From a virus (Duplodnaviria > Caudoviricetes), in the IMG/VR virus record IMGVR_UViG_3300032163_000049, positions 1 to 38,528 of that record: a stretch of 38,528 nucleotides of DNA, one strand, 5' to 3'. Under the pieces are notes generated by a model. It searched no databases. It worked only from the letters and a program-made list of their open reading frames with translations, and was not told the DNA's origin. Numbering within the stretch: the stretch's first letter is position 1; every line of letters starts with the position of its first letter. Positions 1-38,528 of the stretch are shown piece by piece. Both the position numbers and the translations under genes were made by a program.

Positions 1-123
1 CGCGTCGGTGACGAACTCGTTTCGGCTGCGGTAGCCGTGGTGCTGCGACTCGACCATCTTGTCTATCTTCTGTATGAGCTCTTCGGGCAAGGCTATGGTC
101 TTCCATCCTTTAGCTTGAGGCAT
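1..123 (-). CDS. RHH (CopG/Arc-like) transcription regulator, runs off the window edge
   Basis: Not in the ORF track; my translation from ATG at 123 is MPQAKGWKTIALPEELIQKIDKMVESQHHGYRSRNEFVTDA..., a beta-strand + LP + helix + GY-S-EF helix RHH pattern. Confidence 0.85.
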   Translation of the reverse strand, partial: MPQAKGWKTIALPEELIQKIDKMVESQHHGYRSRNEFVTDA

Positions 124-199
124 TGCTCATCCATTACTAATGACTAGGTAAAGGCTTATATGGCTTGCGCTTGCCTAAGTATTACCTAGTTGTAGGCAA
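124..199. promoter_or_regulatory. Divergent promoter with repeated TTRCCTA boxes
   Basis: TTATAT at 156-161 between divergent ATGs (123, 200); TTRCCTA at 145-151(-), 171-177(+), 182-188(+), 193-199(-). Confidence 0.65.
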
Positions 200-385
200 A
201 TGCCACCACTAAGACGGACGAAGACTCGCTGGCGAACCACAGCGATTCCTGAGGATCTCTATCAGCACATCAAGAAACTCGTGGAGAGTCATGGCTACAC
301 TGGCATCTCCGACTTCGTGAAGGACTCCTGCCGACGAAGAATCGAACAACTTGAGCTGGTTCACCCGCGGGAGGTTCATCCCTGA
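200..385 (+). CDS. RHH transcription regulator
   Basis: WRTTAIPEDLYQHIKKLVESHGYTGISDFVKDSCRRRIE; visibly paralogous to the divergent RHH at 1-123. Confidence 0.85.
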   Translation: MPPLRRTKTRWRTTAIPEDLYQHIKKLVESHGYTGISDFVKDSCRRRIEQLELVHPREVHP

Positions 386-553
386 ATGCGGGACCGATAC
401 GTCTCCGTGAGCCTCCCCAAAGGGCTCGCCCGTCAGCTCCGACAGTTCGTAGGAAAGCGTGGCTACGCGAGCCTCACAGAGATTGTGAAGGAAGCCTCTC
501 GCTTCCGGTTCGAGCAACTCGTTAAACACCAAAGGAGGCTAGCTCGATCATGA
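386..553 (+). CDS. RHH transcription regulator (55 aa)
   Basis: Not in the ORF track; MRDRYVSVSLPKGLARQLRQFVGKRGYASLTEIVKEASRFRFEQLVKHQRRLARS; starts immediately after the upstream stop. Confidence 0.8.
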   Translation: MRDRYVSVSLPKGLARQLRQFVGKRGYASLTEIVKEASRFRFEQLVKHQRRLARS

Positions 554-675
554 AGTTTGATGATTTCCTAGCCAGCCTCCTTGCACTCTGCGAGAAAGAA
601 GGGATCGTACGAATCAACCGTGAATGGCTGGCGAAGCAACGCGGTCGAGCCGCGAAACCGGGGGTGACGGCCTAG
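550..675 (+). CDS. Small hypothetical protein (41 aa)
   Basis: ATGA overlap with the upstream gene, GGAGG upstream; MKFDDFLASLLALCEKEGIVRINREWLAKQRGRAAKPGVTA. Confidence 0.5.
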   Translation: MKFDDFLASLLALCEKEGIVRINREWLAKQRGRAAKPGVTA

Positions 676-806
676 TGGAGAGGAAGAGAGTTCACACGAA
701 ACGCTGCGGCATGGCGAAGCGTGAGAAGTGCGTCTGCATCTGCAAAGGCGCTCGCCATCAGGAGCTCATCAAGAAACCTGCGCCTGAGGAGGATGAGGAT
801 GAATGA
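675..806 (+). CDS. Small Cys/His-rich putative metal-binding protein
   Basis: HTKRCGMAKREKCVCICKGARH; GTG at 675 overlaps the upstream TAG. Confidence 0.5.
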   Translation: MERKRVHTKRCGMAKREKCVCICKGARHQELIKKPAPEEDEDE

Positions 807-966
807 GGTCTTGGGAAACACGCCGAGGTTCTGGCTCGGTTGCGTACCTCTTCGACCTCATCAGAAATCTCAGGTCAGGCTCTTGGATTGAGAACTGTCC
901 TCAGACGGACATGCCGAAGCGGAGGCCGCGCCACTGAGCCAGACGACCCTGACGGATTTCGCAGGT

Positions 967-1428
967 ATGCTCAGCGAAGTTCGCGATCGTGTTAAGAGAA
1001 TGGAGAACGCATTGAAGACAAGTCAATCAACAGCGAGTTTCTATCAGACTCGTTACGGGGAAATCAAGCAAGCCTTCATGAGTCTGAAAGACGAAATCAC
1101 GCGGCAACATCAATCTCTATCCTACGTGGACAATGAAAGCCGCTTCGCAACTCTCAGACGTCAACTCTACGAGCTCATCAGAGAGAGGCTTTGGGCATCA
1201 TGGAATCCTGAATCCGAACCTGATGGAATACACTACAAACGAATTGTGGCAGCTTTCGTTCGAGCCCATCCCTACGCAGCGAGATTCGGTGACTCAACTT
1301 TACGAAGACGCCTGAACGAATTGGCCGATGAGCGAATCTGTAAGCCACCGCCGCTCGAATGGAAGAAACCCGGCTACTACCTGCTGCGACATCTCTCGAT
1401 CTCTCCCATCGCCCAGGAGGCGATCTGA
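967..1428 (+). CDS. Coiled-coil protein with possible C-terminal winged helix
   Basis: Heptad-like N-half; STLRRRLNELAD...KPGYY wHTH-like end; the open frame extends up to a CTG at 895. Confidence 0.55.
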   Translation: MLSEVRDRVKRMENALKTSQSTASFYQTRYGEIKQAFMSLKDEITRQHQSLSYVDNESRFATLRRQLYELIRERLWASWNPESEPDGIHYKRIVAAFVRAHPYAARFGDSTLRRRLNELADERICKPPPLEWKKPGYYLLRHLSISPIAQEAI

Positions 1429-1577
1429 GCTTGCCCCAGAAATATGAATACAAAGTTCTCCGAGTCCTCGGCAAGCGGCCTGAAAGTCTCGAAGCTGAAT
1501 TGAACAAACTCGGCGCGGACGGTTGGATGGTCGTCTACGCTGGCGAAACTATCATCATTCTTGGCAGGTCGAGCTAG
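1425..1577 (+). CDS. DUF4177-like small protein
   Basis: KYEYKVL...LEAELNKLGADGWMVV signature; start is CTG 1425 or TTG 1431 after GGAGG. Confidence 0.75.
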   Translation: MSLPQKYEYKVLRVLGKRPESLEAELNKLGADGWMVVYAGETIIILGRSS

Positions 1578-1582
1578 GGCAA

Positions 1583-1945
1583 ATGGGTCGCTATGATATC
1601 GAGGCAGGATTGGAGCGAGCAATCCGGGGACACTTCGAGAATGAAGGTTACTTCGTCGTCCGAGCGGCAGGCAGCAAGGGTCCCGTGGATCTAATCGCTG
1701 TCAGGAGATCTTGGCTTCAGCCTGTCGGGAAGATCGCCACGGTCCTCTTCATCCGATGCAAACCGCCGAAGCGCCAACGAGGATCCTTCGAGCAGAAGGA
1801 AAAGACGGACCTGATTGTTTTGGCTGCGCAATACGGAGCCGTACCCGTCTGGGCTGAGAGAGTCGGAACCAATCTGACGTACAAATGGCTGGGTTACATG
1901 AACGAGATGAGAAAGAATGCCTCTCTGCGAAAACTGCGGCATTGA
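1583..1945 (+). CDS. hjc: Archaeal Holliday junction resolvase-like PD-(D/E)xK protein
   Basis: LERAIRGHFENEGYFVVRAAGSKGPVDLIAV...LFIRCK; the (E/Q)xK position reads RCK. Confidence 0.8.
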   Translation: MGRYDIEAGLERAIRGHFENEGYFVVRAAGSKGPVDLIAVRRSWLQPVGKIATVLFIRCKPPKRQRGSFEQKEKTDLIVLAAQYGAVPVWAERVGTNLTYKWLGYMNEMRKNASLRKLRH

Positions 1946-2005
1946 GCTCCCACATGATCAAACATGCTGGGCGCTCTGCCCCAAATGCGGCCATCGAGAT
2001 GAGAT

Positions 2006-2470
2006 ATGTTGAGTGAGAAAGAGAAAACTGGAAAACTTGAGAGGATAAGCCTCTCCATAGGACGCACGGAGCAGACGGGACCCTTCGAATTCGCGAAGAT
2101 CAGCCGAGACATCGCGCCTGGTGAGAATCCTCTTGACGGATTACGAGGACTCGAATCCCTTCTGGAGCATTTCATGAAAGAAAGAGCGCAGAAAGCTCCG
2201 AAAGAGCAAGTGGTCAAACCCAAGGAGAGCCCTGAGCTCTACGCTTCCCTTCTCGAGTCACTAGAGTGGACGCCAGGCGCAAGGGTGGGGCGAGAGTGGA
2301 TCCTCATCTCCAGGAATGAAGAGAAGCTGCGGCCTGTTCTCAATCTGATGCGCCAGATCGACCCGAACGGATACCACGCAGTCGGCAAATGGAAGTACCG
2401 CATCGAAGGCGATTTTCTCGCTCGATATGGAAGCACGAAACCAAAGCAGACAGCACTCCCAGGAGCGTGA
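2006..2470 (+). CDS. Hypothetical protein
   Basis: 154-aa ORF in the co-directional early operon; no recognised motif. Confidence 0.6.
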   Translation: MLSEKEKTGKLERISLSIGRTEQTGPFEFAKISRDIAPGENPLDGLRGLESLLEHFMKERAQKAPKEQVVKPKESPELYASLLESLEWTPGARVGREWILISRNEEKLRPVLNLMRQIDPNGYHAVGKWKYRIEGDFLARYGSTKPKQTALPGA

Positions 2471-2477
2471 AGATTCA

Positions 2478-2675
2478 ATGAAGATCAAGATTGTCGGATT
2501 CAAAGTCGGCAAGTCTCGTCCAATCACAAACAGAACCGCCACGCTTCCAAAGCGCCAGCCCGTCCCTCCCTACGATCGACCGAGAGAAGTCGCAGCGCTC
2601 GCAATCGGTTATCAAATCATCGAGGCCTGCGACCTGGGCAGCGACTTCATCAGCATACGGAGAGTAGACGAATGA
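2478..2675 (+). CDS. Hypothetical protein
   Basis: ATG 2478; stop overlaps the start of the ATPase (ATGA). Confidence 0.45.
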   Translation: MKIKIVGFKVGKSRPITNRTATLPKRQPVPPYDRPREVAALAIGYQIIEACDLGSDFISIRRVDE

Positions 2676-4180
2676 GTCAAGGGTTCAGGATCGCGCCGAA
2701 CCTGATCTTACCCGCGAAGATCGCGAAGCAGGTCACGGGCATCGTTGGCAAGCGCGAGTCTGGCAAGACGTACAACGGCTGCGACTTGGCCGAGGAAATA
2801 GTCAAGGCAGGAATCCCGATTGTCGTCATCGACGGCATGGGAATCTGGTGGGGCCTGCGAGTCGCGGTCAAATATGTAGGCGGCAAGCAAGTTCCGGATC
2901 CTGACAAACCGGGCCTGCCGATCGTCGTCTTCGGCGGCGACCACGCTGACATACCTCTACCCATGATGCGCGGTCAGAAGATTCCCCTAGTGCCGGACCC
3001 AGCGAAGATCAGGCTCATGGCAACGTCAATCGTGGAGTCGGGCATAAGCGCCGTTATCGACACAAGCGCGTTGCCCTCGAAATCTCAAGAGATGATCGTC
3101 GTAATAGAGTTCATTCAGGCGCTCCAGAGAGCCAACCGCGACTATGGCGTTCGCACGATCTTCCTGGAAGAAGCGGAGGTTTGGGCGCCTCAAAGCCCCA
3201 TGCACGACGAGGTTCTCTGCCTCCACATCATGAACAATCTTGTCAAGCGAGGCGGCAACTGGAACCTCGGCTGCGTCATGCTGACGCAGAGAACAGCCAG
3301 CATCAACAAGAACATACTCACGCAGTCGGACGTGCTGATGATTGGGCGTCTGACGGCGCCGCAGGACAAGAGCGCGATCGAAGACTGGGTGAGAAAGGCC
3401 GCGGCAACCGACGAGACGAGGAAGCAGCTTGAGAAATGGTACGACTCACTTAACGAGCTCGATAGAGGCGAGATGTGGGTGTGGAAGCCGGACCCGCCCA
3501 AGATCCGCGTCAAAGTCAAATTCAGGCTGAGAGAGACGCTTCATGCAACCCGCGAATTCCTGGAATCGCCAGACGTTCGCAAGGTCAAGATGCTCGACGT
3601 CGAGGAATACAAGGCCAAATTCCTGAAGCTCTTCGAGCCACCGAAACCGAAGCCAGTTGAGAAACCGAAGCCTCTGATTTCAGTAACGCAAGCAGCTCAA
3701 GGCCCACCTTATCTTACACCGGAATCGAAGCTGCCGCCCCTAGTTCAAGAAGCAATGCGAGAGCAAGAAATCGCTCATCATCCCGACGCCAAGGTGATTG
3801 CAAGATGGCCGCCGGAATCTCAGCAACCATCGAACCCGCAAACCCTTGTGGTTCAGCAGACATTACCGAACGTGATCTATCAACGTAACCGACCGGATTT
3901 ACTGGTGCCTGATGAACCATCCTCACCAATCGGTCGAGTGTTGAATGTTCTGATGAAGGAGACTGACAAGGCAGGCAACAAACTGTGGACCGGGAGAGGC
4001 ATCACGGAAGCCTTAGCCACCTACCAGTATCCGGCTGACGGATTAGAGGAAGCAATCCGCACGTTGATTCATTGGGAGTTCCTTGCGCCAGTCATGAAGG
4101 GCACCGTGCTCAGCTACCGATTCCAAGGCCGAGAACGAATCCAACTCCAAGACATCAAGCAAACACTACAGGTGGTTTAG
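2672..4180 (+). CDS. HerA/FtsK-superfamily (DUF87-like) ATPase with Pro-rich linker and C-terminal wHTH-like domain
   Basis: Walker A GKRESGKT, VVIDGMG strand, Walker B IFLEEAE, KRGG arginine-finger region, LTQR motif. Confidence 0.85.
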   Translation: MSQGFRIAPNLILPAKIAKQVTGIVGKRESGKTYNGCDLAEEIVKAGIPIVVIDGMGIWWGLRVAVKYVGGKQVPDPDKPGLPIVVFGGDHADIPLPMMRGQKIPLVPDPAKIRLMATSIVESGISAVIDTSALPSKSQEMIVVIEFIQALQRANRDYGVRTIFLEEAEVWAPQSPMHDEVLCLHIMNNLVKRGGNWNLGCVMLTQRTASINKNILTQSDVLMIGRLTAPQDKSAIEDWVRKAAATDETRKQLEKWYDSLNELDRGEMWVWKPDPPKIRVKVKFRLRETLHATREFLESPDVRKVKMLDVEEYKAKFLKLFEPPKPKPVEKPKPLISVTQAAQGPPYLTPESKLPPLVQEAMREQEIAHHPDAKVIARWPPESQQPSNPQTLVVQQTLPNVIYQRNRPDLLVPDEPSSPIGRVLNVLMKETDKAGNKLWTGRGITEALATYQYPADGLEEAIRTLIHWEFLAPVMKGTVLSYRFQGRERIQLQDIKQTLQVV

Positions 4181-4208
4181 CGCACACGCACGAGCTCGAG
4201 GCTCAATA

Positions 4209-4667
4209 ATGAGTCGCAAGAAACGGCAAAGACCCTGGAGTACGCGGCGCGATGTGTTACACTTTACGAGAGGCAGCCCCGTCCGCTCGATGAGATGGAA
4301 GAGCATGACCTGGGATCGGCTCTACGAAATGGAGCACGATCATAAGCGCAAGGTCAAGGTGAACCGCATAGCCGAGGTTGCCGTAAATTGGGGCTTGGCT
4401 TTTCTCCGCACTCTCGATCCTCACCTACAAGGGCGGATCCTCGGAGAGAAAGGCGAGAAGCCTCTCACGGTCGAGGAACGGGATAAGCTTCGCAGCGATC
4501 TTGAGCGAAGGCTTGGAACTCAAGCTGGAGCCTTTCGCCTAGACAATCGTCTGGCCTTCGCGCTTCCGACGCCAGCGAAACAACTCATTCGGGAAGAGGC
4601 CGAACGCGCCCAAGTCAGCATGAGCGCGATCGCTCGCAAACGCATCATTCTCCAGGAGGCTGCTTGA
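4209..4667 (+). CDS. Hypothetical protein with C-terminal RHH-like segment
   Basis: RLAFALPTPAKQLIREEAERAQVSMSAIARKRII. Confidence 0.6.
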   Translation: MSRKKRQRPWSTRRDVLHFTRGSPVRSMRWKSMTWDRLYEMEHDHKRKVKVNRIAEVAVNWGLAFLRTLDPHLQGRILGEKGEKPLTVEERDKLRSDLERRLGTQAGAFRLDNRLAFALPTPAKQLIREEAERAQVSMSAIARKRIILQEAA

Positions 4668-5099
4668 ATGTATCTAAGAGATTTCGTAGGGCTTCCGGGG
4701 AAGCTACGATGCTCATTCTGTCACGCCGTGAGGGAGCGCATGACAATGTGGATGCACGATTCAGGGATCGTAATCTACATCTGCTTTCATGGATGCCAAC
4801 ACTTCCCGGAGCCTTTCCGGGACACTGGCCTATCCGATAATTGGGATCGTGTGGATCCTTGGCAAGACTACAAGAGAAGTCAACCCCGTCTCCGAGGTCA
4901 TGCCAGTCAGAACCCGGACAGCCAGTCGTGGGGACCCCTACCCTACCCTACTCCTACCCTACCCTACTACTACTCTACTACTACCGGCCTCGATGGTAAC
5001 AACAAGGTAACAAGTTACCAAGGAGTTACCAACAGATCTCCACATGCGAGAGATGGCCTAACGCACTTTCCACTTGAGGCAGAGGGGGGCCGACGCTGA
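4668..5099 (+). CDS. Zn-binding protein whose 3' half carries repeat DNA
   Basis: CSFC...CFHGC; the PLPYPTPTLPYYYSTTT segment is encoded by CCCTA/CTA repeats. Confidence 0.5.
   Translation: MYLRDFVGLPGKLRCSFCHAVRERMTMWMHDSGIVIYICFHGCQHFPEPFRDTGLSDNWDRVDPWQDYKRSQPRLRGHASQNPDSQSWGPLPYPTPTLPYYYSTTTGLDGNNKVTSYQGVTNRSPHARDGLTHFPLEAEGGRR
4935..5031. repeat. (CCCTA)n/(CTA)n tract followed by a symmetric GGTAAC/GTTACC array; candidate replication origin
   Basis: C-runs at 4935-4964; GGTAAC at 4995 and 5006, GTTACC at 5014 and 5025, symmetric about 5012.5. Confidence 0.75.
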
Positions 5100-5491
5100 A
5101 GGACAAGCACTTCAGGATCCCCGAAGACCAGGCCACGGACTTTGAGGTTCTCTGCAAGCTCCTAGGCATTCCGGAGAAGCAGGCAGGACAGATCGCCCTC
5201 CGGGAGTGGGTCCGAAGAAACAGAGCGCAAGTCTCGCTTGAGGTCTGGACGGAAGCGCGTGGGTCCGTAGCCCCGATGAACAACGCGCTGATCAAACTGC
5301 ATCTCACCATCCTGAAGGCGGACCTCCGTGAAGTCAACGAACTCCTAGAGAGAGTCGCACCTGAGCACCAGCTCGAGTTTCTCCGGAAAGCACAGAAGAT
5401 GATCCCCACTGCGTTGGCACTGATCGCGGAGACGGACGATCAGGAACTCAGGCAGATAGTGGCGGAGATCGTACAGAAGGTCAGCAAATGA
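5096..5491 (+). CDS. RHH-domain protein (131 aa, CTG start inferred)
   Basis: The frame of ORF 5276..5491 is open from CTG 5096 (CTGA overlap, GAGGGGGG upstream) and encodes KDKHFRIPEDQATDFEVLCKLLGIPEKQAGQIALREWVRR. Confidence 0.7.
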   Translation: MKDKHFRIPEDQATDFEVLCKLLGIPEKQAGQIALREWVRRNRAQVSLEVWTEARGSVAPMNNALIKLHLTILKADLREVNELLERVAPEHQLEFLRKAQKMIPTALALIAETDDQELRQIVAEIVQKVSK

Positions 5492-5560
5492 AAGCAGAAG
5501 GACACGCTGTATGCACTCACAGTCTAAGAGTGCGTCCGGGATCGCTGACAGTGAACCGAG

Positions 5561-6076
5561 TTATACCATGGAATGTGCGAATCGTGACATGATCAGAGCG
5601 ACAATGATGTCTGCAACGACTGCCACGATCAAGCTAATTGGTATCGCACGAAGCCATTCGTCGGGTACTTTCGGAAGGACCTCCATTTGGGTCGCGAAAT
5701 CACTCTTGCTGATCAATACAATGGTGGTCTCCCCTGGATATTCGAACTGAGCGCGACCGTTCGTATCGGTCATCAGATCTATCAAGTGGGCCCCATCCTT
5801 TGAGATGCTCACCGAGGCCCCCTCGACGGGCTGTAAGGTCTGCGCGTTGGCCACTGTGATCGTGATCGTTTGTCCTTTGGTGATCGGAACTTCTGGTGAG
5901 ACCGAAACCGAGAGACGGGCTTGTGCCAGATTCAATGGGATCTGTCGCTGAAGCCAGTTGATCGGCACGCCTTGTGCCGTAGCTGCAACCATGAAGACTA
6001 CTCCCGCGAAGCAGATCATGACGAGAACAAGAGCCAGTGCATTCATGACGAGCTTTGCCACAAAAGTCGCTTGCAT
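5561..6076 (-). CDS. Membrane protein with extracellular Ig/carboxypeptidase-regulatory-like beta-sandwich
   Basis: N- and C-terminal hydrophobic helices; QPVEGASVSI...TDTNGRAQF...ISKSDF motif. Confidence 0.7.
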   Translation of the reverse strand: MQATFVAKLVMNALALVLVMICFAGVVFMVAATAQGVPINWLQRQIPLNLAQARLSVSVSPEVPITKGQTITITVANAQTLQPVEGASVSISKDGAHLIDLMTDTNGRAQFEYPGETTIVLISKSDFATQMEVLPKVPDEWLRAIPISLIVAVVADIIVALIMSRFAHSMV

Positions 6077-6124
6077 CGTAATAAGATAACACTTGCGGTC
6101 GTATGGCGCTTTTTGATCGAGTCA

Positions 6125-6720
6125 CTAGATGCGTAGTTTTTTCTCCGTGTCGGTGCTGTCTCTAAGCTGCTTGTAGAGTCGCACGATTTCTCGCCAGTTG
6201 ATGATTCTGATGTGGGGCTTGATCTCATGGAATGTTCCGCCGAGTAGCTTCTTAGCTTCTTCTTCATACCTCTCGGTCGTCACGAGGTAAGGGTCGGCCT
6301 TCCAAAGATCCCACGCATGTTTCAGCTTTGCCAAGGCCTCGAAAAGTTGCCCCCTATCTGTACTTCCCATGCATGATCAGGATTCTGTCTGACCGGCATT
6401 CTCCACGCGACATCCAGCCTCATTCCATTGATTGGATATTCAGTGTCTACCGAGAGATTCTTCATCAAGCCAATGTCTCTGATCATGTCCCTGAGCTCGT
6501 TGTGGCTAGGGGGTGATCCTCGAAGCTGGGGAATCTTTCCCTTTCTAATCAGAATCTCAGCGATAGCGGGGGGTTTTCGTTTGATCGCTGTCTTCACTTG
6601 ATAGGATATGGGTGGCTTGTCCAGTTCTTCGAGAATGAGTTGGTAGTCGCTCTCGAGAATGGGCCTTCCGAAGTTCGCTAGCGAGCCTATGAAGTATGCC
6701 GACCACGCGCCTTTGTTCAA
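6125..6720 (-). pseudogene. PD-(D/E)xK nuclease with N-terminal EVE-domain-like remnant, frameshifted
   Basis: ORFs 6322..6741 (HNELRDMI...TEYP...RLDVAW...AWEVQIGGNF) and 6125..6370 (FEALAKLKHAWDLW...GTFHEI) join if one T is added to the T4 run at 6342-6345. Confidence 0.75.
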
Positions 6721-7450
6721 GTCATACAATATGCGCCGCAAGGTTGGTCTGATAGAGTTCGAGTTGCGTTGCCGCGACGGAACTGACTCTTCACGAGACC
6801 TCTAAGCGTGTGTTGATTTAGCTTCTGTTGAGGAAAGTGTTTTGAAAACTCTTCCAGTCTCATGGCTTGGCGGTAGAGGTCTTTATGCCTAACGTACAGG
6901 GCTTGCCATCTCGGAATGTCCTGGAACGGACAGATGAAGCAACCACTCTTCACGGGAATCGGCAGATGGGCGCTCCTAATGACTTCAATGCAATCCTCGC
7001 GCGTCATTTTCATGTCCACTAACGGAAACTCGCTCGTGACATAAGACTCTCTACTCGGCTTGATTCGTTCTACTTCGTCGTAAGCAATTCCAAGATACTC
7101 CGTAATGTGTGTCCCGAGTGACCGATAATATCTGTGAATCGGAGTTATCTTGTAGTCCCGTGTTGACCACCGCCATATCTTCGACGGAATTACACTCCGA
7201 CGCTTACAGGTATCGTACAAAGTTCCGTTTCTTGATCTGACAGTTTTCAACTCGATACCATGCTCATTCAGATATCTAGTCGCTACATCTAGGTACGCGT
7301 AAGTCTCCGGAAGCTCCGCGCCCGTATCGGCGAAGACAGCCACATCGAATGGCATTCTTCTCTCGATTAGAAGAACCATCAATGCATTTGTATTGACGCC
7401 GCCGCCGTAGGAAAGGATATGTGTCGTTTGCGTCGATTCTCCCTGCGCAT
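6717..7450 (-). pseudogene. PAPS reductase-family (PP-loop) protein, 5' frameshift
   Basis: HILSYGGGVNT, FADTGAELPETY, KSGCFICPF; ATG 7450 (MRRENRRKRH) is out of frame with SYGGG at about 7416-7423. Confidence 0.8.
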
Positions 7451-7492
7451 ATAAGGACTTGCCCTGCTATTTATGCCCTGCGATGCCCTGCG
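7441..7492 (-). promoter_or_regulatory. Promoter of the PAPS-reductase gene with GCAGGG repeats
   Basis: ATAAATA on the minus strand at 7468-7474; CCCTGC occurs four times on +, including tandem ATGCCCTGCG at 7473-7482 and 7483-7492. Confidence 0.5.
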
Positions 7493-7578
7493 TGAAATCG
7501 GCAACCTCGAATCATGATTGTTGCCGAATATAATTATCCGTCTTTCTTGCCCGCATGAGCCCCCCTCTTTCCCTTGGC

Positions 7579-8259
7579 TCACCAGCGCAACTCTTCATTC
7601 TCTATAATCTGCTCTACTTCCTCATGGCTTTTCACTCTGATTGCTGTCGGCTCTATGATCGCCAGCTTCCATTGCCCACCCACATCCCCATCGACTCGTG
7701 CCGTGTCAAAGAGGCATCGCGCAACTAACTTGCTCAGATTCTGAATGTCCATATTCGGTTGATAGTATCGCGCGAAAAGATAACGCGCAATCATTGGTTT
7801 GCCATCTAGAACAAATCCGTTTCCTCCCAACTCCAGCCTGTATCCCCTCTGACTCGAAAGTCCGTAGCATCTGGGCTCCGAAAATCCAGTACCGATCTTG
7901 TTGAGTCCTCCCAAGATGAATCCGATATCAGGGAAATATTGGTAGGTGGGAGAATGAAAGGAAAAGGTCGGAACATTGCTCAGCCTGATGGCTTCTGCTT
8001 GGCAAAACGAGGCGAAGCCCTCTGTCAAGTCTGTGACACCTAACTCTGCCGCGCCTGAAATCCTAGCCTGATACTTGGCGACCAGATGTTGGGCATATCC
8101 AGCTTCTCCGCAAAGGAGAACCGCGGCATGATCTGTAAGCCTGATTAGTTTCTCAGCGATGTTCGTCTCGACTCTAATCACCCCAACATCAACTGTCTCT
8201 CTGCTGTCCGCACCAAGAACCATGAAGTCCGCTCCCTGCGCGGCAACTATGAGAGTCAT
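7579..8259 (-). CDS. Proteasome beta-subunit-like Ntn hydrolase without propeptide
   Basis: MTLIVAAQGADFMVLGADSRET...AEKL...LLCG...DGDVGG matches Thr1/Asp17/Lys33/Gly47 and the DxxxGG motif; ATGA-coupled start with GGAGG. Confidence 0.85.
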   Translation of the reverse strand: MTLIVAAQGADFMVLGADSRETVDVGVIRVETNIAEKLIRLTDHAAVLLCGEAGYAQHLVAKYQARISGAAELGVTDLTEGFASFCQAEAIRLSNVPTFSFHSPTYQYFPDIGFILGGLNKIGTGFSEPRCYGLSSQRGYRLELGGNGFVLDGKPMIARYLFARYYQPNMDIQNLSKLVARCLFDTARVDGDVGGQWKLAIIEPTAIRVKSHEEVEQIIENEELRW

Positions 8260-8834
8260 TTGCTCGATTTCCTCCCTCCAAGCCATTCGGAGACTATTTC
8301 TGAGATGATTCCCTCAATCGGTTTCTTGGTCTCTCTGCTTGCTCCCTCAAGAGAGCGGTATAGTTCTTCGCGCATTGGAATTATGAGAACCCTCAGATTC
8401 TCGCGCTTCACCTGTTCTCCCGTAACCCTCTTTCGATAATCTAGCAAGTCGGTATGCGGGAATCGTAGAGCATGCTGAATTATGTCTCTCTGTTTCTTGT
8501 TGGAGATGCCCACGAGCATCTTCGCCACATCGTACTGCCTGTCGTTTGGTTGAATTGGGTTCAATCTTTGTGCGGAGTCGAAGAGAACAAGACGCTTTCT
8601 TACCAGTTCCTGAACTCTGGGGTCGAGCTTCTTCAATCGGAGAATTGAATTGAGCAGCGAAGGAGACACCCTCAACTTCTTCGTCGCATCGTTCACCGAA
8701 CCGAAATCCTCAACAACCTCTGAGCACTTCTCTGCGATAGTCATCCAATCGAGACGTTTGGTCTTTCTTCCCTTCAAGTCATAGTAGAGCTCCGCAAGGA
8801 GCTTCTCGGTTCGCTTCGAAATCTCACGCGGCAC
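8256..8834 (-). CDS. ParB-like HTH + C-terminal RHH protein lacking the ParB/Srx domain
   Basis: GSVNDATKKLRVSPSLLNSILRLKKLDPRVQELV HTH; RVLIIPMREELYRSLEGASRETKKPIEGIISEIVSEWL RHH; GTG 8834 preferred. Confidence 0.75.
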   Translation of the reverse strand: MPREISKRTEKLLAELYYDLKGRKTKRLDWMTIAEKCSEVVEDFGSVNDATKKLRVSPSLLNSILRLKKLDPRVQELVRKRLVLFDSAQRLNPIQPNDRQYDVAKMLVGISNKKQRDIIQHALRFPHTDLLDYRKRVTGEQVKRENLRVLIIPMREELYRSLEGASRETKKPIEGIISEIVSEWLGGRKSSK

Positions 8835-9678
8835 TTGTAAAGAACCTCTTGATGGCAGCATGGATTAGCTCGCTGACCGTGACCTTCTTTCCGAGCTTCC
8901 TGCCACGCCTCGCAGCCTCGGACTCAAGCATGTCGGCTTCATTCCGGCTAACCGTGACTCTGAATGTAACAAGAAGAGAAGGTTTCTTTGCCTCTTCGAT
9001 TATTCCCTGTACCTTTTCGTTCGGCTTTTCTCTCTTGATTTGAAGTGCCCGCTTGAATTCGGCTGCGGTCAGGCCGCCCATTTGATTCGCTATCGTGAGC
9101 ATTTCCTTCTCGTCGGGCCAGAATGCTGCTGTTATGTCGTGTGCTTTTTGATCCGTGAGTGTGCCATCATCTACCATCTTTTGCAGACTCTTCGGAACTA
9201 GCTGAGCTGACAGATACTCAATGACATCTTCCTTGGGCAATCCCAAGTCTGCTAAAATCTGGTTGACTTTCTGATCTTTTGAACCAGAATAAGCGTCGAA
9301 GAGCTTGCTCACAACGTCAATGGTGTCGCTGTATGGAAGCTCCCTACGATGAATATTCTCGCCGAAGGACACAAGGGACTTGGCAATCTCGCTCATGTCG
9401 TCCATGATTAGGGCTGGAATGTACTTCTTTCCCAACGCCTTCAGCGCGAGGAACCTTCTCTGACCCGCAACGCACTCGAACTTGTCGCCCCTTTGTATGA
9501 CCACGATTGGCTGAATTAGTCCGATTCTGTCGATGCTTCCCTCAATTTCTGGGAGTCCGTCTTCCTTCTCTGTCTTGCGGGTGTTCTGGGGCGAGATGTA
9601 AACCTGTTCCATAGGAAGATCCTTCCTGAAGTCCTTGAAGAGGACTTGACCGATTTTCGGTTTAGAACCATTTGTCAT
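8824..9678 (-). CDS. parB: ParB/RepB/Spo0J family protein with C-terminal RHH
   Basis: IGLIQPIVV, VAGQRRFLA (GxxR), ENIHRRELP; ATG 9678 overlaps the upstream stop. Confidence 0.9.
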   Translation of the reverse strand: MTNGSKPKIGQVLFKDFRKDLPMEQVYISPQNTRKTEKEDGLPEIEGSIDRIGLIQPIVVIQRGDKFECVAGQRRFLALKALGKKYIPALIMDDMSEIAKSLVSFGENIHRRELPYSDTIDVVSKLFDAYSGSKDQKVNQILADLGLPKEDVIEYLSAQLVPKSLQKMVDDGTLTDQKAHDITAAFWPDEKEMLTIANQMGGLTAAEFKRALQIKREKPNEKVQGIIEEAKKPSLLVTFRVTVSRNEADMLESEAARRGRKLGKKVTVSELIHAAIKRFFTSAA

Positions 9679-9917
9679 TCGTTTTTCCTCGGCCACTCCA
9701 TTACCAGTCTGCGGTAATCTTCTGCGGTGATTAAGCCTTGCTTCAGCTTTCCCTGAAGCTCTGTGACGTATTCCGCGAACCGTCTCCGCTGCTCTTGCCG
9801 TTCTCCCACCTTTTGAAGGGTTTGCATAAATTGGTCAATATCTTCAATCTCATGGACAAACCTGAGATGGTACAAGGTATCTCCGACCTTCTTGCCGCAG
9901 AAGGGGCATAGCCACAA
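9675..9917 (-). CDS. C2H2 Zn-finger protein
   Basis: CPFC...HLRFVH; C-terminal KQGLITAEDY (SHOCT-like) helix. Confidence 0.7.
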   Translation of the reverse strand: MWLCPFCGKKVGDTLYHLRFVHEIEDIDQFMQTLQKVGERQEQRRRFAEYVTELQGKLKQGLITAEDYRRLVMEWPRKNE

Positions 9918-10214
9918 TTCCTGTCGCAGGGAGTATCATTGAACCTTGCCTTTTAAGGCACATCTCGCCGCTTGGCTACGAATCATGAACTACAAGTCAC
10001 ACCCCGAGGCTGAAGATGAGGTCGGCGGCTATTTATCGAGCAGACGGTTTGTTATAGCCACACGAAACCTGCCTAGCAGACGAGGACGTACGTTACCTCG
10101 CACCCCTAACAAGTGCCATGATGAGTCGCTCAAGCGATTGGATCATGCACTCGAATGCGATGTCGAAATGGGTTCAAATAGAAGGTGGAAACGACTGGTT
10201 AACGCTGAATCAGA

Positions 10215-10631
10215 ATGCATCCTGACGAGAGTAAGAGTCAAGAATCCAATCTTGAGCACTTTCATTCTGCTCTGAGATCGGAAGCCGAAACCTCATGGCA
10301 ACGGAACAACTACTTCTTGGTTGTCGTAAGTATTCTGCTGCTAGCATTCAGTCAGTTTCACCAGCGGGCCATTCAAGAGCTAGTGGTCATAGTGGGAATC
10401 GTCGTTAGTGCAACATGGATAATTGCCAATGACCGAAGTGCTTCCTATCTTGGATACTGGAAGCAACAAATCGGAACTCTGGAAACGAATCTAGGCCACT
10501 TGTTGGTATACCCAAAGAAAGATGTTCAAGGCATGGAAATGCGCAAAGCGCTCCGCATTGTGCCCTTAGCCTTTCTGTTGCTCTGGATTTCGCTGCTATT
10601 CCTTGTTCCTTTGGGTTTGTTGCAAAGCTGA
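10215..10631 (+). CDS. Three-TM membrane protein (defence-effector-like)
   Basis: SWQRNNYFL + TM1 + TM2 + YWKQQIGTLE helix + TM3; solitary gene. Confidence 0.7.
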   Translation: MHPDESKSQESNLEHFHSALRSEAETSWQRNNYFLVVVSILLLAFSQFHQRAIQELVVIVGIVVSATWIIANDRSASYLGYWKQQIGTLETNLGHLLVYPKKDVQGMEMRKALRIVPLAFLLLWISLLFLVPLGLLQS

Positions 10632-10801
10632 ACGACAGCCCCTTCCCTCATCACCCGACGGTTAACAGCTCTAGCCATCGCCCAAGGACTTAACAGAGCC
10701 CGGTCTCGCATCTCTCAGGGGTGTCTGCCATAGCACTCTGTATGTCATTTGAATCCGAGCCACTTGAGGAACGAGAAAAGTCTGACCGGGCGGTCGCTTA
10801 G

Positions 10802-10999
10802 CTAAATCGTGACTCCAAGGGCTTTCTTCTCTTCAGCATCCAGGTATGTGTGTCTTGCATAGAGTTCTTTGAGGGCTCGCCTGATTACGTCACCCACAGC
10901 ACAGCCCCACGCCTTCGCTATTTTCTTCGCTCGCATCGAATCCTCTTTTGTCAATCGAACAGTGTGATTCTCGCTGAGTTTCTCGCGTTCTGTACTCAA
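10802..10999 (-). CDS. RHH (CopG-like) regulator
   Basis: HTVRLTKEDSMRAKKIAKAWGCAVGDVIRRALKEL. Confidence 0.85.
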   Translation of the reverse strand: MSTEREKLSENHTVRLTKEDSMRAKKIAKAWGCAVGDVIRRALKELYARHTYLDAEEKKALGVTI

Positions 11000-11018
11000 A
11001 CAGAATCAATCCGCTTGC

Positions 11019-11048
11019 ATTCGCCTCGATTCGCCTCGTTCAGACTCG
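11019..11048. repeat. Tandem 10-bp repeats upstream of the RHH gene (candidate operator)
   Basis: ATTCGCCTCG twice plus degenerate TTCAGACTCG. Confidence 0.55.
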
Positions 11049-11132
11049 TAGCGAACACGTATGAGGCTAATCGCACGCGCACCGTCTTAAGAAACTTCTG
11101 ATTCGAACAAACCCAAGAAGGCTTCGAAGCTG

Positions 11133-11564
11133 TTGCCGCTCCGCAAGGGGCTGGATAAGCGTAGCCTATGGCATGAACGACGCAACAATCACGCTGACGC
11201 CAAGAAACCCAGCAACCATGCCGCATCGCTCGATGATCTCGAGATCCAGAGGGAGAGCGCCGCCCAAGGTCACAAGAAACCATCCAAGCTCTTCCACGAC
11301 CTGATCCGCTGGGAGCTCCATCGCACCAAACAGATCATGACTCAGATTCGCGCAGAACAACTCGACGCAATCTCTCGCGGCCAATATGATCCTCTCACTA
11401 TCGAGACGATCAGCAAAGAAGACGCGGCCCTTTCGGACGTGCAACGTGGCGATGTTTTGCGTGATGTGAAGATTCGTCCAACTGGCTACGTGCATCCTCG
11501 GCTTCGACCGCCTTCGATCAAAGAATTGAAGGAAAGAGAAGAAAATGTCGTTAGAAACGGTTAG
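11133..11564 (+). CDS. Hypothetical protein
   Basis: First ORF of the long + strand late region; overlaps the next start. Confidence 0.55.
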   Translation: MPLRKGLDKRSLWHERRNNHADAKKPSNHAASLDDLEIQRESAAQGHKKPSKLFHDLIRWELHRTKQIMTQIRAEQLDAISRGQYDPLTIETISKEDAALSDVQRGDVLRDVKIRPTGYVHPRLRPPSIKELKEREENVVRNG

Positions 11565-13194
11565 GAACAAGTACCAGAAATTCCTGATAGCGCTCGGCGC
11601 AACCTACATCACTCACACTCGAATGAAGATCATCGGAGGCAAAGAGACTAGGATTCCCTGTATCACAATCGGCTTTCCTAAGAAGGTCGAACCCGTTGCT
11701 CTCATGACCGAAAGTGAATTCGGGAAACTCTTCGAGGAATTCCAGAAAGGCAAGTTGCCGGGGCCAGAAAGCAGAACGCGAGTCGTTGATTCGCTCGGCC
11801 ACTCTCTTGAAGTCGCTCCCGTCATGATACCCAAGATCCTTGACGGAATGCACACCGACATCGAAGCGAGACCGCTGATAGATATTCCGAAACCCGTCAG
11901 CGGCCCCGCTGAGCACATGAAGAAATATCGCCCCGTCCCAGGAGGCGTCTCACTAATCGCCTGCGGCTCCTCGGCTTGCAGCTCACACTTCTGGGTTCGA
12001 GGAGATCCAACACACAAAGCCCACAAGGATTGTCTGAACTCTGGCTGGTATGGTACCATAGAGCTCGCTGGGAAGAAGTACACAGGCTGCTGGCATCTCG
12101 CCCAGAACTACCACTGCGGAATGAACTTCAGCACTGACGGCTCGCCCTATCCTGCGGGCCACGGATGGGCTCAACCTTCCCCCTATGATGGCGGAATCTG
12201 TCCGGCAGACATCGTTGCATATCGACATAGTTTCATCATTCCTGTTCAGCCATACCAGGAGAACGAATTTGACTATCTACTGACGAACGCAGCCGATCTG
12301 AATTATGTCAGCGCTGATGTTCTAGACTTTGGCGGAATCAGCATCGTCTATTGGGAACCGCAGGTCGATTGGGAATGCTGGAGCTCTTCACGGACAGAAG
12401 GAACCACTTCAGGTAAGATCATAGCCACTGAAGTCACGATCGGTGTCAACTATGAATTCTTCATCGCCTATGTGAACCATTGCATCGAGCATACAGCGAA
12501 GATCTCTGGCGGAAGCTCAGGCTCGAGCTTTCTCGCCAGGCCGTCGGGAGCAGCCATTGGCCTCGCAGGAGTCAACTTCGCAGGATCCTCGACAACGAAC
12601 TACGCTATCGCTCTGCCTGCCATCGCTCGAGATTACGGAGTCGAGTTTGATTGGGCCGCTCATCCTGATGGTGAGCAGCCTGAATGTCCACCCGGCCAGC
12701 ATTGGGATCCAACACAAGGCAAATGCGTACCTGATCAGCCTGAATGTCCGCCAGGTCAACATTGGGATCCAGACCAGGGCAAATGTGTCCCTGATGAGCA
12801 GCCGCCGACCGATTGCTGGACACCATTCCTCGAATGCATCTCAGGCTGGGACGGCTCTGATCTAGACTATCTCATCAACTGCATCGTTGGCCTAGTCGTG
12901 TGCCTAGTAGAGCAGGGCATGATAACGCGCAAACAGAAGCAGGCAATAGTCAACCTGGTGTTGAGCAAGGCCCGAGATAAGAAGTCGGTGACCAAGGTCT
13001 TGGAGAAGTACCAGCTAAAGGAGAAAGACTATCGAGGAGCATTCGCTCTCGGAACTCTGCTCGCATGCGGCATCTTCGGTGCCCTTTCGATCTGGTTCCC
13101 GAACGCGCTCGCGATATTCACTTTCTTCGGCGGCCTCACAGCCCGCGAGATCGAACACTACTTCAGCGCCAAAGGCAAAGAGCCGAAGGCGTGA
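11545..13194 (+). CDS. Trypsin-like (Nal1-type) serine protease with Cys-rich repeats and C-terminal holin-like TM region
   Basis: RPVPGGVS, QNYHC (His), QPSPYDGG, EFDY (Asp), SSRTEGTTSG, SGGSSGS (Ser), GVNFAGS; TM hairpin ending HYFSAK. Confidence 0.8.
   Translation: MSLETVRNKYQKFLIALGATYITHTRMKIIGGKETRIPCITIGFPKKVEPVALMTESEFGKLFEEFQKGKLPGPESRTRVVDSLGHSLEVAPVMIPKILDGMHTDIEARPLIDIPKPVSGPAEHMKKYRPVPGGVSLIACGSSACSSHFWVRGDPTHKAHKDCLNSGWYGTIELAGKKYTGCWHLAQNYHCGMNFSTDGSPYPAGHGWAQPSPYDGGICPADIVAYRHSFIIPVQPYQENEFDYLLTNAADLNYVSADVLDFGGISIVYWEPQVDWECWSSSRTEGTTSGKIIATEVTIGVNYEFFIAYVNHCIEHTAKISGGSSGSSFLARPSGAAIGLAGVNFAGSSTTNYAIALPAIARDYGVEFDWAAHPDGEQPECPPGQHWDPTQGKCVPDQPECPPGQHWDPDQGKCVPDEQPPTDCWTPFLECISGWDGSDLDYLINCIVGLVVCLVEQGMITRKQKQAIVNLVLSKARDKKSVTKVLEKYQLKEKDYRGAFALGTLLACGIFGALSIWFPNALAIFTFFGGLTAREIEHYFSAKGKEPKA
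12676..12795 (+). repeat. Two 60-bp tandem repeats encoding QPECPPGQHWDPxQGKCVPD
   Basis: Units 12676-12735 and 12736-12795; differences are mostly synonymous. Confidence 0.95.
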
Positions 13195-13254
13195 AGGCGT
13201 GTTAGATTTCGTTTCCGACCTAGCGGTGAGCCTCTTCGAAGGGAATCAGGTCGA

Positions 13255-13371
13255 ATGACAATCATGGCGGTTAAGATCTTCTGTTCAGGATGCGGTCAGA
13301 CCTTCGATGAGGGTGCCGTTCCAGAGTTCTGCGTGAGACGCTTCCTTGGCATATTCAAATGTAGACATTAG
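13255..13371 (+). CDS. Small Zn-finger protein (38 aa)
   Basis: MTIMAVKIFCSGCGQTFDEGAVPEFCVRRFLGIFKCRH; not in the ORF track. Confidence 0.5.
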   Translation: MTIMAVKIFCSGCGQTFDEGAVPEFCVRRFLGIFKCRH

Positions 13372-13928
13372 TGACATCAATGACGTCCTTTCGTCCGCTT
13401 CGTCTACACACAGCGCTAAGGATAGTCAAAGGCCTTGGCAGATGGGTGCTTGTCGTAGGGCTGCCAGGGACAGGCAAGTCAACTCTGCTAAGCAACTTGC
13501 GCCGAAGATTTCATGATCCTCTGACTTTCTCAATCGGCATCTTTGACGCTTGGGAATTTGACGAGCGAAAGGCGAAAGGAAAACGAGTTGTCATCATCGA
13601 AGATTTGCCGCAGCTCGTAGACGATGAGAGAAAACTGAGGAGACTGATTGGCTGGGTCTCGATAGCCCGCCATGCCACGCAAAACCTGATCATCAGCACT
13701 CAAACTCTGAGCCTATTCGAATCATGGCTGCCCGAGCAATTCCAGCTCTTCATTCTCTTCCGCTCTGACAAGAGCAGCCTCGCAACAATCGGGCTACCTG
13801 ATGAGGTAGCGTCAGCAGCGAGCGAATTAGGCCGCTTCCAGTATTTCATATTCGATCGAGAGAAGCAGGGTCTCACAAGACGGTACACGGATCACCAGGT
13901 CAAACCAGTACGAGGGATACTCTCGTGA
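13371..13928 (+). CDS. Small P-loop ATPase (FtsK/HerA superfamily, A32/Zot-like)
   Basis: GLPGTGKS, VIIEDL, IARH, IISTQ. Confidence 0.75.
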   Translation: MTSMTSFRPLRLHTALRIVKGLGRWVLVVGLPGTGKSTLLSNLRRRFHDPLTFSIGIFDAWEFDERKAKGKRVVIIEDLPQLVDDERKLRRLIGWVSIARHATQNLIISTQTLSLFESWLPEQFQLFILFRSDKSSLATIGLPDEVASAASELGRFQYFIFDREKQGLTRRYTDHQVKPVRGILS

Positions 13929-14446
13929 CCTCGAAAGGCCCAAGGCTCGAATACCTAACAAGCATGATTGTGACCCTGACCTTCGCGATACTCTATGGCG
14001 TTCTGGAATACTATTGGATAATCACGGACCGAGATGTGCCTTTCCGATATGGCCACACACCGATCTTCATCGGCTTCCAACTCTACCATATCGCGGTGAT
14101 GATGCCGATCCTGTTTCTGGTCGGCTTCGCTCCTTTCATTGATGATCTGATAGGCGTGAGTCAGATAATCGAGAAATGGTACACGGCTGCGCTCGGTTTC
14201 GCAACGACTGTCTTCGCTGTTATGCTCGAAGATAGCGTGTGGTTCCTAGCAAGAGTTCTGAATCCGCTCTCAATGGATCCGCTGGGCGGCCAGTGGATTC
14301 AGGCTACAGACTGGACCGCAAGATGGAATTCTATTCCATTTCCTGGCGGCGTCATTCCAACCTGGTACTGCTTGATCGCAGTCTTCGCAGGTGTCATGTG
14401 GATATGCGTCTTCAGACACGAGGCGATAAGATCTGACGCCCGCTGA
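13925..14446 (+). CDS. Multi-pass membrane protein
   Basis: About 4 hydrophobic helices; LEDSVWF motif. Confidence 0.7.
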   Translation: MTSKGPRLEYLTSMIVTLTFAILYGVLEYYWIITDRDVPFRYGHTPIFIGFQLYHIAVMMPILFLVGFAPFIDDLIGVSQIIEKWYTAALGFATTVFAVMLEDSVWFLARVLNPLSMDPLGGQWIQATDWTARWNSIPFPGGVIPTWYCLIAVFAGVMWICVFRHEAIRSDAR

Positions 14447-14747
14447 AGTCTTCTGGGCAACCGCTTTCTTATCCACTCTTTTGATCCGACTCCTAGCTGA
14501 CTATGTGAAGGTCAGACTCTACTGGAACTTCAAGAGTCACAAGATCACGATCATGCAATACCAGAAAGCAATCAAGAGCAAAGGCATCCACGTCCATCAC
14601 TTCGTCTGGGGAATCATCTGCGCCTTCGCTGCAATCGGAGCGCTCTATTGGAATCAAGTTTATCCTGGAGCCCTTCTCGCGGCGCTCGCAGCCAGCCTCA
14701 TCGCTTCAGAAGGAAAAGAACTCGTTCTGCAAAAGTGGGGGCCATAG
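14433..14747 (+). CDS. Membrane protein with HVHHFVWG motif (CTG start inferred)
   Basis: The frame of ORF 14481..14747 is open from CTG 14433, adding a hydrophobic N-terminal helix. Confidence 0.65.
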   Translation: MTPAEVFWATAFLSTLLIRLLADYVKVRLYWNFKSHKITIMQYQKAIKSKGIHVHHFVWGIICAFAAIGALYWNQVYPGALLAALAASLIASEGKELVLQKWGP

Positions 14748-14750
14748 AAT

Positions 14751-15323
14751 CTGACACTGAACACCTATGCGAAATATCTCGGCTACTTCACGCTGAAGCC
14801 AAGGCAGAGGCTCATAAAGAACGATGTGATCACGATCGAATTTCCGAAGGCCGTAACTCTCATTGCTGGACGCGTTTGGGTAGGATATGATCAGGGAAGC
14901 ACATTCGAGGCCGCCCTGTCAATCTGGCTTCAGCCTAAGGTGAATTCATTACGGCGCTATCTCAGAGCGCTTGTGCGTTCCCTAAAGAGACTGCCCCCTG
15001 AAACCCCTGCAACCCCATACAGCTATGATTCATGCTCAGAAACCGACGCAGATATCGGAGATCTTCCAGTTGGTGCAGTGCCGCCTAAGGATCCTGGCAG
15101 CGCCTTCAGTGGCAACGTCTACATCGGCGGAGTCTACATGCACAGGCATACGAGTGCAACCTCTCAGCAAGACTACTATCCGCTCAATGAGCTTCATGCG
15201 CTCAAACCGATTCGGGTCAACGCAGGCAGCAGGGTCATCGTGAACCGAAACATCTTCAACATAGATCCCGCGAGAACCTTCAACGCTTGGGACTGCGAGC
15301 TCATCCTAGTCGTAGATGAATAG
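14751..15323 (+). CDS. Hypothetical beta-rich protein (CTG start inferred)
   Basis: The frame of ORF 14826..15323 is open from CTG 14751, 3 nt after the upstream stop. Confidence 0.55.
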   Translation: MTLNTYAKYLGYFTLKPRQRLIKNDVITIEFPKAVTLIAGRVWVGYDQGSTFEAALSIWLQPKVNSLRRYLRALVRSLKRLPPETPATPYSYDSCSETDADIGDLPVGAVPPKDPGSAFSGNVYIGGVYMHRHTSATSQQDYYPLNELHALKPIRVNAGSRVIVNRNIFNIDPARTFNAWDCELILVVDE

Positions 15324-15325
15324 CC

Positions 15326-15541
15326 TTGAACAAGGACCTTCCCGAAGAGATACAAGCCGCCCTAGATGATCCCAAAGAAGACTGCGGCCCCTTCGTCACG
15401 CAAGTAGCCTGCCTCAAACAGCAGCTTAAGCTAGAGAAGAGGCTCACAAGGCTCGAATCCCTCAACACAATCAACATACTCATCTCCCTAGGAGCCCTTG
15501 CTAGCCTGCTCGCGGCGCTTTGGAAACTCTTCGGAGGGTAA
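15326..15541 (+). CDS. Coiled-coil + C-terminal TM protein (holin/XhlA-like architecture)
   Basis: LEKRLTRLE followed by ILISLGALASLLAALWKLF. Confidence 0.6.
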   Translation: MNKDLPEEIQAALDDPKEDCGPFVTQVACLKQQLKLEKRLTRLESLNTINILISLGALASLLAALWKLFGG

Positions 15542-15546
15542 AGAGA

Positions 15547-15672
15547 ATGAACAAAACATGCGCGAGATGTGGACACAGCCTCGCAGCGCATGACGACTCA
15601 GGCTGTAGAATGTGCTACGACGAGAAATGCCGCAGACGCGGAGCAATCCTGGCAAAAGCCCAAGAACCGTGA
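15547..15672 (+). CDS. Small Zn-finger protein (41 aa)
   Basis: CARCGHSLAAHDDSGCRMC; not in the ORF track. Confidence 0.55.
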   Translation: MNKTCARCGHSLAAHDDSGCRMCYDEKCRRRGAILAKAQEP

Positions 15673-15683
15673 AATGAGCCCCC

Positions 15684-16145
15684 ATGACCAAGAAAAGACG
15701 GAAACGCGGGGGTCGTGTCCGAAAGCGCCGGAAAGAAAGGGGCCATAGCCACACCCCCCCTTACTCTCCGCCGAGCGTGGATCCGAAGATTAAGGGTCAG
15801 TATCTGAAGGCTCAGATTAGGAAGATCGAACGGCAGCTCGCTCCTCTCGGCATCAAGATTAACATAAACTCGCTTGAGGATCTCAAGGCTTTCGTCAACA
15901 AGCTGATGCAGCTTCAGGCGGACAAGAAGATCGAAAGCCACGAAACGAGAGTCCTGAATGATTCATGCGAGATCTTGAGGAAGATCTATCAGCCAAGCGA
16001 TCTCGAGGAAACCGTGAATGAGCTTCTCAAAGAGGCGCAAAGTCTCCGAGAAAGTGTCTCTGATCTTAGGAAGCATGGCGTCGGCCAAGGCGGAGCTCGA
16101 GGCGGTACGCAACCCGATTCCTCAGGATCCAGTCCAGTGGGCTGA
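15684..16145 (+). CDS. Putative terminase small subunit
   Basis: Immediately upstream of and overlapping TerL; basic N-terminus, helical; called on position only. Confidence 0.5.
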   Translation: MTKKRRKRGGRVRKRRKERGHSHTPPYSPPSVDPKIKGQYLKAQIRKIERQLAPLGIKININSLEDLKAFVNKLMQLQADKKIESHETRVLNDSCEILRKIYQPSDLEETVNELLKEAQSLRESVSDLRKHGVGQGGARGGTQPDSSGSSPVG

Positions 16146-17634
16146 ACGCATCCGAATCCTCAAGGGCGCTCCGTTCAGCTTCCAGGATCGAGACTATCTG
16201 CTTCCGCTCTACCGCGACAACTCGCACCGAGTCATCATCGTGAAATCTCGGCAGATGGAGATGACCGAGTGGATCGTCAACTGGCTTCTCTATAAGCTGA
16301 CCACGTATCCCTTCATAACCGCAATCTACACCGCGCCGCGAATGGATCAGGTTTCAAGATTCAGCCACGACCGATTCCGCAAAGCCCTATTCGACAGCCC
16401 AGAGCTCCGCGACTATATCAGCAAGGCGCGAGAGGCAGAGCTTGGAGAAACCGCGATCGGCAGAATCCCCTTCTCGAACGGCTCAATCTGCTATCTCATC
16501 AGCGCATGGGGAGACTTCGACGCTCTAAGAAACATTCCAGCAGACTTCGCAGCCATAGATGAAATGCAGGACGTCCAGCAAGAAGCGATCCCTGTCCTTG
16601 AAGAGACACTCAGCCACAGCCAATTCGGAACAATGATCATGGTTGGAACCGCAAGCGATGAGGGCTCGGAATTCTCGCGACTCTGGCAACAAAGCGATAT
16701 GAACGAATGGGATCCAGAATCAGGCGCATGGATTCCGCAGAGACCTCAGAACCGATTCTACTCAGGATATCACATAGATCAACGCATGGCTCCGTGGATC
16801 AACAGCCTCCCGCCCACTCATCCCAACAGCATAGAAGCCAAACGCATCCGCTACCGAAGCGAGCGCAGATTCCTCAACGAAGTTCTCGGCCTCTTCTATC
16901 GGGGTCTTGCTAAGCCGTTGATCTCTGAGGATCTTCTAGCTTGCAGAGACTTCCAATTCGCCCTGATGGATCACCTTGATCCGCCATACGTCTCGTATGC
17001 TGGCATTGATTGGGGCGGCGGACAACACGCCTTCACCGTCGTCTGGATCATGGCGAAGGACGATAAAGACCGCTGGCGACTCATCTACGTTCGCAAATTC
17101 GATGAACGCGACCCCATGAAGCAAGTCCAGATCATCAGCAACCTCATCCCGCTCTTCAATGTGAAACAGGCCGTGGCAGACATCGGATACGGTGCCGTAC
17201 AAGTCAGCGAGCTCCAGAAGAAGTTCGCTGATCGACTCCTCGGCTGCCAATACACTCGCAGACCCGAGATCCCTCTTGAGCGTCGAACCTCAGACGAGTA
17301 TGGCAAGCGAGTCGCGCAGATGCTTCTCCTAGCTGACCGCTCATTCTGGATTGAGACCGCTATCGAGCTGATCAAGCATAAGGATCCAACTGGCGCAGTC
17401 AATCCGCTGCTAGTCATTCCATGGGCTGAACCGCTCGACGTCGAATGGATCATTGAGCAATTCACCTGCATCGAGATGGAGGAGCAGGAGACCGTTAGCG
17501 GCAAGAAGTATCATCACTACACGCATCCAGAAGGCGAACCTGACGACGCGCTTCACGGATTCATCTATGCGCTGATCGCTGATGCCTATGGCCGCATGGC
17601 TCCGCCTCTAGTCGTACAAGACCTATTCGGATGA
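16018..17634 (+). CDS. terL: Terminase large subunit (GpA-like)
   Basis: IVKSRQMEMTE (Walker A variant), FAAIDEMQD (Walker B), VGTA coupling motif, RNase H-like AGIDWGGG, VADIGYG, PDDALHG. Confidence 0.93.
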   Translation: MSFSKRRKVSEKVSLILGSMASAKAELEAVRNPIPQDPVQWAERIRILKGAPFSFQDRDYLLPLYRDNSHRVIIVKSRQMEMTEWIVNWLLYKLTTYPFITAIYTAPRMDQVSRFSHDRFRKALFDSPELRDYISKAREAELGETAIGRIPFSNGSICYLISAWGDFDALRNIPADFAAIDEMQDVQQEAIPVLEETLSHSQFGTMIMVGTASDEGSEFSRLWQQSDMNEWDPESGAWIPQRPQNRFYSGYHIDQRMAPWINSLPPTHPNSIEAKRIRYRSERRFLNEVLGLFYRGLAKPLISEDLLACRDFQFALMDHLDPPYVSYAGIDWGGGQHAFTVVWIMAKDDKDRWRLIYVRKFDERDPMKQVQIISNLIPLFNVKQAVADIGYGAVQVSELQKKFADRLLGCQYTRRPEIPLERRTSDEYGKRVAQMLLLADRSFWIETAIELIKHKDPTGAVNPLLVIPWAEPLDVEWIIEQFTCIEMEEQETVSGKKYHHYTHPEGEPDDALHGFIYALIADAYGRMAPPLVVQDLFG

Positions 17635-17924
17635 ATGAGAAAGAAGGAGAATACGCCGTGCCAAGTGGTGTCATATCGTTCAGTGGCAGCGACGAAGATA
17701 AGCAGAGGCTACGAGAATACTTCCGCACGGAAATCAAAGGGCACTTCCATAAAGTCCACATGAATCGTCTGCATTGGGCTTTCTATCGGTTGCGATACAA
17801 GCTGATGGGCAAGCCATGTCCACGATGCCAGGCCAGCATCAATTTCTGGAAGAACCGCGAGCGTCCGCCTTTGATGTTCTGTACGCCATCACGATGTGCG
17901 ATCTGCGGCAGATTCTCCGTTTAG
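17631..17924 (+). CDS. Small protein: copy of portal residues 295-330 fused to a Cys-rich Zn ribbon
   Basis: EYAVPSGVISFSGSDEDKQRLREYFRTEIKGHFHKV, 31/36 aa identical to the portal; CPRC...C...CAIC; ATGA-coupled to terL. Confidence 0.85.
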   Translation: MNEKEGEYAVPSGVISFSGSDEDKQRLREYFRTEIKGHFHKVHMNRLHWAFYRLRYKLMGKPCPRCQASINFWKNRERPPLMFCTPSRCAICGRFSV

Positions 17925-18037
17925 GCCTTGATCGTCTGCGAGCGCAAGCGGGAGAATCCCTCTCTCATCCAAAAAGCCCGATGATGGGATACAGACCTCA
18001 GGTCCCAGGTCCGGAGGGTTAGTATAGCATCCCATAA

Positions 18038-18064
18038 GGCGATGACGCCCGCGAGGGCTGAGCC
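18038..18064 (+). ncRNA. Kink-turn hairpin with GNRA tetraloop (cis element)
   Basis: GGC-GAU-GA-CGCCC-GCGA-GGGCU-GA-GCC: C-stem, 3-nt bulge, tandem G.A pairs, NC-stem. Confidence 0.6.
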
Positions 18065-18185
18065 GAGTTTTGTCTTTGTGAGACAGAGACCCTTGCCTCG
18101 AAAACAATGCCTCCGTTGCTACATGGTCTACGACACCAACATGAGAGAAGCAGCCTGTCCACATCGTGCGAAGGTGCACCTTTGA
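18042..18185 (+). CDS. Small Zn-binding protein (47 aa)
   Basis: MTPARAEPSFVFVRQRPLPRKQCLRCYMVYDTNMREAACPHRAKVHL; TGATG overlap with the next ORF. Confidence 0.5.
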   Translation: MTPARAEPSFVFVRQRPLPRKQCLRCYMVYDTNMREAACPHRAKVHL

Positions 18186-18328
18186 TGAAACTGCATGTAA
18201 TCAACACCCTCGAATCTGGCCGCCATTTGCGTGAATGCCCGCAATGCTCTCTGCTAGGAAGACAGTTCACGTATCATTTGAGCATCCGAGGAAACGAAGC
18301 CACATTCTCAGCCGTTCTCCAGACTTGA
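18185..18328 (+). CDS. Small hypothetical protein with CPQC
   Basis: MKLHVINTLESGRHLRECPQC...; coupled start. Confidence 0.45.
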   Translation: MKLHVINTLESGRHLRECPQCSLLGRQFTYHLSIRGNEATFSAVLQT

Positions 18329-18347
18329 GACTTCGGACGCGGTTGAC

Positions 18348-18587
18348 TTGAAAGAAAATAAGGTGCCTGGTCTTTGGTGTCCGCGTTGCGGAAAGAAAGG
18401 CTTCATAGTGCAAGTTCATGAAGGCATCATGACGCCTCGTGGCAAACTGGATTTCCCACATTACAAGTGCGGTAAGTGCCTTCAAATGTGGTACGAGCAG
18501 GCCGATGTGCTCGCGTACGTGTTTGCGACAAGCGGTCAACAGGCGCCGATAGCTGGCCCCGAAGTCGCACTCAAGAAACCAGCATAG
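18348..18587 (+). CDS. Zn-ribbon protein
   Basis: CPRC...CGKC. Confidence 0.6.
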   Translation: MKENKVPGLWCPRCGKKGFIVQVHEGIMTPRGKLDFPHYKCGKCLQMWYEQADVLAYVFATSGQQAPIAGPEVALKKPA

Positions 18588-18604
18588 TCACGGTGAGATC
18601 AAGT

Positions 18605-18760
18605 ATGGAGAAATGTCCAGGCTGCGGCCAAGATGTCGCACAGCCTAACAAGGAATGGGACATGAAAGGCAACCCTCACGGGCCGCCTCTACATGTGAGA
18701 CACTACATCTGCCCAGCTTGCGGAAAACGGTTCAGACGAGCAGAGAAGATCCCGACATGA
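18605..18760 (+). CDS. Cren7-like Zn-ribbon chromatin protein
   Basis: KCPGCGQDVAQPNKEWDMKG...LHVRHYICPACGKRFR: PxKxW and GKxFR motifs. Confidence 0.65.
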   Translation: MEKCPGCGQDVAQPNKEWDMKGNPHGPPLHVRHYICPACGKRFRRAEKIPT

Positions 18761-19083
18761 GCCGCCGATCAAGAAAGCGATTTGAGAGGATTCACACGAA
18801 GCGAGCGAAAGCTGGATTCCCCCGTGTCAGCCCAAGCATTCTCCACAAAGACGGAACCATTGAACCCGCACCACGACAGGGATACAGAGTCGTTCTCTCC
18901 CCGACATTTCAAGAGCAACTGCGAGCTCTAAGCTCAACGGACCAGCAGGAGATCATGCAGGCTGCCGAGAAACTCGCGGAGAATCCCTACCGAGGCAGAC
19001 GAATCATCGCCTCTCCGATCGAGCGTATTCATGACTGGCTTCTCTGGCTCTGGCATGAACTGAGATTTCGTCTTCGAATCTGA
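18757..19083 (+). CDS. Protein containing only the N-terminal half of a RelE/ParE fold
   Basis: YRVVLSPTFQEQLRALSSTDQQEIMQAAEKLAENPYRG followed by a Trp-rich helix. Confidence 0.6.
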   Translation: MSRRSRKRFERIHTKRAKAGFPRVSPSILHKDGTIEPAPRQGYRVVLSPTFQEQLRALSSTDQQEIMQAAEKLAENPYRGRRIIASPIERIHDWLLWLWHELRFRLRI

Positions 19084-19141
19084 AATCCTAGTTACGCCTT
19101 CCATTCTTGCACGAGTGTCTTATTGGATTGAATGAGGCACG

Positions 19142-22100
19142 GTGAGTCTCCCGCAGCCCAGCGGCGAACATGCTGTGGCAACCGTCGCAGACACTTCTCC
19201 GTTAATTCAAGCAAACCAAGTTGAAGAGAAATTGGTGTCAGCATTACGCATAGTCTCAGCGGATCCCCTAGTTCGGGATAGGCTCAATCGCCTAGAGGAC
19301 AACACTATCACGAAAGGCGTCATGGACACGATCTATCCCTGGTGGTGGGATGAGAGAGAGTTTCCAAGACGCGCCGTCATGACAGAGTGGTTCTATAATC
19401 CGCTGAAAGGTCAGCCTAGGTACATAGATGTCTACCGTTACCGTAGCCTAGCGGCTTCTGAATGGGTAGCCATGTGCGTCATGACAATCATTGAAGAGGT
19501 CGCGCAGATTCCGTGGGAGATCATCCCGAAGGATCCTAAGCTCCGCGAGTCTCCGCCGGAAGATATTCTAGCGGACATTGATGAGGCCACATACTTCTTC
19601 AACAATCCGAACGACAACAAAGGCGAAACTCTGAACACTCTCCTGCGAGCTCTCATACGGGACAGCCTAGAACTTGACGCGGCAACGCTTGTGAAAGGCT
19701 TCTCACTGAACAGCTATGTGCAGCATCCCGCTGGCGGATTCGAACTTAAACCCCGAGGCCAAAGACAACTCAGCGAACTCTTCTGTCGAGACGGAGCTTC
19801 CTTCTTAAAAGAGACTGATGTCAACGGAATCGAATACCGCTACTGGCAGTACAGCTATTTGCATCCCGCTGTCGCACCGATCGAGTTCGACGTGAATGAG
19901 ATCGCCTATGCGATGCGTTACAACCGCTCATACAGCGTCTACGGCTGGGCTGAGACTCAAAGCGCCGAGACAATTCTGAACTGTCTCATCAATTCGGCTT
20001 TCACGAATGCCAGCATGTTCCAGGAATACGCTGTGCCCTCAGGCGTCGTTTCCTTCACTGGCAGCGAGGAAGATGAGCAGAGGCTACGGGAATACTTCCG
20101 CACGGAAATCAAAGGCCGCTTCCACAAGGTCGCCATACTCAACAAAGAAGCAAAATTCACACCGCTAACCTACACGAACCGAGACTTGGAGTTCATCAAA
20201 GGCCAAGAATGGTTCGCAAAAATCATGTGGGCGATCTACAAACTCACACCAAGCGAAGTCGGCTTCACCGATGATATTCGAGCTACAGGCGCGGCGATGT
20301 CCGCTCAAGGCACGATCCAAAAACGCAAAGCCATCCTGCCATTACTCAGACTCCTAGAACAGATCCTTAACAATCAAATCCTGAATGAAATCTCTGACCG
20401 CATAGTTTTGTCGTTCAAGTATGTTGACAAGGAACAGGAAGCTCTCGAAGATCAAATGGACTTCCAGAAGATTCAGCAAGGCATTATGAAAATCAACGAG
20501 TACCGTGCCAGAAAGAAGCTAGGCCCGTCTGTTCCATGGGGTGAGAAACCGCTTCAACTAACCCTCGCCGAACTGAAAGGAGGCCAACAGCCCGGCCTCT
20601 TCGGAGCTCCCAAGCCACATCTGAACATTCCAACAGGACCAGAAAAGGGCATACCGAAGATACCGCTCACAGCCGAAGACCAAGCCATCGTTGAAGGCAT
20701 GAAAGCATGGGGCGGCGTCCCAACTGAAGGCTACGATTTCGCAGAGGGCTCACTCGGCGGAAACAATCTCTACGCGGCTCCAGTTCTCACCTATGATAAC
20801 AGAACCGGCCAGGTGAAAATTCTCCCACAAGGCGCAATGACGATCCCAGGCCGACGCTACATAACCCGAGATGGAAAAGTATTCTATGTTCCACAACGGA
20901 AGCCGCTGCCCGTTAAACCATCTCAACCAACGAAGACGATCCTGCGTTCACCGAAGAACAAAGGGTTCCGAGATACCTCAGCCGATGTTCTGAAACAATA
21001 CTTGAAGCCGACTCGAGAACCTTTCATCGGCCCCTATGAAGGCGACCGGAAACCGCGACCTAAGCCCATGAGCGGAGTTGGCGGCAACCCAAAAGAATCA
21101 ATCCGGGACGGCATGATGCTGCCTGGAGAAAGCCCTGAAGAAATACGTCGAAGCCGCGATGCAACCGGGCCTAAAGCTGGGAGACCAAGAGCACGCCAAA
21201 GCGGCGGATCCGACCAGGACTACCCGATGGGCGCGTTAGCGTACAGGCCCGACGAGCCCGTTAGAGACAACGACCTCAGCCCAGAGCAAACCCCTGAAGG
21301 AATCGCCCGCGCTCGCGTCAGCAGGGAATATGAGCGGCCCACGAAACCCTTCGGACCAATCCATCACACTGACACGCAACGCACAGGACCAAAAGATTCC
21401 TATCAAGGCGGACCTGGCAACATCGGCGGCCAGTACAAGCGCAGGCAGGGCGGGCGCATACGCAAGATCGGCCATCCACCGCCCGGCGAAGGACCACAAT
21501 CTACAGGTGAAGTTTATCGTGGCAAACAGCAGCGGAAAGAGAAAGTTGACCTGCATCGAGGCGGGATGGGAGCTCATCGCTGGGAACGTGACGAAAGCAA
21601 TGTTCCAATCGCAACCGTGACAGAAGAATCCGGCGCTCACATTGATCCGCACTACATGAAGAAACCTTACCCGGGCAGACATCGAGAAATCACTGAAGGC
21701 GGCGGTTATGATGTTGAATCACGAATCGTTCCCACACGGGCAGGAACTCCGAAAATCATTGACGCTTCAATTCCTCATGATGACCGCGCCTATCTAGATC
21801 GTAAGTTTGTTCGTGTGAAGCTGTCTAAAGCTGATTTGAACATTGACAACGTGTGGAAAACCCATGACATGTCTGAAGCGCGAATGAACGAATACTTTGA
21901 CATGTTCGATGAAGAACGGAAGGAACACCCAGGTTTCACGCGGGAGCAGATTTGGCAAATCGTCAAAGACCACATGCGGGAGAAAGGTTTAGCGCCGAAA
22001 GCTCGCAAACGACCAACACAGCCAGATAACGCTCCAATCGCCCCGCTCGCCCAGCCAAGAGAGAACTTGGATCCTACAGGGGGCGCAAGCACCGAGCAGG

Positions 22101-23683
22101 CACCAAGGCTGAAGCCTACGCCCACGATTCCTAGAGGACCGAAATATCCGAAAGATGTTCCACCAGTTCAGCCCGATACAGGCGCAATAGGCGCTATGAG
22201 AGCAACAGCTCCAAGCGGAGCAAAATATGTTCTACGGGATAAGCGGGGAGCTCCACCACCCTTCAAGAAATCTGAGAGCACGGATACGGGCAGCCTCGGC
22301 CCAGACCACCGCGAAACCCTCGGCTACACGGAACGTGACTTGTCGAAAGTTCACGATAATGTGCAGCGCAGCGCATCAGCCCCAGAAAGCAAACAGGTCA
22401 ACGCCTACGATACTCGAGAGGAATGGAAAGGCGGACGACTCGAGACGCGCCTCATATCCGCGCCCAAGAAGGCTCAGATCCGCGAGGCCGCCCGACTCGG
22501 ACGGAAGCCTCTCAGCAGCTCAGCCAGTGCGAAACTCAGCCCCCTAGATGTTAAGATGGTTCCGCCAATTCCTAGCAAGGCAGGGGGCAAACGACGCGAA
22601 GCCTCATTCCTCAAGACGCTCATTCCACCGCATGATTTGTACGTGGAGCCGTTTGCAGGCGGCGCAGCCCTATTCTTCATGCTGGACGATCCTGGGAGAG
22701 TCGTTCTAAACGATGTAAACCCAAGATTCACTAAGGTATGGCAGTGGATCAAACAGGCTACGCCCGAACAAGCAAAATCCATGATGAACCGACCTTGGGC
22801 AGCGACAAGAGAAAGATGGTTCCATGTACGAGATCAGTACAAGCCCAAGACTCTGGACGATGAGCTTTGGCAGCTCCTCTACGTGACCCGTCACAGCTTC
22901 ATGAACCGCGGGGATACTTGGCGCGGGAATCTTGGTTCTCCAGATCGAGAGAGGTCGCAGAATAGCGCTCCAAATTGGCTGAGCAGGCTTGATCAGTACA
23001 AAGAGCAGCTATCGCAAGTCAAGATAGAGAACAAAGACTGGAAGGAGATTGTTCATCAGTACGATTCACCAAACACGTTCTTCTACTTTGACCCGCCCTA
23101 TGAAGAAAAGTTCGTGCCCGATCTCATCAAGACCCTGCCCACTTTGAAGGGGAAGTGGCTGCTTAGTTTCGGCGAGAACGAACGGTTAGCACGTGGTTTG
23201 TCTTCAAAGGGAATGCATACCTTCATTGTGCCTGTCACGAACACAATCAACAAGCCAACAGGAGAAAGGCGCACGATGCGCCGAGAACTCATCGCCGCCA
23301 ATTACCCGATCGATGTGCCGAAAGATCTGGTGTTCAAAGCGGCTGCGATTGGTTCTGAGCACACGCACTCCGACACTTTCCGAGGCCCCGTCAAAGCCGA
23401 GTATGGCTTGGCTAGGCGCCTCACAGAAATCATGAAAGCCTTCATAGCTGGCCGGTTGACGCGAAGCCAAGCCCTCACGGAAGGCCACAAAGCCATAGAT
23501 GACAACCAAGCCCGAATCGCAGAGATCGCTAGGAAACATGCAAGGCGAGCTATCGGCAAAGACGTTGTTGAGCTCGCGCCAGAGGTTGCGGGCCGCTTAG
23601 AACAGATCCGAACCCAATCCCTCAGCGACTTCGACAGGATCCTCGAGGACGCGAACTCATCCCGTATCGCGGGGACGCTTTGA
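19142..23683 (+). CDS. Portal protein fused to a long disordered region, a Dam-like (D12 class) N6-adenine DNA methyltransferase and a C-terminal helical domain
   Basis: Portal about aa 59-480 (WVAMCV...IPWEI, NPN, VYGWAE, VPSGVV, DLEF, PSEVG, INEYR); MTase aa 1139-1388 (AGGK, YVEPFAGG, LNDVN, FYFDPPY, ELIAANY); single stop-free frame. Confidence 0.92.
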   Translation: MSLPQPSGEHAVATVADTSPLIQANQVEEKLVSALRIVSADPLVRDRLNRLEDNTITKGVMDTIYPWWWDEREFPRRAVMTEWFYNPLKGQPRYIDVYRYRSLAASEWVAMCVMTIIEEVAQIPWEIIPKDPKLRESPPEDILADIDEATYFFNNPNDNKGETLNTLLRALIRDSLELDAATLVKGFSLNSYVQHPAGGFELKPRGQRQLSELFCRDGASFLKETDVNGIEYRYWQYSYLHPAVAPIEFDVNEIAYAMRYNRSYSVYGWAETQSAETILNCLINSAFTNASMFQEYAVPSGVVSFTGSEEDEQRLREYFRTEIKGRFHKVAILNKEAKFTPLTYTNRDLEFIKGQEWFAKIMWAIYKLTPSEVGFTDDIRATGAAMSAQGTIQKRKAILPLLRLLEQILNNQILNEISDRIVLSFKYVDKEQEALEDQMDFQKIQQGIMKINEYRARKKLGPSVPWGEKPLQLTLAELKGGQQPGLFGAPKPHLNIPTGPEKGIPKIPLTAEDQAIVEGMKAWGGVPTEGYDFAEGSLGGNNLYAAPVLTYDNRTGQVKILPQGAMTIPGRRYITRDGKVFYVPQRKPLPVKPSQPTKTILRSPKNKGFRDTSADVLKQYLKPTREPFIGPYEGDRKPRPKPMSGVGGNPKESIRDGMMLPGESPEEIRRSRDATGPKAGRPRARQSGGSDQDYPMGALAYRPDEPVRDNDLSPEQTPEGIARARVSREYERPTKPFGPIHHTDTQRTGPKDSYQGGPGNIGGQYKRRQGGRIRKIGHPPPGEGPQSTGEVYRGKQQRKEKVDLHRGGMGAHRWERDESNVPIATVTEESGAHIDPHYMKKPYPGRHREITEGGGYDVESRIVPTRAGTPKIIDASIPHDDRAYLDRKFVRVKLSKADLNIDNVWKTHDMSEARMNEYFDMFDEERKEHPGFTREQIWQIVKDHMREKGLAPKARKRPTQPDNAPIAPLAQPRENLDPTGGASTEQAPRLKPTPTIPRGPKYPKDVPPVQPDTGAIGAMRATAPSGAKYVLRDKRGAPPPFKKSESTDTGSLGPDHRETLGYTERDLSKVHDNVQRSASAPESKQVNAYDTREEWKGGRLETRLISAPKKAQIREAARLGRKPLSSSASAKLSPLDVKMVPPIPSKAGGKRREASFLKTLIPPHDLYVEPFAGGAALFFMLDDPGRVVLNDVNPRFTKVWQWIKQATPEQAKSMMNRPWAATRERWFHVRDQYKPKTLDDELWQLLYVTRHSFMNRGDTWRGNLGSPDRERSQNSAPNWLSRLDQYKEQLSQVKIENKDWKEIVHQYDSPNTFFYFDPPYEEKFVPDLIKTLPTLKGKWLLSFGENERLARGLSSKGMHTFIVPVTNTINKPTGERRTMRRELIAANYPIDVPKDLVFKAAAIGSEHTHSDTFRGPVKAEYGLARRLTEIMKAFIAGRLTRSQALTEGHKAIDDNQARIAEIARKHARRAIGKDVVELAPEVAGRLEQIRTQSLSDFDRILEDANSSRIAGTL

Positions 23684-23687
23684 GGAA

Positions 23688-23836
23688 ATATTTAAGCCAT
23701 CAGAACCATCGCGCACGAGAATGGTTCTGCCTGTAGCCTCATGCTCACGCAAAAGAGAGATGGTAGGGAAGCCAAGTCGTTGCGTGAGCCCTACCATCCT
23801 CACCCAGGATTTTCCATGAGGATTTATCATGAGCAT
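23688..23836 (+). promoter_or_regulatory. TATA box plus highly structured leader upstream of MuF
   Basis: ATATTTAA at 23688-23695; several perfect 7-10 bp complementary pairs (see findings). Confidence 0.6.
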
Positions 23837-24146
23837 CGCAGCGGAAGATTTCTGGAAAAGCCTCAAGGGCCTACTTGCTCGCCTAGCCGACCTGTCGCAT
23901 CACCTCACATGGAGCAGCCTCAACACAGCCATCCGTGAACAATTCGCCGTAGTCGAAGATGACTATCAAACCGTAACAGGCGAGCCGTCAGGCCGGAAAC
24001 TTGCATGGACCACCATGGGCGATGAGAAGGTTTGCGACATCTGCGAAGGCAATGAAGGCGAATATGATCCCGCTGAAGAATTTCTACCGACCATGCCCGC
24101 TCATGTAACCTGCCGCTGTTGGTGGCAAATAAACGAAGGCGACTAA
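23829..24146 (+). CDS. MuF/SPP1 gp7-like head morphogenesis protein, C-terminal core only
   Basis: WTTMGDEKVCDICE...MPAHVTCRC. Confidence 0.85.
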   Translation: MSIAAEDFWKSLKGLLARLADLSHHLTWSSLNTAIREQFAVVEDDYQTVTGEPSGRKLAWTTMGDEKVCDICEGNEGEYDPAEEFLPTMPAHVTCRCWWQINEGD

Positions 24147-24254
24147 GAGCGAAATGCCTTCCTCGAGACGAAACTGGCTTGTTTTCTGACGTCGGAGAAC
24201 TGGCGAGTTTCGAGGATCCTTCCAGCTGGCTAATTGTGACGATGTGAATGAATA

Positions 24255-24716
24255 TTGATCAGCGAGCAGCTAATCGAGGAAATCCTAGCTCAGAAGAGCA
24301 CTCCTCGCACCAGTCCGCTATTCGTATTGCCAGCCGATGATCAAAAAGGATTGCTGAACGAAAATCCATCGAACTCTTCCCGATCCCGAATGTATGTGAG
24401 AAGCAAATTTGGAAATGGCCTAGAAACGGGTTGCCTCCAATCGTTGAAGTACTCAAGAAACAGAGTCAAGAAAGCAGTACAACTCTTGCGAAAGAAACAC
24501 TACTTAGTATTGCCGCTTGATGGAACCTGTAAAGTAATCAATCTGATTGCTGTGAGTCCTGACTCGCAAAGACTTGTCATACAAGTCAAATCAGGGAACG
24601 CGAAGCCGACGCAGCAGGAACGAATCGCATTGAAGTTTCTGGCTTCACGATTTCAAGCTAGAGCAGAGGTCTGGACATTCAAGAAGAGACAGCCCCTCAA
24701 AGTTGAGACCCTATGA
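24255..24716 (+). CDS. Second, degenerate Hjc-like PD-(D/E)xK protein
   Basis: LLRKKHYLV...VINLIAV...VIQVKSG...QERIAL; true start uncertain. Confidence 0.65.
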   Translation: MISEQLIEEILAQKSTPRTSPLFVLPADDQKGLLNENPSNSSRSRMYVRSKFGNGLETGCLQSLKYSRNRVKKAVQLLRKKHYLVLPLDGTCKVINLIAVSPDSQRLVIQVKSGNAKPTQQERIALKFLASRFQARAEVWTFKKRQPLKVETL

Positions 24717-25219
24717 CGATGACTGTACCAATGGCCCGCTGTTTCATCTGTGGGCGAGTTGAGAACGATTTCAAAACTAAGGGGCTTTGGGTTGCTGGGA
24801 AATGGCATTGTCCTAACTGCGTGAAGCGGCTTGCAAATCGGCGGGAGAATCTCTGGGCCTATCGGTCAGAATGTTACACTTGTGAGTTCTACCGTATGAA
24901 TATGTATGGCGGCCTCAGCTTACCTGATGAGCCTGAAAACCCACGCTATATCTGTCTCAAATTCGAAGCCAAACAGAATTGCATTTACGATGAGCCTGAA
25001 CCGCCTAAGCCTCAATCATCCATGCCCACTCAACCAACTGGCACACCGCCAGCGCTTCCAGTTCTGAAACAGGAAACGAAACCGACCACGCCTGAGTCGC
25101 TGCCACCGAAGCCGCAACCTATCAGTTTGCTTGGAGCTGTCTCAAATCTTCCCGCTCGACCTCATGCTGAAAGCCCAGCTCTGAAACGGAAGCCACCGCC
25201 CAGAAGGCAAAGGCGCTAA
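24713..25219 (+). CDS. Cys-rich Zn-finger protein with Pro-rich tail
   Basis: CFIC, CPNC, CYTC. Confidence 0.6.
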   Translation: MTMTVPMARCFICGRVENDFKTKGLWVAGKWHCPNCVKRLANRRENLWAYRSECYTCEFYRMNMYGGLSLPDEPENPRYICLKFEAKQNCIYDEPEPPKPQSSMPTQPTGTPPALPVLKQETKPTTPESLPPKPQPISLLGAVSNLPARPHAESPALKRKPPPRRQRR

Positions 25220-25246
25220 GACAACTTCGGCTTGAACCAATTTGGG

Positions 25247-25561
25247 CTATTGCATCTTTCGTAGGAAAAGACCGGAGAGCCACTTTGGTTGAACTGAGAG
25301 TCTCACTTCGGATGTCCACTGATAAGCAATCAAGGGATCGTTAGGCATGGTCTTGAACTCTGGTGTTGTTGTCTCTAACCGTAGAAATCGCCGAAGGAAC
25401 TTCGTAAGTCGAATATGACGAACCCAAAACGGTTTCAGTCTAGTGCGAATGTAATCTTCCGTCTGAGAATAGGTCTTGATTGCGGCTTGCCGTGACAGGT
25501 CGTCAACTAACTCAGGCCAACTCATCGCATTATCCTTACCTTTCACAAGTATTCTTGCCAA
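25247..25561 (-). CDS. Hypothetical protein
   Basis: Only sizeable ORF in the gap; opposite strand to its neighbours. Confidence 0.45.
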   Translation of the reverse strand: MARILVKGKDNAMSWPELVDDLSRQAAIKTYSQTEDYIRTRLKPFWVRHIRLTKFLRRFLRLETTTPEFKTMPNDPLIAYQWTSEVRLSVQPKWLSGLFLRKMQ

Positions 25562-25603
25562 TGGATTACCAAATAATGAATCACTCGGTAAGGCTTGCTT
25601 AAT

Positions 25604-25867
25604 ATGAGTTTCTCGGATCGGCGTCGGAAACTCTCAACCCGAGATTATGTAACGCTGAAGCTGGCGAGCGAAAACCACAGCATCAGGGAACTCAGCAAAA
25701 TCTTCAACATACATGAGAACTGGGTTCGCAGGATCCTACGCACCCCGAACCTGCGCTGTCCAATCTGCCATAAATGGAAGTTGCGAGGAAGCATACTCAA
25801 GAGTGAAACAAACCCCGAGTATTTCCTCTGGATTTGCCAAGACTGCATCAAAACGGAATGCGCTTGA
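25604..25867 (+). CDS. HTH + Zn-ribbon protein
   Basis: SIRELSKIFNIHENWVRRIL; CPIC...CQDC. Confidence 0.7.
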   Translation: MSFSDRRRKLSTRDYVTLKLASENHSIRELSKIFNIHENWVRRILRTPNLRCPICHKWKLRGSILKSETNPEYFLWICQDCIKTECA

Positions 25868-25953
25868 CGTTTTCAGCCTAATAATAGTGTAGTTAGGGCA
25901 ACCTCGCTGCTACCTTCGTTCGAAAGAGAGCCCTCTAGAGGATAGGTCAGGCC

Positions 25954-28269
25954 ATGCCGAAGCGTCCGCCGAAGAAATGGTTCGATGAGAAGTATCGTGA
26001 GATAGGTGCGGGTCTGCGTAAGGCTCATCCTGACTGGTCTAAGGACACACTTGCTGAGCGTACTAGGGCTACTGTTGGGAACATTTGGCATAACGTCATG
26101 AGTGCAGGCCAACGGAGAGCCCGAGTCTCCGAAGCTGAACGCAAGAAAGCATTCTATGGGATTCTTCGGAAAGCTGGGCTCGGTAAGACCGCAGCGTACA
26201 ATCTTGCTGTTAGCACAGTGAAAGATTTCGGCGGCTGGACCTCGCAGAATCTGGATTGGGAGCGCGGATACCGGGAAGGCGAACGAAAAGAGGAAGATCG
26301 CCAGAGAGGAATCAAGGTTCAACGTTCAAGACAGGCGCAACTGGACAAGAAGCAGACTCACCAACTTGAACGATACACGAACCCAGACAATCCCGTTCGG
26401 ATTGAGCAGCGTAGAGAAAGACGATCTGGACTAGGCTATCGTGCTGGGGAACGAAAAGAGCAGCATCAAGAACCTGGGACAGTTGTAGCAAGCGTGGCCC
26501 GGGGCAAGGACCATCTCGGCCCCTTAGCTGACCCTGAGTTTCACGGCGAACCATTCTACGCCGACGCAGAGGAAGAGCCAACATACGTTGACTTGGGCGA
26601 TGTGGTTGAAGGCAAAGGTGAAGTTCACCCTGAAATGGCGAAAGTGCAAGACCACCCAGGCCAATCATGCGACGACGCTCACACAGGAATGAGCCACGAG
26701 CATTTCATGGCTCATCAAAGCCAGAAACAATTCTACGGGCGCGGCCCGGTTGTTCTGCCGCTGAAGATCAAACGATACTCACTCTTCATGCCCTTCGAAG
26801 TCAAAGTTGCCACAAAATCATTCGGCGAAGTCAAAGCAGGCGATCTCCTGGTTGAAGGTTTCGTAAGCGCACCAATCAAAGACCTACAGGGCGATGTGCT
26901 GGAAACCCCAGCTCTCGTTGAAGCTAAAGAGGCGATGGTTCGAGCCCCACACAACCTCATTTGGTTAGATCATGAGTCACCGTATGCGAAGCCGATTGAG
27001 AATCAGGGCACGCCTCCGATTGGAAAATTCATTGAATCCAAGATTCTGAAGATCGGCGGATTGCCCGCCCTCTGGGCTCGGTGGCTTGTCAATAAAGCTC
27101 ATCCGAACTTCAAGCAGGTCGCTTACGAGCTGAAGAACGGATTCTACAACGCCATGAGCATGGAGTTCGTGCCCATTCGTCAATCGCAGAAATGGATAGG
27201 CACGAAACTCGTCAATGCGATTTCCAGCATCAAATATTTTGCGACTAGCCTGGTGCGAGCGCCAGCGAATGAAGTCGCAACCATAACCCGAGTCTACGAG
27301 AAGGCGTTCGCAAATTCTTCACGGTTCTTGCCCATTCGTGTGAAGAGCACGCTTGGGTTTGGACAAACCGTAATAACAAAAGGAGAAAATGGAAAATTGC
27401 CAAAAAGAAAGGAAGCGGAACCCGAAAACGAACCAGAACCAGAACTTGAACCAGAACTAGAGCCAGAACTCGAACCTGAACTAGAGCCCGTACCTGAACC
27501 GGGACGCGCAGCCATCAAAGAAGCGGAGCCTGAACCTGAGAGCGATTCGGACGATGGAGATGGCGACGATGATGACGATGACGAGACACCAGAATTTCCC
27601 TACTCGCGTAAGGACTACGACCGGGAAACCGGCTACGTGGCGCCCGAGAGGGCTACAACCGCGATAGGTGAATGGGGAGATCCCGCCCTCGAGAAAGGTC
27701 GCGCCGCTATCAAACGCATCGAACGCATCGAGAAGTATCTCAGCGGTAGCAGCAGAGCCCTCAACAAAGGCATGAACACTCTGTACGGCAACGAGCTTTA
27801 TCTACGGTCCCAAGGTCAACGGCACACTGCATTCTTGAAAGCCATCGCGAAAGCGGTAGGCGTCGAGACGAAAGGAATTGACGAGGACACCCCTGAGACA
27901 TTGGGTGTCTACGAAGATTTCGCCACGATAACCGATGAGCAGAAGCCGCCTGAAGTCAAGCCGGGCAAATTGAAGCCACGCCCGCAACGTTTCATCAGCA
28001 CCTTCCCAACAGACGACGAGGACACTGAAGAAGCAGACGACCAAGAAGTCGGCGGAGAACCCGTCGGCGTCAAAGGCCTACAACGCTACGTCAAAGGACT
28101 TGTCAGGAAAGTTGTTGACGAAACTGTTCAGAAGAAGATCGTTGTCCGGAAAGGTTACGCGGAACACGCTGGACCTGTGCCGGAGAGCGTTCGCAGAATG
28201 CAAGCCATCCAACAGGACGACGGCAGCCTAGACTCGCAGCTCGCAGTCATTGAAGCAGGAGGTCAATAG
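25954..28269 (+). CDS. HK97-type prohead protease with long N-terminal extension and C-terminal scaffold region
   Basis: LVEGFVS...DLQGD...WLDH...PIGK...NAMSMEF...SLVRAPAN; directly upstream of MCP. Confidence 0.88.
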   Translation: MPKRPPKKWFDEKYREIGAGLRKAHPDWSKDTLAERTRATVGNIWHNVMSAGQRRARVSEAERKKAFYGILRKAGLGKTAAYNLAVSTVKDFGGWTSQNLDWERGYREGERKEEDRQRGIKVQRSRQAQLDKKQTHQLERYTNPDNPVRIEQRRERRSGLGYRAGERKEQHQEPGTVVASVARGKDHLGPLADPEFHGEPFYADAEEEPTYVDLGDVVEGKGEVHPEMAKVQDHPGQSCDDAHTGMSHEHFMAHQSQKQFYGRGPVVLPLKIKRYSLFMPFEVKVATKSFGEVKAGDLLVEGFVSAPIKDLQGDVLETPALVEAKEAMVRAPHNLIWLDHESPYAKPIENQGTPPIGKFIESKILKIGGLPALWARWLVNKAHPNFKQVAYELKNGFYNAMSMEFVPIRQSQKWIGTKLVNAISSIKYFATSLVRAPANEVATITRVYEKAFANSSRFLPIRVKSTLGFGQTVITKGENGKLPKRKEAEPENEPEPELEPELEPELEPELEPVPEPGRAAIKEAEPEPESDSDDGDGDDDDDDETPEFPYSRKDYDRETGYVAPERATTAIGEWGDPALEKGRAAIKRIERIEKYLSGSSRALNKGMNTLYGNELYLRSQGQRHTAFLKAIAKAVGVETKGIDEDTPETLGVYEDFATITDEQKPPEVKPGKLKPRPQRFISTFPTDDEDTEEADDQEVGGEPVGVKGLQRYVKGLVRKVVDETVQKKIVVRKGYAEHAGPVPESVRRMQAIQQDDGSLDSQLAVIEAGGQ
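27436..27483 (+). repeat. Four 12-bp units encoding EPEL, followed by an Asp-rich tract
   Basis: GARCCWGAACTN x4 with synonymous variation. Confidence 0.9.
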
Positions 28270-28271
28270 AA

Positions 28272-29531
28272 ATGAGCCACCTGAAATTAGTTGACCCCGA
28301 ACAAGGCAGAGCTACAGGAGCAGGCGGAGGAGAAGCTGCTCGACCATACTACTCCACAGTGGACAGAGCACTTCTAACACCGCCCGTTCAAGGAGGAACA
28401 CCCGCAGGTATCCTTGCTGGCCTAGTTGGATTAGCAGCCTTCCCTGAAGGCACCGTAATCTACGAAGGCTTGAAGGATAACGGGGAACTCGGCCTAGACC
28501 ACCGCCAAATGTACCTCGGCTGGATTCGCAAGAAGATGCGTCTACGCAGCCTACGCACCAAAGGCTACTTGGACTCAACCAGCGCCATCGTTCACACCAC
28601 AACCGACCAAGAGATCATAGATACCACACGCCGAGAAACACCACTCTTAGAGCTCATCGCCCAAGAAACCGCCCGAGGCAAAGTCGCCAACTACGATGTA
28701 CTAACCGCCAGAGCATCGGCTTTTGGTGTGAGTGAAACAACCGCAGCCAAGACGCCGGGTAGCGACACCTATGTGAACGCCTCAAAACCCGTCAACATTT
28801 TCACAGCATGGGGTGGATGGACTGACTTGGGCTTAGCTACAATGGCAAGCCAGTACCCAACCCGTGACGCGAGAGCCATCGAAATCCGCAACAAGACATG
28901 GAGCCTCAACGAAACTGATGAGAACGAAATCCTCAACGGAGGAACTACACTTGAATCAGCTTTCAACTCAGGCGGAGACAACTTAGGATTCATTGGCATA
29001 AGAGCTGAAATCATCGGCTCATCCGGAACCTACGCACAGCTACAGTCAAACCTGAACGGCGCAGATGCCTCAGACACTGACATAGACAACATGATCGCGC
29101 AAATGGTCCTGTTGAACGTCAAACCCAACTTGGCCGTCACGGACTTGATGACATGGCAGAAGATCAAGCAGCTAATGATGTCCATTGTCCGGTACGCGAA
29201 CCCTGAGACTGAGATCGCTTGGGGTCTCAAAGCACTCGCATGGGCTACGCCTTACGGTGTCATGCCGTTCATAGGCAGCAAGTTCATGCCCGCCACAGCA
29301 GGCAGCCGAGAAATCATCTTCCTCGACACCAAGTTCCTCGCGCAAAGGCTACTCTTGGACAGCACGATGGAGATGCTTGCGAAAGTCAGCATACAGCAAC
29401 CCTTCGTCATCAAACGATTCTTCAACTCCATAGACAAGACAGACTCGAAGCCACCCAGCTACGTCTACAACACAAACCCGACCTCAACGGACGCCACGTC
29501 GAAGATGGGCCGCATCTACAACTTATCATAG
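28272..29531 (+). CDS. Major capsid protein (HK97 fold)
   Basis: Position after protease/scaffold; RRETPLLELI, ENEILNG, FIGIR, TPYGVMPFIGSKFMP, IIFLDT. Confidence 0.88.
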   Translation: MSHLKLVDPEQGRATGAGGGEAARPYYSTVDRALLTPPVQGGTPAGILAGLVGLAAFPEGTVIYEGLKDNGELGLDHRQMYLGWIRKKMRLRSLRTKGYLDSTSAIVHTTTDQEIIDTTRRETPLLELIAQETARGKVANYDVLTARASAFGVSETTAAKTPGSDTYVNASKPVNIFTAWGGWTDLGLATMASQYPTRDARAIEIRNKTWSLNETDENEILNGGTTLESAFNSGGDNLGFIGIRAEIIGSSGTYAQLQSNLNGADASDTDIDNMIAQMVLLNVKPNLAVTDLMTWQKIKQLMMSIVRYANPETEIAWGLKALAWATPYGVMPFIGSKFMPATAGSREIIFLDTKFLAQRLLLDSTMEMLAKVSIQQPFVIKRFFNSIDKTDSKPPSYVYNTNPTSTDATSKMGRIYNLS

Positions 29532-29545
29532 GAGCTGAACTGTAG

Positions 29546-30049
29546 ATGCCCGGCTTTGTTCGTGGAGCCCGATTCTTCATCCATGCATTCGCCTGCCTGT
29601 TCTTCACAGGCACATGGGCAGCAACACTAGCCTCATACGTAGCCTTCATGCGAAAGACCGCCGCAGCCCAAACCTCAACAGTCGTCATACCTCTTGAAGT
29701 GCAAAGCAGGATTCGCCCAGGTTCCAAACTGAAAGTGAACCGGATACGATTCTACTACACCGTTGGAACCGCAGCCCTATCGTCAGCCATTGTTTTCCGA
29801 CTTAGAGTAGGAACATTGCCTGCCGATGGAACCGCTGTGTCAAGCGCAGCAGTCGCATCAACAAAGGACATCTCTGACGCCACAAGTCTCGCCCTTGGAG
29901 ATCACACATGCATAGTGACGCCCAGCGTAGACGTTTACATTCAAGACGGACAGTGGATTCATCTGGAAGTAGATTTCCCCGCAGCCGCCACAACAGTTCT
30001 GGATTTCAAAGGCGCTCTGGTCGAGTACACCGAGCCACCGCAATACTAG
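29546..30049 (+). CDS. Putative virion structural (decoration-like) beta-protein
   Basis: Directly after MCP; beta-rich, Ala/Thr/Val-rich. Confidence 0.5.
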   Translation: MPGFVRGARFFIHAFACLFFTGTWAATLASYVAFMRKTAAAQTSTVVIPLEVQSRIRPGSKLKVNRIRFYYTVGTAALSSAIVFRLRVGTLPADGTAVSSAAVASTKDISDATSLALGDHTCIVTPSVDVYIQDGQWIHLEVDFPAAATTVLDFKGALVEYTEPPQY

Positions 30050-30076
30050 GCTCAGTAAATCATTCCCCGCTTTCTT

Positions 30077-30096
30077 CCCGAAACTATCGGGGCTTT
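30077..30096 (+). terminator. Short hairpin after the capsid genes
   Basis: CCCGA-AACTA-TCGGG then GCTTT; preceded by a pyrimidine run. Confidence 0.3.
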
Positions 30097-30132
30097 ACGC
30101 CCAACAAAGTAAGTAAGTAGGTAGATGAGAAG

Positions 30133-30612
30133 ATGCCAAAGAGTCTGATCGTGAGATCACGTAGCGAAGCATGTGTAGACAGTGGAAAAGGGTTCGTCTG
30201 CGCGACAGGGCCGAAGGCGGTCGCAACCGGCAACAACTATCTCTTCTTCATGGCGTCGGGCAGCACGAAGGTCATTCGCGTCACGAAGATCATCGTTTCT
30301 TGCGATGCGACAATGAGGGCAAGGATCACCCAAGCGCCTACAGTCTCAGCCAACGGGACAAGTCTAACCATGAAGAATAGGCGCATGGGCAAGGGCCAAA
30401 GTCCTGAAGCAGCTTGCTACACAGGCCCGACAGTCACAGCCGAAGGCGATGGTGTCTATGATCATTGGCTCGGAGCAGGAACCACAGTCATCTTGGATAT
30501 GAGCGGTTCTCCTTGGACGGTTGATCCAGGAAACAGCTTGCTCGTGAACATGGTCGCAGGCGGATCAAACAATGCCTCAGTGACTTTCGAATGGGACGAA
30601 GAGCTTCGCTGA
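30133..30612 (+). CDS. Putative virion structural beta-sandwich protein
   Basis: Beta-rich, ends VTFEWDEE; located in the head module. Confidence 0.5.
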   Translation: MPKSLIVRSRSEACVDSGKGFVCATGPKAVATGNNYLFFMASGSTKVIRVTKIIVSCDATMRARITQAPTVSANGTSLTMKNRRMGKGQSPEAACYTGPTVTAEGDGVYDHWLGAGTTVILDMSGSPWTVDPGNSLLVNMVAGGSNNASVTFEWDEELR

Positions 30613-30667
30613 AAGACTGAAATACGATCACGTACCACTCCGTTACTGGTAGGAGGTCGCTCAGGGA

Positions 30668-33562
30668 ATGAGGCGAATGAAGTTAATCGGGATCCTAGCC
30701 CTGATGCTGATTGTTCTAGCTTCAAGTTTCAATTCAGCGGAGGCCGCTCTTCCAAGTTCGACGTCGAACTCGTTCCTTTCGAATGCTGCCACAACTGCTG
30801 TCGCGAATCTGTGGGATTCGAGCAGAGGCGCTTTCAAAGCCTCGCCTCTCACTGAGCCGTACAATTATTGGGTTGACGATCAAGGCAAGATGCTTGAGCT
30901 TCTCGCTGCAAGTCCCTCCCATTGGAGCTATGCCTCTTCTGTTCGCTCATTCATCTCAAATCATGTTACGAGCTCGGGAAGCGCGATCAGGCGAGACGTC
31001 ATTCAGAAGCCCACGATCGAGAGCCCGAATCCGCTTTCCTTTGCGGTTCAGAATCGCCTCATAGAAGCCTATGGAGATCTCAGCAAGGCCAAGGATCGCA
31101 GTTTCAGGATCCTCTATCTCCCGCAAGGAACTATGATGACGGCCATTCAGGGTCATGTGGTTTGGAACGGCACAGCAGACCTAGACTTGAGCTATGTCTA
31201 TCCTCCCACTGACTACACTGTGACGTCGGGAACAAGCGGCGGCCTCGAATATGCTCGACTGACTCAGATCTGGGATCTCACAGGATTCAGGATGACGATA
31301 GAGTACACGTTCTGGGAGCATCGCGCATACCTCGAAGTCGGATACACCTTCTATGCGAAGTCAGCCATGAGCGACGTGAAAGTTGCCGTTCCACTTGATC
31401 AGCTCGATTGGTTCGGCTCCACAATGTTCACGGGAGGGCCGCATTTAGGCTATCAATGGGTTTGGATGCCCGGCTATGCAGATCAGGAGAGCAACGACAC
31501 AGCGAATCAGCACTTTCTTCCGAATGCCGCTCAATGGAATGCGACATGGTTCATGGTTCACATGCACGACAAGCCTGACGGGGTGAGCTCGAGCCTCGCA
31601 ATCGTGGCGGATTGGGGAGTCAACAAGACTGCTCTCGGAGCCGTAGATAACGCGCTCACAGGATCCCCGCTGCCGCCTCTGCGAAACTCTCCGAACCTTC
31701 ATTGGCTCAAACAGTACGCCTTCCTCGGAGCGATGACGCTTGGGCAGACGAAGACTTTCAGCTTGAAATACTATTTCTTGGACGCGCATGACTGGACGAA
31801 TCTCTCCCCGACATACAGGGAGATCTTCAATCTGTGGGATCTAGCTGACAAGGATCCAAGTCAGGTGTATCAGTATGGAGCTCTCGTCTATGGCCTCGCG
31901 AAAATGTATCAGGCCACAGGCGATTCGAGCTATGTCACCTTGGCTGTGAAGATCTGGGCAAACTGGGATCGAATGTTCCGAAGTGCTGGCACATATCCCC
32001 ATGTCGCAGGAACCTACCTCCAGAGTCTCCCCTTCATGCTTCGCGGAGAGCTCCTTCTCTTTTCCTTGTCAAGCGACCCCGGATTTCAAGGCCAAATGAA
32101 TCAGGCGATAACTCGTGCTCTGGACAAGCTGCTTGAGACGCAGCAGCTCAACCCTTCGATGCCCAACTATGGAGGCTTCCAAGAATGGCGCTGGTACAAT
32201 GAGACGTCGGGAATTCAGTATTGGGGAAACAGCTATCTCGACTTCACCGCTCCCGCGATTCGGGCGCTCGCAGATTACTACAACGCACGAGGAAACTCGA
32301 CAGTTCTCTCTCGAATCACGACTGCGACAAATCACTTCAAGGTCGCGGATGGAACAAGCAACTATCAATATGTGGAATGGGATCCCATCACTCAATCGGA
32401 GCGATACCACATCATCCCCGCCGGGATCATCGTGGGCGGCCAGAATACGACCGCCACAATCTACGATTGGGCTTGGCCGTCCTACAAGTCTGCGATGATA
32501 GCTCAAGCCTACGCGAGCACTCTTGATAGTCTCGGATACAGTCAGCCGATTGCTCTGCGAGCGATCTCTCAGCTTTGGTGGAAAGCCACTCTGAATTCGA
32601 CGCGAACCGTCGTCTACATCTTCCCTGACAAGTATGAGACGAACAGTGAAACGGAGCCTTGGGGAGCTATCGGTTGGAAGGAATGGATGGATGCAGCGAC
32701 CGCTCTCACAGGATCCGCGCAGATGGCTCCTGCCGCGATTCTCTCAAGCCTTCGCGTCAACATGACCGCGATATCATGGGGCGCGAGCATTTTCAGCGTT
32801 CAGATGTCAGTCGCGTCAGGAGAGACGATTAAGGTCTCAGTGGCAAGCGGGAAAGAGATCTCGGGAGTCTATGTCGCAGGAGCATCAAGCTATTCATACT
32901 CGTGGGATTCATCTCGAAAGGTCGCAGACGTCTCAATCGCGGTGCCTTCCACAGACACGTACACGCTTCAAGTCTGCTATCCGACCAACTACGATTTCCA
33001 TCTCGAGTATCCATACTTCAGGATCACATGGACAGGTTCGGGAGGCACGAAGAACTTCACGGGCTTCATGGTTGCGAATGAGCGCCTCGGAATCGTGAAC
33101 TCTTCAAGGACAGGATACAATCTCGGCTGGACACATCCCTCATGGTGGATCTTCCTCAATGATACAGCATCAGGCGAGAATGAGATCTGGGCTGTCTACA
33201 ACAAGCCTCTCGGATGGGTCTTATCGAATAGCCCTATGCCTAGAAGCATCTACGGTCAGCAGAGCTTGATGGGCAACTTCACTCTCAACGGGATCCTGCA
33301 TGTGAAAGCTGATTCAGGCGTCTTCGGTTACGGCCCGAGAATGGCGCAGATCAACGGTCTCACAGCGCCCTACGGAAACGGGACATGGACTGGATACCGA
33401 TATGATCTGACGGTTCAACCGATCCCGGGCTACGCATACGGGCAGATCTACATCACCTGGGAGCAAGCTGGCCCTGGCACAGCCACGATGATCATGATCG
33501 CAATCATCTCGGTGACTGCTGGCGGAGTGGTCTATGTTGCGAGGAAGAGGATTAAGAAATGA
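30668..33562 (+). CDS. Large secreted, membrane-anchored surface glycoprotein with possible (alpha/alpha)-barrel glycoside hydrolase-like domain
   Basis: Signal peptide (MRRMK-hydrophobic-AEA), C-terminal TM + basic tail, about 15 N-x-S/T sequons counted by eye, YWVDDQG motif. Confidence 0.75.
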   Translation: MRRMKLIGILALMLIVLASSFNSAEAALPSSTSNSFLSNAATTAVANLWDSSRGAFKASPLTEPYNYWVDDQGKMLELLAASPSHWSYASSVRSFISNHVTSSGSAIRRDVIQKPTIESPNPLSFAVQNRLIEAYGDLSKAKDRSFRILYLPQGTMMTAIQGHVVWNGTADLDLSYVYPPTDYTVTSGTSGGLEYARLTQIWDLTGFRMTIEYTFWEHRAYLEVGYTFYAKSAMSDVKVAVPLDQLDWFGSTMFTGGPHLGYQWVWMPGYADQESNDTANQHFLPNAAQWNATWFMVHMHDKPDGVSSSLAIVADWGVNKTALGAVDNALTGSPLPPLRNSPNLHWLKQYAFLGAMTLGQTKTFSLKYYFLDAHDWTNLSPTYREIFNLWDLADKDPSQVYQYGALVYGLAKMYQATGDSSYVTLAVKIWANWDRMFRSAGTYPHVAGTYLQSLPFMLRGELLLFSLSSDPGFQGQMNQAITRALDKLLETQQLNPSMPNYGGFQEWRWYNETSGIQYWGNSYLDFTAPAIRALADYYNARGNSTVLSRITTATNHFKVADGTSNYQYVEWDPITQSERYHIIPAGIIVGGQNTTATIYDWAWPSYKSAMIAQAYASTLDSLGYSQPIALRAISQLWWKATLNSTRTVVYIFPDKYETNSETEPWGAIGWKEWMDAATALTGSAQMAPAAILSSLRVNMTAISWGASIFSVQMSVASGETIKVSVASGKEISGVYVAGASSYSYSWDSSRKVADVSIAVPSTDTYTLQVCYPTNYDFHLEYPYFRITWTGSGGTKNFTGFMVANERLGIVNSSRTGYNLGWTHPSWWIFLNDTASGENEIWAVYNKPLGWVLSNSPMPRSIYGQQSLMGNFTLNGILHVKADSGVFGYGPRMAQINGLTAPYGNGTWTGYRYDLTVQPIPGYAYGQIYITWEQAGPGTATMIMIAIISVTAGGVVYVARKRIKK

Positions 33563-34995
33563 GTCTAGCTTTCCAAGACACTAACGGCCTCTCATTGGAG
33601 GCTCTTCGCCTTGACGAAGTGCAGCCGACATACCGAATCTTCCGACTCAAGAACACAGCATCCTCAAACGCTGAGAACGTCAAGGTTCGCTTAGAAGAAG
33701 TCGGCCACGCAATCGCAGACGCTTCGCAACTAGCGCAGCGAGCCGTCATTCAGATGGACTACACTCGCCAGAGCAGCGGAGCTCCTGAGCAGCAGTTTCT
33801 CGGCGCCGGGCCGATCTCAGTCATGACGGAGGATCCTGAAGAGCTCGAAGCTGTTCTTATGACAGGCTGGCTTCAACTGAGCGCAGACACTTTCCGATGG
33901 GGCAGCCTTCTCGAGATCGGAATGTTGGAGCCAGATGAGTTTGTGGATCTCTACGGGAGATATCAGAAGCCGACCTATGTTTCAGAGCAAACTTTCCAAT
34001 TCTCAATTCGCAACGTTGGAACCGACACACTTGAAAGCGTAGTCCTCACACGGCAGGCCTCCGACACTCTCAGCTTTGACGGTTTGGCCTTCTCGAATTC
34101 TATCAGCCTTGGAGACTTGGCTCCGGGCGCAATCAAGACTGTATGGATCCAAACCTCAAGCATCGCTCCGCGAGCCGTCAACGGCAAGATCGAAGCTCTC
34201 TTAGGAACCGTCTCGAGCGGAAGCATCCGTTTCGATGTCGCGGGAGGCCGAGCCTACTGTACAATCCATCAGATTCGCCAATATCTCCAGACGATTGATG
34301 TCGATGTGATCACGACAGACGAGGAAGTTCTCGATCTAATCTACCGCTCCGCGAATGAGATGGACCGAGCGACAAGGCGAAGATTCGACACCGTGACTGT
34401 AACCGAACTCTATGATGGCGTCGGCCAACAGAAGCTCGTCCTAGACAACTATCCCATCGTGAGCATTCAAGAAGTCAAAATTCGAAACCCAGACAATCAA
34501 GTTGTGACGGACATTAAGAGCACTGACGCCAATTTTGTAAGCGAACTCATCATAGACGCCCAGAACGGTTTCATCACGTTACCCTCAGCAGGGATTCCGA
34601 TGTTAGCCTCGCAGCTTGGAGCTTTAGGTTGGTATCCGCCCATCTATGCGTATCAGCCTTTCCCAGCCGCGGGCGTACCCTTCGATTACACAACCCACTT
34701 CGGCCGTGGCATAGCGAACATTGAAGTCACCTACAGCTACGGCTTCGCAATTCCGCCAAGTGGAATTCGAGACGCCTGCATGAAGATGGTTGTCATTGAA
34801 CTGCTCAAGAAGAAAGGCGCATCGGACACGCAGGGAGCCACAACGATCGGGGTTGCGGGGATGACTGAAACTTTCGCAACACGTGGAGGAGCAAGCGGCG
34901 GAGCAGGACCATTCGGACATGTCATTGACGAGCTCCAGCAAGATATCGATGCCACACTCGAACTATTCAGGAAACGGAGATGGGGAGTCGTATGA
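33559..34995 (+). CDS. Head-tail adaptor (gp6/gp15-like) with N-terminal Ig-like domains
   Basis: C-half AYCTIHQIRQYL...MDRATRRRF...ELYDG...YPIVSI...IEVTYSYGF..PPSGIRDAC. Confidence 0.8.
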   Translation: MSLAFQDTNGLSLEALRLDEVQPTYRIFRLKNTASSNAENVKVRLEEVGHAIADASQLAQRAVIQMDYTRQSSGAPEQQFLGAGPISVMTEDPEELEAVLMTGWLQLSADTFRWGSLLEIGMLEPDEFVDLYGRYQKPTYVSEQTFQFSIRNVGTDTLESVVLTRQASDTLSFDGLAFSNSISLGDLAPGAIKTVWIQTSSIAPRAVNGKIEALLGTVSSGSIRFDVAGGRAYCTIHQIRQYLQTIDVDVITTDEEVLDLIYRSANEMDRATRRRFDTVTVTELYDGVGQQKLVLDNYPIVSIQEVKIRNPDNQVVTDIKSTDANFVSELIIDAQNGFITLPSAGIPMLASQLGALGWYPPIYAYQPFPAAGVPFDYTTHFGRGIANIEVTYSYGFAIPPSGIRDACMKMVVIELLKKKGASDTQGATTIGVAGMTETFATRGGASGGAGPFGHVIDELQQDIDATLELFRKRRWGVV

Positions 34996-35459
34996 GCAGC
35001 CAATTCCTTCAGCCTGATATGGCGAGCCAATTCTACTCAGCCATAGCGAGCGATTCAAAGATCAAGGATATGAGCGTCAGAATCGATCTCGTTCTCGACC
35101 GGAAAGTGATTGCGACAACGAAAGCGGGCGGGATCGGAAACAAGTACGTGGCAGTCACGAAAACGCGCTGCGGACCGTTCCAATGGAATTGCGGCGGAAT
35201 TGCAGGGCAAGGCCGAGAAAACATCAAGATCGACATCATAGCGCGAGCAGTTGAAGGAAACGAGAACTGTCGAGAGCTCTGTCAGCAGATCAAGGATCGC
35301 ATCAAGACGCTGCTCTTCGATGCTGAATTTCTCGGGACAGGCTGGCTCTTCCACAAGATTGTCCAGGACGGATTTCCGAGTGCGCCTCTGAAGTCAATGG
35401 CGTACTGTTCCCTAGTCTACGAGGCTATGGTGAGTGAAGGTCACACGAAGATTGTGTGA
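34992..35459 (+). CDS. Putative tail terminator/neck protein
   Basis: Position and size; IKIDIIAR...ELCQQIKDRIKTLL. Confidence 0.55.
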   Translation: MSSQFLQPDMASQFYSAIASDSKIKDMSVRIDLVLDRKVIATTKAGGIGNKYVAVTKTRCGPFQWNCGGIAGQGRENIKIDIIARAVEGNENCRELCQQIKDRIKTLLFDAEFLGTGWLFHKIVQDGFPSAPLKSMAYCSLVYEAMVSEGHTKIV

Positions 35460-35480
35460 AAGAGAGGAGGATGGAAGAAA

Positions 35481-35636
35481 ATGGTGTATAGCATCAGCAT
35501 AGGCGGAGACGCCTCAGAGCAGGAAGAGAAAGAGATTCTGGAAGCTATCAGAGCTTTCGTCAAGAAATATCGAAAGAACGTTGCAGGAGCCGTATGGAGC
35601 GGCACAACGACAGGCAAAGTCCAACTCGCGGAGTAG
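35481..35636 (+). CDS. Small hypothetical protein (51 aa)
   Basis: MVYSISIGGDASEQEEKEILEAIRAFVKKY...; GGAGG upstream. Confidence 0.55.
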   Translation: MVYSISIGGDASEQEEKEILEAIRAFVKKYRKNVAGAVWSGTTTGKVQLAE

Positions 35637-35647
35637 TGAGATAAGGA

Positions 35648-36058
35648 ATGGTCGGAGAAGCAGGAACAGAATTCGTAGCCAAACATGCGCTTCTCTCAGT
35701 GAACGGCGTCATCATGGCAGCCGCGAAGAACTGGAGAATCCGTCATGGACTGAAAACCCATGAAGAGCCTGTATGCGGTACAGACATTCCTCGAGTCCTA
35801 CACGGAGTCTTTCACGGAGAAACTGACTGCGAGTCAATCTATGTCTCGAACGATAATTGGGCGAGCCTAGCGTCAGGGCGAGACACACCGATAACCGTCG
35901 TCAGCACCGACAAGGACACGAGTTCGCCGCAAGGAGTCAGAACCACGACATCAAGCATCAAAGTAAACGAGTTCGAGAGACAAGGTCCAGCAAACGCAGA
36001 CGGAGTAGTCAAAGCAACACTGAAAGGCACCATGGTCACGGAACCCACAATAGCCTGA
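35648..36058 (+). CDS. Putative tail tube (major tail) protein
   Basis: 136 aa, beta-rich, upstream of the chaperone and tape measure genes. Confidence 0.6.
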   Translation: MVGEAGTEFVAKHALLSVNGVIMAAAKNWRIRHGLKTHEEPVCGTDIPRVLHGVFHGETDCESIYVSNDNWASLASGRDTPITVVSTDKDTSSPQGVRTTTSSIKVNEFERQGPANADGVVKATLKGTMVTEPTIA

Positions 36059-36068
36059 GATCACGAAT

Positions 36069-36521
36069 TTGTCTATCTCAATCGAGGTCACAGGCCTAGA
36101 TGAGGCCGCTGAGTATTTCCGAGCAGCAGCAGAAGCGCTCGTTCAAACAGTCTCAGTACGCCTACAGGCTGTCTGCCAAGAAGTCGCTGACTATGCTAGA
36201 CAGATCGCTCCACGAAGAACAGGCCAATACGCGGCCTCAATCACGGTCGAACAAGAGGCACCGCTCAGATTCGCGATTAGAGCAGGAGATTCCAAAGCTG
36301 CGATAATTGAGTATGGCAGCATGCCGCACTTCATTTTCCCGCGAACCGCCAAGGTCCTAAGATTCGAAGTGGACGGCGACATTGTCTTCGCGAAATGGGT
36401 GCATCATCCTGGAACTCCGCCTTTCATGGTCATTCACACCGCCAAGAAAGACAACCTAAGCAAGATCATGGAAGCGATTCGTGATGGAGTTAGAGAAGCG
36501 CTCGCGCAAGGAGGGAGATAG
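36069..36521 (+). CDS. HK97 gp10-like tail completion protein
   Basis: APRRTGQYAASI...IIEYGSMPH...LRFEVDG...VHHPGT. Confidence 0.85.
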   Translation: MSISIEVTGLDEAAEYFRAAAEALVQTVSVRLQAVCQEVADYARQIAPRRTGQYAASITVEQEAPLRFAIRAGDSKAAIIEYGSMPHFIFPRTAKVLRFEVDGDIVFAKWVHHPGTPPFMVIHTAKKDNLSKIMEAIRDGVREALAQGGR

Positions 36522-36522
36522 A

Positions 36523-37108
36523 ATGAGCGAAACAGACAAACTCTTCAAGGCGATGGAAATCGATGAGAAGCAAAAGGAAGAGATCAAGGCGAAGCTGCTC
36601 GTAGCACGCGATAGGCCGCTCCAAATCAGAATCCTCAGACCAGGCATGGACGACGTCGTGATTCCCAGCCGCAGACTGAGAGGAACAGAACTCAATGAGA
36701 TGACGCGGGAGTTCAACAAGATAAATCCGAAACTGACGACACCGAATGAACTTGAAAGCGTAACTCTCACGCCGGATGAGAATCAAACAGCCTACGAAGT
36801 TATGGATCGGTACATCGCGCTTGCGACAGGGGTCGAGCAGGAATGGTTGACAAGGGAGTTAGACGATGTCCGAATCCGAAGAGCGCTCTTGACGGGAATA
36901 ATTGACGGCAGCGCATTGAATCCTGGAGATAAGGATATTCTCAGCAAATTTCATCCTCGATCCTGAAGGCTATCAGCTAGGAGAAATCTGCGAGCTTCTA
37001 GGTCGAGCTCCAAGCGAACTAGCCGACGCTCTCATGATGCCTGACATTGATTTCCTCAATGTCTACCTGAACGAACGAAACAAACGCATATCGAAAATGT
37101 TTGGTTGA
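36523..37108 (+). CDS. Tail assembly chaperone (36523-36966) with frameshift extension (36950-37108)
   Basis: Precedes the tape measure gene; the +1 frame after AAA TTT C encodes FILDPEGYQLGEICELLGRAPSELADAL... Confidence 0.75.
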
Positions 37109-37128
37109 ATCTAGTGGAGGGATGAGTC

Positions 37129-37830
37129 TTAGCTGAGGCGCCGGAAGAAGTTCTGGTAAATATTGAGGCCGCTGATAATGCGACGCCTAGTTTGACAAGT
37201 GTTGGTCGAAGCTTCAGTGTGCTAGGTTCAACGCTGGGCATAGTCACGCGAGATCTTGGGATTCATAACGCAGCGCTCGACGCAGTGATTCGAGGCATTC
37301 AAATTCTCGGCGCAGCCGTGCGAGCGGCTGGGGCTGTTCAACGATTACTAGGGTTCGCAACGCAATTCCTGACTGCCTCACAGGTTGAAAGTACGGCCGC
37401 AACTACGGCTGATACAGCGTCGAAGGTTGCCAATGCAACTGTGACAGGCACCGTCGCAGCGTCGACGGGGGCGGCGGTTGCAACGGAGACAACCTACACA
37501 GTATCGACTGGAGCCGCTACAGTAGCAACATGGAGCTGGACAGCAGCCCTTGCCGCATTGAGAACTGCACTTCTTGCTATCGGACCCGTAGGCTGGGCTA
37601 TGATAGGGCTGGGCGTTCTAGGTGCTGGCGTTGGAGGCTATGCGCTCGCAGGCGGCTTCGCTCCTCGACCAGCCGCAGGAATGCCCGCTCTCGGTGGAGG
37701 CGCCTATCAGGAGCCACTTGTGAACATCAACATTCAGAATGCGAATTTCCAAACGAAGCAACAGGCTCTCGAGTCGGTTCAGCAGATGGGAACGCTCTGG
37801 TATGAGCAAATGAGGAGATATCGGCACTAA
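37129..37830 (+). CDS. Short tape measure protein, start codon unresolved
   Basis: EVLVNIEAADNATPSL N-terminus upstream of the ORF-track start; Ala/Thr/Gly-rich; IGPVGWA; C-terminal VNINIQN. Confidence 0.75.
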   Translation, partial: LAEAPEEVLVNIEAADNATPSLTSVGRSFSVLGSTLGIVTRDLGIHNAALDAVIRGIQILGAAVRAAGAVQRLLGFATQFLTASQVESTAATTADTASKVANATVTGTVAASTGAAVATETTYTVSTGAATVATWSWTAALAALRTALLAIGPVGWAMIGLGVLGAGVGGYALAGGFAPRPAAGMPALGGGAYQEPLVNINIQNANFQTKQQALESVQQMGTLWYEQMRRYRH

Positions 37831-38276
37831 TGGGAACGGTCTATTTCTACCTCTACGATCTTGAAGCGGGCGGCTCAACTCTCACCATGTCGTTCACAGA
37901 GACGGGGGCAGAGCCGCAAGGTTCAGTTCCAGATGAGGTAGGAAAAGACTACAGACGAGCAATCGTGCGGCATCCGATTCCAGGCCTTGACAGAGACATC
38001 GGCCAAGATATGGGCGCTTACTCGAGAGAATACGTGGTCGGCGGCCTCTGCAAGCAGGACGTCAGAACTGGATTAGAGGCTAAATTCTTGGCGGCTCAGA
38101 TCACGGCAAGCAACCCTGGCGGTCGATACAGGATCAAGTCGGTCAGCGCTGACGGCTCAACCATCCTGGACCAATCAGGCGTCGTACTCGATTCCTACTC
38201 TTGGCGCTATGTCGCAGGCAGACCGAACTGGTTCACATACTCTCTCAGGTTCGTGGAGTTTCAGGGTCAGACTTGA
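37830..38276 (+). CDS. Distal tail / tube-initiator protein (GpU / DNA-circularisation N-terminal-like)
   Basis: RRAIVRHPIPGLDRDIGQDMG...REYVVGG...YSLRFVE. Confidence 0.7.
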   Translation: MGTVYFYLYDLEAGGSTLTMSFTETGAEPQGSVPDEVGKDYRRAIVRHPIPGLDRDIGQDMGAYSREYVVGGLCKQDVRTGLEAKFLAAQITASNPGGRYRIKSVSADGSTILDQSGVVLDSYSWRYVAGRPNWFTYSLRFVEFQGQT

Positions 38277-38528
38277 CCAGATACAAGCCGACCTTCAGCC
38301 TCATGTCTGGGGCCAATGATCTGTCAGGCGATTTGATCAGAGCTGAGATCGAAGCTGCCATAACAAACCTAGTGCCCGCCTTCACGATCGACATAGACAA
38401 TCGATTCGACAAATGGGATGCGCTCCTTTGGAACGACCCGATCACGCTCTCAATTGATGGCCAGGGTGTCCTACGAGGCCGCTTAGACATTCCTGACCGC
38501 TCGCTCGAAAAGAAGCAGGGCAGGATCC
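38273..38528 (+). CDS. Baseplate hub (gp27/GpD-like), partial
   Basis: TTGA-coupled; MTRYKPTF...PAFTIDIDNR...DPITLSIDGQGVLRGRLD. Confidence 0.6.
   Translation, partial: MTRYKPTFSLMSGANDLSGDLIRAEIEAAITNLVPAFTIDIDNRFDKWDALLWNDPITLSIDGQGVLRGRLDIPDRSLEKKQGRI

Follow-up and report, generated by a model that had tools for sequence, protein, structure and literature searches.

A portal clip fragment in a small gene behind terL of a tailed virus, and its likely origin in a sister lineage

Why would a tailed virus carry part of its portal gene a second time, within a small open reading frame of its own? This question is raised by a 38,528-nt stretch of DNA (IMG/VR record IMGVR_UViG_3300032163_000049, hereafter the window), a 38.5-kb tailed-virus fragment that contains terL, the portal gene, a MuF-like gene, the major capsid protein gene (28272-29531) and head-tail genes. 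The window may represent an incomplete virus: the contig is probably incomplete, and its record set (G000) is a single contig. Immediately behind the gene for the large terminase subunit (terL; 16018-17634, plus strand; PF05876, PF17289, phrog_675) lies ORF97 (17631-17924, plus strand), a chimeric ORFan of 97 aa composed of a 6-aa leader, a portal clip fragment and a Zn-ribbon-like half. The first-pass annotation of this DNA had taken the fragment to be a selected copy of the virus's own portal. As set out below, we consider ORF97 to be, with a probability of roughly 0.55, a chimera of recent origin that joins a portal fragment from a sister virus to a small Zn-ribbon ORF and is carried as near-neutral cargo.

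The repeated portal segment

The repeat itself was reproduced in all particulars given by the first-pass annotation. Positions 17649-17756 align with 20024-20131 of the portal gene (both on the plus strand) over 108 nt, with 17 nucleotide differences and 31/36 identical amino acids; nine codons differ synonymously, including an AGT/TCA serine pair, and five amino acids are changed (I/V, S/T, D/E, K/E and H/R). The self-match is recovered by blastn at E 3e-27 and its ends are sharp, the four 30-nt flanking blocks agreeing at just 5-11 of 30 positions. What shifted was the residue numbering: judged from the frames of relatives, the portal very likely starts at the TTG at 19232, and the segment therefore corresponds to residues 265-300 instead of the 295-330 given earlier.

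The portal gene (19232-23683, plus strand; PF04860, PF02086) is uninterrupted in its 5' part and encodes a core of ~460 aa, to which a long extension is appended that includes a D12-class methyltransferase domain (PF02086). The extension, of ~1000 aa with its D12-class adenine methyltransferase domain, is missing at this place in the closest relative, L003; both L003 and L005 have ~1.3 kb of additional DNA near window position 24305 that the window lacks. The core matches the phage 812 portal (8q7d) at E 3.7e-13 by sequence and E 7e-15 by fold, with HK97 and other portals next.

In the AF2 model of the portal, with helices at residues 241-265, 279-293 and 316-335, the segment lies between two stem helices (241-265 and 316-335), at a local pLDDT of ~40-60. 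According to the available part of PMC4493910, the clip of T4 gp20 joins two stem helices, consists of three strands and one helix with an inter-subunit sheet, and is where terminase and neck dock. Because the segment sits between stem helices, where the T4 clip joins them, the copy is, on this model, derived from the clip; the clip position claimed earlier is likewise borne out by the AF2 model together with the 8q7d alignment, at low local confidence. As in T4 gp20, the 812 portal (8q7d) and HK97 (8fql), the copied residues are flanked in the portal by stem helices, and the clip helix is among them; the copy, however, covers 265-300 of a stretch that runs to ~315, and has neither stem nor ring to hold it. 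Its left end is near a domain boundary, the end of the stem helix, whereas on the right it stops ~15 residues short of the second stem helix. The strands do not resolve in the model and were assigned by analogy with T4; on that analogy the copy would comprise the first clip strand, the helix and the start of the next strand, and would lack, of the complete three-strand, one-helix unit, the greater part of the second strand and the whole of the third.

Two further portal-like proteins, P0014 and P0015 (259 and 234 aa), were encountered in which most of the stem-clip-stem region is missing in the alignment. Full portals alone were returned with P0014 as query, and our searches did not find the genomic context of either protein.

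Portal alleles and the substitutions of the copy

Scans of viral and metagenome contigs yielded 19 distinct portal alleles, the window's own included, and two more were added later, for 21 in total. All clip matches fell in portal genes, except those of the window and its twin assembly. Among the 19 alleles, the copy is nearest to those of L017 and L024 (13 nt differences), followed by L022 and L023 (15), the window's own portal (17) and L003 (22), with the rest at 24-38; the two later alleles differ from it by 36. The attribution of the copy to the virus's own portal thus did not hold, since four alleles are closer. By halves, the copy differs from L017 by 6 on the left and from L022 by 3 on the right, where the own portal differs by 12 and 5, respectively; in a tree of the 108 nt the copy and L022 are split from the rest at 87% UFBoot, support elsewhere being weak. 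At 13/17 of the differing sites, one or more other alleles among the 19 have the base of the copy, although some of these matches, being to distant alleles, may be coincidental; the AGY serine codon is present in five other alleles and Ile9 in three. The exact donor is absent among the sampled alleles, the best of which has 13 differences. A portal contig with 14 differences across exactly the 108-nt stretch is present in run X1, so that such an allele co-occurs with the window virus.

Taken pairwise, the copy and the own portal give a dN/dS of 0.15 (Fisher p 0.0004), which had been read as protein-level constraint on ORF97. Since the copy is nearer to sister alleles and its bases are mostly shared with them, this value mostly measures divergence between portal alleles; the apparent selection on the repeat is, on this comparison, mostly inherited from their diversity. 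What is private to the copy looks different. All four sites private to it are nonsynonymous (T12S, E15D, E18K and R32H), although Ser12 also occurs in the distant portal L069. E18 and R32 are invariant in 21/21 portal alleles, and both are altered in the copy, one with a reversal of charge. Among 15 alleles that have a neighbour within 16 nt, 13 carry no private residue, one carries one and one carries two, as compared with four in the copy. The case for selection on the copy therefore did not survive the comparison with sister alleles; judged from these alignments, the copy has left portal-level constraint, though weaker selection may act on it.

Measured against the four nearest alleles, eight differing sites are left, four synonymous and four nonsynonymous; the probability of at least four synonymous sites out of eight under neutrality is 0.08-0.18, computed from one ORF97 allele and not significantly different from the neutral expectation; as the donor proper is not among the sampled alleles, the synonymous share of these sites is overstated. 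In BLOSUM62, each of the four private changes scores at least 0, an outcome that neutral single-base changes give with P 0.05-0.08. This tells against near-neutral cargo, as do the frame and coding orientation of the copied fragment, which has neither stop nor indel. A single allele of ORF97 is known, from which selection on the gene may be gauged only indirectly.

The slot behind terL and the portal loci of relatives

The terL stop overlaps the ORF97 start as ATGA in the ORF list, in agreement with the translational coupling noted in the first-pass annotation. L003, whose TerL is 98.5% identical, has the same ATG and first three codons, followed by other sequence and no ORF97. The slot start (17631-17648, plus strand) is thus common to both viruses, and the start codon would predate ORF97, to judge by this alignment; because L003 shares it, the coupling to terL is a property of the slot and does not speak for ORF97 itself. 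The slot being coupled in this way, ORF97 is probably translated; among the data sets listed as containing it, none was of RNA.

Downstream of the portal fragment, the 54-aa C-terminal half (17760-17924, plus strand) has its own in-frame ATG at 17760, a basic and aromatic helix, and the Cys-rich segment CPRC...CAIC, which is present as first described. By ESM features it is closest to Zn-ribbon proteins, the best of them scoring 0.91, which is a lead only, and it is likely that the half was a small Zn-ribbon ORF of earlier standing onto which the portal fragment may have been grafted. We detected no homologue of ORF97 among the proteins of 53-170 aa in a set of 5.8 billion, nor of its C-terminal half among those of 29-95 aa. 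A search of 1.84 billion representatives returned ORF97 itself, seven portals, one unrelated repeat protein and nothing else. No family for ORF97 was found in Pfam, PHROGs or NCBIfam, the ESM Atlas held no match of at least 0.9 to the whole protein, and viral and metagenome contigs contained no homologue beyond ORF97 itself and portals. In the six frames of the fetched loci, the best other match had E 1.4.

All 13 relatives (13/13) in which terL and portal are both in view lack a second clip copy and have other genes in the interval, which measures ~0.2-3.3 kb. Among ten related virus records, which are fragments (CheckV 9-64% complete), nine have a single match, located in the long portal frame, and one has none. 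In runs X1 and X2, a relative joins the end of terL to position 18185 with 10 other letters between, marking 17632-18184 as a dispensable cassette, and in run X3 a relative carries 168 other letters instead of ORF97; relatives in runs X1-X4 either lack the cassette or carry a replacement. The slot behind terL is, as these contigs indicate, hypervariable. The ORFs between copy and portal encode small Zn-finger or unassigned proteins. The non-coding stretch 17933-18050 is common to contigs of runs X1-X4 and X6 with differing flanks, and holds what we take to be a C/D-box-like GATGA...CTGA pair. A structured RNA at 17930-18075 was considered and rejected (no Rfam match, a folding z of 0.65, and no promoter or terminator match).

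Taken together, the repeat in ORF97 is real and traceable, and these sequence comparisons make it likely that ORF97 is strain-specific and recently made. The alternative that the first-pass annotation had itself raised, a scar from a related virus's portal with no conserved homologues, largely describes what was found.

The portal loci of sister viruses carry insertions of their own. Seven frame-breaking hairpin inserts of 20-32 nt were found within the 5' portion of the portal genes at four loci (L007:14443-14462, 14489-14520 and 14561-14591; L017:5227-5248; L022:1761-1782; L025:4660-4680 and 4698-4728), whereas the window carries an intron-less allele. The removal that restores the full portal peptide falls in bulge-helix-bulge (BHB) register for 7/7 inserts; in this motif the cut falls after the second bulge base. 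The central helix has 4/4 pairs in six inserts and 3/4 in one, the inner helix has 4-10 pairs, and the outer helix is weak. A strict scan in which the outer helix had to be perfect found none of the inserts, with 0-5 background matches per control, so it is the frame-restoring test that speaks for micro-introns. The inserts fit the tRNA type and are candidate host-spliced micro-introns. In archaea, the mRNA of cbf5 is known to be spliced (available part of PMC2738675), and no report of BHB introns within the portal gene of a virus turned up in the partial coverage of the literature that we searched.

Just upstream of the same four portals lie free-standing LAGLIDADG-like ORFs (L022:1115-1591, L007:13839-14303, L017:4565-5068 and L025:4028-4519, all on the minus strand), which match PF00961 at E 2e-6 to 4e-3, two of the four above the curated cut-off. 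Across L001-L038 and the window, LAGLIDADG matches were confined to these four insert loci, with a profile built from them and with short upstream DNA for some of the other loci. The joint presence of LAGLIDADG genes and micro-introns is suggestive of collaborative homing. In L022 (977-1099), and also in L023, an orphan piece of a portal 5' end, almost identical to the intron-less allele of the window, is followed by the LAGLIDADG gene and then by a new portal 5' end, which looks like a recent gene-replacement event. Other irregularities were seen in these genes: one additional T, found alike in the portal frames of two different viruses (L017 near 5300 and L025 near 4775), at the site where L007 has an insert and possibly a +1 frameshift site; a larger insert that interrupts the portal ~50 codons upstream of the clip in L030, L031 and L033; and, in L017 from 1366 onward, a different large-terminase-like gene beside a near-identical portal, without a tblastn match to the TerL of the window.

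An archaeal host may be proposed for the window virus from a proteasome-beta-like gene, the resemblance to HSTV-1, an ESM cluster and the BHB-type inserts of relatives. The haloarchaeal virus HSTV-1 has the best E-value among the best 12 of 155 matches, and the ESM cluster, which is rich in Bathyarchaeota, is a lead only. The search of GTDB genomes for a host found no relative. The proteasome-beta-like gene (PF00227) lies at 7579-8286 on the minus strand, and a gene of the 8xMP family (PF24838) at 10215-10631 on the plus strand.

Origin and possible roles of ORF97

The sequence of events that we favour would begin in a co-infection. About 108 bp of the portal gene of a co-infecting sister virus would have recombined into the variable slot behind terL, falling in frame between the existing start codon of the slot and the small Zn-ribbon ORF. 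The fragment would since have gained about four substitutions, with drift from portal constraint begun, and ORF97 is most likely tolerated cargo with hardly any dedicated function, if it has one at all. These viruses recombine freely in the portal gene, the two nearest alleles, L017 and L022, have LAGLIDADG genes beside the portal, and L022/L023 hold an orphan portal piece, so that the stray portal DNA may plausibly have come from break repair during co-infection. Mosaicism around phage homing endonucleases and collaborative homing are on record (available part of PMC10448857), and the sister viruses resemble such cases in their free-standing LAGLIDADG genes by the portal, mosaic alleles and, in L022/L023, an orphan fragment; the window, in contrast, has no LAGLIDADG match, and its copy is internal and rebuilds no broken gene, so that the link between the copy and an endonuclease is circumstantial. 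Endonuclease-driven gene replacement of the kind seen in L022 was rejected for the window, where the segment is internal, the portal is whole and a search of all six frames found no LAGLIDADG match. A template/variable-repeat pair of a diversity-generating retroelement was likewise rejected: A stands at 8/17 differing sites in the copy and 1/17 in the portal, and the differences are not confined to template adenines. No reverse transcriptase was found among the 47 window ORFs scanned, the contig being probably incomplete.

The donor could instead have been at home. In an explanation that we hold to be rather improbable, the copy was made from an earlier allele of the virus's own portal, which was later replaced in part by recombination with an L003-like portal. 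Such an origin is possible because the own portal shares with the copy right-half bases that L003 lacks: the two agree at 6/8 bases where the own portal differs from L003, all at positions 54-96, while the next six 54-nt bins differ between own and L003 portals by 0-2 nt, and portal alleles are mosaic. The same right-half bases are found, however, in L017 and L022, so that a source within the lineage is not needed, and patches of 7-8 differences between own and L003 portals are also seen elsewhere in the gene. An own-lineage source would moreover alter the donor alone, the synonymous excess remaining inherited. A role at the level of DNA, with the reading frame incidental, in which the copy serves as a silent template for gene conversion or, as a decoy, diverts a homing endonuclease or a CRISPR guide, we judge highly improbable. 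LAGLIDADG genes do adjoin the portal in this family, and the patch common to copy and own portal ends inside the copied stretch; yet the candidate endonuclease sites (the micro-intron positions) are ~650-750 nt upstream of the clip, 0/21 alleles have an insert in the 108 nt (in searches that require intact motifs), and a second target site would be expected to be cut too. Nor is the stretch a local hot spot of diversity, a candidate that fell because its mean of 7.8-8.0 differences per 54 nt lies inside the range of 4.8-9.8. That ORF97 is an assembly chimera is scarcely credible. It is known from two near-identical assemblies alone, and related viruses co-occur in samples, but an independent reassembly of run X1, possibly the source sample, produced a 703-nt contig (17602-18304, depth 74) that crosses both junctions with no difference, which makes misassembly unlikely; a contig of run X2 crosses the right junction, and the four private bases are found in no portal allele.

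The functional possibilities centre on the clip. ORF97 might be kept because its strand-helix unit binds a partner of the clip, with the Zn ribbon as carrier, acting either as a decoy for a portal-sensing host protein of the Avs4/Avs11 type or as a poison to sister viruses, at their portal rings or at the docking of their terminase; we regard this as possible though doubtful. It draws on the clip position of the segment and the docking of terminase and neck to the T4 clip (PMC4493910, available part), on the conservative nature of the four private changes, and on the in-frame fragment and its overlap with terL. A fragment from a sister lineage would also suit interference with sister viruses, and a decoy is conceivable because portals are sensed by Avs4 and Avs11, for which the portal is the sensed pattern (10.64898/2026.01.04.697583, available part). 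In that part a portal-fragment decoy is not described, and the receptors are said to read folds over extended interfaces, whereas the clip in the copy is incomplete and two of its invariant residues are altered, one with reversed charge. The single-sequence AF2 model of ORF97 is poor as well (pLDDT 53, pTM 0.25), neither a homologue nor persistence in any relative was found, and a clip 86% identical to the own one, made from the same operon, would also be expected to strike the virus's own assembly. A variant in which the mimicry dates from the birth of the gene, the clip strand and helix being taken from a competing sister portal, set on a Zn ribbon and made with the terminase so as to jam sister portals or absorb a host receptor, seems unlikely to us.

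The nearest precedent for a decoy comes from the ankyrin-repeat ORFs of Bodo saltans virus, for which such a role has been proposed for similar fragment fusions (available part of PMC5871332). There, as in ORF97, an accessory ORF carries a fragment of an essential viral gene fused to its 5' end, and the virus family abounds in homing endonucleases. In Bodo saltans virus, however, such genes are numerous and share a repeated ankyrin handle, and we found one ORFan in one strain, in which the fragment is structural and nearer to the alleles of sister viruses and the carrier is without homologue. Small ORFs matching a virus's own proteins were sought in the window, nine related records (three in part, G007 left out) and six metagenome loci, in a scan that missed the L022 fragment and is thus not exhaustive. 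The window has the one case and no other own-protein fragment gene; there were none in 8/9 related records, the ninth having a single match of 39% identity, and none in 6/6 loci. The available part of a preprint on phage accessory genes (10.1101/2023.04.06.535777) covers host decoys alone, and we found no portal-clip decoy gene in the literature searched, whose coverage was partial.

ORF97, read as a young chimera, is a traceable case of a viral ORFan arising by capture of a piece of a core gene. Its history also bears on how such repeats are read: when a copy and the resident gene are compared as a pair, a low dN/dS can be a legacy of allele diversity, which matters for all claims of selected fragments of this kind. 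Were ORF97 to prove a binder of terminase, of the portal or of a sensor in the host, it would count as an inhibitor of the portal clip whose donor lineage is known. And should the inserts in the portal genes of its relatives prove to be micro-introns, an essential virion gene would rely on the tRNA-splicing enzymes of the host.

What the first reader, a model, noticed from the sequence alone, without database searches (positions are those of the whole stretch)
19142..23683. Portal protein fused in one frame to an intact Dam-type DNA adenine methyltransferase
Seen: one 1513-aa ORF comprising portal (about aa 59-480), about 650 aa of Pro/Gly/Arg/Lys-rich low-complexity sequence with a small helical island (EERKEHP...QIVKDHM), a D12-class MTase with intact FAGG and DPPY motifs (22556-23305) and a 115-aa helical tail. 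Established: portals are dodecamers with the C-terminus inside the head; MuF/portal fusions can carry enzymes into virions. Inference: up to 12 MTase copies are loaded in the procapsid, either methylating the genome as it is packaged or being released and ejected to protect incoming DNA from restriction before any gene expression.
Basis: partly seen in the sequence, partly recalled or inferred. Interest (0 to 1): 0.87.

Follow-up and report, generated by a model that had tools for sequence, protein, structure and literature searches.

The report
Portal protein carrying swappable methyltransferase cassette
A tailed virus from sediment, probably of archaea, builds an intact-looking DNA adenine methyltransferase into its portal protein as an optional, lysine-bracketed cassette that relatives also carry in other head-region proteins, and the head protease likely cuts it free inside the capsid so that it travels with the genome and shields it from host restriction.

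Summary
The fusion is real. The 1513-aa ORF holds a portal and a D12 (Dam-fold) adenine methyltransferase with intact FAGG and DPPY motifs. Independent assemblies show the same join at 32-97% MTase identity, in two portal families. The MTase is an optional 261-aa cassette (aa 1139-1399). A portal identical to aa 1040 lacks it, both alleles coexist in two samples, and relatives carry it after the tail, inside portal-MuF proteins or inside a neighbouring gene. It starts right after Lys in 22 of 22 cases and ends at Lys in 18 of 18, like the conserved Lys borders of the capsid protein and the S78 prohead protease. Best reading (about 0.55): up to 12 copies enter the procapsid, are cut out, stay in the head and methylate viral DNA on entry. 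Cleavage, packaging and activity are untested. 'Dam-type' holds for the fold only; the target is unknown. Portal-borne enzymes and virion MTases (P1 DarB) are published. This scan earlier found D12 MTases on head proteases in other DNA, but no portal fusion. New variant of a known kind.

The parts
16018..17634 (+). Terminase large subunit (context)
   Evidence: Pfam GpA_ATPase 1.5e-10
19142..23683 (+). Whole portal polyprotein ORF, 1513 aa, 171 kDa
19142..19315 (+). N-terminal leader aa 1-58, ending at candidate cut K58|G59
   Evidence: K at or one residue before this place in 16 of 16 relatives that reach it; 11 of 27 start later; cleavage inferred
19316..20578 (+). Portal core, predicted mature form aa 59-479 (48.9 kDa)
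   Evidence: PF04860; PHROG portal families; K479 in 17 of 27 relatives
20579..22555 (+). Mosaic Pro/Gly/Arg/Lys-rich linker, net charge +28
   Evidence: no PHROG match; blocks differ among relatives
21893..21985 (+). Small helical island, optional and position-variable
   Evidence: own profile finds it in 12 of 27 close portals and weakly in portal-MuF proteins P0040, P0032, P0039; no NCBIfam hit
22556..23338 (+). D12-class adenine MTase cassette, aa 1139-1399 (30.6 kDa), between K1138|M1139 and K1399|A1400
23339..23683 (+). Conserved helical tail, 114 aa, present with or without the MTase
   Evidence: own profile finds it in 24 of 27 close portals; no PHROG or Atlas hit
23829..24146 (+). Separate short MuF-like gene
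   Evidence: PF04233 3e-4, below cut-off; present in 10 of 10 viral loci
25954..28269 (+). Prohead protease/scaffold; protease domain about 26800-27351
   Evidence: ESM Atlas 0.97 to Peptidase_S78 clusters; TIGR01543 E 0.0026, below cut-off; C-border VY.K|AF in 8 of 8 loci; own AlphaFold model failed
28272..29531 (+). Major capsid protein with candidate cut K97|G98
   Evidence: SU10_MCP and phrog_25898; TK at this place in 8 of 8 loci, followed by G in 7

Best explanation
The portal gene is a polyprotein whose long C-terminal extension holds an optional D12 adenine methyltransferase cassette, which likely rides into the procapsid on up to 12 portal subunits, is likely cut out at its two lysine borders by the prohead protease, and would then stay in the head and methylate the virus's own DNA on entry to blunt host restriction. 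Shown: the in-frame fusion, its recurrence, the optional and mobile cassette, the Lys borders, the Dam-like predicted fold with intact motifs. From established knowledge (recalled unless cited): portals are 12-mers (PMC12749128) whose C-terminal crown faces the head interior; HK97 protease cuts at K103/S104 (PMC10275583); prohead proteases can trim portals (PMC10052503); a methylase-bearing protein is packaged for anti-restriction in P1 (PMC5512222, PMC9024508). Inferred: cleavage here, retention, ejection, activity and purpose. The target sequence is unknown.
For: Recurrence: portal+D12 in P0002-P0004, L008, L010, P0045, P0047, P0048, P0196, P0200, P0212 (Pfam portal below cut-off), P0165 (portal by own profile only). 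Cassette behaviour: exact replacement of a 7-residue segment; P0010 identical to aa 1040 and without MTase; label on 8 of 32 portals needs 6 changes, 5 forced by well-supported branches (quick tree); MTase-less joins at depth 103 and 29.8 beside MTase contigs at 19.8 and 4.2 in X5 and X9. Borders: Lys before the cassette in 21 of 21 parsed rows (17 distinct upstream contexts, background 5.4%) plus the dropped row P0198; Lys at the end in 18 of 18 in-frame rows. Same kind of border in capsid protein and protease (8 of 8 each) and portal N-terminus (16 of 16). In 103 more distant fused D12 domains Lys peaks 9-10 residues before motif X (38 against about 8 per position), with no matching Met peak. 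Enzyme kept: pLDDT 84, EcoDam TM 0.69; window versus L008 differences by codon position 79/48/154, dN 0.28, dS saturated. Restriction pressure: CCGG 0.54, TGCA 0.65 and several 6-bp palindromes at 0.1-0.3 of expectation (small counts). Other cargo on related portals: ART-PolyVal-like in P0004 (E 0.0017, below cut-off), JAB-like and zincin-like motifs (read by eye).
Against: No virion, expression or activity data. A Lys-site motif is not enriched in head proteins over other proteins (14 of 125 versus 23 of 355 Lys, p 0.12; two looser motifs p 0.20 and 0.49). Lysines in the portal core are as conserved as the candidate sites. The residue after the N-border is always Met and the Lys codon is AAG in 5 of 5 DNA loci (genome 118 AAG to 120 AAA), which fits an internal start or a recombination footprint as well. 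The C-terminal border lies on a predicted strand (258-260), so it may be structural. In P0043, P0044, P0046 and L029 the cassette sits inside another MTase-like protein that cutting would split. Most relatives do without it in the portal, palindrome avoidance is shared by MTase-less relatives, and three alleles are frameshifted. The protease's Lys specificity is inferred.
Confidence: 0.55

Rival explanations
1. In-capsid methylation: the enzyme, tethered or freed, methylates the genome as it is pumped in. Confinement would let a relaxed-specificity MTase modify only packaged DNA and spare the host and viral replication.
For: It sits where DNA enters. The TRD lacks the Dam hairpin. Relaxed-specificity Dam-related MTases exist at the mom position of Mu-like prophages (PMC3299994, passages). 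No cassette of this clade was found as a clear stand-alone gene among the top 120 of 503 short hits.
Against: Sibling cargoes (ART-like, ligase, metallo-beta-lactamase, NUDIX) need host cofactors or targets, which points to ejection. Kinship to Hia5 was not tested. Packaging is fast against MTase turnover (recalled).
Confidence: 0.2
2. Nested gene: a free MTase is made from the internal ATG at 22556 and methylates progeny DNA in the cytoplasm; the fusion is incidental.
For: Met follows the border in 22 of 22 cases at the spacing of stand-alone D12 starts; AAG-ATG in 5 of 5.
Against: No Shine-Dalgarno-like stretch seen by eye before the ATG in 5 of 5 loci, whereas the capsid gene and the 30668 gene have GGAGG. 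There is no stop after the MTase in the window, so the product would keep the tail. Distant fused D12 domains keep the Lys without a Met.
Confidence: 0.13
3. Hitch-hiking: the cassette spreads by recombination at short Lys-codon repeats into tolerant loops of late genes, is trimmed off with the linker and degraded, and gives little benefit.
For: Minority allele where both are seen; patchy distribution; frameshifted copies; duplicated portal end around the cassette in L008; AAG at both borders in 4 of 5 loci.
Against: Intact motifs across 32-97% identity, purifying selection, open downstream frames even in frameshifted copies, and no transposase, intein or homing nuclease motif in the cassette.
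Confidence: 0.1
4. Assembly artefact joining separate genes.
For: No single contig spans the ORF; one assembly gives pieces.
Against: The same architecture in many independent assemblies and two portal families.
Confidence: 0.02

Closest known systems
Phage polyvalent proteins and MuF/portal-fused effectors (Iyer et al. 2017, PMC5512222; PMC9503650; passages read)
   Same: Enzymes fused to portal, MuF or the capsid-processing peptidase (PBECR, 2H, InPase, Nudix, ART), proposed to be packaged, released by peptidases and injected.
   Different: Their MTases are mostly gamma-class EcoKI/TaqI-like and tied to a SWI2/SNF2 helicase. The passages I saw name no D12 MTase on a portal. Their supplementary architecture lists could not be read and may hold one.
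Phage P1 DarB (PMC5512222, PMC9024508; passages read)
   Same: MTase-containing protein packaged in the head that protects DNA in cis from restriction.
   Different: DarB is a separate 250-kDa MTase-helicase with an N-terminal targeting signal, about 40 copies. Here a lone 30-kDa D12 domain is covalently part of the portal precursor.
SPN3US head maturation (PMC10052503; passages read)
   Same: The prohead protease trims the portal and ejection proteins at a short motif.
   Different: Glu-specific (AXE), N-terminal propeptides, giant phage; no enzyme inside the portal precursor.
Dam family (EcoDam, T4Dam, M1.DpnII)
   Same: Same predicted fold (TM 0.62-0.69), motif order, FAGG and DPPY.
   Different: 14-22% identity, below the TIGR00571 cut-off, no recognition hairpin in the model; GATC specificity not expected.
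Hia5/Hin1523/Nma1821 relaxed-specificity MTases (PMC3299994; passages read)
   Same: Dam-related phage MTases with a divergent TRD, proposed broad anti-restriction.
   Different: Stand-alone genes at the mom position. Sequence kinship to this cassette was not tested.
D12 MTases fused to XkdF-type (S78_2) head proteases
   Same: Same MTase class as head polyprotein cargo with upstream Lys borders: 9 of 37 long distant ORFs, P0005-P0007; noted before in this scan.
   Different: Carrier is the protease; 0 of those 37 had a portal by Pfam. They are 24-35% identical to this cassette.

Membership tests
D12-class (alpha) N6-adenine MTase | Pfam PF02086 above cut-off | tested here: met
   77.9 bits versus 22
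D12-class (alpha) N6-adenine MTase | Motif I before TRD before DPPY, Dam-like fold | tested here: met
D12-class (alpha) N6-adenine MTase | Forms m6A on DNA | not testable with these tools
   needs an assay
Dam (GATC-specific) | TIGR00571 above cut-off | tested here: not met
   82.2 bits versus 114.85
Dam (GATC-specific) | TRD beta-hairpin that reads GATC (role recalled) | tested here: not met
   hairpin sequence of DpnM and T4Dam not kept; no strands at 113-128 in the model, pLDDT 70-75 there
Dam (GATC-specific) | GATC skew in the genome | tested here: inconclusive
   observed/expected 0.95
HK97-like portal | PF04860 above cut-off, between terminase and protease/capsid genes | tested here: met
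   TIGR01537 below its equivalog cut-off
HK97-like portal | Dodecamer with crown inside the head | not tested
   established for portals generally; not modelled
Phage polyvalent / portal-fused effector | Several disparate domains in one head-module polypeptide, variable among relatives | tested here: met
Phage polyvalent / portal-fused effector | Packaged and injected | not testable with these tools
   no cultured virus or proteome
DarB-type MTase-helicase dyad | Gamma-class MTase with LPD36 and SWI2/SNF2 helicase | tested here: not met
   only portal and D12 found
Hia5-like non-specific MTases | Sequence kinship and relaxed specificity | not tested
   no reference sequence was fetched
Intein or homing element | Splicing motifs or endonuclease in the insert | tested here: not met
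   borders are K|M and FK|; no Hint or nuclease family
S78 prohead protease (25954-28269) | Family match | tested here: inconclusive
   Atlas 0.97 with 197 shared features; TIGR01543 weak; no Pfam hit; fold failed

The most novel reading that the evidence does not exclude
A mobile, protease-excisable methyltransferase cassette hops among portal, portal-MuF and neighbouring head-module proteins of archaeal tailed viruses, turning the portal into a fixed-copy loader that modifies only the genome sharing its capsid, with a slippery G-run switching the cargo on and off in some lineages.
Probability: 0.3. Interest if true: 0.85.

Novelty: new variant of a known kind. Interest (0 to 1): 0.63.

Why it matters
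It would show the portal, usually seen as a compact conserved motor part, acting as a cargo precursor with swappable enzymes, and would extend virion-delivered anti-restriction to probable archaeal viruses. The exact borders make testing easy: the cassette can be expressed alone, and portal plus protease plus capsid genes can be co-expressed. A Lys-bracketed slot that takes a 30-kDa enzyme would also be a simple way to load proteins into capsids.

Tried and rejected
Genome-wide enrichment of a Lys cut motif: not significant. AlphaFold of the protease domain: pLDDT 32, unusable; Pfam scan of its alignment gave nothing useful. Atlas search of the tail: no usable hit. Host: the scan of GTDB genomes found no provirus, only one 24%-identical bacterial portal; cluster members carry no organism names; the Bathyarchaeia virus preprint (10.1101/2023.08.24.554615, passages) describes only stand-alone MTases, so the host stays unassigned. 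Archaeal signs: Hjc, archaeal proteasome-beta as best weak hit, HSTV-1 portal as lowest E-value among the 15 listed of 159 phage records. No RNA holder listed. The metagenome scan read only 8 of 64 parts and added one clade member, L029. MTase specificity could not be read from word counts. The link of the tail to the MuF N-terminal half was tested by profile and not shown (one marginal hit). The careful portal tree did not finish; the quick tree was used. The MTase tree has long outgroup branches and was used only to show mixed carriers. No complex was predicted. Literature: searches listed no paper describing a portal-D12 fusion (1, 9, 1 and 5 papers matched; I read passages of PMC5512222 and PMC9503650 and saw the rest as listings only); one search matched nothing. 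Subscription papers and the Iyer 2017 supplements were not visible.
Full report
Observation. The frame 19142-23683 is open for 1513 codons. Pfam finds a portal (aa 109-457) and a D12 adenine MTase (aa 1147-1322), both above cut-off. The gene lies in a head module: terminase, portal, short MuF, protease/scaffold, capsid, adaptor. The record is a 38.5-kb virus contig, probably partial, since relatives of 47-52 kb are rated 58-64% complete. Contigs from 7 runs beyond the likely source cross the linker-MTase join (8 of 24 runs laid; contigs only; none spans the ORF).

Recurrence. Among 8 long hits to the MTase, 3 carry portal and D12 (P0002-P0004, 97, 59, 52%). Among the top 120 of 503 short hits, 3 more do, on a second portal family (P0045, P0047, P0048). 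Among the best 150 representatives at 50% clustering, 9 matched my portal or MuF profiles (one profile was built from some of them). Pfam gave weak portal hits for P0196, P0200, P0212 and MuF hits for P0165, P0201 (28 of the 150 scanned). Of 10 viral loci with this portal, 4 have the MTase: the source record, L008, L010 and frameshifted L006. Five of the records without it have no PF02086 anywhere, but they are 9-64% complete.

It is a cassette. P0010 is identical to the window's protein up to aa 1040 and has no MTase; empty alleles have 7 residues where filled ones have the cassette. On a quick portal tree the label (8 of 32 rows, counting frameshifted ones) needs 6 changes and is no more clustered than shuffles (117 of 500 as low). 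In runs X5 and X9 contigs skip the MTase at five to seven times the depth of those that hold it (depth is a rough figure). The cassette occurs before the tail, after the tail (L008, L006, P0009, P0018), inside portal-MuF proteins, and inside a class-I-MTase-like gene behind MuF (P0043, P0044, P0046, L029), whose empty alleles are in L002-L005. Two MTase-less portals share source and contig length with such filled neighbours (P0010 with P0319, P0011 with P0315), which suggests alternative carriers but was not confirmed on DNA.

Borders. The residue before the cassette is Lys in 21 of 21 parsed rows from 17 different upstream contexts, against 5.4% background; the one row my pattern dropped, P0198, has it too. 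The cassette ends in a hydrophobic-Lys motif in 18 of 18 in-frame rows. The capsid protein has TK at aa 96-97 in 8 of 8 loci, the protease domain ends at VY.K|AF in 8 of 8, and the portal leader ends at Lys in 16 of 16. HK97 is cut at K103/S104 (PMC10275583, passage), and the protease here resembles S78. Against: a Lys motif is not enriched genome-wide (p 0.12-0.49); core lysines are equally conserved; Met always follows the N-border and the codons are AAG-ATG in 5 of 5; the C-border is on a predicted strand. I saw no ribosome-binding stretch before that ATG. Cleavage is therefore likely, not shown.

The enzyme. The model is confident (pLDDT 84) and matches EcoDam, DpnM and T4Dam (TM 0.62-0.69). 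Motifs are intact in the in-frame copies (P0198 escaped the motif I pattern) and selection is purifying. It fails the Dam cut-off and lacks the hairpin; GATC is neutral. Nearest cultured-phage relatives are stand-alone MTases at about 30%. Specificity is open. Palindromes are depleted, as expected under restriction, but also in MTase-less relatives.

Mechanism. Shown: fusion, mobility, borders, fold. Established: 12 portals per head (PMC12749128, passages), crown inside the head (recalled), portal trimming by a prohead protease (PMC10052503, passages), a packaged MTase protein acting in cis (PMC5512222; PMC9024508; passages). Inferred: the 171-kDa precursor assembles, the protease leaves a 49-kDa portal and a 31-kDa MTase too large to leave the shell, and the enzyme goes in with the DNA. 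I give this 0.55, methylation during packaging 0.2, an internal start 0.13, hitch-hiking 0.1 and artefact 0.02.

Comparison and novelty. Enzymes on portals, MuF and head peptidases are described and predicted to be injected (PMC5512222; PMC9503650, passages). D12 MTases on XkdF proteases are common (9 of 37) and were noted before in this scan; look-ups by sequence, place and portal words found nothing. My searches listed no paper on a portal-D12 fusion, but supplements and subscription papers were not visible. It works like DarB and the polyvalent proteins, is a D12 MTase, and is neither a Dam nor a DarB member. New here: the portal carrier, the precise mobile Lys-bracketed cassette, coexisting alleles and possible phase variation. 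The host is probably archaeal but unassigned. Verdict: real, new variant of a known kind, interest 0.63.

Noticed in passing
window 17631-17924: Small ORF holding a 108-bp, 84%-identical copy of portal codons near aa 295-330; seen only in the window and its source record among 10 loci.
   Followed up: partly
L006 about 12437-12446; P0009, P0018: A run of nine G in the FAGG codons shifts the MTase out of frame in L006; P0009 and P0018 leave the frame at the same place while the downstream frame stays open in L006 and P0041. Possible phase variation or slippage.
   Followed up: partly
window 24255-24716: Looks chimeric: the first 15 aa match the class-I-MTase-like gene of L002 and L003, the rest the Hjc-like gene several kb downstream there; a deletion seems to have removed the alternative carrier.
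   Followed up: partly
L008 12340-13201: The portal's last ten residues are repeated on both sides of the MTase cassette, like an insertion footprint.
   Followed up: partly
P0004, P0021, P0026, P0029-P0031: Other cargo on the same portal family: ART-PolyVal-like (weak Pfam), zincin-like HEMGH, a possible ART-like domain and a JAB-like domain (the last three read by eye).
   Followed up: no
window 6717-9696, minus strand: Block of ParB, ParB-HTH, proteasome-beta-like and PAPS-reductase-like genes; may be a DNA-modification or defence module.
   Followed up: no
window 11545-13194: 549-aa protein with a protease-like domain (phrog_20754) and two Cys-rich repeats.
   Followed up: no
L010 4827-6017: The MuF gene carries what looks like an intein, by motifs read by eye.
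   Followed up: no
L031, L110-L120, L131, L135, P0172, P0174: Large polyproteins combining D12 MTase with ATP-dependent ligase, metallo-beta-lactamase-fold, NUDIX or XkdF protease domains.
   Followed up: partly
window 2672-4180 and 1523-1945: HerA-like ATPase and Hjc-like resolvase.
   Followed up: no
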